This document shows positions 1 to 64,000 of a stretch of 64,000 nucleotides of DNA, in pieces; position 1 is the first letter of the stretch; each line of letters starts with the position of its first letter. This stretch comes from Fistulifera solaris (Eukaryota), in contig AP026151.1 of assembly GCA_030295235.1 (NCBI GenBank), positions 744,001 through 808,000 on the forward strand, written 5' to 3'. A program made the position numbers and the translations under genes. The notes beneath the pieces are model-generated. The model saw only the letters and a list, made by a program, of their open reading frames with translations, was not told the DNA's origin and searched no databases.

Positions 1-262
1 CGTTTTACAGCATCACGGTTCAGGTGGAAACAGACACATTAACAATAACCTCTCCATCATCACCCCCCGGCCTTTTCAACGTATCATCACCGACAACAAC
101 TGATTGGAAAAGTTGTCCACGGCGCGTTCCAACCTTCCGGTGCTTCAGCACATCAGCAAGTTATTAGGCGTAACGAGTTTTCCTCTTATCTACTTTATTG
201 ATTGCTCGATTTGACTAGTCACTTTTTTACTTATTAGCGTGCCTACTTGCACATTGTGCACC

Positions 263-1333
263 ATGAATGTGAATGACGACAGCTTAGATGATTGCAAGCC
301 TTCCGCGACAAACACGCCGTCTGACATTGCCGATGCTTCAAAGAGCTCGGCTGAACGAAACGCCATGCTATCAACGGGGCTTCTCACAGGTCGTAACACA
401 AGAGAGTTCGCTCATGCACTGAATCATGTATCAACGGAGGACTTGCCAACTTATACAAGAGATCATAACAGTCTTCTCACGTTTCCGGAAAAGGTACCGT
501 ACATCAAGTTGGATCGATCGACTTTTCTACTTCGTTCAATCGTACACTCACGCTCACTTCTTCCGTTTCTTTAGTTCATGTTGTTGATGATATACGTTGA
601 GCGCATCAGTTCTCAAGCTGGTCGGACAATGGAACATGAGGCAATTCATTGGCTAAGAGACGGTACCATGGTTGTCGTTCGCGACCCAGACGAGCTGTAC
701 TCGAAATGGCTCGTTAAGTTTTTTGGCAATTTGAAGTATGATAGTTTCATCCGAAAAGTATACCGATGGGGGTTTCGAAAGTCTCCACCGACTACCTACG
801 ATCTCCCTCCCAGTTTTCATGTCTTTTCACACCGGTGCTTTTGTCGTGATCGGATGGATCAGCTTTGTGAGATGAAAAGCACCACTGCAGTGAAAAGACG
901 TTTCGCCACCAAGGCAGCCAAGGCAGCCGGCCCGCTTAACCGAAGCCAAACAATCGAATTGAAAGCGATTCAGCCAGCTGACACTGGAATCCTTTCAAAC
1001 CCACTCCTATCCAATACAAATATCCAGCAACAGTTTCATTTAGCACCACAGCTTCCAAACTACGCATCAATACTCGCAGAGCAATTACGTAGCCTGCAGA
1101 ATGAGGCCCTTTTAACCGAGTCCATACTTCGCCAATTACAAAACTATGACACCAGCGCGCAGGATTCACTCCGCTTTCAAATGCGGCTCAACCAGCCCGT
1201 ACAACCTTCTCTTCCTTCAATTCAAGAACTCGTTCAGCTAATTCGTCGTCAGAATGCAATCATTTCTCTACAGAGCCCATCGTCAGCGCTGGACGAGCTG
1301 CGTCGCCATCTACGGCAAAATCCGCCGCGCTAG
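263..1333 (+). CDS. Heat-shock-factor (HSF)-type DNA-binding protein, paralogue 1; exons 263-493 and 575-1333
   Basis: Spliced LTFPEK|FMLLM, AIHWLRDG, KYDSFIRKVYRWGFRK and FSHRCFCRD match the HSF winged helix; Q/L-rich tail; GT..AG intron at 494-574. Confidence 0.88.
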
Positions 1334-2228
1334 CGAACATCAACTGTCAACGTATGATCAACCATTCGTCTGCTCTTCTAGTTAGCGTAAGGAAACAGAC
1401 GATGCTGAAAATAGTCCGCAATCAGAGCTCATTAATCTCAATGCAACACATTTGCCGCAACAAATCACACGCCGCTTTTTTCTTGTTTTACGTCAGAAAC
1501 CCTTGTACACAAAACTTCACAGTGACACCTACAGTTAAAGTGCGCAAAGCATCCACTTTTGCGTCAGGCATCAGCCGTCAGCGCCAGCCCTCAGAAATCA
1601 GAACCATAGACCCTCCTATAGACTAGCTAGATCACCCGATTTCAAACAATGCTGTAACTCCTTAGATCTAGCCTAGCGACCAAAACAAATGGGTTCTTTA
1701 CAGCAGCATTCAAGCGTTATTTAACCACGAAAACACGTTGCGATAGTTTATCATCGACCTTCAATCCAAATTCCAATTTCTAATGTCCAAGAAAGCAGAC
1801 ATAGAAAAAACACATGATTTGAAGTCTGCTCAATGTGTCTTGTCGGATGCGGTAATGTTTTAGGTCACGAAGCTTCACGCCCTACCATGTTACCTGGTAG
1901 TGCTTTAAACTTTAAAAGGTACTAATAAAGATTTTCCGCTTAAGCTAGTTAATGGAAACGACGAAGTATGTTACATGTAAAAGTCAAACGGATGGAATAG
2001 GTAGCATTCTCTCTAGTCTCTAGAAGGAGATTGTGCGCTATCAAACGTGCGGTACGTTCTTGTTTTGGTCCTGGTGGCGGCTTGCTAGTTGCCTAGCGAC
2101 GCGTCGTTTAACTATTTATTTACGATGGAATGAGAACTCCACACCTCCTCTCACTCTCAGCTCTCCGCTCGCCGCGCCCAATTCCCAATTCCAGTCACAC
2201 GCACTCTATCAAGACATAAATCAATAAT

Positions 2229-2499
2229 TATAGTTCGACACCCTCTCAAATACGGAGTAACAAAAAACGAATATCGATATTCGCGTTATAATAGCGTATT
2301 ATATCAGGGCCATTTTTGCCAATATCGATATTTATCGATATTCGTACGTCTGACAGACGGAATTGAGGCTTTTCACGTCAGAATGGCTGTAATTTACGGA
2401 CAAAAACAGACGGTTGCGAGTATTAAAAACGGTTATTATATCGTATTATACGATATTGATATTCGTAAAAATCCAAATATCGATATTTGTCGAACTATA
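2229..2499. mobile_element. Putative MITE (~270 bp) with 12-bp perfect terminal inverted repeat
   Basis: TATAGTTCGACA at 2229-2240 and TGTCGAACTATA at 2488-2499; the outer TA may be a target-site duplication; AT-rich non-coding interior with repeated AATATCGATATT palindromes. Confidence 0.6.
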
Positions 2500-3186
2500 G
2501 CTACAATAGCCCGCGCCCAATTGATAGCCTCTACCTATTAGCTTAAACTAAACAGTACCGACACGGTACCGGAATCAAAGCCGGTTTCGCTGGTCATTAA
2601 CTAAATCGAAAGTGCCAGTGAGCGATACAAAATGTACGTACCACGTGTACACAATAATCGATACATAAAGCATCACCGACAACGATAAGACAATCATACT
2701 AGTAGTTTATCCATTAAGAAAAAAGTCTGAAGAATAGAAAAGGAAGAAGAAGAAGAAGCTTTTCGGTTTTGGTCACTGTTTTCGCGCCATTGATCGAGTA
2801 CTGGTTGCTGTGGGACTGAAGACTGAAGTGTCCGTGGAAAGTGGAGACATTTCTGGGACAGTAAGAGGACTACTTTCTGCACTATTGGTGAATAAGAAAT
2901 CTCCCCGATCAGTCTCACATTCAACATGCTGCTATAATCTAATCGCTGGTGGCGAGTGCAACATAAGTGCGAAGCCAACCGACAACAACCATAATTTTTG
3001 CTGCCTCGCTTTTCGCACGAACTTTTCTTGAACCGTCAACTTATCTCCAACTTATTCACAGGTCCTCCATCATCATTATATTATCGACCATTAGGCCTCT
3101 ATAAACTTAGTATTCGATTCTCTGTGCGATCGGCTGCGCTGTGAATAGGTTCAAATATCCTCTTTGCATCAGTCGCTTCTGTCGCC

Positions 3187-4259
3187 ATGGACGATAGTTC
3201 GAGCAGCGAAGATGGTAAACCTTCCGCGAGAGAAGCCATTTCCCCAGTTGCACAAGCTGTCGTTCTGAATAAAACAGGTCAAAAGGACGAAGCCGCCAAC
3301 AGTCGACGTAGTGGAAACACAAAAGAGTTTTACCACGCGTTAAATCATCTTCCAACGGAAAGGATTCCTTCATATACAAGAGAATTTGACAGCATACTAA
3401 CATTTCCCGAAAAGGTAAGTTACTCCTCTATTCTGCTCGTCCCACCTGATCCACATGTCTCACTATCCATCTTTGATTCATCTAGTTCATGTTGATGATT
3501 GTATTCGTCGAGCGTGCGAGCTCCAGCGCCGGTCGAAGAATGGAACAGGAGGCAATCCATTGGGCTGCGAATGGTACAGCTGTCGTTGTCCGCGACCCTG
3601 AGGAGCTCTACTTGACCTGGCTCAGACGCTTCTTTGGCAACTTAAAGTACGACAGCTTCATTAGGAAGGTTTACCGTTGGGGTTTCCGAAAATCACCGCC
3701 AAACACCTGCGATCTTCCGCAGAACTGTCACGTGTTTTCGCACCCATACTTTTGCCGAGACCAGCTGGATCAGCTCTGCGAGATGAAAAGTACACCGGTC
3801 ATCAGGAGTCGCTCAAGACCGAATAAACCCGAAGCAACCAAGCCTTATGAACAGAGTCAAGCTATAGGACAAAATGCGGTTCAAGCGGCTGCAATCACTG
3901 CAAACTCTCTCCACACTCTATCAAATCCACTTCGATCCCTTGCTGATATGCCGCAGTTTTATTTAGCCCCGCAAATCCCCAATGAAGCATCGATACTGGC
4001 ACAGCAGCTTCTGAACCTCCAAACCCGGGCCCTTCTTTCAAATTCGATGCTCCGTCAGTCGCACAACGACGCAGCGTTGAGTGCCGATGCCCTGCAAATA
4101 TTAAGACTGCGACTGCAACTAAACCAGCCGCTAGTGCAGCCATCGGTGGAAGAGATGTTGCAGCTGTTTCATGACCAGAATGCGAGCAACCAAATACCAA
4201 GTTCGGTAGCCAGCGTGGAAGAGTTATTACGTCTGTTGCGACAAAACCCTCCTCGCTAA
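3187..4259 (+). CDS. HSF-type DNA-binding protein, paralogue 2; exons 3187-3414 and 3486-4259
   Basis: Same HSF motifs and same intron position as paralogue 1; identical C-terminus LRQNPPR. Confidence 0.88.
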
Positions 4260-4751
4260 TCTTTTCACTTCACCAGACGATGAATGAAAAGCCTCCAAGT
4301 GGAAGCTCAGAATCAAGCGCCCTTCAGTTGTAGGGGAGAATCGATTCTCACGTATTCGAGTTGAGTACTTTGACAGTGCTGTTCTCGGTGCCGAGATGAA
4401 CCCTGGAGTAATACAAGTACCAGGTAGAGACAACCGAGTTGCTATGATTCTTGTCTCAGACCGTTCGAGTCTTGATGCTGCGACGCCATTTCAATATCAG
4501 CCCAAACACGGAAGATCAGCATAAAGCTTACTAGTAGCCAACTCGTTTCTCGCACTGCTTTCTTCCCCCCGCCGTACGTTACTCTTTTCTACGGATGGAT
4601 CTCGCAACTCGTGGACATCTTCTTGACGGTGCCATCCCACATGCTGGGACCATTCGTCACGGACTCCGCGTTTCTCCACCGGACTTTCTTTCAAAACTTG
4701 TCGAACCAGTTCTTCTTCGTCATCGACGGTTGCTGACTTGTCTTGACTCAT
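4227..4751 (-). CDS. Hypothetical protein, possibly two exons (4751-4532 and 4477-4227)
   Basis: ATG ORF MSQDKSATVDDEEE joins in frame to the 4227-4433 ORF through a GTAAGC..GCAG 54-nt intron; no recognisable domain. Confidence 0.3.
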
Positions 4752-5063
4752 ATTTGTTATTGCTGCTCAAGAGATGCAGAAGCGACATCGTTCGAAGAAA
4801 AAACTAAGGTTTATTAGAATGACTATACAGTATAAAATGACCGTTCTCAAAAATCGTTCCGGTACTAATGTAGGTTTGTACAATGCCTTTTAGTAACGGT
4901 TCCCTATGGACTCTTTCCGCCGCGTTTTTCACCGCATTTTCATTTTTTTTTTCTCGTCCTCTCTTTTCATGTTACGGAGTATTATATAATCTTCTTACCT
5001 TCTAATTCCTCTCTGTCTGGAATATCTCTCGACCTTGTCACTTTTCTTTTCTAATATCTTTTC

Positions 5064-5253
5064 ATGCCACGAGCTTCCTTTTTTACCTCGCGGCGGTCCC
5101 GCTGTCGCATTAGTGGTTACAATATCGGCAGCTATGGGCGCCGTGTATTACAGTCACTACGCGCAAGTGCGTGACAAGGCCGTAATGCGAGAGGGAGTCG
5201 AACGCGACAAAGAACGAGTGCGTATGATGCGTCAGAAGCAACAACAACAATAA
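5064..5253 (+). CDS. PET117: PET117 cytochrome c oxidase assembly factor (one homopolymer frameshift)
   Basis: Hydrophobic helix followed by YYSHYAQVRDKAVMREGVERDKER; the ATG at 5064 is put out of frame by the T6 run at 5079-5084. Confidence 0.72.
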
Positions 5254-5397
5254 CAGCAGCAATCATCCTCATCACAATGATTGCTAACAGAGAAAAGCAA
5301 TGTAGAAATGTATTGCATCCCATAATTTGTACAGTTCGCAATATAAGGCAAACTTTAGAAAATATTAACATCCACCAAAACTGAGAACGATATCGTA

Positions 5398-6546
5398 CTA
5401 CCGCTGCTCTGCATTCTCGGCTCGTTCCGGAAAATCCATGAGCGCGTTCGTTGCTGCCGCAAGCGTAATCATCCCCGCCCCTATCCAACCTTGCAGTCCT
5501 CCCAAACTTTCTCCTAGCCACCAACTGGAAAAGAAAGCTCCGTAGACGGGATCCATGGCATAGATCACCGACGCCCGCTCCGCCGAAATTCCTTTTTGTG
5601 CCTTGGACTGTATCCAGTTCGTCAACGCTGTCGCGACTCCTCCCAAATACACAATTTCCCAACCATGCTCCGTGGCAGTCCGCCACAACGCATCACCCAC
5701 GTCCAGCGGAACCGCATTCCAACACGTCCAAATTGCCGAAAGCGTCGCTACCACCCACATTGACGCCGCATTGAACTCGGCCGCATTCGCCACTTGGGCC
5801 GATGCCTGTTCTAAACGCAATATAAACATGGCCGAGGCCATGGCAGCGGCGACCGACCAGGCATCACCAATATTCAAATCATTGAGACCTTCACTGGCAG
5901 AGCCGGCCGTCGCCAAGAGTGCGGTACCGGTAAATGCCACGAGTGCTGACAGCAGTGTCGAACGACGAATGGTGCGTCCCAACAAAAGGTACGCCAAAAA
6001 GGGAACGAATTTGACATTGAGATACAATAGGAAACCCGATTTTTGTGCCGTCGTGTATTCCAAGCCTATAGCTTGGAAACTAAAGCCCAGAAACATCCAA
6101 AATCCCATTTCCAGCCCCCATCGCCAGGTTTGTGCCGCTTCTTTCGTGTCGATTGCTGGATTCCACAACCGTGATACGCCCGGAGTAAACGGTGCCGCCA
6201 GCAGAGCTGCTAAACCAAACCTCAACAAAGTAAAGAAACTCGCATCACTGCTTTCCATGACTTGTTTGATCACGGCATGTTGACTGCCCCATATGACGGC
6301 TACAACATTTAACAACAGCACCGAGGATGTCGTCGTTGTGGAAGTAGGATGTGTTTCGTGACTTGGCAACGAGGATAAATGAGTTTTTGGTTCTACTGTT
6401 TCACAAGGAGCGTCGACATTCAGATTTGTCATCTTTTTCTCCATGCCCAACTGGCTGCGAACCAAGAATCGATCATGGGGAATATTGTTCAGTGACCGTC
6501 GAGTGCAGAAACAGCACAACGAAATGAATGCTGCTTTGCTCCTCAT
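5398..6546 (-). CDS. EamA/DMT-family transporter
   Basis: About 10 TM helices; motifs IWGS, LRF, GLEYTTAQKSGFL, IGD, AQKGISAERASVIYAMDPVYG. Confidence 0.88.
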   Translation of the reverse strand: MRSKAAFISLCCFCTRRSLNNIPHDRFLVRSQLGMEKKMTNLNVDAPCETVEPKTHLSSLPSHETHPTSTTTTSSVLLLNVVAVIWGSQHAVIKQVMESSDASFFTLLRFGLAALLAAPFTPGVSRLWNPAIDTKEAAQTWRWGLEMGFWMFLGFSFQAIGLEYTTAQKSGFLLYLNVKFVPFLAYLLLGRTIRRSTLLSALVAFTGTALLATAGSASEGLNDLNIGDAWSVAAAMASAMFILRLEQASAQVANAAEFNAASMWVVATLSAIWTCWNAVPLDVGDALWRTATEHGWEIVYLGGVATALTNWIQSKAQKGISAERASVIYAMDPVYGAFFSSWWLGESLGGLQGWIGAGMITLAAATNALMDFPERAENAEQR

Positions 6547-6928
6547 TTTCCTTCCAGCTTGCTTATATCAATAGTTGAGTGCGCTTCAGTTCTACGGTCA
6601 TCAATGTTGAAAAACTAGCATTAAAAATAAATATAGAATGATCGTTTGATCTCACTTGATGATGGATTATGTTTCTGCGATGGTGTTATTGTTGAGGAAA
6701 AAAATATTTGTACCGACTCAACTACTATTCAGTCCCGGAATCGAACTAAAGGTGTCTTAATAGATGCCTATAAACAGCCCGCCGGTGAAATCTTGTGCTA
6801 GAATACTGCAGCAATTTGAACTGTGTTATGTATGCGATGTAATCTATTCGAGCTTTTCGGCTCTATTATCTACGAAATGTGTAATATTTACAGAAGTAGG
6901 ATCGTCAGCGTCAAACCATTCGGTCGAA

Positions 6929-8743
6929 TTAGATCATGCCCGACAAAATCGTCGCCGCGACCATCAAACTCAACCAATCAGACGCATGGATATTCGCACT
7001 TCCTTGTGAATCGGTGCTTTCTGAAGGCTCCTGTATTAATGTGGGCACGATACTTTCCGTCGCGTTGCGAAACATTGACGGTGTCGACGGTGTCAATTCG
7101 GAACACTCGGTCGTGTTGGTGGTACCGAATAGACGTGGCATAGTGGTTTCGGTCGCGGTAGGGGCTTCCCACGTCGAAGCACAGAATTCAAATGGAATAT
7201 TGTAAGCACAAGTCCAGGGCAAGCCCGAGAAGGTTTGTCGGGGATAATATAAAATAAAGACAATGCACATTTCTTCTCGCGAAGACAGGCCAAAGTGAAC
7301 TTTTCCGCCGTCATGCTGACGAACCGATTGATACCGGCACGTCGTTCGAAAGGAATCACCCGGTAAGACTTGATACGGATCTTGTTGCACTGCTTGATTG
7401 CCCTGTTGATGAAAGTCGAAAAAATCAATTTGCGCCAGGTGGACGACCTCACCATCGCCGCGTACTACTTCATTCCGTGCTTGTGCCCCGTGGGCGTGCA
7501 TATGCAAATATTCCCGCAAAATCGTCACGGGTTCGGTCAAGATGGTGCCAGTACAAGACGATGGACAGGAAAAAATATGGTCTCCGGCACCCACGGCGGT
7601 TCCCGACAATTGCACAAAGGGATCGCCCAATTGCAAGACACTGGCTTCGATGGGTCGCATCTCGGTGGTATAATAAAACTGCACCGCCGTACTATCTTGA
7701 ATGCCCGAGACTAGATGTACATTGTCATAGTGCACTTCCATGAGGAAGCTCGTCGAATACCCCGGTCCGGCGTAGAGAGCGACATCGTCGGGAAATGCCG
7801 TCGCCTCCTCCCCCTGGTCCCCACACATATCTTCATCAAAACGCGACAATAAGAATAATTCCTCTTTGGATCCACAGCAAACATGTATTAACTTACACCA
7901 TGGTACGCTCGAGAGAATCACATTTATCATCGGGGAAGCCATAAATAGTCAGATGATGTACATGGGCCAGTTGATCAATGAGTGGTTCTACTCCAATGAT
8001 CGAAATGGGCTGATCCTCCGGAACCCCCTGCCCTACCATATCCGTAACATTCAAGCAAAAATCGGCGTACTCGGTTTCTTGTGCCGAAATCGTATAATTG
8101 ACGGCCGCGACACGAAAGGCTTGTGCCGCTTGCATACGCGTCGCAAAGTCAAGCACATCCTCCTCTTGTGTCCACTGTATGGCGCCACGAACCCGATGAT
8201 TCGGTCCATGATACTCCGCCTGCGGCGTATCACCCCACGCCACAATGATCCGCGAGGGAGGAACACCGACTGCCGTCACAATCGGACGATCTTGCCCATC
8301 GGCAGTGTCCAGAGCGCGCGTCACTTGGACCATTAAAAATTCGTCGGTCACCTGCCACGCTTGCAATTCCCAATCCTGTCGACAATCCGTGACAGGCTGC
8401 AGCTCGTCCAGTACGTGGGCATCGCGCACTTGGTCGGGTTGTGCCGTTTCAAACAAAAACAAGTCGGCACCCCGCATCCCCCCATTTTCCGACAAACCAA
8501 ATCCCAACCATCCCGTGGCACGGGCCACTACCGCCAATTGTAATTGCTCGTCGATGATTGACCAATGAAGTGCGGCGCCGGAGGTCGACGCGTCGGACAG
8601 AAAAATCGACGCATTATAGATACCTTTACCGTTTCGTACCATTCGATATACTCGTCATTTCCTCCAAAATAAGTCGAATAATCGCTACTGCCGCTCGCGG
8701 ATGCAATCCAGAGAAACAAAAGAAGGGAAACAGGCAATCTCAT
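6929..8743 (-). CDS. Secreted or anchored DOMON + copper type II monooxygenase (DBH/MOXD1-like)
   Basis: Signal peptide; DOMON GWLGFGLSENGGMRGAD; Cu ligands HVHH, EVHY, HMH and EEMC; hydrophobic C-terminus. Needs an intron near 7831-7895 and indels near 8632 and 7810. Confidence 0.85.
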
Positions 8744-9592
8744 GGTTCATTAAGTATGTTGCACAATGCGAAGAATACTCGCAAGCGGAGAAAAGTCTGA
8801 CTTGGCTCTATGCACTCCGACATGGTCGACGAAACACCGAAAGTATCATTCATTTTCGTATCGTGTCAAAATTGCATTCCGGGCGTGATGTGCCAAAAGA
8901 ATTTATGCATTTTCTTTGCGGAGTCGAAAGAAAAGGAAGAATGAGAAGGAGATAGCGAGGACGACTCCTTCCATTCTTTTGTCACAAGATTTTCTCTACG
9001 AAAAAAATAATACGACGGACGACGGCGAAACTTTCCCTCCCAAAATAAATTCTAATACCACGAAACCTCAAACGTGCCATCTTCACACCGTACGTCGTAC
9101 CGCGTAACCTTACCGCGTTCCTCGTTCTGCGCTGTTCTACAGTCATAATTGTAGAAACTCTGACGCCGGTCCTTCGCGTACATATTCAGATACAGTAAGT
9201 TACAGTGATTTGTGACAGCCGTCCACGTACCCAAGATGTCGGATCAAACCTATCTCTACAAAAATCTATCCAGCCGGAGATGATTGGTTACTTATTGGAG
9301 AATGTCCCCAATCCCTGATCCAAGGTACACTCGATACGATAACGAAAACCACTTCAGTCTTGGGTCACCGGTAACCCAAGATCCACAAAGAGAAGGTTGC
9401 CTTCATAATTATGGTGCACTTTGGCTCTTCGAGTTTCCAGCGTATGTGTGTTGTTTGTGTTTTCACATCCAAACAACCCAGTCGGCAAGCAATCTTCGCG
9501 CAACCTGCTTCATTGCAACCAAAAGTCTTTTGATAGTTATTATCTGCTGTAGGCAATTAAACCTCGCAAACATCACACGTTCCCTTGCCTCG

Positions 9593-10140
9593 ATGAACAT
9601 GGCCGAATACTCGTCTCCCACCAAACAGCCCAAATACAAATTGTTTTGGCGCAAAAGGATCGAAAGGGAGCCAATAAGACGGTCGATACTTCCAATATTC
9701 TACCGGCGTTCGAACATCCCTGCGAGTTTCACTCGTCCTTCGCTACATCTTCGACGTTCCACGAATCCGATACATCCTTCTTGTCGACTGGTTGTTTCGA
9801 TGATGACGACATGGACACCTGTCGTCGTTCTTCTTTGAGTCCCTCATTGCGATCCACACGGAATGCCCTGAGTTCCATTCCACCACCACCGCCCCTCGTC
9901 CTGGAGCCACTTCACACGTTGGAGCCATTACCGGATCACACATCGACCAGTCTGGATTCGGAGGAAGAATACGCGGAAGAGTTGCAGGAACAAGAACTCA
10001 TTGCGCTGGCCATGGAAATGAGTTTGCGAGAGACGAATACTCCTCTCTCATCTCAGGAAGAAGACGAAGACGAACGATTGGCGCGATTGGAGCAGGAGCA
10101 ATTGGAGCGGGCTTTGCAAGCGTCTTGTACCGATTTATGA
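9593..10140 (+). CDS. Low-complexity protein with two ubiquitin-interacting motifs (UIM)
   Basis: EQELIALAMEMSLRE and EQEQLERALQAS; frameshift at the A4 run 9653-9656. Confidence 0.6.
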
Positions 10141-10540
10141 AATGGCGAACAGACTAGCAATGATACTAATAGCTACGCTCCATAAAGTTAAATCAGGTTA
10201 AATGCTTATAAACAGTTTATTGTCCTCTTTAGTTTGAAGCCAAGTCGTCCTCGAATGATTTGATAGTCGGTAAACTGAGTCGTCCATGCGTGCTTGAGAC
10301 GGAAGCATAACTTTCTACGTGGTGCTTGTAACTGTCAGCAATGCATGTTGACAATAAACACAACTCACTCATCCTGAAGTGATTGATGTTTAGAGATGAT
10401 ATTTATTATTATTTGAAATAGGTCAATGTTCCGAGCAATCCCACGAAAACTACTGCGTGTTGAAGTAGTGGAGACCAAGGTGGAGACGGATGGGCCACCC
10501 GACTCAACTCGAATCCGGTCCCGTATAGACCGAACAATTC

Positions 10541-10815
10541 ATTCCAGAATATCTGGTATTCAGACAGAATTTCTGTTGGATCGAAAAACCACCTATTCCA
10601 GAATTTCTGGAAAATGTTCGAACGAACAACACCGATTCCAGAAATTCTGGAATGAAAACAATTTTTGTTGGTTCGAAAAACAGCGATTCCACATTTGTTG
10701 GAACGTCCACAAAATCTCGGTCTGATGCGAAAACTAAATGACTTCGAGAACTTCTGGAATGTTCACACAGAATATCTGTTTGACTGAAAACACAATATTT
10801 CCAGAAATTCTGGAA
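10541..10815. repeat. Degenerate array of the palindrome TTCCAGAAWTTCTGGAA
   Basis: About six copies, near 10542, 10596, 10636, 10687 (degenerate), 10743 and 10799, separated by related A/C-rich spacers. Confidence 0.75.
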
Positions 10816-11178
10816 AGTGAATCAATCTTTCAGCTTTGATAATGAACCACACATGACAGATCACGACATTGTTACTGTATTATAAGCTCTCATAGGACTT
10901 GTTGATTGTGTTGGATGATGTTGTTGTCTTGGTTTGGATGAATGAGTATTTCTTATTATCCTTCGTTTGCGAAATCGGCGCGAAAGCCTACTATGGTCTA
11001 AAGTGTAAGCAACTATTTTCTTACGGTACTCGGTACGACATATGTCAGAAAGAAACGTGAATGATGTCAGTTATTGTCACCATTTTTTGCGTTTTTCGAG
11101 GACGGCTTTCTTGTTGATGAGAAAGATTGGTGCTTACAAAAGGTATAACATATTTTTTCACCATTATCACAGACAAGA

Positions 11179-12689
11179 ATGAAGCTTCCTGCTATCACGC
11201 TAATCATTGGCTGCGCCATTTGGCAGAAATACGCCCAAGCCTTGGCGGCGCATCCGTTGGCCAAGACGGCCGAGCATTTGCCGTTGGCACAACAAGCGAT
11301 GGAATACATCAACCAAAGTACCGATCCGTTTCATGCCGTACAAACATCCATTCGTACCTTACAACAAGCCGGTTTTGTCGAACTCGAGGAAACCGATGAG
11401 CCTCTATTAAAAATACAACCGGGTGGAAAGTATTACATGACACGGAATCGATCAACGCTCGTGGCCTTTGCCGTCGGACAACAATACAACCCCCAAGCAG
11501 GATTTCAAATCATTGGAGGACATACCGATAGCCCCAATTTGCGCGTCAAACCCCGGAGCAAACGCACCGCCAATGGCTGTATCCAACTCGGTGTCGAATG
11601 TTACGGGGTGGTTTGTGGTATACGTGGTTTGATCGCGATTTGGGATTGTCGGGACGCGTGTTGGTGCGTCAATCCGATGATACGATTCAGCAACAACTCG
11701 TACAAATCGATCGCGCCTTATTGCGGATCTCCAATTTGGCCATTCATTTGCAAACGGCCAAAGAGAGAGATGCATTTGCCTTCAATAAAGAAGATCATTT
11801 GTCACCGATTTTGGCCATGGAAGTCAAAAAGGCATTGACCGGAACTTCTGAAAAAACGGAGGAAGACAATAACAAAAAAGATGGTTGGACGGAACATCAA
11901 GAACCGGCTTTATTGCAAATACTGGCACACGAATTGCAAGTCGAAACATCGCAAATTGTGGATTTCGAATTGTGTTTGTTTGATACACAAAAAGCGGCAC
12001 TTGGTGGAGCCTATTCGGAATTTCTTCATGCGGGTCGATTGGACAATTTGGCCAGCTGTTTCATGGCTGTACAGGCTTTAACACATCATGTACAAGAAAA
12101 GAAACTCGATCAAGCGTCGGGCATTGCCATGATTGTCTTGTACGATCATGAAGAAGTGGGCAGCAGTTCGGCGGTCGGCGCGGCATCTCCGATCATGACC
12201 GAAACCATCCGCCGCATCACCACAGCACTCAATGATCAACGACAAGATTTGGAACTATACAATCAAGTCATTTCACGGTCGTTTTGTTTGAGTGCCGATC
12301 AAGCCCATGCCATACATCCGAACTACGCGGGCAAACACGAGAAGCTGCATCAACCGGCCATGAACGCGGGGATGGTCATTAAACGCAATACCAATCAACG
12401 CTACGCAACGACGGTACTGACGGGGGTCCTCATGCGGGAAGTGGCGCGTCGTGCGCAATTGCCACCACTCCAAGAATTCATGATACGACAAGATTGTGGA
12501 TGTGGCAGTACGATCGGGCCACTCATCAGTGAAAGGACCGGAATGCGGACCATCGATATGGGATGTCCGCAATTATCGATGCACAGTATTCGTGAAACCA
12601 TGGGAGTTTGTGACTTGACGAATGGATTGAATCTATTTCGAGCATTCTTCGAACACTTTCCGCAAGTCGATGCGTCCGTGGGAAAATAA
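11179..12689 (+). CDS. DNPEP: Aspartyl aminopeptidase (peptidase M18)
   Basis: GHTDSP, YGGGLWYTWFDRDL, RLDNL, DHEEVGS, AHAIHPNY, CGSTIGP, LSMHSIRE; one G missing in the run at 11605-11608. Confidence 0.93.
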
Positions 12690-12920
12690 TGATACAAGAT
12701 AAAGAATGAGGAAGCAAAATCTCCAACAAACAATAATCTGGGCTAAAATTAGTTTGTAACAAAATCTTAATGCATCTGGCTATAATCTATTTCTGTAGTG
12801 CCACTTTTTTTCTGTGCATTTTGGCTAAAATTCTATTTCGACAGCAGTACCACTTTGTTCCGCTCTCCGTCGTTTCACAACCTATCACGTACTCGAATGT
12901 ATCGTACCATCGGGCTTTTC

Positions 12921-14255
12921 CTACTCAAGCACTTTGGACTGCAACATCATATTCCACATCCAACACAGGAACAATCCCAATACCACCCATGTCTGCCAAT
13001 CTTTCATGCCTTGTGCCGGATCATGCGCAAATACAAACGGCCAAGGACAGCGTTTCGCGGTCGTATCCGCAGTCAAATGCTGTTGTTTCGTTTTGAGAAA
13101 GGGACATTCGTCCGAGGAGGCTGCTACTTCGGAAACCGCCGCTTGTGACGCATACGCCAAGGCATCTTCCAACGGCCGTACGGTGGCCCCGGGCACATTG
13201 GCTTGGACATCGAGTTCTTCAAACAATCGCATATTGAGACAAAATGCGACATTGGCTTCCGCCACGATGCGTTGAATCTGTTCTTCTGTCAACGGTAAAG
13301 CATCCAATGCTTGGCGATACTGATCCTTGAACAATTTCATTGACGAAATTTGTTCAAAGTGATAAAATTCCAATCCCTCGTTGGTTTTATTCAACGATAA
13401 TGCCCGACGCGCCACGCGTGCCAAAACTTTGCCACCACTCAAATCCCCCAAGTAGCGTGTATACGCATGTGCCAACAATAGCAAGGGATCGGTTTCCGCG
13501 ATGTGATGCAGACGATGGATATAATCTTGCGTTGCGGGTGTCACCGGAGGTAGTTTCGAGCCCCACCAGTAGTCAACATCTTGTTCCAAGGTTTCGGTTC
13601 GTCGCAATTCGTGGGGAAAATGGCACGAAGCAAAGTATTGTGGCGCGACCCGATCCAAACACTGTTCTAATATCAAATACACATGATACAGCATGCCCAC
13701 CATGGCAGCGTACAGATCCCGATCAATTTTGCCTTGAATGAAATTCTTGACGAAATGAACATTTTCCGCCGCTTGATGAGATCGAGCCGTTCCAGTTTTC
13801 AGTGATTCGGATAATGACGAGTGTTGTTGTGGAGCGCTTGTCGTATTCGCCGGAGGGTCAACACTTACAGAGGCATCAATGACCCTGTTCTCTTCGTGTT
13901 GCTCAAGTTTTTCTTCCTCATTGTCACCTTCTTCGCATTCAATTAAGCCGGCCATAATCGCAGCTAATGACATTTGTTCTAAAGCTTCGCGAAATGAAAC
14001 TCCCGGACCTTCTCCCTTTGTGGTGTCGACATGGCGTTGCTGCAGATCTTGCAACAACTGTAAGAAGGAATTGTTCTGCAAATGCGATGCCGGCAGTTGT
14101 TGTAATTTCTGTTGAATTTGTTGCGCATCTTTCGCATCTTTGAACGGACACGTGCCTTGTGCAAAGACAGGACATTGTTGCCAGTCTTGCTTGGTTTGTT
14201 TCGGTAACGTCGCGTACGGGCAAGAGGATTCGGTCGTAGTTGTGGTAGAGCTCAT
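12921..14255 (-). CDS. Heme oxygenase with multiple Cys-Pro motifs and a C-terminal membrane anchor
   Basis: LKTGTARSHQAAEN (proximal His), AHAYTRYLGDLSGG, EANVAFCLN. Confidence 0.92.
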   Translation of the reverse strand: MSSTTTTTESSCPYATLPKQTKQDWQQCPVFAQGTCPFKDAKDAQQIQQKLQQLPASHLQNNSFLQLLQDLQQRHVDTTKGEGPGVSFREALEQMSLAAIMAGLIECEEGDNEEEKLEQHEENRVIDASVSVDPPANTTSAPQQHSSLSESLKTGTARSHQAAENVHFVKNFIQGKIDRDLYAAMVGMLYHVYLILEQCLDRVAPQYFASCHFPHELRRTETLEQDVDYWWGSKLPPVTPATQDYIHRLHHIAETDPLLLLAHAYTRYLGDLSGGKVLARVARRALSLNKTNEGLEFYHFEQISSMKLFKDQYRQALDALPLTEEQIQRIVAEANVAFCLNMRLFEELDVQANVPGATVRPLEDALAYASQAAVSEVAASSDECPFLKTKQQHLTADTTAKRCPWPFVFAHDPAQGMKDWQTWVVLGLFLCWMWNMMLQSKVLE

Positions 14256-14712
14256 ATGGTTATAATTGTTGTGCTGCTATCGTCTCTTCTCCTGGAAATC
14301 AAACTAATCGGTAATGTTTCTTTATTGCAAAGAAAAATAGAAGTGAAAAGATGATAAAAGCAACAAGAATAACAAGAATAACGAGGACAATAAAGAACAA
14401 TAAAAGAATGACAACGCGCTGCATGTCTCGTCGTCGAAAAAACGCCACACAGGCTCGCAGTCGTGGCCGAACGGACGACGCACGCGCCAGCGGACGCCGG
14501 ACACGCGATTCGCGACAGGATTTACGTTACGGAGTCACGAACATGACGACAGAAATGGTGTCAACGGCGCTCGCGAAAAAGATTGCGACAAACAACGCGA
14601 GATACAACGACAAACAAAAATCGAACAGAATCTAAAAGGGCAAAAGAGATCGAACAAAAGATCCCTTTTCCTTCGAATGCACAGTTTTCATCTATTTATT
14701 ATGCTTACGAAG

Positions 14713-15777
14713 ATGACGACAATTTTCTCGGCCGCCAAAACGAACACATTTCTACGCTACGCTCCTCGTTCGTTTGTGTCGCAACGTCGGACACTTCTTT
14801 CGTGGTTGCGGGGTGGTGGTGACAGTAACAGCACTAAATTAGAAATGGACGATGATTTTGGACCCCTCAAAGCCAAAGATTTCGCGAAAGAACGTTCGTA
14901 CCCCAAAGTCCTGTGGAATCAACATCCAGTTTCGGTCAGTGCCGTTTGTGGGTATCGCAGTTAGTGAGTATAGTGACGAAGTGACTGTATTTGCGATAGA
15001 ATATCATTCTCTCTCACACTTGTGTGTAACAGCATGGAAGACGATTTTGTCATTGCGCACAATGTGTGTGGTGTCTTTGATGGACACGGTGGACGTCACG
15101 TCAGTGCGTATTTGGCCCAGAATTTGCCCGCCGAATTGCAGACTGCCTTGCCCGACGGTCCCACACTGGAAGATCACGAACGCGCCTTGCGGAAAGCATT
15201 ACAACACATCGACGAAAAAGTCTTGCAAATTCGACATTGGAGTTATCAAGGAAGTACGGCCGTCGTTTTGTATTTGACGCCACACGGTATTCTCGTGGCC
15301 AACATCGGAGACAGTCGGGCCGTCTTGTCCCATCAATCGCGGGCTGTAGCACTCACCAAAGATCACAAACCGAACGATCTGCACGAATGGACCCGGATTG
15401 AAGCCATGGGAGGGACCGTCGAATTTGATGGTTATGTCGATCCCCAGGGCGTGCCCTTTGGTTGTTATCGTGTCAATGGCAATCTCGCCATGTCGCGGGC
15501 GATTGGGGATCGCAGTGAACGACCCATTGTCATAGCCGAACCCGATATTTGTTGTTTTGAATTGTCGAGCGAATGTGAGTTTGTGGTACTGGCGACGGAC
15601 GGATTGTGGGATGTCATGGACAATGAGGAAGTTGTACAGTACATTCATAAATATGGACAGCGAGACGAAGTCGCGAGTTGGCTGGTGGAAGAAGCCTTGC
15701 GGAGAGGGTCGTTGGACAATATTACCGTCGTGATTGTGTGGTTTCGGCATGCGGCGAAAGTGGAAGAGGACTTTTGA
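14713..15777 (+). CDS. PP2C-family protein phosphatase with probable mitochondrial presequence; intron 14964-15032
   Basis: Spliced GYRSYMEDD, VFDGHGG, GSTA, ANIGDSR, DHKP, LAMSRAIGD, ATDGLWD, DNIT. Confidence 0.92.
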
Positions 15778-16370
15778 AGAGGTGGCAGCTGAATGCAATG
15801 AATCGAGTGACGTTTGTCAGCGGATTTGAGGTTACTGATCTCTGACTTATTCAGTCTCTATTGAGTTTCATCCCATGATCAGAAAGGAGTATTGCAAGTG
15901 CAAGGACGACCAGTCCCTAAATCAACGGGACTGATTCTTTCGCGACGAAACCTAGCGATGTCCCGACCGACGGACGGTTCTCATTTTCTTTTGTGGCGGC
16001 AAGCAGTCGTGTTGGGACTTTATAGGGTCAAAGAGGTGGTTGACAGTATCAATTGAAGTGTTTAGGGTCATTTTGCTCATTCAATGACCCAAAAATCCAT
16101 AGGGGCTATTCTCCACTTCGCTGCTGTATGTCCATGGTCGGCAGACTGTAGAAGGATACGTAGAAACGAGTACCAGGATAGTAGAATACGTTCGATCCCA
16201 ACACGCGTCATCTCGGCTTTTTTCTTTTTTTGTTTGTGATGCCACTCTCATTTTGTTGTCAAAACACAAACATCTTCAAGTCGACCTTTTATTTAGGTTA
16301 AAGAACAACAAATCCACTTTCATCTCTAAGTTTTCTGTTCTTAATTCAGTAAAAGAAAGAAAGAATCACG

Positions 16371-17348
16371 ATGGCTGACTGGATGTTTTACATGAAAAGA
16401 ACAAGGAGAAGGAAGCCGTCAAGGCCAAGGAACGTGAAGAGAAGGAGAAGCTCAAGGATGTGCTCATTACTGGCACCGCCGAAACGGAGATCCGCAAAGC
16501 TCAATTTGAACGAGTAAGTTTCCTACTCTGTGTTTGTCTTACCTCTCAAGATTTCATGGAAAACGAGCTTGTTATTTGTGTCAGTCGTTTCGGTGACGGG
16601 ATGATGTCGTCGTCGTGTCAGAACGTCCGTCACCATGTTCATACGACTTATCTCACGGGCTCATTCCTTCCATTCCTTCCGCTTATTGCGAAAATGCAAA
16701 CGATTTTTAATGCCCTCGTCTCCCTTAGGAAAAGAACTGGGCCGCCACCGGTCGTGAAACCAAATCCAGCTTGAAGGATGTTTTGATTACGGGCACTGCC
16801 GAAACCGAGATACGAAAAGCTCAATTTGAACGAGTACGTCGTTGATTGCGGAATTGTCGTGTTTTTTGTTTGCTCGTGCTATGCAATTTGTTGCTGCCTT
16901 TGTGTCAGTCAGCGTTGTGTGTCATCATCCAAATCACGCCATGTTGTGGTGCCAGTCTGTCTCTTTGGCCCTACGAAATCTCACCTATTCCTCTCTCCTT
17001 TCTTATCTCCTTCTTCTCTTTACCTTCTCCATTATCTTATTATTACCATAGGAAAAGAACTGGGCCGCCACGGGCCGTGAAACGAAATCGAGTTTGAAAG
17101 ATGTCAACATGGCCACGGCCGTGATTGAAACGGAAATTCGGAAAGAACAACACAAGCGGTACGTCGTGCTATGGAAAGGAATGAGAATACGATTGTGAAA
17201 TAGTTGTCACTCATACGGATGTTGTGCCTTTCTCGTCTTTTTTTCTCTTCTCTTTGCGTTTCGCAGTGAACAAGAGTGGAAACAAACATCCAGAGAGACC
17301 ATTAAAAAGAACGAAGATGTTAACATGGCCAAAGCCGCATTCGGTTAA
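16371..17348 (+). CDS. Small hydrophilic tandem-repeat protein (~145 aa); exons 16371-16513, 16729-16833, 17052-17158 and 17267-17348
   Basis: Three GT..AG introns; repeat EKNWAATGRETKSSLKDVLITGTAETEIRKAQFER is conserved in protein with synonymous nucleotide changes between exons; needs one extra base near 16381. Confidence 0.75.
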
Positions 17349-17878
17349 ACTGTTCGTTCGCACTGTAGTGAATCCATCGGGACGACAAGTTCCTTACGGA
17401 GTTATCGGTGGCGATTGGAATCCATGTGCGACTTGAAAAAAAAGACAAAAAATGAATCTTCATTATTAGAGAAAGCAATAACAACAAGATTTGAAAGAAT
17501 GTATACGTATGATGGTTCCTAGATTCATTCCACTCGTTGTAGATGCTGTGTAACGTCATGCCTTGGGAAGACCGAGACGACGACTCGAGGTCTAGCTAGC
17601 CTAGAGAGTTGCGTTGCTTATAGTTTTCGCCTTCCTTCAAAAATAGTATATGACAGACCGGTGTTGAATTCATCGGCGAAGTGTCGCACTGTACTACTCC
17701 GATGATACTCTTTCTGAAAGATCGCAAAGAGCGGCAGAAGGATTCGGACATCGCGAGAAGGAGAAGAATAGCAACAATAAACAACAAAACTAGAGAAAGG
17801 AGATCTTCTTATTGTTGTCATTCTATCAATTATCCTTCTATACATATTCGTATTAAACTCAATCAACACACAAAAAAA

Positions 17879-18923
17879 ATGAAATTTCGTTCGTCACTGG
17901 TACAACGCGTCTTTACAACGACACAACAAACACGCTCTCTTTCTGCTTCCGCCAAAGTTTGGGTGAACAAAGACACGCGGGTGATTTGTCAAGGATTCAC
18001 CGGAAAACAGGTTCGTCTTTTTTGAGTTACTGGTAGTCTTTTCTATGTCATTTCTCATCCTCCTCTTTCAACAGGGAACATTTCATTCAACACAAGCAAT
18101 CGAATACGGCACCAACATGGTCGGAGGCGTGACACCCAAAAAAGGAGGAACCGAACATTTGGGTTTGCCCGTCTTCAATACCGTCCAAGAAGCCAAAGAC
18201 AGCGTCCAACCCGATGCGTCTGTCATTTATGTTCCTCCTCCCTTCGCGGCACAAGCCATTTTGGATGCCATTGCCGCGGAAATTCCTCTCGTGGTCTGTA
18301 TTACCGAAGGGATTCCCCAACAAGACATGGCCCGCGTCAAACACGCCCTCAAACAACAGAGTGTCACCCGACTCATTGGACCCAATTGTCCCGGAATCAT
18401 CAAACCAGGCGAATGCAAAATTGGGATCATGCCCGGATACATTCATACGCCGGGCAAGATTGGGGTCGTGAGTCGATCGGGGACGTTAACTTATGAGGCC
18501 GTGTGGCAAACGACGGTCGCGGGCTTGGGACAAAGTACCTGTGTCGGCATCGGTGGCGATCCCTTCAATGGGACCAATTTCATTGATTGTTTAGAACGTT
18601 TCACGAACGATCCCGAAACGGAAGGAATCATTATGATTGGTGAAATTGGTGGTTCCGCCGAAGAAGAAGCCGCCGAGTGGTTGAAAGAATACGGTGACCC
18701 GAACAAACCCGTCGTGGGCTTTATTGCGGGCATGACGGCACCGCCGGGACGTCGCATGGGACACGCGGGGGCCATTATTGCCGGTGGAAAAGGTGGTGCG
18801 GCCGAGAAATTTGCTGCCCTGGAAGCGGCCGGGGTCCACGTGAGTCGTTCGCCGGCCCGACTCGGTGTTACCATGTTGGAAGCCATGGGATTAGAAGTGC
18901 CCGAAACGAAAGTGGCGTCGTAA
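17879..18923 (+). CDS. SUCLG1: Succinyl-CoA ligase alpha subunit, mitochondrial; intron 18011-18074
   Basis: [40 protein letters not shown]. Confidence 0.97.
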
Positions 18924-19010
18924 AATGACAAATAATCAAGTTCTTACTATTTCTAGATTGTAGTGGTCTTTTGTTTCTTACTGAATGTGTGTAGTATTAC
19001 TATGTTGCAC

Positions 19011-19937
19011 TTACAATTCATCTTCATCATCGTCACTAAACAAATCTCTTTCGGGAAAATCTCCGACTTCCACATTCTTTCCACGACAATAAACGCCATA
19101 TTTGTCGTCGCACTCGAAATAACGTCGCCCGGTCTTGACAAAGGTCCCATCATTTTGTCCGACAGGTTCATCCAAAATGATCCCGACCCAATAATCCTCT
19201 TCTTTGCCTCCGACCCACGCCACGTGTCCCCGACGTTGTCCCGGTGTCACTTGACAGCGGGCTCCGACCACACAATGTTCCACCGATGTGGCGTCGTAAG
19301 TATCAATAGTAGTAGGAACAGCTTCCACAACACCCTCGGGAGTGACACGAAATCCGGCCGGCAACGGCATTCCCAAACGATGCGCGTGTTTCGCTTGTTG
19401 CAATGCCGCATGCTGTTGAGCGTGTCCCTGCAAAGAAAATTGCGGATTGTGTCGCAATTGTTGTTGTTTCCACTGATACAAGGTACCTGGACGCTCCCGA
19501 TATGCGGCATCACTAAGTTGATATTTTTCCACCAAGGCCGTATTTTCCAATGCACCGTGTGCCGAAATCGAATGTGGATTCGTATCGATGCAATGCAATC
19601 GAATAGTTGTTGTTGACACAAAGGAAGGAGACAAAAATATCCCAAAGGCCGTTGCGCATCGATGTCATGATACGCCGGCAAGGTTGTCACAGGTTCTCCC
19701 GGTACATGCAACTGTAACACCAAATCATCGACCAAACTTCCCGTTTTCTGATGAATGACATGATAAACTTCTTGTAGACAGACAGAACGAAACAACCGAA
19801 TCTCCAAATGTTGTTGTTGTAAATTGGAATACGTCAAATTCACCAACACGAGATCGTGCGGCAAATTGCGACAATGAGGCGCCGTCACGTAATGGCGCAA
19901 CGCGCTTTTCATTTCCCTGCGCATTGTACGTTGTCAT
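19011..19937 (-). CDS. TBCB: Tubulin-folding cofactor B (ubiquitin-like domain + CAP-Gly)
   Basis: Ubl with [45 protein letters not shown], ends DEL; frameshift at the run 19633-19637. Confidence 0.9.
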
Positions 19938-20120
19938 TCTTCTTCCAGTAGAGCAGTGGTATAGATAGAATCGAATGCTGTGAATGAACAACACAATAAA
20001 ACGACGATTAACAATGATGCTTAATAAAAGAAATGCATGGCGTCTCCGTGTGCTTGCCTCAGAGTTTCCGTCTGCCTTTTTCAAGATAAGAACAATAATC
20101 ATGCGTTGTCTTTCGTATTT

Positions 20121-20174
20121 ACTATAGACCCAAAGTGTTGGTTTTAGGAGACCACGACTGCGTTTCAGTCATGA
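20121..20174 (+). repeat. Dispersed ~53-bp hairpin element copy
   Basis: ACTATAGacccAAAGTGTT...CACGACTGCGTTTCAGTCATGA. Confidence 0.8.
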
Positions 20175-20294
20175 GTCAAGATTGCCATATGCCTCACCAA
20201 CATTTTCCTTTTGCAACACTAGACTAGACTACAATAGACTAGCGAGACTAAACATTTTTATATAAATTACTCACATCACTCACGGTAATGTCCA

Positions 20295-21424
20295 TTACTG
20301 CGACGCACTCGTCACCGGCTGACAGTATTCGGCAATGGTCGACATGTCAATGACGGAACGCTTCGCCCCGGACGTGCCTTTGATCATGGCATGGAAGTGT
20401 GCATTGGCATCCTTGGCCGGAATTACTTGCATTGGGGTACGATCTGATGTTGGGCACAAAAGTCCAACATTTCTTGGCGTCCTCTTGCGTACCGCCAATC
20501 AAGGACCCTTCCACGGAATGGCGACTGAAGATGAGAGGAAAAGCGCCAACTTCCATGGGTTTCGCGACCGCGCAACAAGACGTAGTTTCCACCGACTTTG
20601 AGTGTATTCATCAAGGGGGCAATGGCGTGCGGCGCCGAGACGGTATCGAGAATAAGATCAATGGAGCGCGGCCTGATCCATGGCGGACGCATCGGAATGC
20701 ACCAACAGTTCCGCACCGAGCTTCGGCGTCCGCCTTTTTGCTGTTGTTGCGAGAAAAGACAACGATGCGATCGACGTTCATGGCCTTGGCCAGTTTGACC
20801 GCCATTTGACCCAATCCACCAAATCCGACAACTCCGACCGTCTTGCCGGCACCACCACCTTTTGTAAAATGTGACGATTGAGGGGCGAGAACGTGGTGAT
20901 ACCGGCACACAAGAGAACACCCGCGTATTCCATTTTCATGCTGGGGGGAATGTGGAATACAAAGTGCTCATTGACGGTAATGGCGCCGAGTACCCACCAT
21001 TCGTGTGATAACCCACCGCATTTTGAAAATTATCTCCCTGTCCCTCAGGGAAAGTACTACCGTACGTTTGAATCATTTTCGGACAGTGCTGTTCTAATCC
21101 CTGTTGACAGAGATCACATTCACGGCACGAACTGACCATGCAACCGACTCCGACTTTGTCTCCGACCTTGAATTGCGTCACTTGATCACCGACTTGACGA
21201 ACCACTCCGGCAATTTCGTGACCGGGAGCAATAGGCCACGAATCAATACCCCAATCACCATTGCAGGCGTGACAATCGGAATGACACATTCCGCAAAAGA
21301 GAATGTCAATAGCCACATCGTATGGACCGGGTTCGGGTCGTCCGATGGTATGCGGCTGAAGTTGAGCTTCCTTGTCGAAGGCCGCTAATGCGTAAACGTC
21401 GTTACCGTTTTTGATAGTAGCCAT
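20295..21424 (-). CDS. Zn-dependent NADP alcohol dehydrogenase (cinnamyl ADH/YahK-like), multiply frameshifted; possibly a pseudogene
   Basis: CGMCHSD, PGHEIAG, GVGCMVSSCRECDLC, GGYS, LCAGIT, VGFGGLG, GSLIGG and EMLDFCA are spread over several frames. Confidence 0.85.
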
Positions 21425-22004
21425 GGTTCGTTTGTAAAAAAGGAAGAGAACGCTTTGAGTTGATTCAATGAATCAGAATTAATTTTGTGGTAGCGAGATG
21501 ATCTGGAAAAACGAGAAACGGTTTTGTTGTTTTGCATTCGAGGCTCGACGAGCTTCTTCGAACTTGATCGTACTATAATGATTAGTGTAGGAGTACTAAG
21601 AAATCGAACATTCGAGAAGCGGTGAACGGCGGAGATGTCGGGATTACGTCATTGAAAGGAACTTGGCGTCATCGCCCGAATTTCTCCGTAAATAGGCCTA
21701 ACAACTGTACCTTAGCTAATGGTATCCGAGCCATTGGTTTCAAAATTTTCGATTTGTTTTACACGCTAAAGCAATCATCATGTTTGATTCTTTCAATTTC
21801 AAACATTCTGCGAAAATTGTCGTCAGTCGTCGTCGACATTTGCAAAAATTACTTGCAATCATTTATAGATATGCTTGCCGCGTCTGGGATCAGCAGCGAC
21901 CGCACGAATAGAACGCATCTGAATTTTCATCGAACTGTAGCTACACTTTTAGCCAATCGCTTGATTTGTTGCATCGACAGAAGTCAACTGGGTTTTTTAC
22001 ATTT

Positions 22005-22265
22005 ACTATACCTATAAAGTGTAGACGACGTTTCTCGCGAATGGATTTCAGTCATGAACAGCAGCTGCGTTTTGCATTTTGTGTGAGATGAGATCATCTG
22101 TATGCGTTGCATGAAATTTTTCCTGTCACTGAAATTTCGTTATAATTGAAGTGCATTTCATTTTCAGTTGTAGCCTCTAAAGAGAGGTCGCTTCTCGATT
22201 GGAAAATGTGCTATAGGCGCAAAGTGTTTTGTCCGTTTTTGTCCACGACTGGATGTCAGTCCCGA
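22005..22265 (+). repeat. Two direct copies of the ~53-bp hairpin element (22005-22057 and 22210-22265)
   Basis: ACTATAcctatAAAGTGT...GGATTTCAGTCATGA and CTATAGgcgcAAAGTGTT...CCACGACTGGATGTCAGTC. Confidence 0.75.
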
Positions 22266-22446
22266 GGGGCGATGCATGACGTCATGCACGTTGTCATTCG
22301 GTCGAACATGTCGTGCTATTATGCTTTTCATTGTTTGCTTCATGAGCCTTATTACAACCAGCAAGCCAAACGATTGTGATTAGCTTTGATTACAGCATAA
22401 AGAACTGTTGAAAACGAGGAACCGAAAAGGGAAAAACGCAACGAGA

Positions 22447-23488
22447 ATGGCGCACAATGGAATACGATCGACGACACGACACTTTACTTCCATTAGTTTT
22501 TCGGGGGCTGGATTTTTAGCGTGTTATCATTTGGGTGTCGCGGAATGTTTGTTGCGGCACAATTTGCTCATGCAGGAAAAGTTCATTATCACGGGTGTCA
22601 GTGGGGGCGCCTTGGTCGCTTCTGCATTGCTCGCCGGAGTGACACCGACCGATGGCCTGTCGGCGGCGTTGGCCATCAGTGAGACGACACGACAACATCG
22701 GTTCGATGCCTTGCAGCCCGGATTTTCGTTAGTCGATGAAATGTATCAACATTTTGAGCAACTGGTACGGGATGCCGTGACAAATGAAGAACTCTTTTGC
22801 AACAGGTCAATGGCACATTGCGCATCGGATTGACGGATCGGCGGGTCTTTCCTCCCGTCGGAGAGAATCCGCACGCGTATATGGTAGTTGACACGTATCG
22901 CAGTGTCGAAGATGTTCTCGCGGCGGCCTTGCTGTCATCGTACGTACACCCGGTGTTACGGGCCCCATGGGTGGGACGTGGGATACGCGACATTCGGTCT
23001 TGCCGTGGGCGTCTCGACAAGTCCATGCCATGATGGCCGAGGGCTGTGTCAAACACGGTGTGACGGGGCAACCGATTGTACCCCATCCGGATGTGACGAG
23101 TCGAGAAATTTGTTGGGACGGTGGTTTGGTCAATGCCTTTCCGATAGTCGATCAACAAACACTCATGGTGGCTCCGGTGGCGGTCGATTTTCCGCATCAT
23201 CCGCATACCATCAATCCCGCCGTGCGGCAGAGTCGTTGTCCAGTGCGTGTCTTGCGGCACAATCAATGGGTCTCGTTTCACTTGACGCGAGAGAATGCGA
23301 TACGACTGCGTCAAATTGTCATGAGCAGTGATGCGGATGTATTACAAGCACGATTTGCGGAAGGCTACGATGATGCGCAGCATTATTTGGAACATAACAA
23401 TCTCCTGTCGGTTCATGGAGTCGTAACAACATCGACATTGAGCAATGATGCCACTATGGAGACAGGCAAAGGCATAGGATTGAGCTGA
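22447..23488 (+). CDS. Patatin-like phospholipase/lipase (PNPLA/ATGL-like), frameshifted
   Basis: SFSGAGFLACYHLGV, GVSGGA (GxSxG), LLSSYV, WDGG; at least two indels, one at the T4 run 22795-22798. Confidence 0.85.
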
Positions 23489-23633
23489 CCCGTAGACAAC
23501 GCCGCTCTGTCTGATGAGTCGTCGTCCAACTTTTGATAAATGTTTTCGATATGTATTTTTTATTCATGTTTGCTACTAGTACTTCATTGATTGACTCTTT
23601 CCCAAGGTTCCCCTATACTCTCGGTCGGCATCA

Positions 23634-24728
23634 TTATTTCTGTTTGCTGGCGTGTTCCGTCGCCCGTTGATCTTGATTTTTCAAATACCGCTGCATGGTC
23701 TCGCCCGATACAGTTGAAGCAAGCTCCTTGTGTGCTGCGGAGAGGGCAAAGTTCTTTCTTGCAATGTACTCTTGCATGGCCTGCTTGTACCGATGCTTGT
23801 CGGCTTGAGCCATTTCTTCGTACTTATAGAGAGCTTCTGGATCGATTTGATTCCATTTCTTCGCAATCGCCTTGGCCATGTCCTCAAACTTAATTCCGTG
23901 TCGTTTCTTTTTGATGCGTGCGCTTTGAGGTTTCTTCCCGTCACCAGTTTCTACGCGAATCATCTTTTCCCTCTCTTCTTTGAAGAAATAATTGTACGCG
24001 GACAATGGCCTCTTTGGCTTGTCGCCAACCACCACACGTGATGCCTGTGGCTCGGGCCCCTCACGCGGGTTCTCCGGCGCAACTTTGGGAGCGGTATCAG
24101 CTGCTAAAATAGACGTGTCTTCTCTCATTGTTACCTGCAAATCGTCTCTCGGAGGCGATGCACGGACCGGATGCAATTCTGGCACATGGAGTCGGGCCGA
24201 TTGGATACTTTGTTGTTGTTGAAGCCATGCCAAATTTGCCACTGGCATCGGAATATCGTAAGGACGCATAAATGTCGGCCGAGTCGCAAACGTAGGAGAT
24301 ACCACAATGTATTGTGGCTGCATATGTTGCAGCATGCGTTCTTCGTAAGTAGCAGGATAGTGATACATGGGTGGCGCGGGAAACATCTGAGGAAATCCGG
24401 ACAGGACAGGACGACGAAGAAACGATTCTTGCGGTGTTAATTCCACATCGGCGCGCCTCGACATGATATCATCATCTCGCTGGTCCTTTTGACGCCCTTG
24501 TTGAGAGATGGGCAAGGAATCATCTGGCTTGGAACTGGAGGGGACGTAAACGTAGGGTGGGAGCTGAACGGATGGGTTCGACTGTCCTGTCGAAGCACCC
24601 ACATGAAGCACCCGACGACGTTCCTCGTCACTTTGCGAATGCGACGAGACTTGCGTGTCGGTCTTGGGTGATATAGCATTTGCTTCGGTAGTCGCGGTGT
24701 TGATGGCTTTAAATGTCTTCTTGAACAT
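23634..24728 (-). CDS. HMG-box DNA-binding protein
   Basis: KPKRPLSAYNYFFKEER...FEDMAKAIAKKW...YEEMAQADKHRY. Confidence 0.9.
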   Translation of the reverse strand: MFKKTFKAINTATTEANAISPKTDTQVSSHSQSDEERRRVLHVGASTGQSNPSVQLPPYVYVPSSSKPDDSLPISQQGRQKDQRDDDIMSRRADVELTPQESFLRRPVLSGFPQMFPAPPMYHYPATYEERMLQHMQPQYIVVSPTFATRPTFMRPYDIPMPVANLAWLQQQQSIQSARLHVPELHPVRASPPRDDLQVTMREDTSILAADTAPKVAPENPREGPEPQASRVVVGDKPKRPLSAYNYFFKEEREKMIRVETGDGKKPQSARIKKKRHGIKFEDMAKAIAKKWNQIDPEALYKYEEMAQADKHRYKQAMQEYIARKNFALSAAHKELASTVSGETMQRYLKNQDQRATEHASKQK

Positions 24729-25579
24729 TCTGTTGGCCGAAGGAGCGACGAGAATTTCTGCAAAAAGACGTGAAAAACTCTGCCAACCTTACTTCTAGGT
24801 TTCAAACTCCATTATTTTGCAAAAAATGGCACGAGTAAGAGCGAGATTGAATTAGCGCCGAATAATCATCGCCCCTCCTTCAGTTTATCGTTGCCACAGC
24901 CAACAACTCCGTATAAGTAATTGTTCCTCACCATGCTTAACATGGCCGCCGGGCTTATAAACTTAATTCAAGTTCGAAGAACATTCTTTCGCTTCGTGAA
25001 TGACAATATTAATAGGAAGCCTGCGGCTTATTAAATCCATTTCGGAAGTTATGCTCTTAGGGAATGATCGGATGCGTTTCGAAAGAAAAATGCGGGTGAA
25101 AATGGCGGAATGAAGGCAGTCACGAACTATGGAAAATCGGGGCTGCATCGGTACTCGACATAGAGGTGCACACTACTTCTCCTTCCTCATGCAAGTCGCG
25201 GTCTCGTGGAGGTAAGAGTAGTTAGTACTCACGCGGTTTCTTTTAGAAATTTGAGCCATAGTATTGAAGCTGTTGATCTGGCAGGCGTTCTTTTCCATGT
25301 AAGTATCCTTGTTTTCATATTTTGGGCGATACTCTCTGTGTCAGTTCAAAATGAATGCCGATTTGGACATAGACGTCATTTTGATTTTTCGCGATTTCGG
25401 TGGGTGAAAAATAAAGTTAGCGCACGCTCATCTTGCAATAAGAGCACCGCATCCTCTGCAAAGAAAGCCATAAAAACATTGTTCCGAAGGAACTAAGACA
25501 AACAATTTAGTCGTCAATAACCTACGCAATAGATACTTGCCCTCTTTGATCGTAAAACACGAAACGAATTTAATTCACA

Positions 25580-27848
25580 ATGGGTGTAGGGTTCCGCCGA
25601 TTCTCGAAGAGGAAATCAGATGCATCCCCTGCTCGGAAATATCCGAATGGATCTCAACACGATAGCTCAGCTTCTCAAGACTCCTTCAGCTCGTCTTCTG
25701 CACCGTTGCATGCTCCAGATTACAGTATGAGTCGTACGGAAGTCACCAATATTGTTCGGTCGTGTATTCAACAATTAAAGTCGCAACACGAGGAACAAGC
25801 CCTAGATGCACTGAAGAGATTATTCGCGCTCTCTTCTCCGGAGGACCCCAGCGCATCGTTCCGACAGCGTAATATGATATGCGTTGTTGGGGGTGCGCTG
25901 TTACCCGTGCTCTTTTCGTACATTGATTCGGCCGATGGGGTTTACATTCAGACGGCGTTATTGGTAATCAACAACCTTAGCACTGTTGCAGAAAACAAAC
26001 GACCGTTGGCCATGCAGGGAGCTGGTATTTTAGCGAAAGTGTTAGCTCGCGATCCATCTTGTCATCTGGCGGCTATCATCTTGGTGAATTTGACTTTTTG
26101 CGATGCCGAGTTGCGGCGCGATTTGGTTCTGAAGAAAGACTTTTTGCTGGTGGAGACACTCGCCCTAACACTACTCACTTGTAGTATGGACGAACTGGAG
26201 TTTTGTTCCAAGGGTGAGCCAGCATTGTCTCTGCCAGCGGATCAAGTCCTCAAGGAGCTGCTCAACGATAACGACTTGGTATTCGGAGTTTGTGATACTT
26301 CACCCTCGAAAGTATGTTACCCGAACACGCTAAAATGGGCCATATCGGCCTTAAAGAATTTGACAAGACCATCGAAATACGATGTTGTGGCCCATGCCGT
26401 ACTAGACTCCGGCATTGTATCTCATATACTTCGCTTCGCGGCTCTTCAGGAAAATGACAGTGAAGAATGGAATCTGGTACAAGATGCTGCACTGTACATC
26501 ATTGTTCATCTAGCAGCAATTCCTTCTGCGCGTCCGCAGTTGCGAGAGGTAGTTCCCTCGGCACTTTCTGTTCTAACTCTTCATGATTGTACGGGTGAAG
26601 TTTCAGACAAAGCACTATTTCAAAGAGTGAAGGCACGAATTGCGATAGCGTTTCTTTGCGGATCAGAAGGTCACTACGGACAACCAGTGTGCCCTCGAAA
26701 TCTGAGAGAAAACAATGAAAATGCGGTTTCATCGGTTCGAGTTGAGAGTTGTGCACACTTATATATGAGTGATGCGGAAGCTGCACAACTCCTCGAGCTC
26801 CTGGCAAACATGTTACATCAAAGGAGCAAAGATGGACCAGCGGGATACTCATCATCTACGTTTAGCGTGAAGTACGTCTTGTTTGCGATTCGATGCTTAC
26901 TCACGCAAACGCACAATCAGGCGTGCGTAGCAAAGGCATTCGCGCTGCAATGCAATGCACTTTTCACAAAAGCTATTGCCATGCATCTGTGGCAACCCGA
27001 AGTCATTCATTTAGACCCTGAAGCTGCCGAGCATGCTATTTTTTGTCTTTATTTAATGTCAAATCATGGCTTTAGAGTAAGTACGCGCAATGGAAGAATG
27101 TTTTCGCATGAAAATGCCATACTCACACACTTACGCAACCTTCAGACGCCCTTTTTACCAAAAAGATTATGGAAATGATTCTGACTTGAAGAAGTCCCTT
27201 GCCGCCAAGGTATTTCATTCTTATCGAATGAGAGCTGACATTACCCTGGCTGGAAAACACGCGGCGGAACAACTATTGCTTCGACTGCGTTACATGATCT
27301 TCCAAGGATCCGTCAGCGACTTGAATATAACCACCTGCCTGTCAACACAGGCGTCAGATTATGCATTTGATCCGCAACTCCTACTGGCATCCCAATTGAT
27401 TATTGTGCCCAAATTAACTTCCGGCGCTTGTCCTCGCAAGGATATTTTCGATCGACCCATCCTCCGTCGTCGCGCCCATCACGAAAACAAAGTCATGCCC
27501 GTCTTTGGACATGACGCCGACTGCTTCCCGAGTGCATTGCTGGCCGCCCAAGAATTTTCGTTCGGCAGCACCAAAGTCCGTCACGTGGGTCAGATTGACG
27601 TCGTCCTCATTGCCAACAATATTGCCAATAGCGCCAATGGTCAAAAGACTCAGTCGTATAGCTTTGTGTGGAACTGGCAAGAAGCGATCGACCAAAATCA
27701 CAACAAATTCAAGAATAAGCTCCGTTCCCGACGACATTCGAGTCATTCCTTCATGAACTGTAGTTCTCACAAGTCCAGGTCCGGTATCGCCAAGACAGTT
27801 TTGAGTCAATTGAATTTGGATCGTTTGTGTGGTTCCGAGACGGCTTGA
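25580..27848 (+). CDS. Armadillo/HEAT-like helical repeat protein; intron 27077-27145
   Basis: Repeated LxNL helices (INNLS, LVNLT, LKNLT); an extra A in the run 27160-27164 separates the two ORFs. Confidence 0.65.
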
Positions 27849-28192
27849 GTAGTGGTTCGTTATGGCGTCTTCTCGCACCCAACCTCATCACAAACCTCTA
27901 CTAAATAATTTTGTGCGATACACAAACTCCTTACCTGTCGGAATTGATTTTTTTTGAATAAAGGATCAATGCATAGTAACTCACAAAAGATTAACTGTTT
28001 TTAAATTCAACGATTTTAACATAAAACGAATTGCCAATGCTGCACTTTCACTTCACCGACGCCCGCGCTTTTGCTCATAGCATCCATTCGGTATGTTACA
28101 TTCTCCTTCATATGTAACACAAATTTCGCTAGAGAACGAAAAACAACGTAGAGCCAGAGTGAGCGAGAGAGAGACAAAGAGACATCTGAGTA

Positions 28193-28595
28193 TCACTTTC
28201 CGTGACAAAAAGACACATCCCCGTCAAGACTTCTGCCTGCATGATGGAAGCACTTACCCCAATTTGCAATCTCGGGACGTCGTGCACCCCGATTGGGCAC
28301 CACCCGCCCCGACGGCAGCGCACAAAATGGATTGTTCAGCCGTTTTGACACAAACGGCGTCCCCACCACCACAGAGATCACCATCCACATCACACGTCAA
28401 GACATTGCTATCGTCATTGCAGCCATCGCGGATTGGAAAACACAAGAAGCCTTCGCCTTTGAACAAGAAGGAGGAGCGCTCGTGTTCGATTTCGGTCTCG
28501 CCGTTCACGGACATGCCAATTGTCATGAGAAGAAGTATAGTGACAGAGTAGACCACCCTTTTCGTGGAGTAAACGACCATGCTGCTTCTAAACAA
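28193..28595 (-). CDS. Putative small secreted Cys-rich protein
   Basis: Hydrophobic N-terminus (VTILLLMTIGMSVNG) and at least seven Cys; probably continues past a G-run indel near 28257. Confidence 0.4.
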
Positions 28596-29088
28596 AGATG
28601 TACAAGAAGGAAAAAGAGCTGGAATAATACCAGGTAATGATTGTATTACTCTGTTGTTAGGCCTCTTGGTGTTTGTTGGCTATGTTGCGCAACAACCATT
28701 TGGGAGCGTTTTCCAAAAAGATCTTTCTGCGCTGCGGCAACTATTACCTGGTACATTCGTCGCGGGTCGCGGCATTTTACGAAAACAATGTACATTCTGG
28801 AGATAGAGTCAGTGAGCATTCTATTTATGAAAAATGATGCACGCCTGCGCGAATATGCGTACTTAAAGGTGAGATACTCGCTACGACATCCTTAGAATGA
28901 TAGTATGACGTACGAAACCTCCCTCCTCCCTCCATTTTCGCTTGTTTTTTTTTTTTTTTTTTTTTTGACGATGATGATTGACGATGGGATCTTGCATTGG
29001 TACGGACTTAGTTGCATTTATCAACCTTACTGAAGGCTGTTCACGCACGCTTTTCTATCGTTGCTTAGAACTCTAGACAAGAAAAGCC

Positions 29089-29618
29089 ATGAGACTCTCA
29101 TTCGCTGCAACGCTATTCACTCTTTTCCAGCAGCGTGTCACGGCTTTGGCACTTCCTCCTCTCGTCGTACCTTTTTGTCACAATCATCGGCGGCTCTCAT
29201 TGTCGCAACCACATGCCAACAACCCGCTCACGCCATTCCCATGGTCACCATCAACGAATTCCGCACCATTCTACGAGACAGTGCCCGCAGTATTGCCCGC
29301 GTCGAATTTTCCGGTCCCCGACAAGAAACTGTCATCGTCGTCTTACAAGACGGAACAACCTTTGGTATTTCCGACGTCGTTGACAGTTCCGTCGATCCCC
29401 GCAGTCCCCTGCAAGTCCAAGCCATGTGTCGTGAAAATGATGTACCGGTCAAGTTTACCGATCTCGAAGCCTTGTTGCAAGGCAAAGGACGGGGTAAATT
29501 GTACACGAATGAACGTGTGCAACAGGCGAATTTGAAAGAGCAAGAACGATTAGCGCGCATGGCACAAGATGAAGTGGATCGACAAGAAGCTCTGAAGCGT
29601 ATGGAAGGGCAGTTGTAA
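29089..29618 (+). CDS. Putative thylakoid-lumen protein resembling the FtsH N-terminal lumenal domain
   Basis: Signal peptide ending CHG-F, twin-arginine SRRTFL, AHA cleavage site, then EFRTILRDSARSIARVEF; T-run indel at 29123-29126. Confidence 0.55.
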
Positions 29619-29696
29619 TGGGAATAAGTTGAATAGGAGGAACGAAATAATTATGTTAATTCGTCGTTTTTACTTTCTATTGGATTCACTTTTACA

Positions 29697-30468
29697 CTAA
29701 AGCAATGTCTGTGCTAACGCACGCGACTTGACGATGATCAAACGCGGATGATAGCGTTCCAATACAACTTGAATACACTGTTGCACGGCCGGTAATTCTC
29801 GATTGCCATTAATATCAATGGCGACTACTTCGGGTTGGATTCCCGACGGCCAGTCTTCGGTCGGCTCTAACACATCGAAACAATAAAACGGCAAGGCGGG
29901 ATAATTCTGACGTGCGATAGCGATGGATTCGACGGATTTGTCCATGCCCCAGACGAGAGGAATTTGTCCTTGCGTATGCACCCGATGCACCGTGACACCA
30001 TAATCACACCCAATTTCCAGGAAGGATTGTAACGTATGTATAACACACAGTCGTCGGTATTCACTGGTTTCGGGGGGATACGATAATTGTTGTATGAGGT
30101 GACGAAGATGCATAAACCGGTATCAATCGATGCGGCTGACAGGCATATGTACTGCCTTTTGGATAACGGACTCGTACACGACCGAGATTGCTGGGCGATG
30201 ATTCCTGTTTGTCGTCGAATGGCTCATATCCGACAACTTGTGCCAGTAAAAACAATTCCATTCGTTGTTCGCAGGATTCAGCACCTGCGAGAATTTTTTT
30301 CTTGGCGTGATTCTTCTTTAACCCTTTGCTTTTGCAGACCCAAACATATTGATCGGGGTAAAATGGTTCGTTTTGGGGGAGATTCTCCGCTAGTTTATAA
30401 GAAGGAGGCATGCTTGTTATGGTTTGTAAGGAGGTTGTGAAACAATGCGAAGAGGGCCACCCAAGCAT
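29697..30468 (-). CDS. SAM-dependent methyltransferase-fold protein (frameshift near 30071)
   Basis: FLEIGCDYG motif I, WGMDKS, FDVL, AIDINGNR. Confidence 0.65.
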
Positions 30469-30500
30469 TTTACTTCTTTTATTGCTTTTCTCATCTTCGC

Positions 30501-30523
30501 TCGTGACTTAAATGCAGTCGTGG
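30501..30523 (-). repeat. Hairpin core of the dispersed element
   Basis: TCGTGACTTAAATGCAGTCGTGG. Confidence 0.55.
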
Positions 30524-30709
30524 AAAAGTTAGAAGCTACTGTACGACGGTTAGTCGCGCAGCGACAGTAAATACCACAGGTAATTGCGACGAAGCCGCCG
30601 CGATAAAAGAATGCGGCGCAGAAAAGCGAATAAAACGTATCACTTGTTGCGTTGTTCGAATAGATTTTTCAATCATATTTCATTCGTCTCTTCTATTGCT
30701 GATTCTTGC

Positions 30710-31572
30710 ATGAAGTTCACAATAAGCTTCCTTTCGTCCTATTTATTTCTTTTCTACAATCAAGCTGTAGTGAAAGCACTCATATTATCCATGTCGAATA
30801 ACAGCAACAATCAACAATGCGAGTCCGATCGCTTGCAGCTCTGGCACGGCAAGGTGCGTTTGTCAGCGTCGTTTTCTCTTTCTTTTAATCCCTCTTATCC
30901 CTTTTCTTCATGCAGTGGACGAATCAGCAAATCGGGTGGCACGAAAGTGATGTTCACGGAGCCATTCGTCAATACGAGGAGACCTTGTTGTTTCCGGACA
31001 TCACAACAACGCCGAAAAGAATCTTGTTTCCCTTGTGCGGCAAAACGGTCGATATGGCGTATTTGGCGACGAAATACTCCGAACAGTTGCAAATTGTAGG
31101 AGTCGATGGAGTAGCTCAGGCTTTGGAGACCTTTGTGAAGGAACAGGAACATTTGAAGTTGGAGAAACAAGTCGACAGCAATCGATGGATGAATTCGAAT
31201 TTGGAGTTGTTGCAGAGTGACTTTTTTCAAATGACACAAGACAACTACCAGTCGTATCATCATACGTTCGACGTTATCTTCGATCGAGCCTCGCTGGTGG
31301 CAATTTCACCCTCCTTGCGCGAAGATTATGTCCAAGTTTGTCGCAAATTGTTAAAGCCCAACGGCAAGATCCTGTTGATTGTCATTGAACGCATCGCGGG
31401 TGATATTACGGCGGGGCCTCCGTTTTCCGTAACACACGAGGATGTGATGCGTCTGTACAGTCATCAAGAGTGGGTGGAATCGGTAAAATTGCTCGAAGAT
31501 CAAGGAGAAGCGCAACGAAATCAAGTCTCTGCGGATATGGTGTCTCGCTATTACTGGATTCAATGCAAATAA
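30710..31572 (+). CDS. TPMT: Thiopurine S-methyltransferase (TPMT) family methyltransferase; intron ~30854-30915
   Basis: W..QIGWH, RILFPLCGKTVDMAYLA, DFF, FDRASLVAI, GPPFSV. Confidence 0.9.
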
Positions 31573-31663
31573 TAAACAATGTACGTAAACCGAAGAATTT
31601 TTATGTATTGCATGTACTGATACTAAGCATTGTTACTGTGGCATCGAACGTCTTGCTGCTCAC

Positions 31664-33022
31664 TCAGAAACGCCAGCCAACTTTGGTGGCTAGCGTGTGA
31701 CTGGAGATGAAGCGGTTGTTCTTCTCGCGCAATGTGGTGTGTTCGTCGTACATCGGACTCGGGTTGCGCAAAATATCGTGCATGAACCGCCACGATTTGA
31801 GGCCGGCATAAAACATGAAATCGCTCCAACGATTCACATCATCGTCTTCGGTGGTGAAATGAAAGGTGGAGCCGACACCGCCCTTGGCAACCCAGCGAGA
31901 AGCGATAGCCGTAGTCTTGGCAGCCGTGTTGCGAACCGCGTGCCACCACCACGGAGGAACGAACAGGAGATCACCGGCTTGCATCTCCATTTTGTAGTAC
32001 GGGAGCCATTTCATCAAAGGAAATTTCGTTTCGTCGTATTCATCGGGGAAGGGAGGAAAGCAGAAATTGGCCGCGCGGCCCGTCACGGAAAGGGGGTAGA
32101 GGAACCAGCTGTGTTCTGGGTCGACCATGTACCACGTTTTGGTTCCTTCATATAAGGCAAACAAGTTCCAGTTCGACGCGCAATGCAAAGGTGTCTTGGT
32201 TCCATGTTTGCCAGCAAACAGTTGGCAGTACCCGAGATCTTTGTTCAAGTAGGGTGCGAATCGTTCCAGGTTGGCGGCTTTGGCGATTTCCGGGTGTTTC
32301 TTGTACACGGTCTCGCAGTTGACCAAGTAAACACGGGGATCTTCAACCTCCTTGAGTTTGCCGGCATAATCGGCTCCAATGTCACCTCGGGTTAACATGA
32401 CTTCTTCCTCTCCATACTTCTTCACCAACATATCAAATGACAGCTCCTCCTTTTCGATTTTGTTAATGCCGCGCAGAAGGCAAGGACGAGGATTCTTGAC
32501 AAACTTCTCGTAAAATTCTTCCGGTGAACCGTTCTGCCAATCATACTCGGGGAACGGCAAGGGCTTCATCATCCCTTCGGGTTGCTCTCTCTGGCAAATG
32601 TGTAGAATATAAGCGTGGGTCATGTGGTAGACCATGCTCAAGGCAAAGCGAATACCGGTAATGTAAGAAAGCACGACTCCAAAGATATGAAAGTGTCCGG
32701 TGATCGTCCCCGTGCAGAACCAGACGAACTTGAGAATGATTTTCGGAAGATAACCAATGTCGACGGCAAGGTCTTGATCTTTGTGGTAGTGCCCGTTGAG
32801 TCGTGAGGAGAAAACTGGCTTGAGTCCACACCAAGATACCAACAGATATCGAAGGCGAATCATGAGTTGGAGGTAAACAACTTGAAGACGAGTGCGATTG
32901 CCGGGCGCTGGATGGTCGGGCCACACGAAAAGCCACGCAGTGAAGATACTAATCGCCGATGCTGCTATAATCTCCTTTTGCTCCAAAAGGAGTGCCCATA
33001 TTGTGCTCAGAAGGCCTATCAT
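31664..33022 (-). CDS. JmjC (cupin-8-like) 2OG/Fe(II) oxygenase, paralogue A, N-terminal hydrophobic segments, HxA metal motif
   Basis: LFAGKHGTKTPLHCASNWN, EGTKTW, GDLLFVPPWWWHAVRN. Confidence 0.88.
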   Translation of the reverse strand: MIGLLSTIWALLLEQKEIIAASAISIFTAWLFVWPDHPAPGNRTRLQVVYLQLMIRLRYLLVSWCGLKPVFSSRLNGHYHKDQDLAVDIGYLPKIILKFVWFCTGTITGHFHIFGVVLSYITGIRFALSMVYHMTHAYILHICQREQPEGMMKPLPFPEYDWQNGSPEEFYEKFVKNPRPCLLRGINKIEKEELSFDMLVKKYGEEEVMLTRGDIGADYAGKLKEVEDPRVYLVNCETVYKKHPEIAKAANLERFAPYLNKDLGYCQLFAGKHGTKTPLHCASNWNLFALYEGTKTWYMVDPEHSWFLYPLSVTGRAANFCFPPFPDEYDETKFPLMKWLPYYKMEMQAGDLLFVPPWWWHAVRNTAAKTTAIASRWVAKGGVGSTFHFTTEDDDVNRWSDFMFYAGLKSWRFMHDILRNPSPMYDEHTTLREKNNRFISSHTLATKVGWRF

Positions 33023-33454
33023 TTTCCTCTTTAGCTGAAGAATAAAAATGATAAAGGAAGGGTGTGAGGAAAGGCGTCAACCAATGCCAAGAAAAGATTT
33101 TTGTTGACAAAATGAGGTGCGATCCAAAATATCAGAATTCAGAATCCATGATCCGGACATCAAAGACATCTAACTAAAAAAAATAAAACGTACACTTTGC
33201 AGGAGAAATTCGAAGTTCTTTGCTAGGGGGCAATTGTTTGGATGTCTTAAGACAGCGAAATTGCTTAGACTAAATCTCTCGACAACACGTTTCGAGTCGT
33301 GTTTCCGATTGACACCCCCTTCCAATAAGGCAGCATGGTGCTAGGGCTAATGCTTTTTACCTCCAGATTGGCTCGACTAGACTGAGTCTTTCGACTAATA
33401 CAGCATACAGCGAAGAGACAAAATAGGCGAAGATATCTAAAATGGGGTTTAGGA

Positions 33455-34813
33455 TTAGAAGCGCCAACCAACTTTCGTGGCCAAGGCGTGACTGGAAATG
33501 AAGCGGTTATTTTTCTCTCGCAATGTGGTGTGTTCATCATACATCGGACTGGGATTGCGCAAGATATCGTGCATAAAGAACCAAGATTTAAAGCCGGCAT
33601 AGAACATGAAATCGTTCCAGCGGTTGACGTCGTCATCTTCGGTGGTGAACTGAAAGGTATTGCCGACACCACCGCATCCGACCCAGCGAGAAGCCATCGC
33701 GACATTCTTTTCCGAAGTGTTTCGAACGGCATGCCACCACCACGGCGGAACGAACAAAAGATCACCGGGGTTCACCTCGACTTTGTAAGAGGGCAGCCAT
33801 TTCATTAGAGGATGCAACTTTTCGTTGTAATCGTCGGGGAAAGGAGGAAACGCGAAAGTGGCAGCGAGGCCGACCGCGGATAAAGGATACAGGAACCAAG
33901 TATTTTCCGGATCAATCAAGTACCACGTCTTGGAACCTTCAAACATGGTAAAGAAATTCCAATTCGAGGCACAATGCAAGGGCGTCTTGGTTCCATTTTT
34001 GCCAACAAACATTTGGCAGTATCCCGGCTTCTTCTTCATGTACGGCGCAAACTGTTCCATGTTGGCAGCCATACCGATTTCGGGGTGTTTGTTGTACAAT
34101 GTCTCGCAGTTGACCAAATAAACGCGAGGATCTTCGACTTCCTTGAGCTTGCCGGCGTAGTCTTTGCCGATATCGGCCCTCGTTAACATCACCTCTTCTT
34201 CGCCATATTTCTTGACAATATTATCAAACGAGAACTCTTCCATCTTATCTTTGGTGATTCCTCGTAAAATACAGGCCCGGGGGTTCTTGACAAACTTCTC
34301 GTAAAAATCTTCGGGCGAACCGTTCTTCCAGTCGTACTCGGGCAATTTCAAGAACTTTTCCATTCCTTCCGGCTTGTCTCTTTGGCAAACGTGAAGTATG
34401 TATGCGTGCGTGACATTGTAAACGAGGGAAAGGAAGATACGAAAGCCGCACAGATACGAAAGTACCATGCCAGGTACACCGAGATTGCCGGAGATTGTGC
34501 CGTTCAAAAACCAAATGATCTTGAGAATGATTTTGGGTACATAGCCGATATCTACAGCGTGATCTTGATCTTTGTTGTAGTGTCCGTTGATTCGTGGAGA
34601 CAGAAATGGCTTGAGACCGCACCACGATACCAACAGATAGCGAAGACGAATCATGGCTTGCAGATAAACGATACGAAGACGAGTGCGATCACCCGGGGCC
34701 GGGTGGTCGGGCCACAACAAGAGCCACGTCGTAAAAAGACCCATTAGGGAAGCTACCACCATTTCTTTTTGCTCCAAAAGGAGAGACAGCATCGTTTTGA
34801 GATGTTCTATCAT
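33455..34813 (-). CDS. JmjC 2OG/Fe(II) oxygenase, paralogue B (tandem duplicate, also 452 aa)
   Basis: TPLHCASNWN, EGSKTW, GDLLFVPPWWWHAVRN; identical C-terminus to paralogue A. Confidence 0.88.
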   Translation of the reverse strand: MIEHLKTMLSLLLEQKEMVVASLMGLFTTWLLLWPDHPAPGDRTRLRIVYLQAMIRLRYLLVSWCGLKPFLSPRINGHYNKDQDHAVDIGYVPKIILKIIWFLNGTISGNLGVPGMVLSYLCGFRIFLSLVYNVTHAYILHVCQRDKPEGMEKFLKLPEYDWKNGSPEDFYEKFVKNPRACILRGITKDKMEEFSFDNIVKKYGEEEVMLTRADIGKDYAGKLKEVEDPRVYLVNCETLYNKHPEIGMAANMEQFAPYMKKKPGYCQMFVGKNGTKTPLHCASNWNFFTMFEGSKTWYLIDPENTWFLYPLSAVGLAATFAFPPFPDDYNEKLHPLMKWLPSYKVEVNPGDLLFVPPWWWHAVRNTSEKNVAMASRWVGCGGVGNTFQFTTEDDDVNRWNDFMFYAGFKSWFFMHDILRNPSPMYDEHTTLREKNNRFISSHALATKVGWRF

Positions 34814-35368
34814 GGCCAGATCGTTTGGTGTGCTCTGCCAGATTCACTTCGTGTCAAATGAGACGATTGCCATCGGTCCCACTCAAGGGTTTTGAATCGG
34901 TAAAAAATGCGGCCCAAATGCGAACAAAGAAGGAGGCGTAGATCGCTTGATATTTTTAGACTCCGATAAAATGTGATAAAATGGTTATTACCTCGTAAGA
35001 AACAACGAATGGAGTCTTAACACTTAAGTAGTGCCGGCGTTCCATAAAGTTGAGTATTTACAAGGTCGAATAATTTAGCACGATGCGTTGCTATGTACTA
35101 TGTATAGACACCAAGAAAAACGAATCTGAACCATAATGGTGACTCACAAGTCCAAAAGAGTATTTATCGCAGCGGGTCTTACGTACGTGAAAGAAATACT
35201 TTGTAGGGAGACGATGGACAGACTTCAAGTTCAAAACGCGGGAAAACGCGACAAGAAAGACACGAAGGTGGAACTTTCGACGAAAAAACGTTCTCATTAG
35301 AAATTCTGCAAGCAATTGTGCATGTATTCGTTGCAACAAAGACAACCTTTGCAAATCGTTCTAGCACA

Positions 35369-36181
35369 ATGCGAGTTTTCTTTATTATCCTACTGGCTTC
35401 CCCTTTCGCGAGCGCTTGGTTGGCTCCAAGAAACGCTGTTCGTTCCACACAGAATTCACGACGACTCATCACGTACGCACTCGTTCCTCAAACCAACCCT
35501 AGTGCCGATACACACGCCGTCAGTCAAGCCGGAGTTATCTACTCCGATGCCTTTGCGTGTATTCAATCGGTATACCCGGCCGCCATGCTTTCACAGCGCA
35601 ACGCCGTCAGTCGAACCGATGGCTACTGGCCGTACCTTTCGCAGGGCATCGAACCGCCACGGTCACTCACGTACGGAGAATTCGATTTTTATTTCTTTGC
35701 GGAGCTCTTGGATCGTGCCTTATTGCTGAGTGCACGGGAGAGTTGGCAAGATACCGTCTTTTGTGATGTAGGGAGTGGAACGGGTCGGCTCGTCTTGGCG
35801 GCGCATCAATTGCACGCCTGGAAAGAATGTCGTGGAGTGGAAATCTTACCGCAAGTGCATCGAGAAGCGGAACACAAGTTACAAGAGTGTGATGGCATTA
35901 CCTTGATCTGCGGTTCCTTTGAAGACAACGACAATCTCAAGAACGCGGACTGCATTTTCGCCTTTTCGAGCTGTTTCACTCCAGAAACAATGCAAAGCTT
36001 AGGGAATGCGGTCGGGAAACAATGTAACCCGGGAACCATAGTTATTACTACGGACTATATGCTTCCATTGGAAGGTCCGGACTACTTGCTTCGATTGGTC
36101 GAACAACGGAATGGCTGGTGTTGGTTAACGGGTGGTCCAAGTACTGCCTTTCTTCACCAAGTCGTGCAATCGTCATCTTGA
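35369..36181 (+). CDS. Class I SAM methyltransferase (DOT1-like fold), probably plastid-targeted
   Basis: Signal peptide ending ASA-W, LTYGE, FCDVGSGTGRLV, GVEIL, GSF. Confidence 0.78.
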   Translation: MRVFFIILLASPFASAWLAPRNAVRSTQNSRRLITYALVPQTNPSADTHAVSQAGVIYSDAFACIQSVYPAAMLSQRNAVSRTDGYWPYLSQGIEPPRSLTYGEFDFYFFAELLDRALLLSARESWQDTVFCDVGSGTGRLVLAAHQLHAWKECRGVEILPQVHREAEHKLQECDGITLICGSFEDNDNLKNADCIFAFSSCFTPETMQSLGNAVGKQCNPGTIVITTDYMLPLEGPDYLLRLVEQRNGWCWLTGGPSTAFLHQVVQSSS

Positions 36182-36241
36182 TTGTTTGTGAGGCTGAAAA
36201 GAACAAGGCACCGGTCACGTTCACAAAATTGGGGTTGACGG

Positions 36242-37675
36242 CTAAATAATTGTATTTACCGTTGATTGTTGTTGCTGTTCATCATCGCCTTTGTCGCTTT
36301 CGTTTTCCGTCATATTGGCCAAGCATATAGACGAAGAAGTTGTTTTCTTCCGCGACAACATTTTAATGTCCTTGATGGTTTCTCGAGGGACCGTACTACT
36401 CCACAGAGCATCTTGAAAATTCATGGGTTGCGGCAGTGTCTCGGGTGGTCGATACAAATACTGCGTTTCGGACGTTTCCACCACTCGCGTAGTGGTGGTC
36501 GTCGGATGGGGGAAGCTCCGGGGCAAGTATTCCTTGTACGTGAACGTGTAACTGTGCGCAATCGCAAAAATCACCATTTCAATCACCACACAATAATCGA
36601 TCAGTCCATTGGCGACTTCTTCCGACGTCCACGAACCCAAATGATCAATAATCCCGTGTGCTTTCAAATAAAAAATGATGACACCTTGCCACCAACAGAA
36701 AAAGACAATGCCCTTGACGCAGATGAATTTTCCCAACGGTCGCCAATTGATGGGATGCCGCAATTCGGCTTCGACGGCATGATAGAGCAGTACCAAACAA
36801 TACAGCGCGTACATGACACTGAGATTCTGCAAAAAACACAAATAGGGGTACGCCACGAGCCATTCGAATTTGCCTTCGCCGTACACATTCGCCGATTCGC
36901 ACAAAAACGTCAATAACGTGGCAATGCATTTGATGACAACATATTGCAAGACGCCGTGTTTGCATTGGAGTGTGAATTCTTCTCCCAACTCCCAGGGCTC
37001 TAAAATGAGACTGAGCGGAAACGAATGTTGGCCGAGTTGCGGATCTTTGTGTCGCAACAATTCCGTCAGCGCGTCTTGTCCACCCAGTAATGCCATGAGG
37101 TAATACACAAAGGAAGCAATGACGTAAGCTTCATAGAAATCGCGGACCGAGTCAATGTAGATTCGAGACTTGTGATAGCGCAAACTCAGATAAGATTGCA
37201 TGGCGTAGAGAGGTACCATCCATAGAATGCGCACGACATATTTTTGGACTTCGGGCATGTACCAATGCGTCAAATGCAAATATACCAAGCGCACCGACAA
37301 GATGATGGTTCCAATGACCATAATCCAGGCCGAATTGAACGCCGCGGTATCGACTTTCTTGTCCGCCAGCGCTCGGTACAAGACAATGGGCAACAGTATC
37401 AACATGACAATTACGGTGACGTAAGCTATATAATTGCCAAAGCGTCGAATGAATTCTCGTATTTGTTTTCGATATGTCGTCGGCGATTCGTCACGATTGT
37501 TGTTCGGAAGAAAGGAATGTCGCTCGTCTTCGTTGTTGGGATTCGAATGCAGTGCATCTTCGGAGCTCGCTGTTGTCGTCACCGTTCGAACTGTTCTCCG
37601 CAGAACTCGTAACCCTTCCAGCAGGGACGATTTAAAATTGTTGTTTGACGAGGACGAGTAAGGATCGCTTTCCAT
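36242..37675 (-). CDS. TMEM184: TMEM184/OST-alpha family transporter
   Basis: QKYVVRILWMVPLYA, RDFYEAYVI, GVLQY, KFICVKGIVFFCWWQG, IEM..FAIAH. Confidence 0.9.
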   Translation of the reverse strand: MESDPYSSSSNNNFKSSLLEGLRVLRRTVRTVTTTASSEDALHSNPNNEDERHSFLPNNNRDESPTTYRKQIREFIRRFGNYIAYVTVIVMLILLPIVLYRALADKKVDTAAFNSAWIMVIGTIILSVRLVYLHLTHWYMPEVQKYVVRILWMVPLYAMQSYLSLRYHKSRIYIDSVRDFYEAYVIASFVYYLMALLGGQDALTELLRHKDPQLGQHSFPLSLILEPWELGEEFTLQCKHGVLQYVVIKCIATLLTFLCESANVYGEGKFEWLVAYPYLCFLQNLSVMYALYCLVLLYHAVEAELRHPINWRPLGKFICVKGIVFFCWWQGVIIFYLKAHGIIDHLGSWTSEEVANGLIDYCVVIEMVIFAIAHSYTFTYKEYLPRSFPHPTTTTTRVVETSETQYLYRPPETLPQPMNFQDALWSSTVPRETIKDIKMLSRKKTTSSSICLANMTENESDKGDDEQQQQSTVNTII

Positions 37676-37982
37676 TCTCAATATAGGATGATTGTTTTTA
37701 AAAAAATAAGTCGTGACCCTTTGAACTACAAATAGAAATCAAGGGCCAGAAAGAGCTCCGTCGCTCGTTATTGCCTTTCAAGACGTTTGCTGAATTCTAA
37801 CACAGCGAACTGAGTAAGAGAATGAAGCAGTATCACCAAGATCCTGCCATTCACGGTGAAAATCATGAATCACAATGGCTTTTGGTTCATCGTGCTGCTC
37901 AATAAATCGTGCGCGGCTTTTTCAACGGTTGAAAAAATCGCGGGTGACGTTCGTGACGCCTGATACGCGAATCATTATTCGC

Positions 37983-38035
37983 ACTATAGCCTCAAGTGTT
38001 GCTCAACTTTTACAAGACTGAATTCCCGAGTAAGA
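37983..38035 (+). repeat. Degenerate copy of the dispersed hairpin element
   Basis: ACTATAGcctcAAGTGTT...CAAGACTGAATT. Confidence 0.55.
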
Positions 38036-38371
38036 CACGATTGTCTTGTATTATTTCAAGTAACGTTCGATCGCTCCCTTTTATTAAGGATGTTCATAAG
38101 ACAACCGAATGCTATAGGCAATGAATGGTTATATTTCAGAGATAGCAACAGTTGCATTGTATTTGCCGATTTGCCTTCGGAATATTGGGTGGGTTCATAA
38201 AGATGACGTCGATTTGTACAAAATTGACTTATAGTATTTTTCGTGAGAAAGAAAACGCAGCAAACCGCAAACGTTTTTTGCTTCGAAGCGCAAGTAGCGA
38301 ACAAGGCATTGAATCTTCTGTATTGTTATCGAAATAAGCATTTGCTCTTAGCTGACTACTAGTAATAATAG

Positions 38372-39336
38372 ATGAAAGGGAGAGCAGAAGCAGTATCACG
38401 GTTGAGGAGAGCCGACATTTTGATCTCACTTATTATAATGATGACGATAATGATGATTCGAAGCGTCGACGCCTGGGCGCCCTCCAAACGACTTGTTTGC
38501 CGATCGACCTCCCTGTATCTCGAATCGTCTCTACGTACCGTCTCGGGCACATCGGTCGACTCGACGACCAACAAACTTTGGGATGAAGAACTTCCCGTCG
38601 GTGCTCGATGCGTCGCGCTGCAACTGCAAGAGACGAATCAGCAACACTGGATACCCACAGTTTTGCATCCCCTCGAACTCGAATACGGCCGGCAATTGCC
38701 TTCCTTCAAAACCAGAAATTCGTTCTTTTTGGGACGACTGGCGTTACGACAAGTTTTGGATACGAAAGAACCGATTTTGAAGGATGCGTACGGACGTCCG
38801 CGTCTTCCGGCCGGATATGTGGCATCGATCAGTCACAAGGGCCCCGTGGGTGTGGCATTGTTGCAAGCGTCGATGATGGGGAGTATTGGTGTGGATTTAG
38901 AATACAGTCACGGGAAATCCCAATGTGGCGCGCAAAGTGTTGACGCCCCACGAACAAGAGAGTCTCGGACAAATACCGGTAGGTACCCACGTTGAGGATG
39001 ATTTACTTTGTGCAAGAGATAAATGAATGAATGCTTGACTCACGCTCGTTCAACGCGACATATTAGACGGTTACACCGGAAGAAGAAGTGTTGTTACGTT
39101 TCAGTATGAAAGAAAGCTTGTACAAGGCCATGCATCCGTATTTGTGTCATTACGTCGGATTTCAGCAAGTGGAGGTTCAACCCACGGCCGATGGAAGAGG
39201 ACACGTACAACTGTTGTTTCCAAATGCGACGCGATTGAGTGATGTGCAAATCTACTGGCAGCGGATGGGGCCCTACTTTTTGAGTAGTTGTCGTGTGCTA
39301 CCGGTGTCCGTGACGAACGAAAACAGGAAGGAATAA
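38372..39336 (+). CDS. 4'-phosphopantetheinyl transferase (Sfp/EntD-like), with an intron and a frameshift
   Basis: FFLGRLAL, GRPRLP, SISHK, IGVDLE, LRFSMKESLYKA. Confidence 0.85.
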
Positions 39337-39397
39337 AAGGCGATTTCGTATTGACAGGCGCTACTATGACTCGTTTTAATCAAAATCAACAAGTAAA

Positions 39398-41016
39398 TTA
39401 CACACGAAATGTGAGATCACTTTCGGGATACCACCAGCCATGAAAATCCATGGCACTGCGTTGTCCAGTCCATACTTTGCACAAAACCTTCATGGTTCGG
39501 GCATCGAGCATTAACAGCGCTGTTTCGCGCCGCTTGCCATCGTAAATTTGACTCAGTAAGATGCCATCATCTTCACCATTATTGCCGAGGGGCACAAACA
39601 CGGGTTCGGAGGGATAAACGGACTCTTCTCGAAAATAGGCCGCGATGCGTTTCTTTTCATCGGGCTGGTCGGGTTCATACTTGATCAAGCCCCACGCGTC
39701 GTAGTCTTCACTGCCGCCAAAGTACGTCCCGTACGCGTAGACGTACCGGGGATTCCCCGGCTGTCGGGAATACCGCGTCGTTGGCAATTCAAATCCTTGT
39801 CCGCCGGTGGGAATCCAACTTACTTGAACCTGTTGCGCTGACAAATCACAGATGACATCACAAAACGTTCCCCCTCGCGAAATTCGATTCCTTGCTTCTC
39901 GACTGACTTGACATTGCTCCAATCGCATGAAATGATCCTCCGAAGTGATAATGTCGGGCGTACGATACGCGCACAGCCGGATCCGAACAGTATCGTTCTC
40001 GCAGGTCGCCGAGACGGTATGATAGAAAAAGATTTTCTCATCAATGGCTTGGTCCAAAACAATTTGTTCTGTCTCCAAATCCCATACCACTATTCGCGTG
40101 GTATCTTTCTCCTCCATCGAACGAAGAAATCCGTCCGTGACCATTTTCCGAATATCTTGCACGTTGATGCGCAAGGGCTGTACCACGACAATGGCATGAC
40201 GATCGGACAAGCCAAACGAATGCACGTACGGGACGCCATCGGGCGATGGCACGGACCCTCCAACGACCGTACGAACGCCCTTTTGTTCGTGCACCAAGAC
40301 CAACTGAGGACCTTGGGGCGTCAAAGTGACGGCGACGTTGTACGTGACACTCGCATCGGTCCAGGAATAGGCCGGATGTGCCGTTTCCAAGAATTCGTAC
40401 TGCCATCGCGGTCCCTTTTGCAAAGGCGACGCCGTGGAAGATGACGACAGAGTGTCGAGTGTACCGGGATGAATTTGCGACCGCGGCGGTGCATCCGTGA
40501 CTGCCGTAATGGGACCTTGGGGATCATATTGCCAGACATTGACGCAGGTATTGTCAAAGGTCACCGAATGATAAATCGCTTGCGCGATCTGCCACCACGT
40601 TCCTTCGAGAGGTTTTTTATCAAGCAGTAAACTTCCCGTAGATATGGTAGGAACGAGTCTCGCTTTTTGTTTCACCTTTTTGTAAAAGTTGGTTTGTATA
40701 AATTTGGTTTGAAAATAGATGTGTTGACCATCCCATCGATATCCGGACAATTTCGCCAATCCATCAAAAATGTGCGAATACTGTGTGTGTTCCCCCAACT
40801 CCCACAATCCGGCACCATTGCGAATCAAGGTTCCCGACGGTAAAGCTGTGGGTAAAGTGCCTTCGATGTCGGTCAATTGCTTCAATTCGCTAATTTCGTC
40901 CGGTGCACTCGTAATCCAATCGACGAAGTTCACATCCTTTTGGTTATCGTGCTCGGTAAAGACAAGCCATAAACACAATGAAATGTCAAATAGATGGAAA
41001 GAAATAATCGTTTCAT
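39398..41016 (-). CDS. Carotenoid cleavage dioxygenase (RPE65 family)
   Basis: GTLIRNG, HIFDG, AHP, VHSF, FYH, FELP, SEPVFVP, EDDG, FHG; the signal peptide is offset by an indel at 40938-40941. Confidence 0.9.
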
Positions 41017-41133
41017 TATGAGAAATGAGCCATCAAAGAAGGAAATAGAAATATAATGAGAAAGGCACAACAACAAAGAAGCGTTCGCAAAGAGAAAAAA
41101 AGCCGATGCCACGTATAATAATGCCATCCTGAC

Positions 41134-41193
41134 TCATGACTCGAAGACGAAATCCAGTCGTGGTAAAGGTCGCCTACACTTGGGTGCTATAGT
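41134..41193 (-). repeat. Dispersed hairpin element copy with an enlarged loop
   Basis: TCATGACTcgaagacGAAATCCAGTCGTGG...ACACTTgggtgCTATAGT. Confidence 0.72.
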
Positions 41194-41391
41194 GGTAAAT
41201 ATAAATTCGGACGTGGGCACTTATTTGACGAAAAAATCATTCTTTTCGAATTGGAAATGGACTACTTGAGAATATGCTACAACTAAATAGCAACTCAACC
41301 TCAAGATTATGCCTAAAGGGAAGGTATACCGCCATTATTCGAGATACCCTATATGCTCATGGACTTCAACATAAATTCGCCCCCTAGCTTC

Positions 41392-44300
41392 TTATTTTCG
41401 AAAATAAAACAACAGATACGCCGCTTGATTTCGTAAAACTTGTTTCGCTTCACATTGGGTCACATGTTGGTCATTGATGGCAAACCACTGATTTTGAACT
41501 TTGACACTGGCCGTGTAATGTCCCGACGTCAATGTTCCGTAATGATTGACGGTGCCCATTAAATCGTACGAAATGTCGGGAGTGGCTCCACCGTCGTCCA
41601 TGGCTTCCACTTGACGGGCTTCACACCAGTGCGGCAAATAAATTCCCATGTTCAAATGGTGTTCGGGGAAGGACACGGAATCTTCAATCTTACGACTGTT
41701 ATCAAACCGCTTCAAATGCAAAACCAACAACCGGGGCAATCGACGAATCACATGTTGTTGTTTGGTCACCGTTTTCTTGCGACAGACGGGGCAGTCCACT
41801 GGATCGGCCAGTGTTTCCAAAGATGTGAAATTCTTTAAGCACGATTCGACCGAAAGTTTCGATGGTTGACGTTCGACCTCCTTCGATAGTGGCAGTGAGA
41901 TACTCATGAATGATTCCGTTTGAGAACGCTTATTGCGACACTCCTGGCAAATTAAGACGGATCGAAAACTACCGTCAAAAAGGCTTTTGACCAAGCCAGT
42001 TTCCTTCACTTTACCATCCATCTCGTTTTGCCCCAATGCTTGACGGATGCTGGCATGAAACTCATTGTCGCTAATCACCAAAATACTTAGAGAGTGTAAC
42101 GACATTTTGTACAATCTTCAATTTCACGTACCTTTTGGACAAGCTATCGAGAAATCCGTGTAAAAATTCGTGTGCATCGCGTTGCTCGTAACCCGCAAGA
42201 TGTGTCATACCGGGACATTTCCAAGTTGTTAAAAGCATTTCGGATCCCACCAGTGGATAACCAAGCTGCTGCTGCTCGGGGACATCTCCTTGTTTCGCCT
42301 CCAACAAACCCAAAACATTCACTCCTCGTGCACTGCCGAAATACTGTAGCATCAAACGATCCAAAGCGCACGCGAGACACACGGGAGATCTCCGTGACCT
42401 GTGTTCTTGACACGTGGCAAACGGATGCTGAAAATCTTCCAAAAAGTATTTTTGAACGAAAGGACATGCCATGAGGCACTGAAGTACGGAGCTTTGATAG
42501 CAAGTATTGCCCAAGTTGAACATTCCGACAGGAGCAGGTGCAAAATACCGTCTCTTGTGTCCCAACGTCTGTTGCTCTTGGGCAAAATTACGCATTGACT
42601 CGGATACTTCCGGCGCCAAGGACTCAACTTCTCCATGAAGCAAAACTTGTCGCTGACGACACGCCCGGGCACCTCGCACATGAGCATCCGGGACGATGGA
42701 TGGATACGTGGCATACATACCCCTCCAAAATATTCCTTGATCGGGAATGTGAATGAACCGATACGCATCGAAAGAACGTTGAACTGGATGCTCCTTCCAA
42801 GACAACCAAGGTAAATGAATTGTTAAGTCAATACGCTCTTTTTCTGCGTCAAAGATTTCGTGCTGCACAAAATCCCCACATTCGAAACAGTAGACTTTGG
42901 CCTGGTGGTCACATGTCACGGCTGCAGCACAATATAAAAAGAATCTTGTGAGAAATTCAAGAATTGGCGCAATTATCTGTGAAGCATATACGTACCGAAA
43001 TTATGATTTGATTCCAGATTGTGGAGCAACATGTGCTGCAATCGATCAAGACCATAAGTTTTGAACGAACACTGCAAGCACTGCATCACACCTTCGTCCC
43101 TGTTACATTCTTGACACATTTTTCTGGAAGAAAATGCATCCTCGTCCATCGCACCGAACAGAGTCAGTTTCGGTTTTTCTTTACGCTGCCAATAACTTAA
43201 ACGACTTTGTCGATACTGCTCCATCCACAATTGCGTTTGACGCCGGGCGCGATCTTGTTCGGCTTGATACACCGCCGGATCGTGTATCTTGTGCAAATAC
43301 GGACGATGATCTCTCCACGCCATCATGTACTGCAATGCCATAGGTTTCGCATCCGATTTGCGCTTCTTTTTGGACGACAGTGCGTCCCCCATGCGTTTCG
43401 ACAGAAAAGCGGTACGAAGCTTTTCAATGTGAGATTCTTGCGTATGCAAATTCCAGTATCGATTCTCGTCCAATAGCCGCTCGGGAGTTTTGTACGTGTG
43501 TACAGGCGGAGTTTCATTGGTTTTGGCTTCGGGTGCCTCCACAACGAGGGTATCTTCGACTCCGGTCGAAATTGAAGACACTTGGGGCGGAGGATCCGTC
43601 TCGACCGATTCTTTTGCTTCAACGGGTGCTGATTCCACAGTCTCTGGTTCTACAGGTGCATTCGCTTCGGGTTCTACTGGGTGCTTTGTCGGATCTTGCT
43701 GGGTCGAATCAACCGCGGTCGGCAAATGCTGTTCCGCAGCTTCTTCTAGTTTCACTGGTACAGTTGACACGGCTGAATTGCTTGGCAATGTTTCAACGTC
43801 AGCGACTTTCTCAACGCGGCTTACTTCCATCGCCTCTGCCACAGCCGGCCTTGGGAAAGGAGGCCCCACAGTCGTGGTAGAGACTAGCGTATCATCGGAA
43901 CGATGCGGGGGTTCGCCCGGGCCTTCCGGCACTACCAAAGTCAATGTTTCCTTGTTATTAGCTACCGTTTCCTCACAATCCTTTTCATGCTGATGCAATT
44001 CGTGCCAATCCCGCGTATACGGATGATGCACATCGGTAAAACCCCGCATTTGCAAAACCGTCCGCCGTTCTTGTTCTTCTCCGTACAACATGGGCATATC
44101 ACGGACGGCCCGAAATTCTTCGCTGTCCTGAAATTGCGTTCCCAAATGCAAGGCGTGGACCGGATGTTGCAACATCCAGTGATTCGGATGTGTCGTACTT
44201 TGGGCTAATTCGAGCGACAACGTATACGGCAAATATTCTAACAAATGCGGGCAGGACGGCGGTGTATCCGGTTGGGTCAACGACGCTTCCGCGCGTTGTA

Positions 44301-44466
44301 GAATGACTTCATAGTCGGGGAATTCTTCGTCCAAAATGACTTTGCGCTTGTTCTTTGTCGTACTTTCCACTGTTTCGATTTTAGTGCTATTCATGGTAAC
44401 GTTCATAATAGAATTAATGAGTTGTAGGATGCCTTTGTTGTTGTCATAAAAAAAAGCAACACGCAA
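41392..44466 (-). CDS. USP22/Ubp8-like ubiquitin-specific protease (zf-UBP + USP domain), two introns
   Basis: CQEC..CLQC..H..H..YCFECGDFV, GMFNLGNTCYQSSVLQ, QRDAHEF, LHLKRF, HYGTLTSGHY, AYLLFY. Confidence 0.88.
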
Positions 44467-44953
44467 AAATCAAAATGCACTCAAAATGCACTCAAAATGC
44501 GCTGCTCTCAGTCGTGACTCAAATGAGTCCTAGATGTGGGCTATGATGAACACCCAAGGTAACAACTTACAGCTTTTTCCAAACTTTGGTTTTACGCAAG
44601 AGAAGACCAATAGAAATGATCTTGGCTACAAATCAATAATCTACGACTCTCACTTTCTATCATGCGCTTTTTGTCCGCTGAAAGGCGCCAGTTTATTATT
44701 CGCAAGTCGAATTTCGCTTTCAGCGTTTCGTGCATTGATCAACAGGGCCATTCTTGATTCACTTTATTATCGGTAATTGAGCAGGACTTTGAAAACTTTG
44801 TAATTTAGCTACAATGTTGATTGCTAGACGGATCTGCACATAGTGAACGAACATTTCTATTGATTATTTACTATGAGTTAGAATATCAGAACAGAAGACA
44901 TGAAGCAGTCTATTGATAGGACAACAATAGCATTCGAGAGAGTGATGCAGCGC

Positions 44954-45535
44954 TCAAAACAGCAACAAACAAACAATCACAAAAGACCCCAAGATGAGTA
45001 AAATGCGTGACAGATACTCGGTCGCATGTGGATCCGAGGTCGAGTCGTCGTAGGGAGGATGATACAAATGGTACAGCCGTGCCAAGGGTCGGGAAGGCCG
45101 TAACTCGTCATGTCGTATCATGGGATCCGGTATCGCACGGGGACGACTCGGACGGGCCGGTATGCGGCGTTGTCGTACTACAAAATCATCCTTGCTCTCT
45201 TTATCCGCACAAGGTGTGTAGATTGTTGTATCATTATTAGTTGAACCATTCTTTCGTTGCTCAACTAGAGCATAAATGGGAATCACGGTCGGTACCGCAC
45301 AGGGTGCCTTGCAAACGGGACAAACACGACGACTCTCGTCGACCTCGAGCGAACCTCCCACCAGTCGTTCTCCGGGTAACATGCCCGGTTCGAGCCATCG
45401 ATACAAACAAGGCCAGCAATACAAGTGACCGCATTGTGTTACGACCGGTTCAATGACAGAATCAAGACAGATATTGCAATGAAAGCGGTACAGTGGAGTG
45501 TTGTCGTGGCAACGACTACTCGTTGTTGAAGACAT
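44954..45535 (-). CDS. RNF5/RMA1-like membrane-anchored RING E3 ligase
   Basis: FHCNICLD..EPVVTQCGHLYCWPCLYRW..CPVCKA..IPIY, PARP, C-terminal TM. Confidence 0.9.
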   Translation of the reverse strand: MSSTTSSRCHDNTPLYRFHCNICLDSVIEPVVTQCGHLYCWPCLYRWLEPGMLPGERLVGGSLEVDESRRVCPVCKAPCAVPTVIPIYALVEQRKNGSTNNDTTIYTPCADKESKDDFVVRQRRIPARPSRPRAIPDPMIRHDELRPSRPLARLYHLYHPPYDDSTSDPHATEYLSRILLILGSFVIVCLLLF

Positions 45536-45954
45536 GTGTGGGTGTCAAAGAAACGACTTCTTCAAAATAATCAAGTCTGCGAGCGTTTCACGATGATTGA
45601 CGCTGTTTTTGCATCTAACAAATGTAAGGCTTTTACTCAATCGGGAAGACACGGAAGAGATACAAGAATTGCGTCAAAGAGTCTTCGATATCAACACAAA
45701 CGTTTCAAACTGCAACCTGCAACACAACAAAACCGGAACATACAAGTACACTGCTGCCAGAAAATATCAGGCGACCTTCATGAGCTTGGGTTTGTATAGA
45801 AACAGTACAGTACATGTTACTGTCTGGGTGAGGGTGTCCGCGACGGTGACGCCATCGAATTTGAACGAGTTGCGGATAGAGCGCGGTGCGACATTTCCCA
45901 GCTGCGCTATCCGTTTCGCATTTCGCAGTTATTACGAAGTATTTCCCAGGCGGT

Positions 45955-46314
45955 ACAACGCAAACGCTGCTAAACTGCAGTCGGAGGTCAAGAATGTTTG
46001 ATGAGCGAACGAAGTGTAGGCAAAATTTTGGCTCGAAAGAATATTGATTCATGACTGATGTGCAGTCGTGGCGAAAACGGACAACACTATGGTCTATAGT
46101 AAACACGAAAGACAGCGATTCGTAGGCTTTTTGACGTACCGATACACAGGCATGTGATGCAAACGCTGCAAAACATTGTTTCAGTGCAATAACGACAAAT
46201 GGATCAGTGAAACTTGGTGAACGAACGAGTTGTAGGCAGCGTTGTTACTTTTGAAAAAATTTGATTCATGACTGAAATGCAGTCGTGGATAACTTGATCA
46301 CTTTGGTCCATAGT
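45955..46314 (-). repeat. Tandem duplication (~214 bp) whose units each end in the hairpin element (46049-46100 and 46266-46314)
   Basis: Shared GCAAACGCTGC, GAACGA..TGTAGGCA, TTGATTCATGACTGA..GCAGTCGTGG, CACT.TGGTC.ATAGTAAA. Confidence 0.8.
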
Positions 46315-46576
46315 AAATTCTGATGTCGTTACAAAAGACAGACGGAAATTCTGATCTTCTGCGTTTTATGCAGTTAATTACGCTCGATTTTTTGTACTTC
46401 AAACTAACTAGACTGTTTTCTATTATTATTCGACAAGCAACCAACCGTACGTTGTTTGCCGTACTACTAAAAATGGGTCAAGGCGGCACATGATGACTGA
46501 AATGAAATCTTCCGGGACGGGGAAGTGGTATTGCGTCCGAAAGACGCAATAGGACATTTTCGAAACAAAACAGTGT

Positions 46577-49106
46577 CTACCATCCGTCGTTTCCACGCTG
46601 ATTGTCGTAACGGCCGCGGAAGCTACTATTGCGTCCACCATCTCGGCTGCTGCTGCTGCTGCTGCCACCACGTCCGCCGCCGTCTCTGCTTATTGTGTAA
46701 GCGCCATCACGACCACGTGGCTTCGGCTTAAAGTCACGACCCGACGATGGGAAATCACCGCGTCCTCGGGGACGTCCAGCGGATCCTCCGCGTCCGGCAT
46801 TGTAGGGGCCGCGGCTGCTAGCACTGCTACGGGCAAAGCGGCCGCCTCCGCCACCACCGCCTCCTCTGCCGGGGCTACTGTACACACGTCCAAAGTTATT
46901 GCCGCGTTCCACTTCCATCTCTTTCAAAATAGAAAACGAGTTGCCACCCGCATCAACTTCTTTGCTGAATTCAACCAATTTCTTGGCATCCTCTAGACTC
47001 ATGTCGAAAATAGCGGTCTTATCGTCGCGGGCCAGGATCTTACCAATATCAGTCTCAAAGGTAAGATCGGCACTCTCGCGACTCAATCGAGCCAACTTAC
47101 TGACGGTGAACAACACGTCATTCGGGGGAAACCGAGCGGCGTTCGTTCATCATTTGGACGGTCACCATACCAACTTCACCGGTTAGCAACGATCGGCTTT
47201 CAACTTGAGTGGCCCGACGAGAAATGGCAGCCAAACACCGTGCCACTACTTTGACTGGATCTTCGTCTTCATCGGCGAGCAAGGCAGCTGCCGATTCTTC
47301 AAAGTGTGTCGACACTTCTTCCGGAATACCCTGACAGGCCAAAGCAGACGTCTTGGCGGCAGCATTCAAGGCCGCTTCAATCGAAGGTGGACCCGTCAAC
47401 TGGAAGCGGAAATTGTGACCGAGATCTCGCTCAATACGGACAATATCACGTGACTGTTGAGGATTGAACATAAGAACACTAACACCCTTGTTTCCAGCGC
47501 GACCGGTACGTCCCGAGCGGTGCACATATGTGTCAACGTCGCGAGGAGGATCCATTTGTACAACCAAGTCGACATCCTGAATATCAATACCACGTGCCGC
47601 CACATCCGTCGCGACCAAGACATTGAATGCACCCGCGCGAAAGGCATTCAGTGTGGCATCACGTTGCTTCTGGCTGACATCACCGTGTAATGCTTGAGCT
47701 GTCAAACTTTTGAAGACTCCACCCGACACGAGATCGTCGGCCATTTTCTTGGTTTCGCAAAAGACAATGGTCTTTCCAAAATCTTTTGTTGCAAATGTTG
47801 CTTTCTGGCTTTCTTGGCAGCAGCAGCCACCGGATTATGAAATTCGTTCTCACTTTCGTCGCTGGCGCTTTCACTCATTCCACCAGCATCTTTGGAAATT
47901 TCCACGGCAATGATATCTTCCAAAATGGCTTTCTTCGCCGACACACCCGGAGGCACTTGAACGGCCAAGTGTCGAACGGTAGACGCGACACGAGCATCTT
48001 GATTTCCCGTTGCGTCAATTTCCAACACGTTGCGTTGATATCTGCGTCCGATTTCGTTGACCCATTTCGGTGTCGTCGCAGAAAATAAGAGACACTGTGT
48101 CTTTTCGTTATTTGACTTTCCAGCACCTTCTAAAATGACTTCGACGTCTTCGGCGAAACCCATATTCAGCATTTCGTCGGCTTCATCCAACACTACAATT
48201 TGCAATTCATCCAAACTGAGCGTCCCACGATCCAAATGATCCATCACACGACCGGGAGTACCCACGACAATATCCAATCCTTGTGACAAGGCCCGCGACT
48301 GCGGATCATACGAGACACCCCCGTGAAAGACATCAACGAACAATCCCAACGGTTCCGCGACGGCCGCCAATTCATCCTTGACTTGGCGCGCCAATTCACG
48401 TGTCGGACACAAGACCAACATTCCCGGCAACCGTCCCCGGGGCAACCGACCATTCGCTTCCCGTCGACTCGCCAACAATTGATTCAAGCGAGCAATCGAA
48501 GGCAAGCCAAACGCCAATGTTTTGCCCGTCCCGGTGCGACTGCGACCGATGACATCCCGTCCGGCCACGACCGGATCAAAGGCTTCGCCTTGGACTTTGG
48601 TAAAGTGGGTGATGCCCCGCGAGTTAAGAACATCGAGGACTCGTGAGTCCAAACCGGCTTGAATCCAACGGGGATTGGTAGTGCGAAGAAAGTTGGGGTC
48701 GGTAAAGTCCTGCGTTGAATCAAGAAAGAAAAAGAGGTGAGTGAAGGGAACATCGTTGTTTCGATCATATCGCGGCAACAGCATCCATTGCTGTTATGCG
48801 TTTCTCATAACTCTAGACTCCTGTACGTACTTCTTCTGTAGCAACTAAATCGGTCCGCATCGGTTTCGATCCCTTGATGTGTGCGGGTTCGACACTTCCC
48901 AGAATTTCATCAATGGCCGAATCCAGGTCTTCATCGTACACGGTAGCTTTCGTACTAAAGGAAGACAAATAACGCAATTGCGCTTGTTGCTGTGGTAACT
49001 GACGCGACAGGGTCGTTGTGCTAAAGGCACGAACGGCATGACGCCGCAAGTGAGTTGAAACCAGCCACAACATGAAGAAGAATCGAGAGGATACAGTCGT
49101 CAGCAT
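46577..49106 (-). CDS. DEAD-box RNA helicase (DDX21/RH3-like), organelle-targeted, RGG tail
   Basis: GTGKT, PTRELA, GTPGR, DEAD, SAT, ARGID, HRSGRTGR; one intron and homopolymer indels near 47778 and 47124. Confidence 0.93.
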
Positions 49107-49436
49107 AGAAGAATTTCGACGGCGCGAGAAGATCAACGTTATTGAAATGTTAGTGCTGGATCGGAAAACAAAAAGAAATGAATTCGTTTTGTCTTTGAAT
49201 CTTTATATTTGCTACTGATGGATAGAAAGATGCCGAGAGAACGTTGTAAACAAGACGAGTTGATCGAAATGTTCTGCGCCAGCAAAAGACAACAATAAAA
49301 AAAAAAAAAGTGGTGGGTGGTGGCGGTGAACAAACAACGCAGAGAAAGCAGCGATGCGTGGAACGATGGCGTGGTGAACGGACGAAGCAAGGACGGTAAT
49401 ACGTCACTCTAGCTCTAGGATCACGCGGTTTCAAGG

Positions 49437-49709
49437 ACTATAGCTCAAAGTGTTAGTTTACAGAAACAGCGACTGGATTTCAGTCATGAGTAAAATATTC
49501 ATCTCGAGCCAAACTGCAACCGAGCCTGCATTCAATTAGAGGATTTGTTATAATTGATTTGTCTCTCTAACAAACTATTATCGATTGATCGCATTTAAAA
49601 TGCACGGATAGGTTCAAGATGTGGAGTATGCAAGCGGATTGTTAGTTTTCGCGCGACTATAACACGAAAGTGTTGGTTTAGAGGCATCACGACTGGATTT
49701 CAGCCATGA
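49437..49709 (+). repeat. Two direct copies of the hairpin element (49437-49489 and 49656-49709)
   Basis: ACTATAGctcAAAGTGTT...GCGACTGGATTTCAGTCATGA and ACTATAAcacgAAAGTGTT...CACGACTGGATTTCAGCCATGA. Confidence 0.82.
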
Positions 49710-49930
49710 ATTGTCGCGACGATCGTATACTTGGTCGCAACAAAAAACCGGCAAATGAAGATGCATTTCGAGTGATCATGCATCGGAAATTCAGTATGAA
49801 GTTGCTACTTGAACAGAAAGTCTGGGAGGAGTCCAGTTGTCAAAGACTGAAAAAAATTCTGTCAAATCTTGCAATGACACAAATTCTGTAGAAGCATTTT
49901 GAGGTAACGGAAATCTGTGACGGACCGCGT

Positions 49931-50400
49931 CATACAGATTTTCCGACCGATGACGGCAAATGCTATTCCAGATTTTCTGGAAACTCAAAACCACATTATA
50001 CAGAATTTTCGTCAGATGGTTCCGGACACGCAACACCATTTCAAACAGAATTTCCGTCCGATGACCCCAAACGCTGATCCAGACTTTCTGGACGCGAAAA
50101 CAAACATCATACAGAAATTCCGTCTCAAAACCCAAACTGACGGTCCAGATTTTCTGGAGATGTAAAAGACGTCGTGCAGAATTTCCGTCCTGCAGTATGA
50201 CCCCAAACCCCTGATAGACACTGGTCCAGATTTTCTGGACGCCAAATGCTGGTCCCGATTTTCTGGAAACGCAAAACCACATCGTACAGATTTTCCGTCT
50301 GATGACCCCAAACGTTTATCCAGATTTTCTGGAGGCGAAACAACTTCATACAGAATTTTCCGTCCGATGACGCGCCAAATGCTGCTTCAGATTTTCTGGA
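49931..50400. repeat. Degenerate minisatellite with ~66-bp unit (CATACAGAWTTTCCGTCCGATGACCCCAAA...TCCAGATTTTCTGGA...AAAACCACAT)
   Basis: About seven units; CCAGATTTTCTGG-type cores near 49968, 50079, 50145, 50226, 50254, 50320 and 50387. Confidence 0.88.
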
Positions 50401-50887
50401 TAGGCACAACATAACGATAGGCTTGCTTGACGATTATTTCTGAAGAGGAAGGCCAGGCGCGGTCTGTCCTTTCGGGTCTTTGTAGGTCTCTAGTCTCTAG
50501 TCGCGTCGTCGAGCGGCGGAGGTGCGCGATGATTTTTTATGTATACAACAAGAATTTTACTTAGTACAGACGGATACTGCTGTATCTTTTTGTATACATC
50601 GTCAGTTCTCGGAACGTTACCCAGCTCACGTAGGAGTTTTGCTCTCACTCTGAGCAGGATGTCAATTTGAACTTGAGCGAAATAATGATCACAGATGATA
50701 TCCATCCAAAATCCGAACGAATGAAAGCTAAATATTGACGAATGAAAGCTAGCAAAAGGCATCCGTGCCTTGAGCGAACGAATGATTTGGAATCAGGTAT
50801 CACAGATTACAAAGTGTAAAATGTCGTCACCTTGTTACTTATCACTCCATTTCTTGAAAGGTTTTTGAGCTAAACAAAGACAGAGAT

Positions 50888-52819
50888 ATGAATATAACGG
50901 CTCTATTATTGCTCCTGTTGTGTTTCTGTACTGCAGCACAATCAACGCCAGATGATGCTTCGAGATGTGTCAACGAAGAAAGTCGAACGGCCGACAACAC
51001 GTACGACTACATTGTGGTAGGCGCCGGTGCCAGTGGCGGCTTGGTGGCCTCTCGTTTGGCCCGAGCCGGATATCGCACGCTATTGTTGGATGCCGGTCCT
51101 CGGTTCCGCGATGAACCTGTTACGACAGTACCACTGATGTGGCCCTTGTCGACGGAAGATCGTGACATTGAATGGCGATTTCGCAGCTCCAACTCGGCGG
51201 TCGATCCGGGCCGTGACGCCGTCCTTTATCCCCGCGCGTCGACCATTGGCGGCAGTGCCTTGCACAATGCCATGCTGGCCATGTATCCGTTTCCCGACTG
51301 TTTCAGCAACTTACAACAACTCACGGGGGACGATGAATTTGCCGAAAACAAGATGAGAGCGCGCTTTCAGCGCATCGAGAAGTGTGAATACATTCAACCA
51401 AGCAACAAGTTGTTAAAGAAAGGACACGGATTCCAAGGTTTCATGAGCACGAGTCTAGCAGATTTGGGACTCGCGGTGAAACCGGGCTTTCTCGATCCTC
51501 AACTCGTGGCCGTCGTCAAACGATTCGTCTTGACCGCGGTTCCTCAAAATTCAATTGCTCGTTTCTTCCAAAGCCTCAAGAAATTTCCCAAAAATCTGCC
51601 GCTCATCTTTGACATCAATGCCCCGGGTGCCAATCTCCGCGAAGGAGCTCATCTGACACCCAGTTCCATCAGTCCGGCCAAGGGGAGCGTCCGATCCAGT
51701 GTCGCCGATCTCATTTACGAAACCGAGCAGTCGACGTCAACCTTGACCGTGAAAGACAATTCCTTTGTCACCCAAATATTGTTTGATACCGGCGATACTC
51801 CCATAGCGTACGGCGTCCGAGTGCAAGAAGGGACGGCGCTGTACAGTATCGCTACCGGCACACGGACGGTGGGAGCCGAAACCATGTATTTTGCCAACAA
51901 AGAAGTCATTCTAGCCGGTGGAACCTTCAATACACCCCAGATCCTCATGCTGAGTGGTGTGGGTCCCGCACAGCATCTTGCCGAACACAATATATCCGTG
52001 TTGGTCGATTCGCCCGGTGTCGGTGAGAATCTACACGACAAGTTAGAAGCCACCATGAATTGGCAAATGCCTCGTACATGGAAGTTATTTCAACAGGGAT
52101 GTACCTTCTTGAAGCCGACACCCGAAGAAGATCCCTGCTTTGTTCGATTTCAAAACGGTGAATTTCCCAGTCTGTATTCTTCGTCGGGGACATTGATCGC
52201 CATTCAACGCAAATCGGATCCAGCGGTGCCGTACCCGGACATGTACGTGCAGATTGCCGTCAACAAATTTCAAGGATACCAGGACGGGTGGGTCAATACG
52301 ACGTTCTACGACGGCGAAGACGATACATTGTCCATTCATACCATGAATACACGGTCGGGGCCAGGGAAAGGATCGGTTCGACTCGTTTCGTCAAGTCCTT
52401 TCGATTCGGTAGCAATTGACTTCAATGGATACGACGATATCGATTTGGAAAAGTCGGCTCGTGTCTTTCAAGACATGCGTCGAACATTCCGTCGATTGCA
52501 ACGGTTGGGTGTCGTCGGCGAAGAAATCGCCCCAGGAAACGTTGTCGAATCGTTTGACGACATCAAAGCATGGGTCCGAGCGAATGGATGGGGTCATCAT
52601 CCGATGGGGACCGCGAAAATCGGAAGTGACGACGACGTCATGGCGGTGGTGGACGGACAACTTCGTGTCCGTGGTGTCCAGCGACTACGCGTCGTCGATG
52701 CGAGTGTGTTTCCCGATCAAGCGGGCTTTTATCCCATGGTTCCTATATATATGATGGCAGAGAAAGCGGCGGATGATATTCTTCGTGACGCTAAATCGAC
52801 AACATCCCAGTGCGGCTAA
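50888..52819 (+). CDS. Secreted GMC oxidoreductase (choline dehydrogenase-like), intronless
   Basis: Signal peptide, YDYIVVGAGASG, YPRASTIGGS..HNAM, EVILAGGTFNTPQILMLSGVG, VGENLHD, HHPMGT, LRVVDASVFP. Confidence 0.93.
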   Translation: MNITALLLLLLCFCTAAQSTPDDASRCVNEESRTADNTYDYIVVGAGASGGLVASRLARAGYRTLLLDAGPRFRDEPVTTVPLMWPLSTEDRDIEWRFRSSNSAVDPGRDAVLYPRASTIGGSALHNAMLAMYPFPDCFSNLQQLTGDDEFAENKMRARFQRIEKCEYIQPSNKLLKKGHGFQGFMSTSLADLGLAVKPGFLDPQLVAVVKRFVLTAVPQNSIARFFQSLKKFPKNLPLIFDINAPGANLREGAHLTPSSISPAKGSVRSSVADLIYETEQSTSTLTVKDNSFVTQILFDTGDTPIAYGVRVQEGTALYSIATGTRTVGAETMYFANKEVILAGGTFNTPQILMLSGVGPAQHLAEHNISVLVDSPGVGENLHDKLEATMNWQMPRTWKLFQQGCTFLKPTPEEDPCFVRFQNGEFPSLYSSSGTLIAIQRKSDPAVPYPDMYVQIAVNKFQGYQDGWVNTTFYDGEDDTLSIHTMNTRSGPGKGSVRLVSSSPFDSVAIDFNGYDDIDLEKSARVFQDMRRTFRRLQRLGVVGEEIAPGNVVESFDDIKAWVRANGWGHHPMGTAKIGSDDDVMAVVDGQLRVRGVQRLRVVDASVFPDQAGFYPMVPIYMMAEKAADDILRDAKSTTSQCG

Positions 52820-52915
52820 ATCAAACCTAGACAATACAATGTGGCGCTCCCAAATTAGATACAACTCTCGAGCAAGTTATTATTTCATAGTTTTCTGCTT
52901 CGTTCTTGTTTTCTC

Positions 52916-53175
52916 CAATAGAGCCTTTCAGATCGCTATTTCGCCACGACTGCATTTCAGTCATGAATAACAATGGAAAAAATCCAGATTTTCTGGAGAC
53001 GTCGAAATATCAGTCATCCAGATTTTCTGGATGTGTAAAAAGACCAATCGCCAAGATTTTCTGGACAAATACCACACTCCCAGATTTTCTGGAGACGTCA
53101 AAATACCACTCCGCCAGATTTTTTGAGACGTCAAAATACCACTCGCCCAGATTTTCTGGACGCAGCACGTCAAAA
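52916..53175 (+). repeat. Hairpin element (52916-52966) followed by an array of CCAGATTTTCTGG with ~33-bp period
   Basis: CCACGACTGCATTTCAGTCATGA, then six cores between 52984 and 53160 with GAGACGTCAAAATACCACTC-type spacers. Confidence 0.85.
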
Positions 53176-53269
53176 TTCTTTCGCAATGCAAATACCAGAT
53201 AGTAATCTTTGATTGCGCTCTCCAAAGCATCAGCTGCGAGCTCAACAAAGCAAACTAAATATGACACTG

Positions 53270-53460
53270 ATGAAAGCACGACCTTTTTTAGCCGGTTGCT
53301 TTGGCTTCCCCTCGACGCAAGCTACCATTTTCCCTCTTTCCCCGTGTGGGTTGCTTTGCTCGGTTTTTAACCTTTCGTTTCGAAATCACCCACCTTGATA
53401 AGTTCTCTAAATATTTTCAAAATGACAGCGCCATGTCACATTGGCAAACGGGCGAATACA
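53270..53460 (+). pseudogene. Degenerate 5' fragment of the neighbouring 54141-55013 gene
   Basis: Shares TTTCCCCGTGTGGGTTGCTTTGCTCG and GACAGCGCCATG..TGGCAAACGGG with 54207-54322; broken by indels and stops. Confidence 0.78.
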
Positions 53461-54140
53461 AAGATTAGCCATATGTTTTCAAGATGCTCGAGAGACCGTT
53501 GAAAAGGGCAACTAGAGAGGTCTATAGTTAGCGAAACGCTTTTGCGAGACCTCATGATCAATGAGCACGTCCCCAATCCCCGCAATCTTAATAAATCTTC
53601 GGAATTCTCTTTTCCTTTTTGCTCCCTTCTGACCTCTGACCATTGACCCTATTGACCATTGACCATACTTCATGCTTCATCAGTCAGTCGTCATCAGTAA
53701 TCAGTACCGGTACCGGTACCGTTTCCTTCACAGCGTCGCCGTAGTTTCAATACGTACATAACGTCGCGATTATTACTCCGTACAAGATTACATAGTCACA
53801 CGTCACACACGTTTTCACGTTTTCACACGCAAAAAGAAGGCGTGTCATCGGCTTGTGTCGTCAGTCGTGAGTCGTCAGTCGTCAGATTTAACACTCTGCC
53901 ATTGTGTCTACCTGTACAATGCGTTGCATAGTCGCTTTAGATTAGAACTCTTGTTCTTCTTTCGATTTCGGCAATCACTAAGTACCGGTAATAGTAGCGA
54001 CTTTGTAGCGACGAGAACAAAAAGCAGCTCATTCCGTCGATCTTATTGCAATGAAACATCGCAAAGACAAAGCAATACATACAATTGCCTATTGCCTCGC
54101 TCAAAGAACAAATAAGTAAAAGATACACGTTTTGGAAAAG

Positions 54141-55013
54141 ATGAAGATCCACACTTTACTTCTACTCGCTTACAGCAGCTTTGCCCATGCCACCATCTTT
54201 CCTCTCTTTCCCCGTGTGGGTTGCTTTGCTCGCTTCGCTACGTTCCGTTTCGATATTGGCAACCCCCACCAATACCGGAGGTACTTTCGCGACGACAGCG
54301 CCATGACGCTATGGCAAACGGGTCGTTACGTGGGCGCCGAAGCCATTCGAGAATATGTCGACTTTGTGACCCCTAGCAATCCGTTGTGGTCGTCGAATGA
54401 GCAACTGGATGTGACCGTCAAGTTCGTCCAATTCGATCGAGAGGCCAGTCAATGCCAGTTCTTGGCCTTGTATCATTACAATTACGAGATTGACGAGTCT
54501 TTGGGAACTATCGCTTCGAATTACACCGTCGCCAACATGGTCAAGTTGTTCTTCAATGTGAAACGGCGCTACATTCCCAAGATTCACGTGTTCTACACCG
54601 AAGATTATGTCAACTTGCTGTTCGGAACGTTCTTTCATACAGCCGAGACCCTTGCCTTCATTTGCAACGTGTACGAAGGAAGCACGTGTGCTTCCCAACT
54701 GGATCCGCCCACGGATTGTGTCGCGCAATTGAGTGCCTTGGATCAAACAGGAACCGACGGACGCGTTGATGGAAACTCCGTCGGTTGTCGCATGTTGCAC
54801 GCCGTCTTGGCGGAATCTCGCCGCGTGCATTGTCCCCACATTTCGTTCGAGCCGTTGGCCGATTTTCAGAACCAAATCAAGTGTCAAACGGAAGGAAGTC
54901 TGACCGTGTCGGATCTCTTTACGACTGAGGATCTAGAGGCTTTTGACGAGTATGCCGTAGCAAGAGGTTTGAATCCTAACATCGGCCATGACTGGACCGA
55001 TGGCAGTGTTTGA
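54141..55013 (+). CDS. Secreted protein of unknown function: possible NTF2/SnoaL-like N-terminal part and Cys/His-rich C-terminal domain
   Basis: Signal peptide MKIHTLLLLAYSSFAHA, GRYVGAEAIREYV, GNSVGCRMLHAVLAESRRVHCPHIS. Confidence 0.7.
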   Translation: MKIHTLLLLAYSSFAHATIFPLFPRVGCFARFATFRFDIGNPHQYRRYFRDDSAMTLWQTGRYVGAEAIREYVDFVTPSNPLWSSNEQLDVTVKFVQFDREASQCQFLALYHYNYEIDESLGTIASNYTVANMVKLFFNVKRRYIPKIHVFYTEDYVNLLFGTFFHTAETLAFICNVYEGSTCASQLDPPTDCVAQLSALDQTGTDGRVDGNSVGCRMLHAVLAESRRVHCPHISFEPLADFQNQIKCQTEGSLTVSDLFTTEDLEAFDEYAVARGLNPNIGHDWTDGSV

Positions 55014-55429
55014 CTCCTCGCCGAAGATGTAAAGAGCCGATTGAAGTTTTCTACTTTGTAAGAGCCCATTTTGTAACACACTCACACTTTATAGTAATCG
55101 ATTTTCTTTTTGTGATGATAACCATTACCCTGGTATGAATGATACCTGCGGTAGACTGCGGTAGACTCATTTTTCTCTGGTGTCGACGTTTTGTCGTTTT
55201 GTTTTACTTTGTTACACACGTGTGCAAAACCACTTCGAACGCTAGTACGACACGAAGACGATCCAGGATATTCCCTCCAACAACAATGGCAGCCGCGCCG
55301 CGGTTTTATCGTCGCATGCGAGATCTTTTGTTGTTGCGCAAGTTATATTACAAAGAGGATCATCACCATTGATAATCCGTCATTCATAGTAGATAACTAG
55401 AGAATATTATCGGGTCGTTCTTCTAGAGC

Positions 55430-58400
55430 ATGAAGGAAACCACGAGTCGATTCTTCGCGAAAGAAAGCAAAAAGACGACGCTGTCAGTCGATCCTCGTCG
55501 CCCGTCGAGAAAGATGAGACTGCCTGCGTACCGGCTTCGACGAATGTATTCAATCAATTGCCCAAAGCTACGAAACAAACCGACAAAAGCGACGACTTTG
55601 AGGAATGCTTACGGCGCGCGCAATACGAATTAGAATACGATGCGTATCGTGGTATCAAAACGTTATTGAATGATGAATCATCCAATGAGATTCCTCCCAG
55701 TCCCTGGCAAGTGTGTCAATTTGGGAGTGTTTCCACAACTTCTACGAATACCGCAACCTCCATGATTGAATCGATCTACCAATGTTCCTGTCCGACCTTA
55801 CAAGAATGGTGTGACGATCTGCAGAAAAGAGTAAGCGCCGCAAATCGTCAACGCCACGGAAACAACATGGTTGTTCCAACAATCCCTTTGTCTTTTATCG
55901 TCGGGAGGTGTTCTGGAGGATATTAAACAAGATCGATGGCGAGCCTTTGGACAAACGCTGCGGGATACTGCCGAGGAAAAGGCGAATGTGTACCCCGCGG
56001 ACACGCAACAACTCATCGATCGCATTCGCACGTCCTTTCGCGTCCCGACCGAACGGATACGAGCCTACTATCAAGATTTAGTCGGACCCGAACGCGTCAA
56101 AGAGGGTTTGCGGGCCGTCCTGAAACACAATGATCATCTCGTATTTTCGTTGGAAGACGATAGCGAAGAACCCGACGACAAAGACACGTTGCTTTTGAGT
56201 TGTCCTCCCGGCATGGAAAATTTAGGAGCCACTTGCTATTTGAATACACAATTACAATGCTTGGCACAGAATTTACGGTTCGTCGAAGGCATTCTGTCGT
56301 ATCCATCCATGGGAGAGGATCGGATGAGTGTGATTTTGCGGCAATTTCAGAGTTTGTTGCGCGACATGACCTTGGGGCCTTGCAGAGAAATCAATACCGT
56401 TGAATTCACCGAATCTTTGGGATTGGATCATGCCGAACAGCAAGATCCGAATGAATTCAGTCGACTCTTTTTGGATAAATTGCACACGAGTTTTCGGCAA
56501 CATGAAAATGAAGCCGACGAACTGTTGCCGTTTTTGTTTCAAGGGATACAACAGTACGAAACCACGTGTCGGGGATGCGGTTCCGTGTCTAAACGACCCG
56601 AACAATTTATGGATTTGAATCTACCCATTATTCCGAAAAAGAAGGGGAGTGTGCTGGAAATGATAGCGGATCCATCGGTGCAAGATTGTTTTGCAGCGGC
56701 GTATACGCAAGAAGAATTGCTGGAAGGCGACAATCAATACTTTTGCGACACGTGCCAGGGCAAACAAAACGCGACACGAAAGGTGACCTTTCAGAAACTT
56801 CCACCGATATTGAACATTCAATTGAATCGTTACGTGTACAACATGCAGACATTTATGAAACAAAAGGTAGAGCAGCCCGTTTTGTTGAATGAGGATTTCC
56901 GGATCAAGGATCGAAAATACCGGCTGGTGGCGGTCATGAAACACAAAGGACGTTCGGCGTATCACGGTCACTATATCGCTGAGGCTATGGATTGGTGTAC
57001 CGGACTATGGTACGAGTTCAATGATACCGTTGTCACGTGGTTGGAAGATGGACCACGCAATGCGAGCCATAGTGCGTCTTCGAGCAAAAAACTGCCCGCG
57101 GGGTCGTCCGAGGCTTACAACATGTACTATGTGGATGAGGAATTCTTGGCGCAGTGTGTGTGGGAAGCTTGTCTGAGTCGAAGCAAACAACAATATACTC
57201 CTCTTTATCATGAATTACATCAGCGATGTGACCAAGAGCGTAAGTTTTGGAAATCCATGCAAGATCAAAAGAAGTATATTCGTGACAATACGAATGTTTT
57301 TCAGAAATTGAATTCGTCTGCCGTTTGGGTTGACAATGATACATGGGAGCTTTTTGTGAAATGCCAACCCGATTCTTTGTTTTACGAGACGTGTCCGCAC
57401 GGCCAAGGTTTATCACCGCGAGACGCTCGACAAGGAAAGTTGATACCACCAAGTGTCTTTGAGGTCTTTTGCCAATTGACTGATCAACAGATTGATGAAT
57501 CAACGTTGATAACACCGAAAAGTAATCTGTTTTGTGACGAATGTACAGCCGAGTACCGAGAATCACTCGCATCGAAAGTGAAGATAGTGGAAACAGCAAG
57601 GCGCATTCTTCACGCTGTCCAACAAAAATGATCCCGAGGCGACGAATGCTGATGATCCTTACACGTTCGTCGTTTCACGAAAGTTTATCACGTCATTTAA
57701 AGGAGATATGTCGAAGCTTGCCAAAGCGGTTGTTGCCGCGAACGATGACTTGAGTAATGTAGACGTCTCGTCATTTTTCGGTGAAGCTATTGTCAATCAA
57801 TGCATATCATGTAAGTGCAAACGGCGTTGGTAACGGTGTGCGAGTTATAGCGAACATGTAACAAACTAATTAGCCTGTTCACCATTGGTTTAGGTGAACA
57901 TAAAAACTGCGAAATCACCAACAAGCGACGCGTCGCCCTAGTTTCACGGAGTGTGTGGACGGACATCATGCAACTATATCCAAATTCGATCGAGCACAAG
58001 CGTCTTTTTCGGCCAGAGGATGACGTCGATTATACTTGTCCACACTGTAGAGCCTTTTCAACTGCCTTGGATACGAAACGTGAGTATTTGTCGGAGCTTC
58101 TGCGATTCAAATTGGACACGCTTAGCCCGAGCGAATTAGTTGGCCTGGATCAGGAAGACTATAAAGAATTTTCATTTCGCATCATTCACTCGGACGACTG
58201 GACCATTTGGAATCGTTTTTTACAGGCTGCAAAGAGGCAACTAGATTGCGGTACAATATCCGATCAAGCAAAGGCTGTTTTAAAGCAGGTCAACGGCTGG
58301 GATTATGAGAAGTACAGATCGATACAAGATGCTTCTGGTAGCACAGCAGAGTTCCTTTCTCGCACGATTCATCCTTTCGTATGCCGCGCTCATGGGCAGC

Positions 58401-59947
58401 CTCTTGAATCAGCTCTTTTCCTTGCAAATAAAACCCCAAATCGCCTTGTTGAAGACAAGCTGTTGATAATGGGAGACCCGATGTATAGAAAGCTCACAAA
58501 TCACTGGGAACGCGTTACCAGGGAGGTCTTGGTAGATGAAGCTGACGCTGAAACCACGAGCTCGATGCAATGGCTTCATCCGTCATTTCGGCACATACAA
58601 TCGGGCAAGACAGGAGTTCCTTTTGTCATTTCATCCGATATGGTCTCCATGCGGTTTATTTTGGAAGGCCAAGTTTGCAAAGACGCAGAATGCAACTCGA
58701 ATTATTGCCTCTGGTTAAATTCGTGCAAAACCCCGGGCAGTGCTGCACATGAGCCGATTGCGATCGATATGGATGGAGTATCACTGCCTGGAGTGACCTT
58801 GTCGGTTTTTGAAGTAGAACCTGGAACGACCACGGAAAATTTTACTGCTGATAAAGAGGGTGCAGCGACAGCCGAAGAAACATCCATGGATCAAATGCAA
58901 AGTCTTCGTCGTTCCACTCGCAAAAGGAAATCGCGATATCCCAAAGGATGCATATTGTCGGAACAATCATTAAACATCAATATGCAATCAAACCTCGCTG
59001 CGCTTCGTCTTTTCTTGCTCGAGCGGTGTACGGAAGGGAGTCCGTTTGAAGTTTCCCATACCATTCAATTGCTTGTCCCATACGAGGAAGGCCAAGATCA
59101 GGGATACCGTGTGATTGATTTACCACTGGATAAATCAGCTGAAAAACTGGAAGATATTCTTGCGGAAGACATGAAATTGCCGTTTGTCGACATTCCCAAA
59201 AGTTTAATTAGTAGAATAGTCATCACACGTCAGGCACTCGAAATGGTTGGCGGAATGCCAAAAGAGGCACTTTTAGACCATTTCATGAGCATTTCCAGCG
59301 ATGTGCAGCCCGTTCGCAAGAAACGACGCGTCGAACGGGGATTCACGGGAACGTTTCTGAGTTCGAACCCGTCGAACCACGAGGAAGAAGAAGGTAAAAG
59401 TGACAATGACTCCGTGGCTGACGAACTTGGATTGAGCTTCATTCTCCAAACGGGTGCTGACGAGGACGATGAATCAGTTCGCATGTTACCAAATCCTCAA
59501 GAAAGGACTGGCCTGGTACGTGCTACATCAGAGATTGATACCGATACCGACGGTGATTCGATTCAAGTTTTAGGAGGTCCATCTGCTGTGCAAAAGGAAT
59601 CGATGATTCAGCCATCATCTCCACAACAAGATAAGCAAATGACTCGAAGTGGACTAATTTCCGTCGCTTCCTCCTCCTCCGACGACGACTCGTTTCTCCA
59701 CGGTGGACCTGTATTTCAAACATCACCCGAGGCCAAACAAAGAAGTGAAAAACGTCATCAGGAACGACAACTGAGAGAGCGCATTCACGATCTGGTTCGT
59801 TTGTTGGAGCAGAATCCTGACGTTGTTAATCGATCCAATATGTTCCTTGCCGCAGAAAAAGCCATTCAAGAACAGCCGGATTTATCTATCGACGATTTAC
59901 TATTGCATGCGTACTGTCACTACATCGAGATTCAGCCTTCCACGTAA
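55430..59947 (+). CDS. USP48/UBP26-like ubiquitin-specific protease (several frameshifts and an intron)
   Basis: GMENLGATCYLNTQLQ, QQDPNEF, LEGDNQYFCDTC, LNIQLNRYVY, HKGRSAYHGHY, CPHG. Confidence 0.85.
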
Positions 59948-60347
59948 CTGAGTTGACGACCAGTAAAAAATCGTTGCTTGGACGAATGCAATGGTTCAAT
60001 TCAGCTTTCTCCGCTCGTTGCGGACGCTAGTCGTCCGGTCGGTGATATATTCAGACTAATTGCAAAGCACATGACGAGGGCGAACTTGTAGAAAGACTGT
60101 CGAGTGATTCCATCTTGCGACCTGTTGTTGCGATTATAAATTCCGAACGATGGTCAGGTTCAATTCACAAGGATGAATCGGCCGAGAATTCTTTTCAACG
60201 AGTTTCGCAGTTTGAGACGTGAATTGCAACTACTGCTATTGTAAATATAGTTGTACTTTATAACGCCATCATGATCATTTGAGACCAAAGTTATAGATCA
60301 GATCCGATGAAGTCACTATACGTTAGGTCTCATTATTTATACGTGAT

Positions 60348-60398
60348 TCATGACCAAATGCAGTCGTGGCAATAACGAAATACACTTTGGACAATAGT
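60348..60398 (-). repeat. Dispersed hairpin element copy
   Basis: TCATGACCAAATGCAGTCGTGG...ACACTTTGGACAATAGT. Confidence 0.75.
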
Positions 60399-60744
60399 AG
60401 CCTTGCAGCGGAACGATCCGAAACGATGTGTGACAGGAAAGTGAGTCGAGGAATGCATTGCAAACGCCTCGAAAAAGAAACTTGTGTTGCTCTGATGTTA
60501 GGAACAAGCAGATCTTATTTTCAATATTAGGTATTGGCAACGGAAACCGAAATGTTTCAATTCGACGACGCTCATGCATTTCCATTTATTTTTTCTCCGG
60601 CTACAGAAGTTGCTGAAATCTCATAATGTGCAAGTTGACAAGTGATTGTGAGAGAAAACAAATCTATTGATGCAGTTGGCGTATTGTTTATTATTATTAG
60701 GAAGAAACGAATTACAGTGGATGATTGTTGATTTCCCTAATTTT

Positions 60745-60799
60745 ACTATAGGATACAGTGTAGACGACCTTTTTGGGGACTGACCTCGTATCAGTCACG
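60745..60799 (+). repeat. Degenerate hairpin element copy
   Basis: ACTATAGgataCAGTGTAGACGACC...GACTGAcctcgtaTCAGTCACG. Confidence 0.6.
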
Positions 60800-60903
60800 G
60801 AACCTACTTCGCAACATACTCCGTAACAGCAGCAACAAAAAACCTGTTGATAACATCTTTGAATCGACCCCTCTATCTAAAACCTCACAAAATAACATTT
60901 TAA

Positions 60904-61857
60904 ATGTTCTCAGCGAACGAAAATGTCTTGTTGCGGCAACACAAAAAGCGTATTGTGGCGCTCGTCGAAGAAACCATTCCGGAAGACTGCCTCGACTTGG
61001 GTGTTCAAGTGATGGTGATGGAAGTCAAATGTCAAGCGCCCGGTTGTGTGCCTCTCGAAACAGTAATATTAATAGTGTTTCCGAAAGCTCCGAATCAGCC
61101 AGAAGGCACTTACTTATTACCCGGATTACCGCAATCGAACGGAGGCAATTTCAAGACCAAAATTCTCATGCCCATGGCGAATGTCACGAAAGACGATGTA
61201 CTGGATGCCTTGCCACCGCAATTCACGGGAGGACGTCGCTCGATTTCCAAATTGGCCTTACAGGCGCGGGATGTCATGTTGGGGCAAATTACGCAACTGT
61301 TTGATGACAAAGAATCGAGAAAACTCATGGCGGAGTATTTGCAAAAGCAATTGCAGGAATTTGTCAATCGGGATTGTGAGGAGCCCGTATGGGGGCAAGA
61401 ATACGAATCTACCACGACGAATAGTGCTTCTTTGGAGGATGCGACGACTCAATTATCATTAGGTGAGAGCACGATAAGCAGTGGTCCAGAGTTCGACAAC
61501 ACCAGTGCATCACTGACGAGCAACGACACTCTCACCAACCAAACGCAGCAGATGGATCTATTACGAAATAGCAACAAGAATGTAGTCATTCGGCGAGTCT
61601 TGGATAGTACTCCTCCAGTGTCGTCTGCATCCGCTCTACCAGCAATAACTTCGAATGCCCCCACTTCCGTATTGCCCATCGAATCCGTCGCCGCCCGCCG
61701 CCGACAACAAAATTGGTCACGTGCCTTGTCTTCAGCGCCTTCCCCCTTGCAACTTTTAACACAAAGGCAACATGCACCTGGGTTACGACCCGTCGGTTGT
61801 CCCTGTTGTGATCCCGACAATCCTTCAAATGTGGCCGATCAGTTTCTGCATTTGTAA
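60904..61857 (+). CDS. Hypothetical protein with CxxPGCVPLET and terminal GCPCCDP motifs
   Basis: 317-aa ATG ORF with a structured N-terminal region and a C-terminal Cys cluster. Confidence 0.7.
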   Translation: MFSANENVLLRQHKKRIVALVEETIPEDCLDLGVQVMVMEVKCQAPGCVPLETVILIVFPKAPNQPEGTYLLPGLPQSNGGNFKTKILMPMANVTKDDVLDALPPQFTGGRRSISKLALQARDVMLGQITQLFDDKESRKLMAEYLQKQLQEFVNRDCEEPVWGQEYESTTTNSASLEDATTQLSLGESTISSGPEFDNTSASLTSNDTLTNQTQQMDLLRNSNKNVVIRRVLDSTPPVSSASALPAITSNAPTSVLPIESVAARRRQQNWSRALSSAPSPLQLLTQRQHAPGLRPVGCPCCDPDNPSNVADQFLHL

Positions 61858-62076
61858 ACCGGTAGGAATGATAGGATGAATCGAATGAGTTGGGTATAAT
61901 TATACGAGTGAGTCATTACTTCTAATCTAAAGATGTCATTTCGAAATGCTTTAATTTAGCAGCTTTTCTATTAAGAACGTGAAGTTACAAGTCATTACTT
62001 TCGTTCGTCCTTACCTTTCTTTCGTGTCTGATTTCGATCGTGACTGAAGCCGTGACCAAACTGGCTCCTTTAGCTT

Positions 62077-62196
62077 ACGTCACGCACTCGCTCGTTGTTG
62101 TGTAGAAAATGACGACCCATTGGTGATGACGTGGATCGCTTTTCGCTTTCTTGTGTGACGTGTGCTTCCGGAATCAATCGTACAGTAGTATGACGT
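62077..62196. promoter_or_regulatory. Cluster of four TGACGT (bZIP-type) motifs upstream of the mitochondrial carrier
   Basis: ACGTCA at 62077; TGACGT at 62127, 62156 and 62191. Confidence 0.45.
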
Positions 62197-62447
62197 ACGC
62201 ACGTAACATCGGATCGTGATTCGCTACATTTTAGTGAAGAGTGGGGTCATTCCTACATTTGAGCCGTTATTGCTTCTGATTGTGGGATGTTCTGTAGATG
62301 CGTAAGTGCGGGCGTTTTCCGCAACGTGAGCCATCAGATTCATTCTTCGCAAAAGAGCGATGGAATTGTTTTTTTTTTTTGTTTTCTCATTATAAAATTG
62401 ACCGCACAACCCAATTACTTGTAACGACACAACAACAAATATTAATC

Positions 62448-63594
62448 ATGCTGAAAGCTCCTTCTGGTTCTCCTATGGCAACTTCTGCCGCTGCAGCTCC
62501 TCCTAGTCTACTCACGCAAGTCGGTATGGCTGGAGGAGCGGCTGTCATCACGGTGACTTTTATTCATCCGATTGATGTCGTAAAAGTACGTTCTTTATTT
62601 GGGAACGTGTAATGACTCTGCTAAGAAACGGAAGATACTGACACCTTTTCCTCTCTTCACTCAACTCTCTTCTTTCTCTTCTTTACCTTCTTTCTTTTTC
62701 TCTCTCTCTCTCGCTACCTTCTCCTTTCTCCCTCCACACACAACCAAACAGACCCGCATTCAAATCAGTTCCGAATTTGCCGAGTTGGGAATGTTCGGAA
62801 CCATCAAGAAGGTTTCCGGCGAAGAAGGTGTCCTCGGTTTGTGGAAAGGCGTCAATGCCGCTTGGTTGCGAGAAGCCTCGTACACTTCGTTGCGATTGGG
62901 TCTCTATGAGCCCATCAAGGTTGTGTTTGGTTGCAACGACCCGGCGACCGCAACCTTTGTCGGTAAATTCTTGGCGGGGTCGGCCGCGGGTGCCATTGGA
63001 TCCGTCGCCGGTAACCCGGTGAGTTTCTTGGGATGATCGTGTGTCTGTTTTACGCTTCCTTTTCCGATTCACTCACCATTCTACTATAACAGTTCGACGT
63101 TTTGAAAACACGTCTCATGGCCGCCAAGGGAGCCGAAGTTCCCTCCATGATGTCCATTGCCAAGGATCTTTACTCCAAACAAGGAGTTTCGGGCTTTTAC
63201 CGAGGTATTGACTCCAATATTGCCCGCGCCATGGTGTTGAATGGAACCAAGATGGGTGTCTACGATCAATCCAAGGGATACGTCGTGCAATTGACGGGTC
63301 TTCCCAAGTCGTCACTCATGACACAATTCTGTTCGGCCGTCGTGGCCGGCTTTTTTCATGACGTGCACGGTATCACCGTTCGACATGATTCGTACGCGTC
63401 TCATGAATCAACCGTCCGATGCCAAGTTGTACAACAATGCCGTCGATTGCATGATCAAGATCGCCACACAAGAAGGTCCCCTCACCTTTTGGCGTGGTTT
63501 CATGCCCATTTGGTCGCGCTTTGCTCCCACCACGACACTGCAATTGGTCATTTTTGAACAAATGCGAACGGTCATGGGCATGAAGTCGTTGTAA
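62448..63594 (+). CDS. Mitochondrial carrier (2-oxoglutarate/malate-UCP-like SLC25), two introns and one frameshift
   Basis: HPIDVVK|TRIQ, YTSLRLGLYE, GNP|FDVLKTRL, PFDMIRTRLMNQ, GFMPIWSRFAPTT; extra T in the run 63351-63356. Confidence 0.92.
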
Positions 63595-63663
63595 ACGAAA
63601 TCAGTAATAAGTGAACGTTGGTTTGTTTCTTGTTCTAATTTATTTTCTCTTAATTGTTTCGTT

Positions 63664-64000
63664 TTAATATTGTTGATCGCGAATTTCCTGTAACCATTGT
63701 TCTAGAACTGCACGAATCTGTTGATGCGCTTCCACAACATCGGGAGTATCCAAGTGATCGTCCGGATGATTCGACAAGTCGGAATGGTGGGCGCCATTCA
63801 CCATATTGATGACGAGCAAATCGTCCGAAATACTCTCCAACAACGATCCCGCACTCCACATATCGTTCAAACCGTTGGTAAAGAGAATCTTGGTGGCATT
63901 GGCACGGATCAAATCGTCAAAGTGATACATGTGCAGTAGCTTATAGGGTTTTGGTGTCACTTGGAAGCGGCGTTCGCAGTGCTGGGTTAACCATTCCAAC
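63664..64000 (-). CDS. Serine carboxypeptidase S28 (prolylcarboxypeptidase-like), C-terminal part only
   Basis: ILFTNGLNDMWSAGS, GAHHSDL, VVEAHQQI...W; runs off the window end. Confidence 0.85.
   Translation of the reverse strand, partial: LEWLTQHCERRFQVTPKPYKLLHMYHFDDLIRANATKILFTNGLNDMWSAGSLLESISDDLLVINMVNGAHHSDLSNHPDDHLDTPDVVEAHQQIRAVLEQWLQEIRDQQY

Follow-up and report, generated by a model that had tools for sequence, protein, structure and literature searches.

Here we describe a 64-kb window (a stretch of 64,000 nucleotides) from the diatom Fistulifera solaris, in which two genes, W1 and W2, lie in tandem on the minus strand. Both are intact ORFs of 452 aa, located where the earlier note on this DNA had described a pair of paralogues, and their products align without gaps, with 336 of 452 residues identical (74%). 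The features on which the argument turns are the following:

31664..33022, minus strand: W1, intact 452-aa ORF for a Cupin_8/JmjC protein with the site H280-C-A282...H361
32585..33022, minus strand: W1 N-terminal all-helical region, residues 1-146 (from AF2 secondary structure, hydropathy, alignment and tblastn)
32177..32185, minus strand: W1 His280-Cys281-Ala282, codons CAT TGC GCG, with Ala where JmjC enzymes have their carboxylate ligand
32138..32140, minus strand: W1 Lys295, aligned to the 2OG-binding Lys214 of FIH
31940..31948, minus strand: W1 W359-W360-H361, the predicted distal Fe-binding His (H361, 31940-31942) with a Trp whose presence tracks the missing carboxylate
33455..34813, minus strand: W2, intact 452-aa ORF, tandem paralogue of W1 with the same site
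34376..34813, minus strand: W2 N-terminal helical region, residues 1-146 (from alignment to W1 and hydropathy)
33968..33976, minus strand: W2 His-Cys-Ala, codons CAT TGT GCC, the same motif
33929..33931, minus strand: W2 Lys295, counterpart of W1 Lys295
33731..33739, minus strand: W2 W359-W360-H361 (H361, 33731-33733)

Pfam assigns both proteins to Cupin_8 and JmjC (6.2e-20 and 1.3e-8 for W1), above the cut-offs, and the AF2 model of W1 reaches a mean pLDDT of 91.8 and a pTM of 0.89. Comparison of the two genes gives a dN/dS of 0.10 (0.08 in the catalytic part) at a dS of ~1.6, so that both have evolved under purifying selection since an old duplication. The N-terminal region of W1 is common to its closest bacterial relatives from residue ~40 onward (tblastn coverage 40-452), while residues 1 to ~36 form an additional hydrophobic helix according to AF2 secondary structure, hydropathy and alignment. 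Hydropathy peaks at 1.56-1.79 in W1 and in a single region, at 1.71, in W2; these values hint at the membrane anchor proposed in the earlier note and lend it slight weight.

Within the 64-kb window, searches for sulfotransferase, acyl-AMP ligase, PKS and carrier-protein genes returned none, and the megaenzyme described below is absent too. A TPMT neighbour was considered as a possible link to halide. Its similarity to classical thiopurine methyltransferases (1.5e-13) is much greater than that to the plant methyl chloride transferase (7e-5), and for now we regard its presence as coincidence.

The predicted iron site and its conservation

Residues 277-286 read TPLHCASNWN in both proteins, and the codons bear out what had been reported of them: the motif stands in each copy at the positions listed above, with Cys and Ala codons that differ synonymously (TGC GCG in W1, TGT GCC in W2). 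When W1 is aligned to FIH by phmmer, T277 pairs with T196, H280 with H199, A282 with position 201, N286 with N205, K295 with K214 and H361 with H279; of these FIH residues, T196, N205 and K214 bind 2OG. The distal His, the Lys and the Thr and Asn flanking the first His, which the earlier note had listed as kept, are thus all present and aligned with their FIH counterparts. Judged from sequence, W1 and W2 retain a two-His site with Ala replacing the HxD/E carboxylate, and with it T277, N286 and K295 as predicted 2OG-binding residues. Each of the two Ala codons is one base away from an acid (GCC to GAC, Asp; GCG to GAG, Glu). The earlier note took the synonymous differences to mean that the change is old and has been retained.

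The family is large, with 2027 library representatives at E <= 1e-3. The motif could be read in 183 homologue stretches, where it is HxA in 166, HxG in 4, HxD/E in 6 and something else in 7, such that Ala or Gly stands in place of the carboxylate in 170. Among 51 bacterial and archaeal copies in 43 loci, 45 carry HxA, six HxG and none Asp or Glu. Furthermore, H280, A282, N286, K295 and H361 are invariant in an alignment of 44 sequences, and in the family conservation of N286 and K295 reaches 90% or more; C281 varies within the closest subfamily. These counts speak against random variation at the Ala position, an outcome that, according to the earlier note, would have told against the halogenase idea, and on the alignments HxA is a family trait, more than chance. 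Nor did the family alignment contain another conserved Asp, Glu, His or Cys that might compensate as a ligand; its one near-invariant acid, D351, sits in a GD motif that is present also in FIH. The residue two positions before the distal His, W359, is Trp in 143 of 152 HxA/G rows versus none of five HxD/E rows, a coupled second-site change. A search for longer, fused forms of the family found none, which is weak evidence, and the ESM Atlas returned generic Cupin_8 clusters only.

Known relatives and bacterial neighbourhoods

The nearest solved relative of W1 is OocP, from the oocydin pathway. Chain 8a82_A is its best PDB match by sequence (phmmer E 1.9e-9; its aligned motif is H-Q-G), and 8A82, entitled 'Fe(II)/aKG-dependent halogenase OocPQ', ranks first in Foldseek (E 6.9e-15 over 382 columns; TM 0.66 when normalised by target length). 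OocP and the diatom proteins have in common the Cupin_8/JmjC fold, two His with a small residue for the carboxylate, the Lys of G-x-K-x-W and an H-A-V-x-N stretch at the distal His. They differ in that OocP is bacterial, carries HxG rather than HxA, is 16-25% identical and falls into a separate, well-supported clade (support 100; six rows, all HQG), while W1 and W2 have a longer N-terminal helical region and no PKS nearby. A copy from the Serratia MSU97 locus matches 8a82_A at 9.5e-118. In PMC11260071, OocP is an Fe/aKG halogenase that requires us to look to a trans-AT PKS for its substrate, an intermediate on which it works together with the auxiliary protein OocQ. Halogenation by a JmjC fold is therefore already known, and the fold itself is not the novelty here.

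The JmjC-only enzymes FIH, JMJD5, JMJD7 and TYW5 (Foldseek E 1e-14 to 1e-11; phmmer E 1e-8 to 5e-4 against W1) share with W1 and W2 the double-stranded beta-helix and the 2OG-binding positions; these hydroxylases, however, keep the HxD/E carboxylate where the diatom proteins have Ala, and act on protein or tRNA. WelO5 and BesD are radical halogenases with HxG. Together with SyrB2, CmaB and HctB, which have HxA, they resemble W1 and W2 in the two-His site, in Ala or Gly for the carboxylate and in the presumed chemistry, but belong to a different branch of the 2OG oxygenases, which includes PhyH-like enzymes among others; neither W1 nor W2 gave a Pfam match to PhyH. The plant dechloroacutumine halogenase is a eukaryotic Fe/2OG halogenase without the carboxylate, although it differs from W1 and W2 in belonging to the plant 2ODD family and in its alkaloid substrate; to our knowledge, just this one plant family of Fe/2OG halogenases is known in eukaryotes. 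For SyrB2, CmaB and HctB, loss of the acidic residue has been linked to halogenation (PMC2938197).

The genomic context of the bacterial homologues offers a suggestion about the substrate. The closest relatives of W1 and W2 (35-41% identity, full length) adjoin sulfotransferase genes and a megaenzyme that joins a fatty-acyl-AMP ligase, an ACP, a reductase and a diiron domain. This AMP-binding-ACP-reductase-AurF-like megaenzyme occurs at five prokaryotic loci (L001-L004 and L012), which come from related Myxococcota-type MAGs and are worth two to three independent observations, and sulfotransferase genes occur at six (L002, L003, L004, L011, L012 and L034). Beside the megaenzyme and a sulfotransferase, the conserved gene set contains a W1-like cupin, or two of them, and a single cupin of a second type; L012:3488-11239 is a compact example. 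At E <= 0.01 the AurF-like domain matches a single PDB protein, an R2-like ligand-binding oxidase, and that weakly (1.7e-3). Elsewhere, an FA_hydroxylase gene lies 10 bp upstream of the copy at L005, more distant members adjoin PKS/NRPS, triterpenoid-cyclase and MMPL genes, and several close loci (L006-L010) showed no lipid genes. The lipophilic substrate envisaged in the earlier note fits these surroundings.

W1 and W2 group with the copies beside the megaenzymes (L001-L004, L012) in a clade of 39 of the 90 rows with an SH-aLRT of 99, in a tree from a quick LG+G4 search, for which SH-aLRT is the sole measure of support and in which several long-branch joins are flagged. The copy from L011 branches in a neighbouring clade; the tree does not include that from L034. 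As relationships within the 39-row clade are not resolved, we make no claim as to which way these genes may have passed between bacteria and eukaryotes.

Proposed lipid halogenation and its rivals

On balance we lean, by a modest degree, towards reading W1 and W2 as active two-His Fe/2OG halogenases of Fistulifera solaris that act on a lipid substrate, possibly alkyl sulfates. The candidate Fe/2OG halogenase of the earlier note gains support in that its closest solved relative is a halogenase of the JmjC/Cupin_8 fold and in that HxA is conserved, and those of the note's proposed checks that the analysis covered all went its way. For W1 and W2 we infer iron binding, halide binding, halogenation, the identity of the substrate and a membrane location along the following lines. 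Iron would be held by H280 and H361 alone, with Ala282 in place of the carboxylate leaving a coordination site free for halide. By analogy with SyrB2, WelO5 and BesD and with the homologous OocP, decarboxylation of 2OG would yield a Cl-Fe(IV)=O species that strips hydrogen off an unactivated aliphatic carbon; the carbon radical so formed would then capture chlorine by rebound. As to the substrate, a long-chain lipid is the most probable; in view of the conserved bacterial neighbourhoods it may be a fatty alcohol or an alkyl sulfate, giving a chlorosulfolipid-type product. The hydrophobic helical N-terminal region may tether the protein to a membrane or else take up the lipid chain. Our search of the literature found no member of the HxA subfamily with demonstrated activity, and W1 and W2 are good but unproven lipid-chlorinating candidates.

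The main rival holds that W1 and W2 are two-His Fe/2OG hydroxylases or desaturases of lipids, with water or nothing at the third site and an in-chain hydroxyl as the product. A hydroxylase could supply the hydroxyl acceptors that the sulfotransferases beside the bacterial homologues require, and hydroxylation is the usual tailoring in the triterpenoid/sterol-type clusters where some relatives lie. The D201G variant of FIH remains active, and the D201A and D201G variants in the PDB score slightly above wild-type FIH against W1. Moreover, AspH, an ER-membrane-anchored 2OG oxygenase, sets a precedent for departure from the His/His/carboxylate triad (PMC6817910, PMC13168262); it is, however, a hydroxylase that carries TPR domains and acts on a protein substrate, and belongs to a different Pfam family, of which neither W1 nor W2 showed a match at E up to 1. 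What makes this rival unlikely in our view, if still a serious one, is that no reason is known for a hydroxylase to hold on to Ala or Gly and shut out Asp and Glu, as the great majority of the stretches and all 51 prokaryotic copies do. The few HxD/E members have changed W359 as well, which suggests different chemistry rather than drift, and the only characterised carboxylate-free homologue in this fold, OocP, is a halogenase.

That same relative weighs against a further reading, which we consider distinctly improbable, in which a sulfate or carboxylate of the substrate fills the vacant position on Fe and the enzymes oxidise a lipid in some other way, for instance by desaturation, decarboxylation or cyclisation. 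Anionic lipid substrates are indeed implied by the sulfotransferases and acyl-activating enzymes encoded nearby in bacteria, and non-canonical Fe/2OG reactions are widely documented (PMC12006828), yet no homologue that works in this way turned up, OocP being the one characterised relative. It is less probable still, to the point of being very hard to credit, that the pair are catalytically dead JmjC-like binders of ligand or protein: JmjC domains can become inactive by, among other ways, losing the carboxylate that binds the metal, but both His and T277, N286 and K295 are kept and conserved, the catalytic part shows the low dN/dS given above, and the Ala itself is conserved.

Beyond lipid halogenation in general, a more specific proposal would see in the W1/W2 clade the long-sought chlorosulfolipid halogenases, chlorinating unactivated carbons, and in the bacterial gene set the first recognisable chlorosulfolipid cluster; we offer it tentatively, as an idea more likely to be wrong than right. 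The known producers of chlorosulfolipids are chrysophytes, among them Ochromonas and Poterioochromonas, and enzymes that polychlorinate these lipids did not turn up in the literature searched. Neither did the HxA subfamily, its eukaryotic occurrence or its lipid-sulfate context, in a search that covered subscription journals thinly, and an earlier report is possible. A 2026 survey reports marine chlorosulfolipids and a correlation of their abundance with diatoms and with dinoflagellates; the word 'halogenase' does not occur in it (PMC13413282).

Radical chlorination at unactivated carbons is rare and valuable chemistry, and here it may attach to a family that is almost uniformly carboxylate-free and whose gene neighbourhoods connect it with pathways for lipids, polyketides and triterpenoids. 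Should these enzymes be halogenases, the halogenated lipids of algae and bacteria would gain a genetic handle, and biocatalytic C-H halogenation a new scaffold. If the chlorosulfolipid proposal proves true, W1 and W2 would be the first eukaryotic JmjC-fold radical halogenases, and diatoms would be indicated as producers of marine chlorosulfolipids.

Tandem cupins in a diatom nuclear setting

W1 and W2, the two tandem Cupin_8/JmjC paralogues, are intact open reading frames; reading the ORFs and codons bore out, as written, the coordinates, 452-aa lengths, His-Cys-Ala motif and codon differences given in an earlier note. These features and their neighbours are as follows.

30910-31572, plus strand: TPMT-family methyltransferase (Pfam PF05724, 3.4e-40)
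31664-33022, minus strand: W1, intact ORF, 452 aa
31946-31948, minus strand: W1 codon for W359, which covaries with carboxylate loss
32177-32185, minus strand: W1 His-Cys-Ala codons, CAT TGC GCG
33455-34813, minus strand: W2, intact ORF, 452 aa
33737-33739, minus strand: W2 codon for W359, likewise covarying
33968-33976, minus strand: W2 His-Cys-Ala codons, CAT TGT GCC
35318-36181: DOT1-like/class I methyltransferase, upstream of W2
36242-37681: Ost-alpha-type organic solute transporter, upstream of W2
38372-38995: ORF with a 4'-phosphopantetheinyl transferase N-domain, upstream of W2
39398-40978: RPE65-type carotenoid oxygenase, upstream of W2

The paralogues align without gaps at 74% identity and share TPLHCASNWN at residues 277-286; the codons of Thr277, Asn286, Lys295 and His361 were also confirmed in both. 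A dS of ~1.6 together with a dN/dS of 0.10 (Nei-Gojobori; 0.08 across residues 151-452) indicates an old duplication with purifying selection on both copies, and in either gene Asp or Glu lies a single substitution from the Ala codon. As the genes around them are of typical eukaryotic types (HSF, HMG-box, UCH, RING, DEAD-box, PP2C, Ost-alpha) with few introns, and GC is even across the window (0.43-0.50), W1 and W2 are nuclear diatom genes and not contamination. Elsewhere in the window, two ORFs with HSF-type DNA-binding domains (578-1333 and 3489-4259) look like a local duplication, and a UCH ubiquitin hydrolase (41392-42919) and a DEAD-box helicase (47118-48784) each extend over two overlapping or adjacent ORFs, pointing to short introns or frame changes in a region where introns are otherwise scarce.

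The TPMT-family gene stands tail-to-tail with W1, 92 bp apart; its product matches a named Fistulifera solaris protein at 100% identity, and another contig carries a 90% homeologue. Halide methylation in plants and diatoms is an activity of some TPMT-family enzymes. As a halide link the neighbour was rejected, since classical thiopurine methyltransferases are its top PDB matches and fit it far better than does plant methyl chloride transferase (7e-5), and its adjacency to W1 is unexplained. A TPMT relative (library homologue P0194, 89%) and a W1 relative (P0001, 93%) both trace to a 34,462-bp contig, which may mean that a related genome or haplotype retains the two genes as neighbours.

Fold, active site and loss of the carboxylate

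Both proteins pass the curated Pfam cut-offs for Cupin_8 (E 6e-20 and 3e-20) and JmjC (E 1e-8 and 9e-9). In the AlphaFold2 model of W1 (mean pLDDT 91.8, pTM 0.89; input a 126-sequence alignment), residues 1-146 are all helical, H280-A282 lies within strand 276-282 and H361 within strand 360-365. By phmmer, W1 pairs with the JmjC hydroxylase FIH at T277/T196, H280/H199, A282/201, N286/N205, K295/K214 and H361/H279. H199, D201 and H279 are the FIH iron ligands and T196, N205 and K214 its 2OG binders; on that pairing, both histidines and the predicted 2OG site are retained and the carboxylate alone is missing. Engineered FIH chains carrying D201A or D201G score slightly higher against W1 than wild-type FIH. 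The sole near-invariant acidic residue of the 126-row alignment is D351, in a P-G-D motif common to FIH, and no replacement ligand specific to the W1 family is apparent in that alignment. The Cys of the motif, present in W1 and W2 and common among distant members, is an unlikely iron ligand, since in the closest subfamily that middle position is taken variously by N, H, A, S, M, D or Q.

A membrane anchor, also proposed earlier, is plausible from hydropathy (Kyte-Doolittle, 19-residue windows): W1 peaks at 1.56 (residues 16-36) and 1.79 (111-132), and two relatives reach N-terminal peaks of 2.2, and W2 exceeds 1.4 in region 111-135 only.

Absence of the carboxylate is a conserved trait and not random variation. 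A word-seeded search yielded 42 homologues out of 3093 candidates, and H280, A282, N286, K295 and H361 are invariant in the 44-row alignment. Searching 1.84 billion representatives exhaustively with HMMER returned 2027 matches at E <= 1e-3, 341 at <= 1e-10 and 44 at <= 1e-30. Aligning 193 sequences (191 fetched, plus W1 and W2) to W1 gave 203 stretches, 183 of which span the motif and sample the top-scoring vicinity of a query that is itself HxA rather than Cupin_8 proteins at large: 166 read HxA, four HxG, four HxE, two HxD and seven otherwise (HxV, HxT, HxS, Y-x-A, R-x-A, D-x-L, T-x-P). Furthermore, all 51 copies in 43 bacterial or archaeal loci, drawn from contigs with one genome per species, are HxA (45) or HxG (6), with no Asp or Glu. 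Where a single stretch contains both histidines, residue 359, which precedes the distal His by two positions and lies on the same face of the strand, is Trp in 143/152 HxA/G rows versus 0/5 HxD/E rows (M, M, M, V, Y), although the latter sit in two small clades and the change thus counts as two events, not five. N235 covaries in a similar way, though less strongly.

Halogenation by this fold is already known. The top PDB sequence match of W1 (8a82_A, E 1.9e-9, aligned motif H-Q-G) is also the top Foldseek match of its model (E 6.9e-15, 382 columns, target-normalised TM 0.66), ahead of JMJD5, JMJD7, TYW5 and FIH; the entry is titled 'Fe(II)/aKG-dependent halogenase OocPQ' and shares G-x-K-x-W and H-A-V-x-N with W1. 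PMC11260071 describes OocP as an Fe/aKG halogenase of the oocydin trans-AT PKS, where it heterodimerises with an auxiliary protein, OocQ. A Serratia marcescens MSU97 locus copy matches 8a82_A at E 9.5e-118, and all six HxG copies (Dickeya, Serratia, Tahibacter, Lysobacterales) group in a single clade. OocP is distant from W1 and W2 (16-25% identity), whose HxA branch is separate and much larger.

A quick IQ-TREE phylogeny (LG+G4, SH-aLRT support only; 90 rows comprising W1, W2, 40 chosen library proteins and 48 locus copies, those of L029, L034 and L038 excluded) places W1 and W2 within a 39-row clade (support 99) with the W1-like copies of L001-L004 and L012, with Planctomycete, Hydrocarboniphaga and archaeal-MAG copies and with a group containing an MMETSP transcript. 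The other half holds the OocP clade and a second, more divergent type of HxA cupin from the bacterial clusters. Several long-branch joins were flagged, and we therefore draw no conclusion on rooting or inter-domain transfer. One homologue fragment from the word-seeded search is labelled Gymnodinium catenatum.

Bacterial gene neighbourhoods

Twelve prokaryotic loci, L001-L012, encode relatives of W1 at 35-41% identity. In L001-L008 and L012 the match runs from W1 ~35-43 to ~438-452, N-terminal helical region included; it is shorter in L009 (40-382), L010 (155-448) and L011 (155-422). L012 has four consecutive genes on one strand:

3488-4183: second-type cupin
4620-8807: megaenzyme, 1395 aa, with AMP-binding, PP-binding, NAD_binding_4 reductase and AurF-like diiron domains
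8678-9952: Sulfotransfer_3 protein
9977-11239: W1-like cupin

ORFs were called by a longest-ORF rule, with some spurious calls in GC-rich loci, so a tblastn check of the L012 proteins against the 43 loci and the window was added. It located the megaenzyme in L001-L004 and the sulfotransferase in L002, L003, L004, L011 and L034 (two copies), and neither in the window. Megaenzyme identity between loci is 45-72%; as these loci come from related Myxococcota-type MAGs, we take them to represent two or three independent cases, with the Planctomycete L011 and deltaproteobacterial L034 as further ones. The conserved cluster (L012:3488-11239, shared with L002, L003 and L004 and partly with L001) has its W1-like HxA cupin in one or two copies, plus one second-type HxA cupin (L003 and L004 each have two and one), and looks like a route to modified alkyl sulfates. 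In L002:2-8745 the megaenzyme match falls in two pieces (2-2452 and 7087-8745) around an ORF with an IgGFc-binding domain, a split that may reflect either an insertion or an assembly join within the MAG.

In L005 an FA_hydroxylase-family gene ends 10 bp ahead of the cupin and a short-chain dehydrogenase follows it; L009 encodes two B12-radical-SAM proteins along with a PhyH protein; no obvious lipid genes occur in L006-L008 or L010. Eleven more distant loci were sampled, with 30 of 124 called ORFs scanned, and included these neighbours:

L014: PKS-NRPS
L022: PKS with an HMG-CoA-synthase cassette, MMPL transporter
L024: PKS
L028, 957-9170: squalene epoxidase fused to cyclase, Rieske KshA-like oxygenase, flavin-dependent halogenase-like protein
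L030, 7473-12014: squalene cyclase, P450
L034: two sulfotransferases, 3-beta-HSD-like protein, P450

L028 and L030, which are cyanobacterial (Calothrix rhizosoleniae and Coleofasciculus) and each encode HxA cupins, look like triterpenoid or sterol tailoring clusters.

Candidate chemistry of W1 and W2

The best-supported reading, which we consider moderately probable, is that W1 and W2 are two-His Fe/2OG radical halogenases acting on a long-chain lipid. In the bacterial clusters, a fatty acid would be activated, loaded on the carrier domain and reduced to an alcohol, with sulfation and C-H functionalisation by the cupins to follow, which suggests the route expected for chlorosulfolipid-type molecules. 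Chlorosulfolipids have known structures and are chlorinated stepwise, on the sulfated chain.

The main rival, a two-His hydroxylase that would provide hydroxyl groups, draws on the existence of such enzymes, AspH being one (PMC6817910, PMC13168262). We nonetheless regard it as rather unlikely, given the near-total exclusion of Asp and Glu across hundreds of sequences, the coupling of W359 to carboxylate state, and the fact that the only characterised carboxylate-free homologue, OocP, is a halogenase. Chemistry on a substrate ligated to the iron seems improbable, and that W1 and W2 are dead enzymes more improbable still.

The full-text literature, in a coverage that leaves most subscription papers outside and hence leaves priority unclaimed, yielded no paper on the HxA subfamily, no JmjC halogenase under halogenases with JmjC, and no match for Cupin_8 with halogen or for cupin halogenase with sulfotransferase and fatty; chlorosulfolipid halogenases gave a review only, and no diatom 2-oxoglutarate halogenase was evident by title or abstract among the matches listed. 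OocP already combines this fold with halogenation chemistry; no earlier description appears to exist of the HxA subfamily, of its N-terminal domain and lipid-sulfate context, or of its occurrence in eukaryotic algae.
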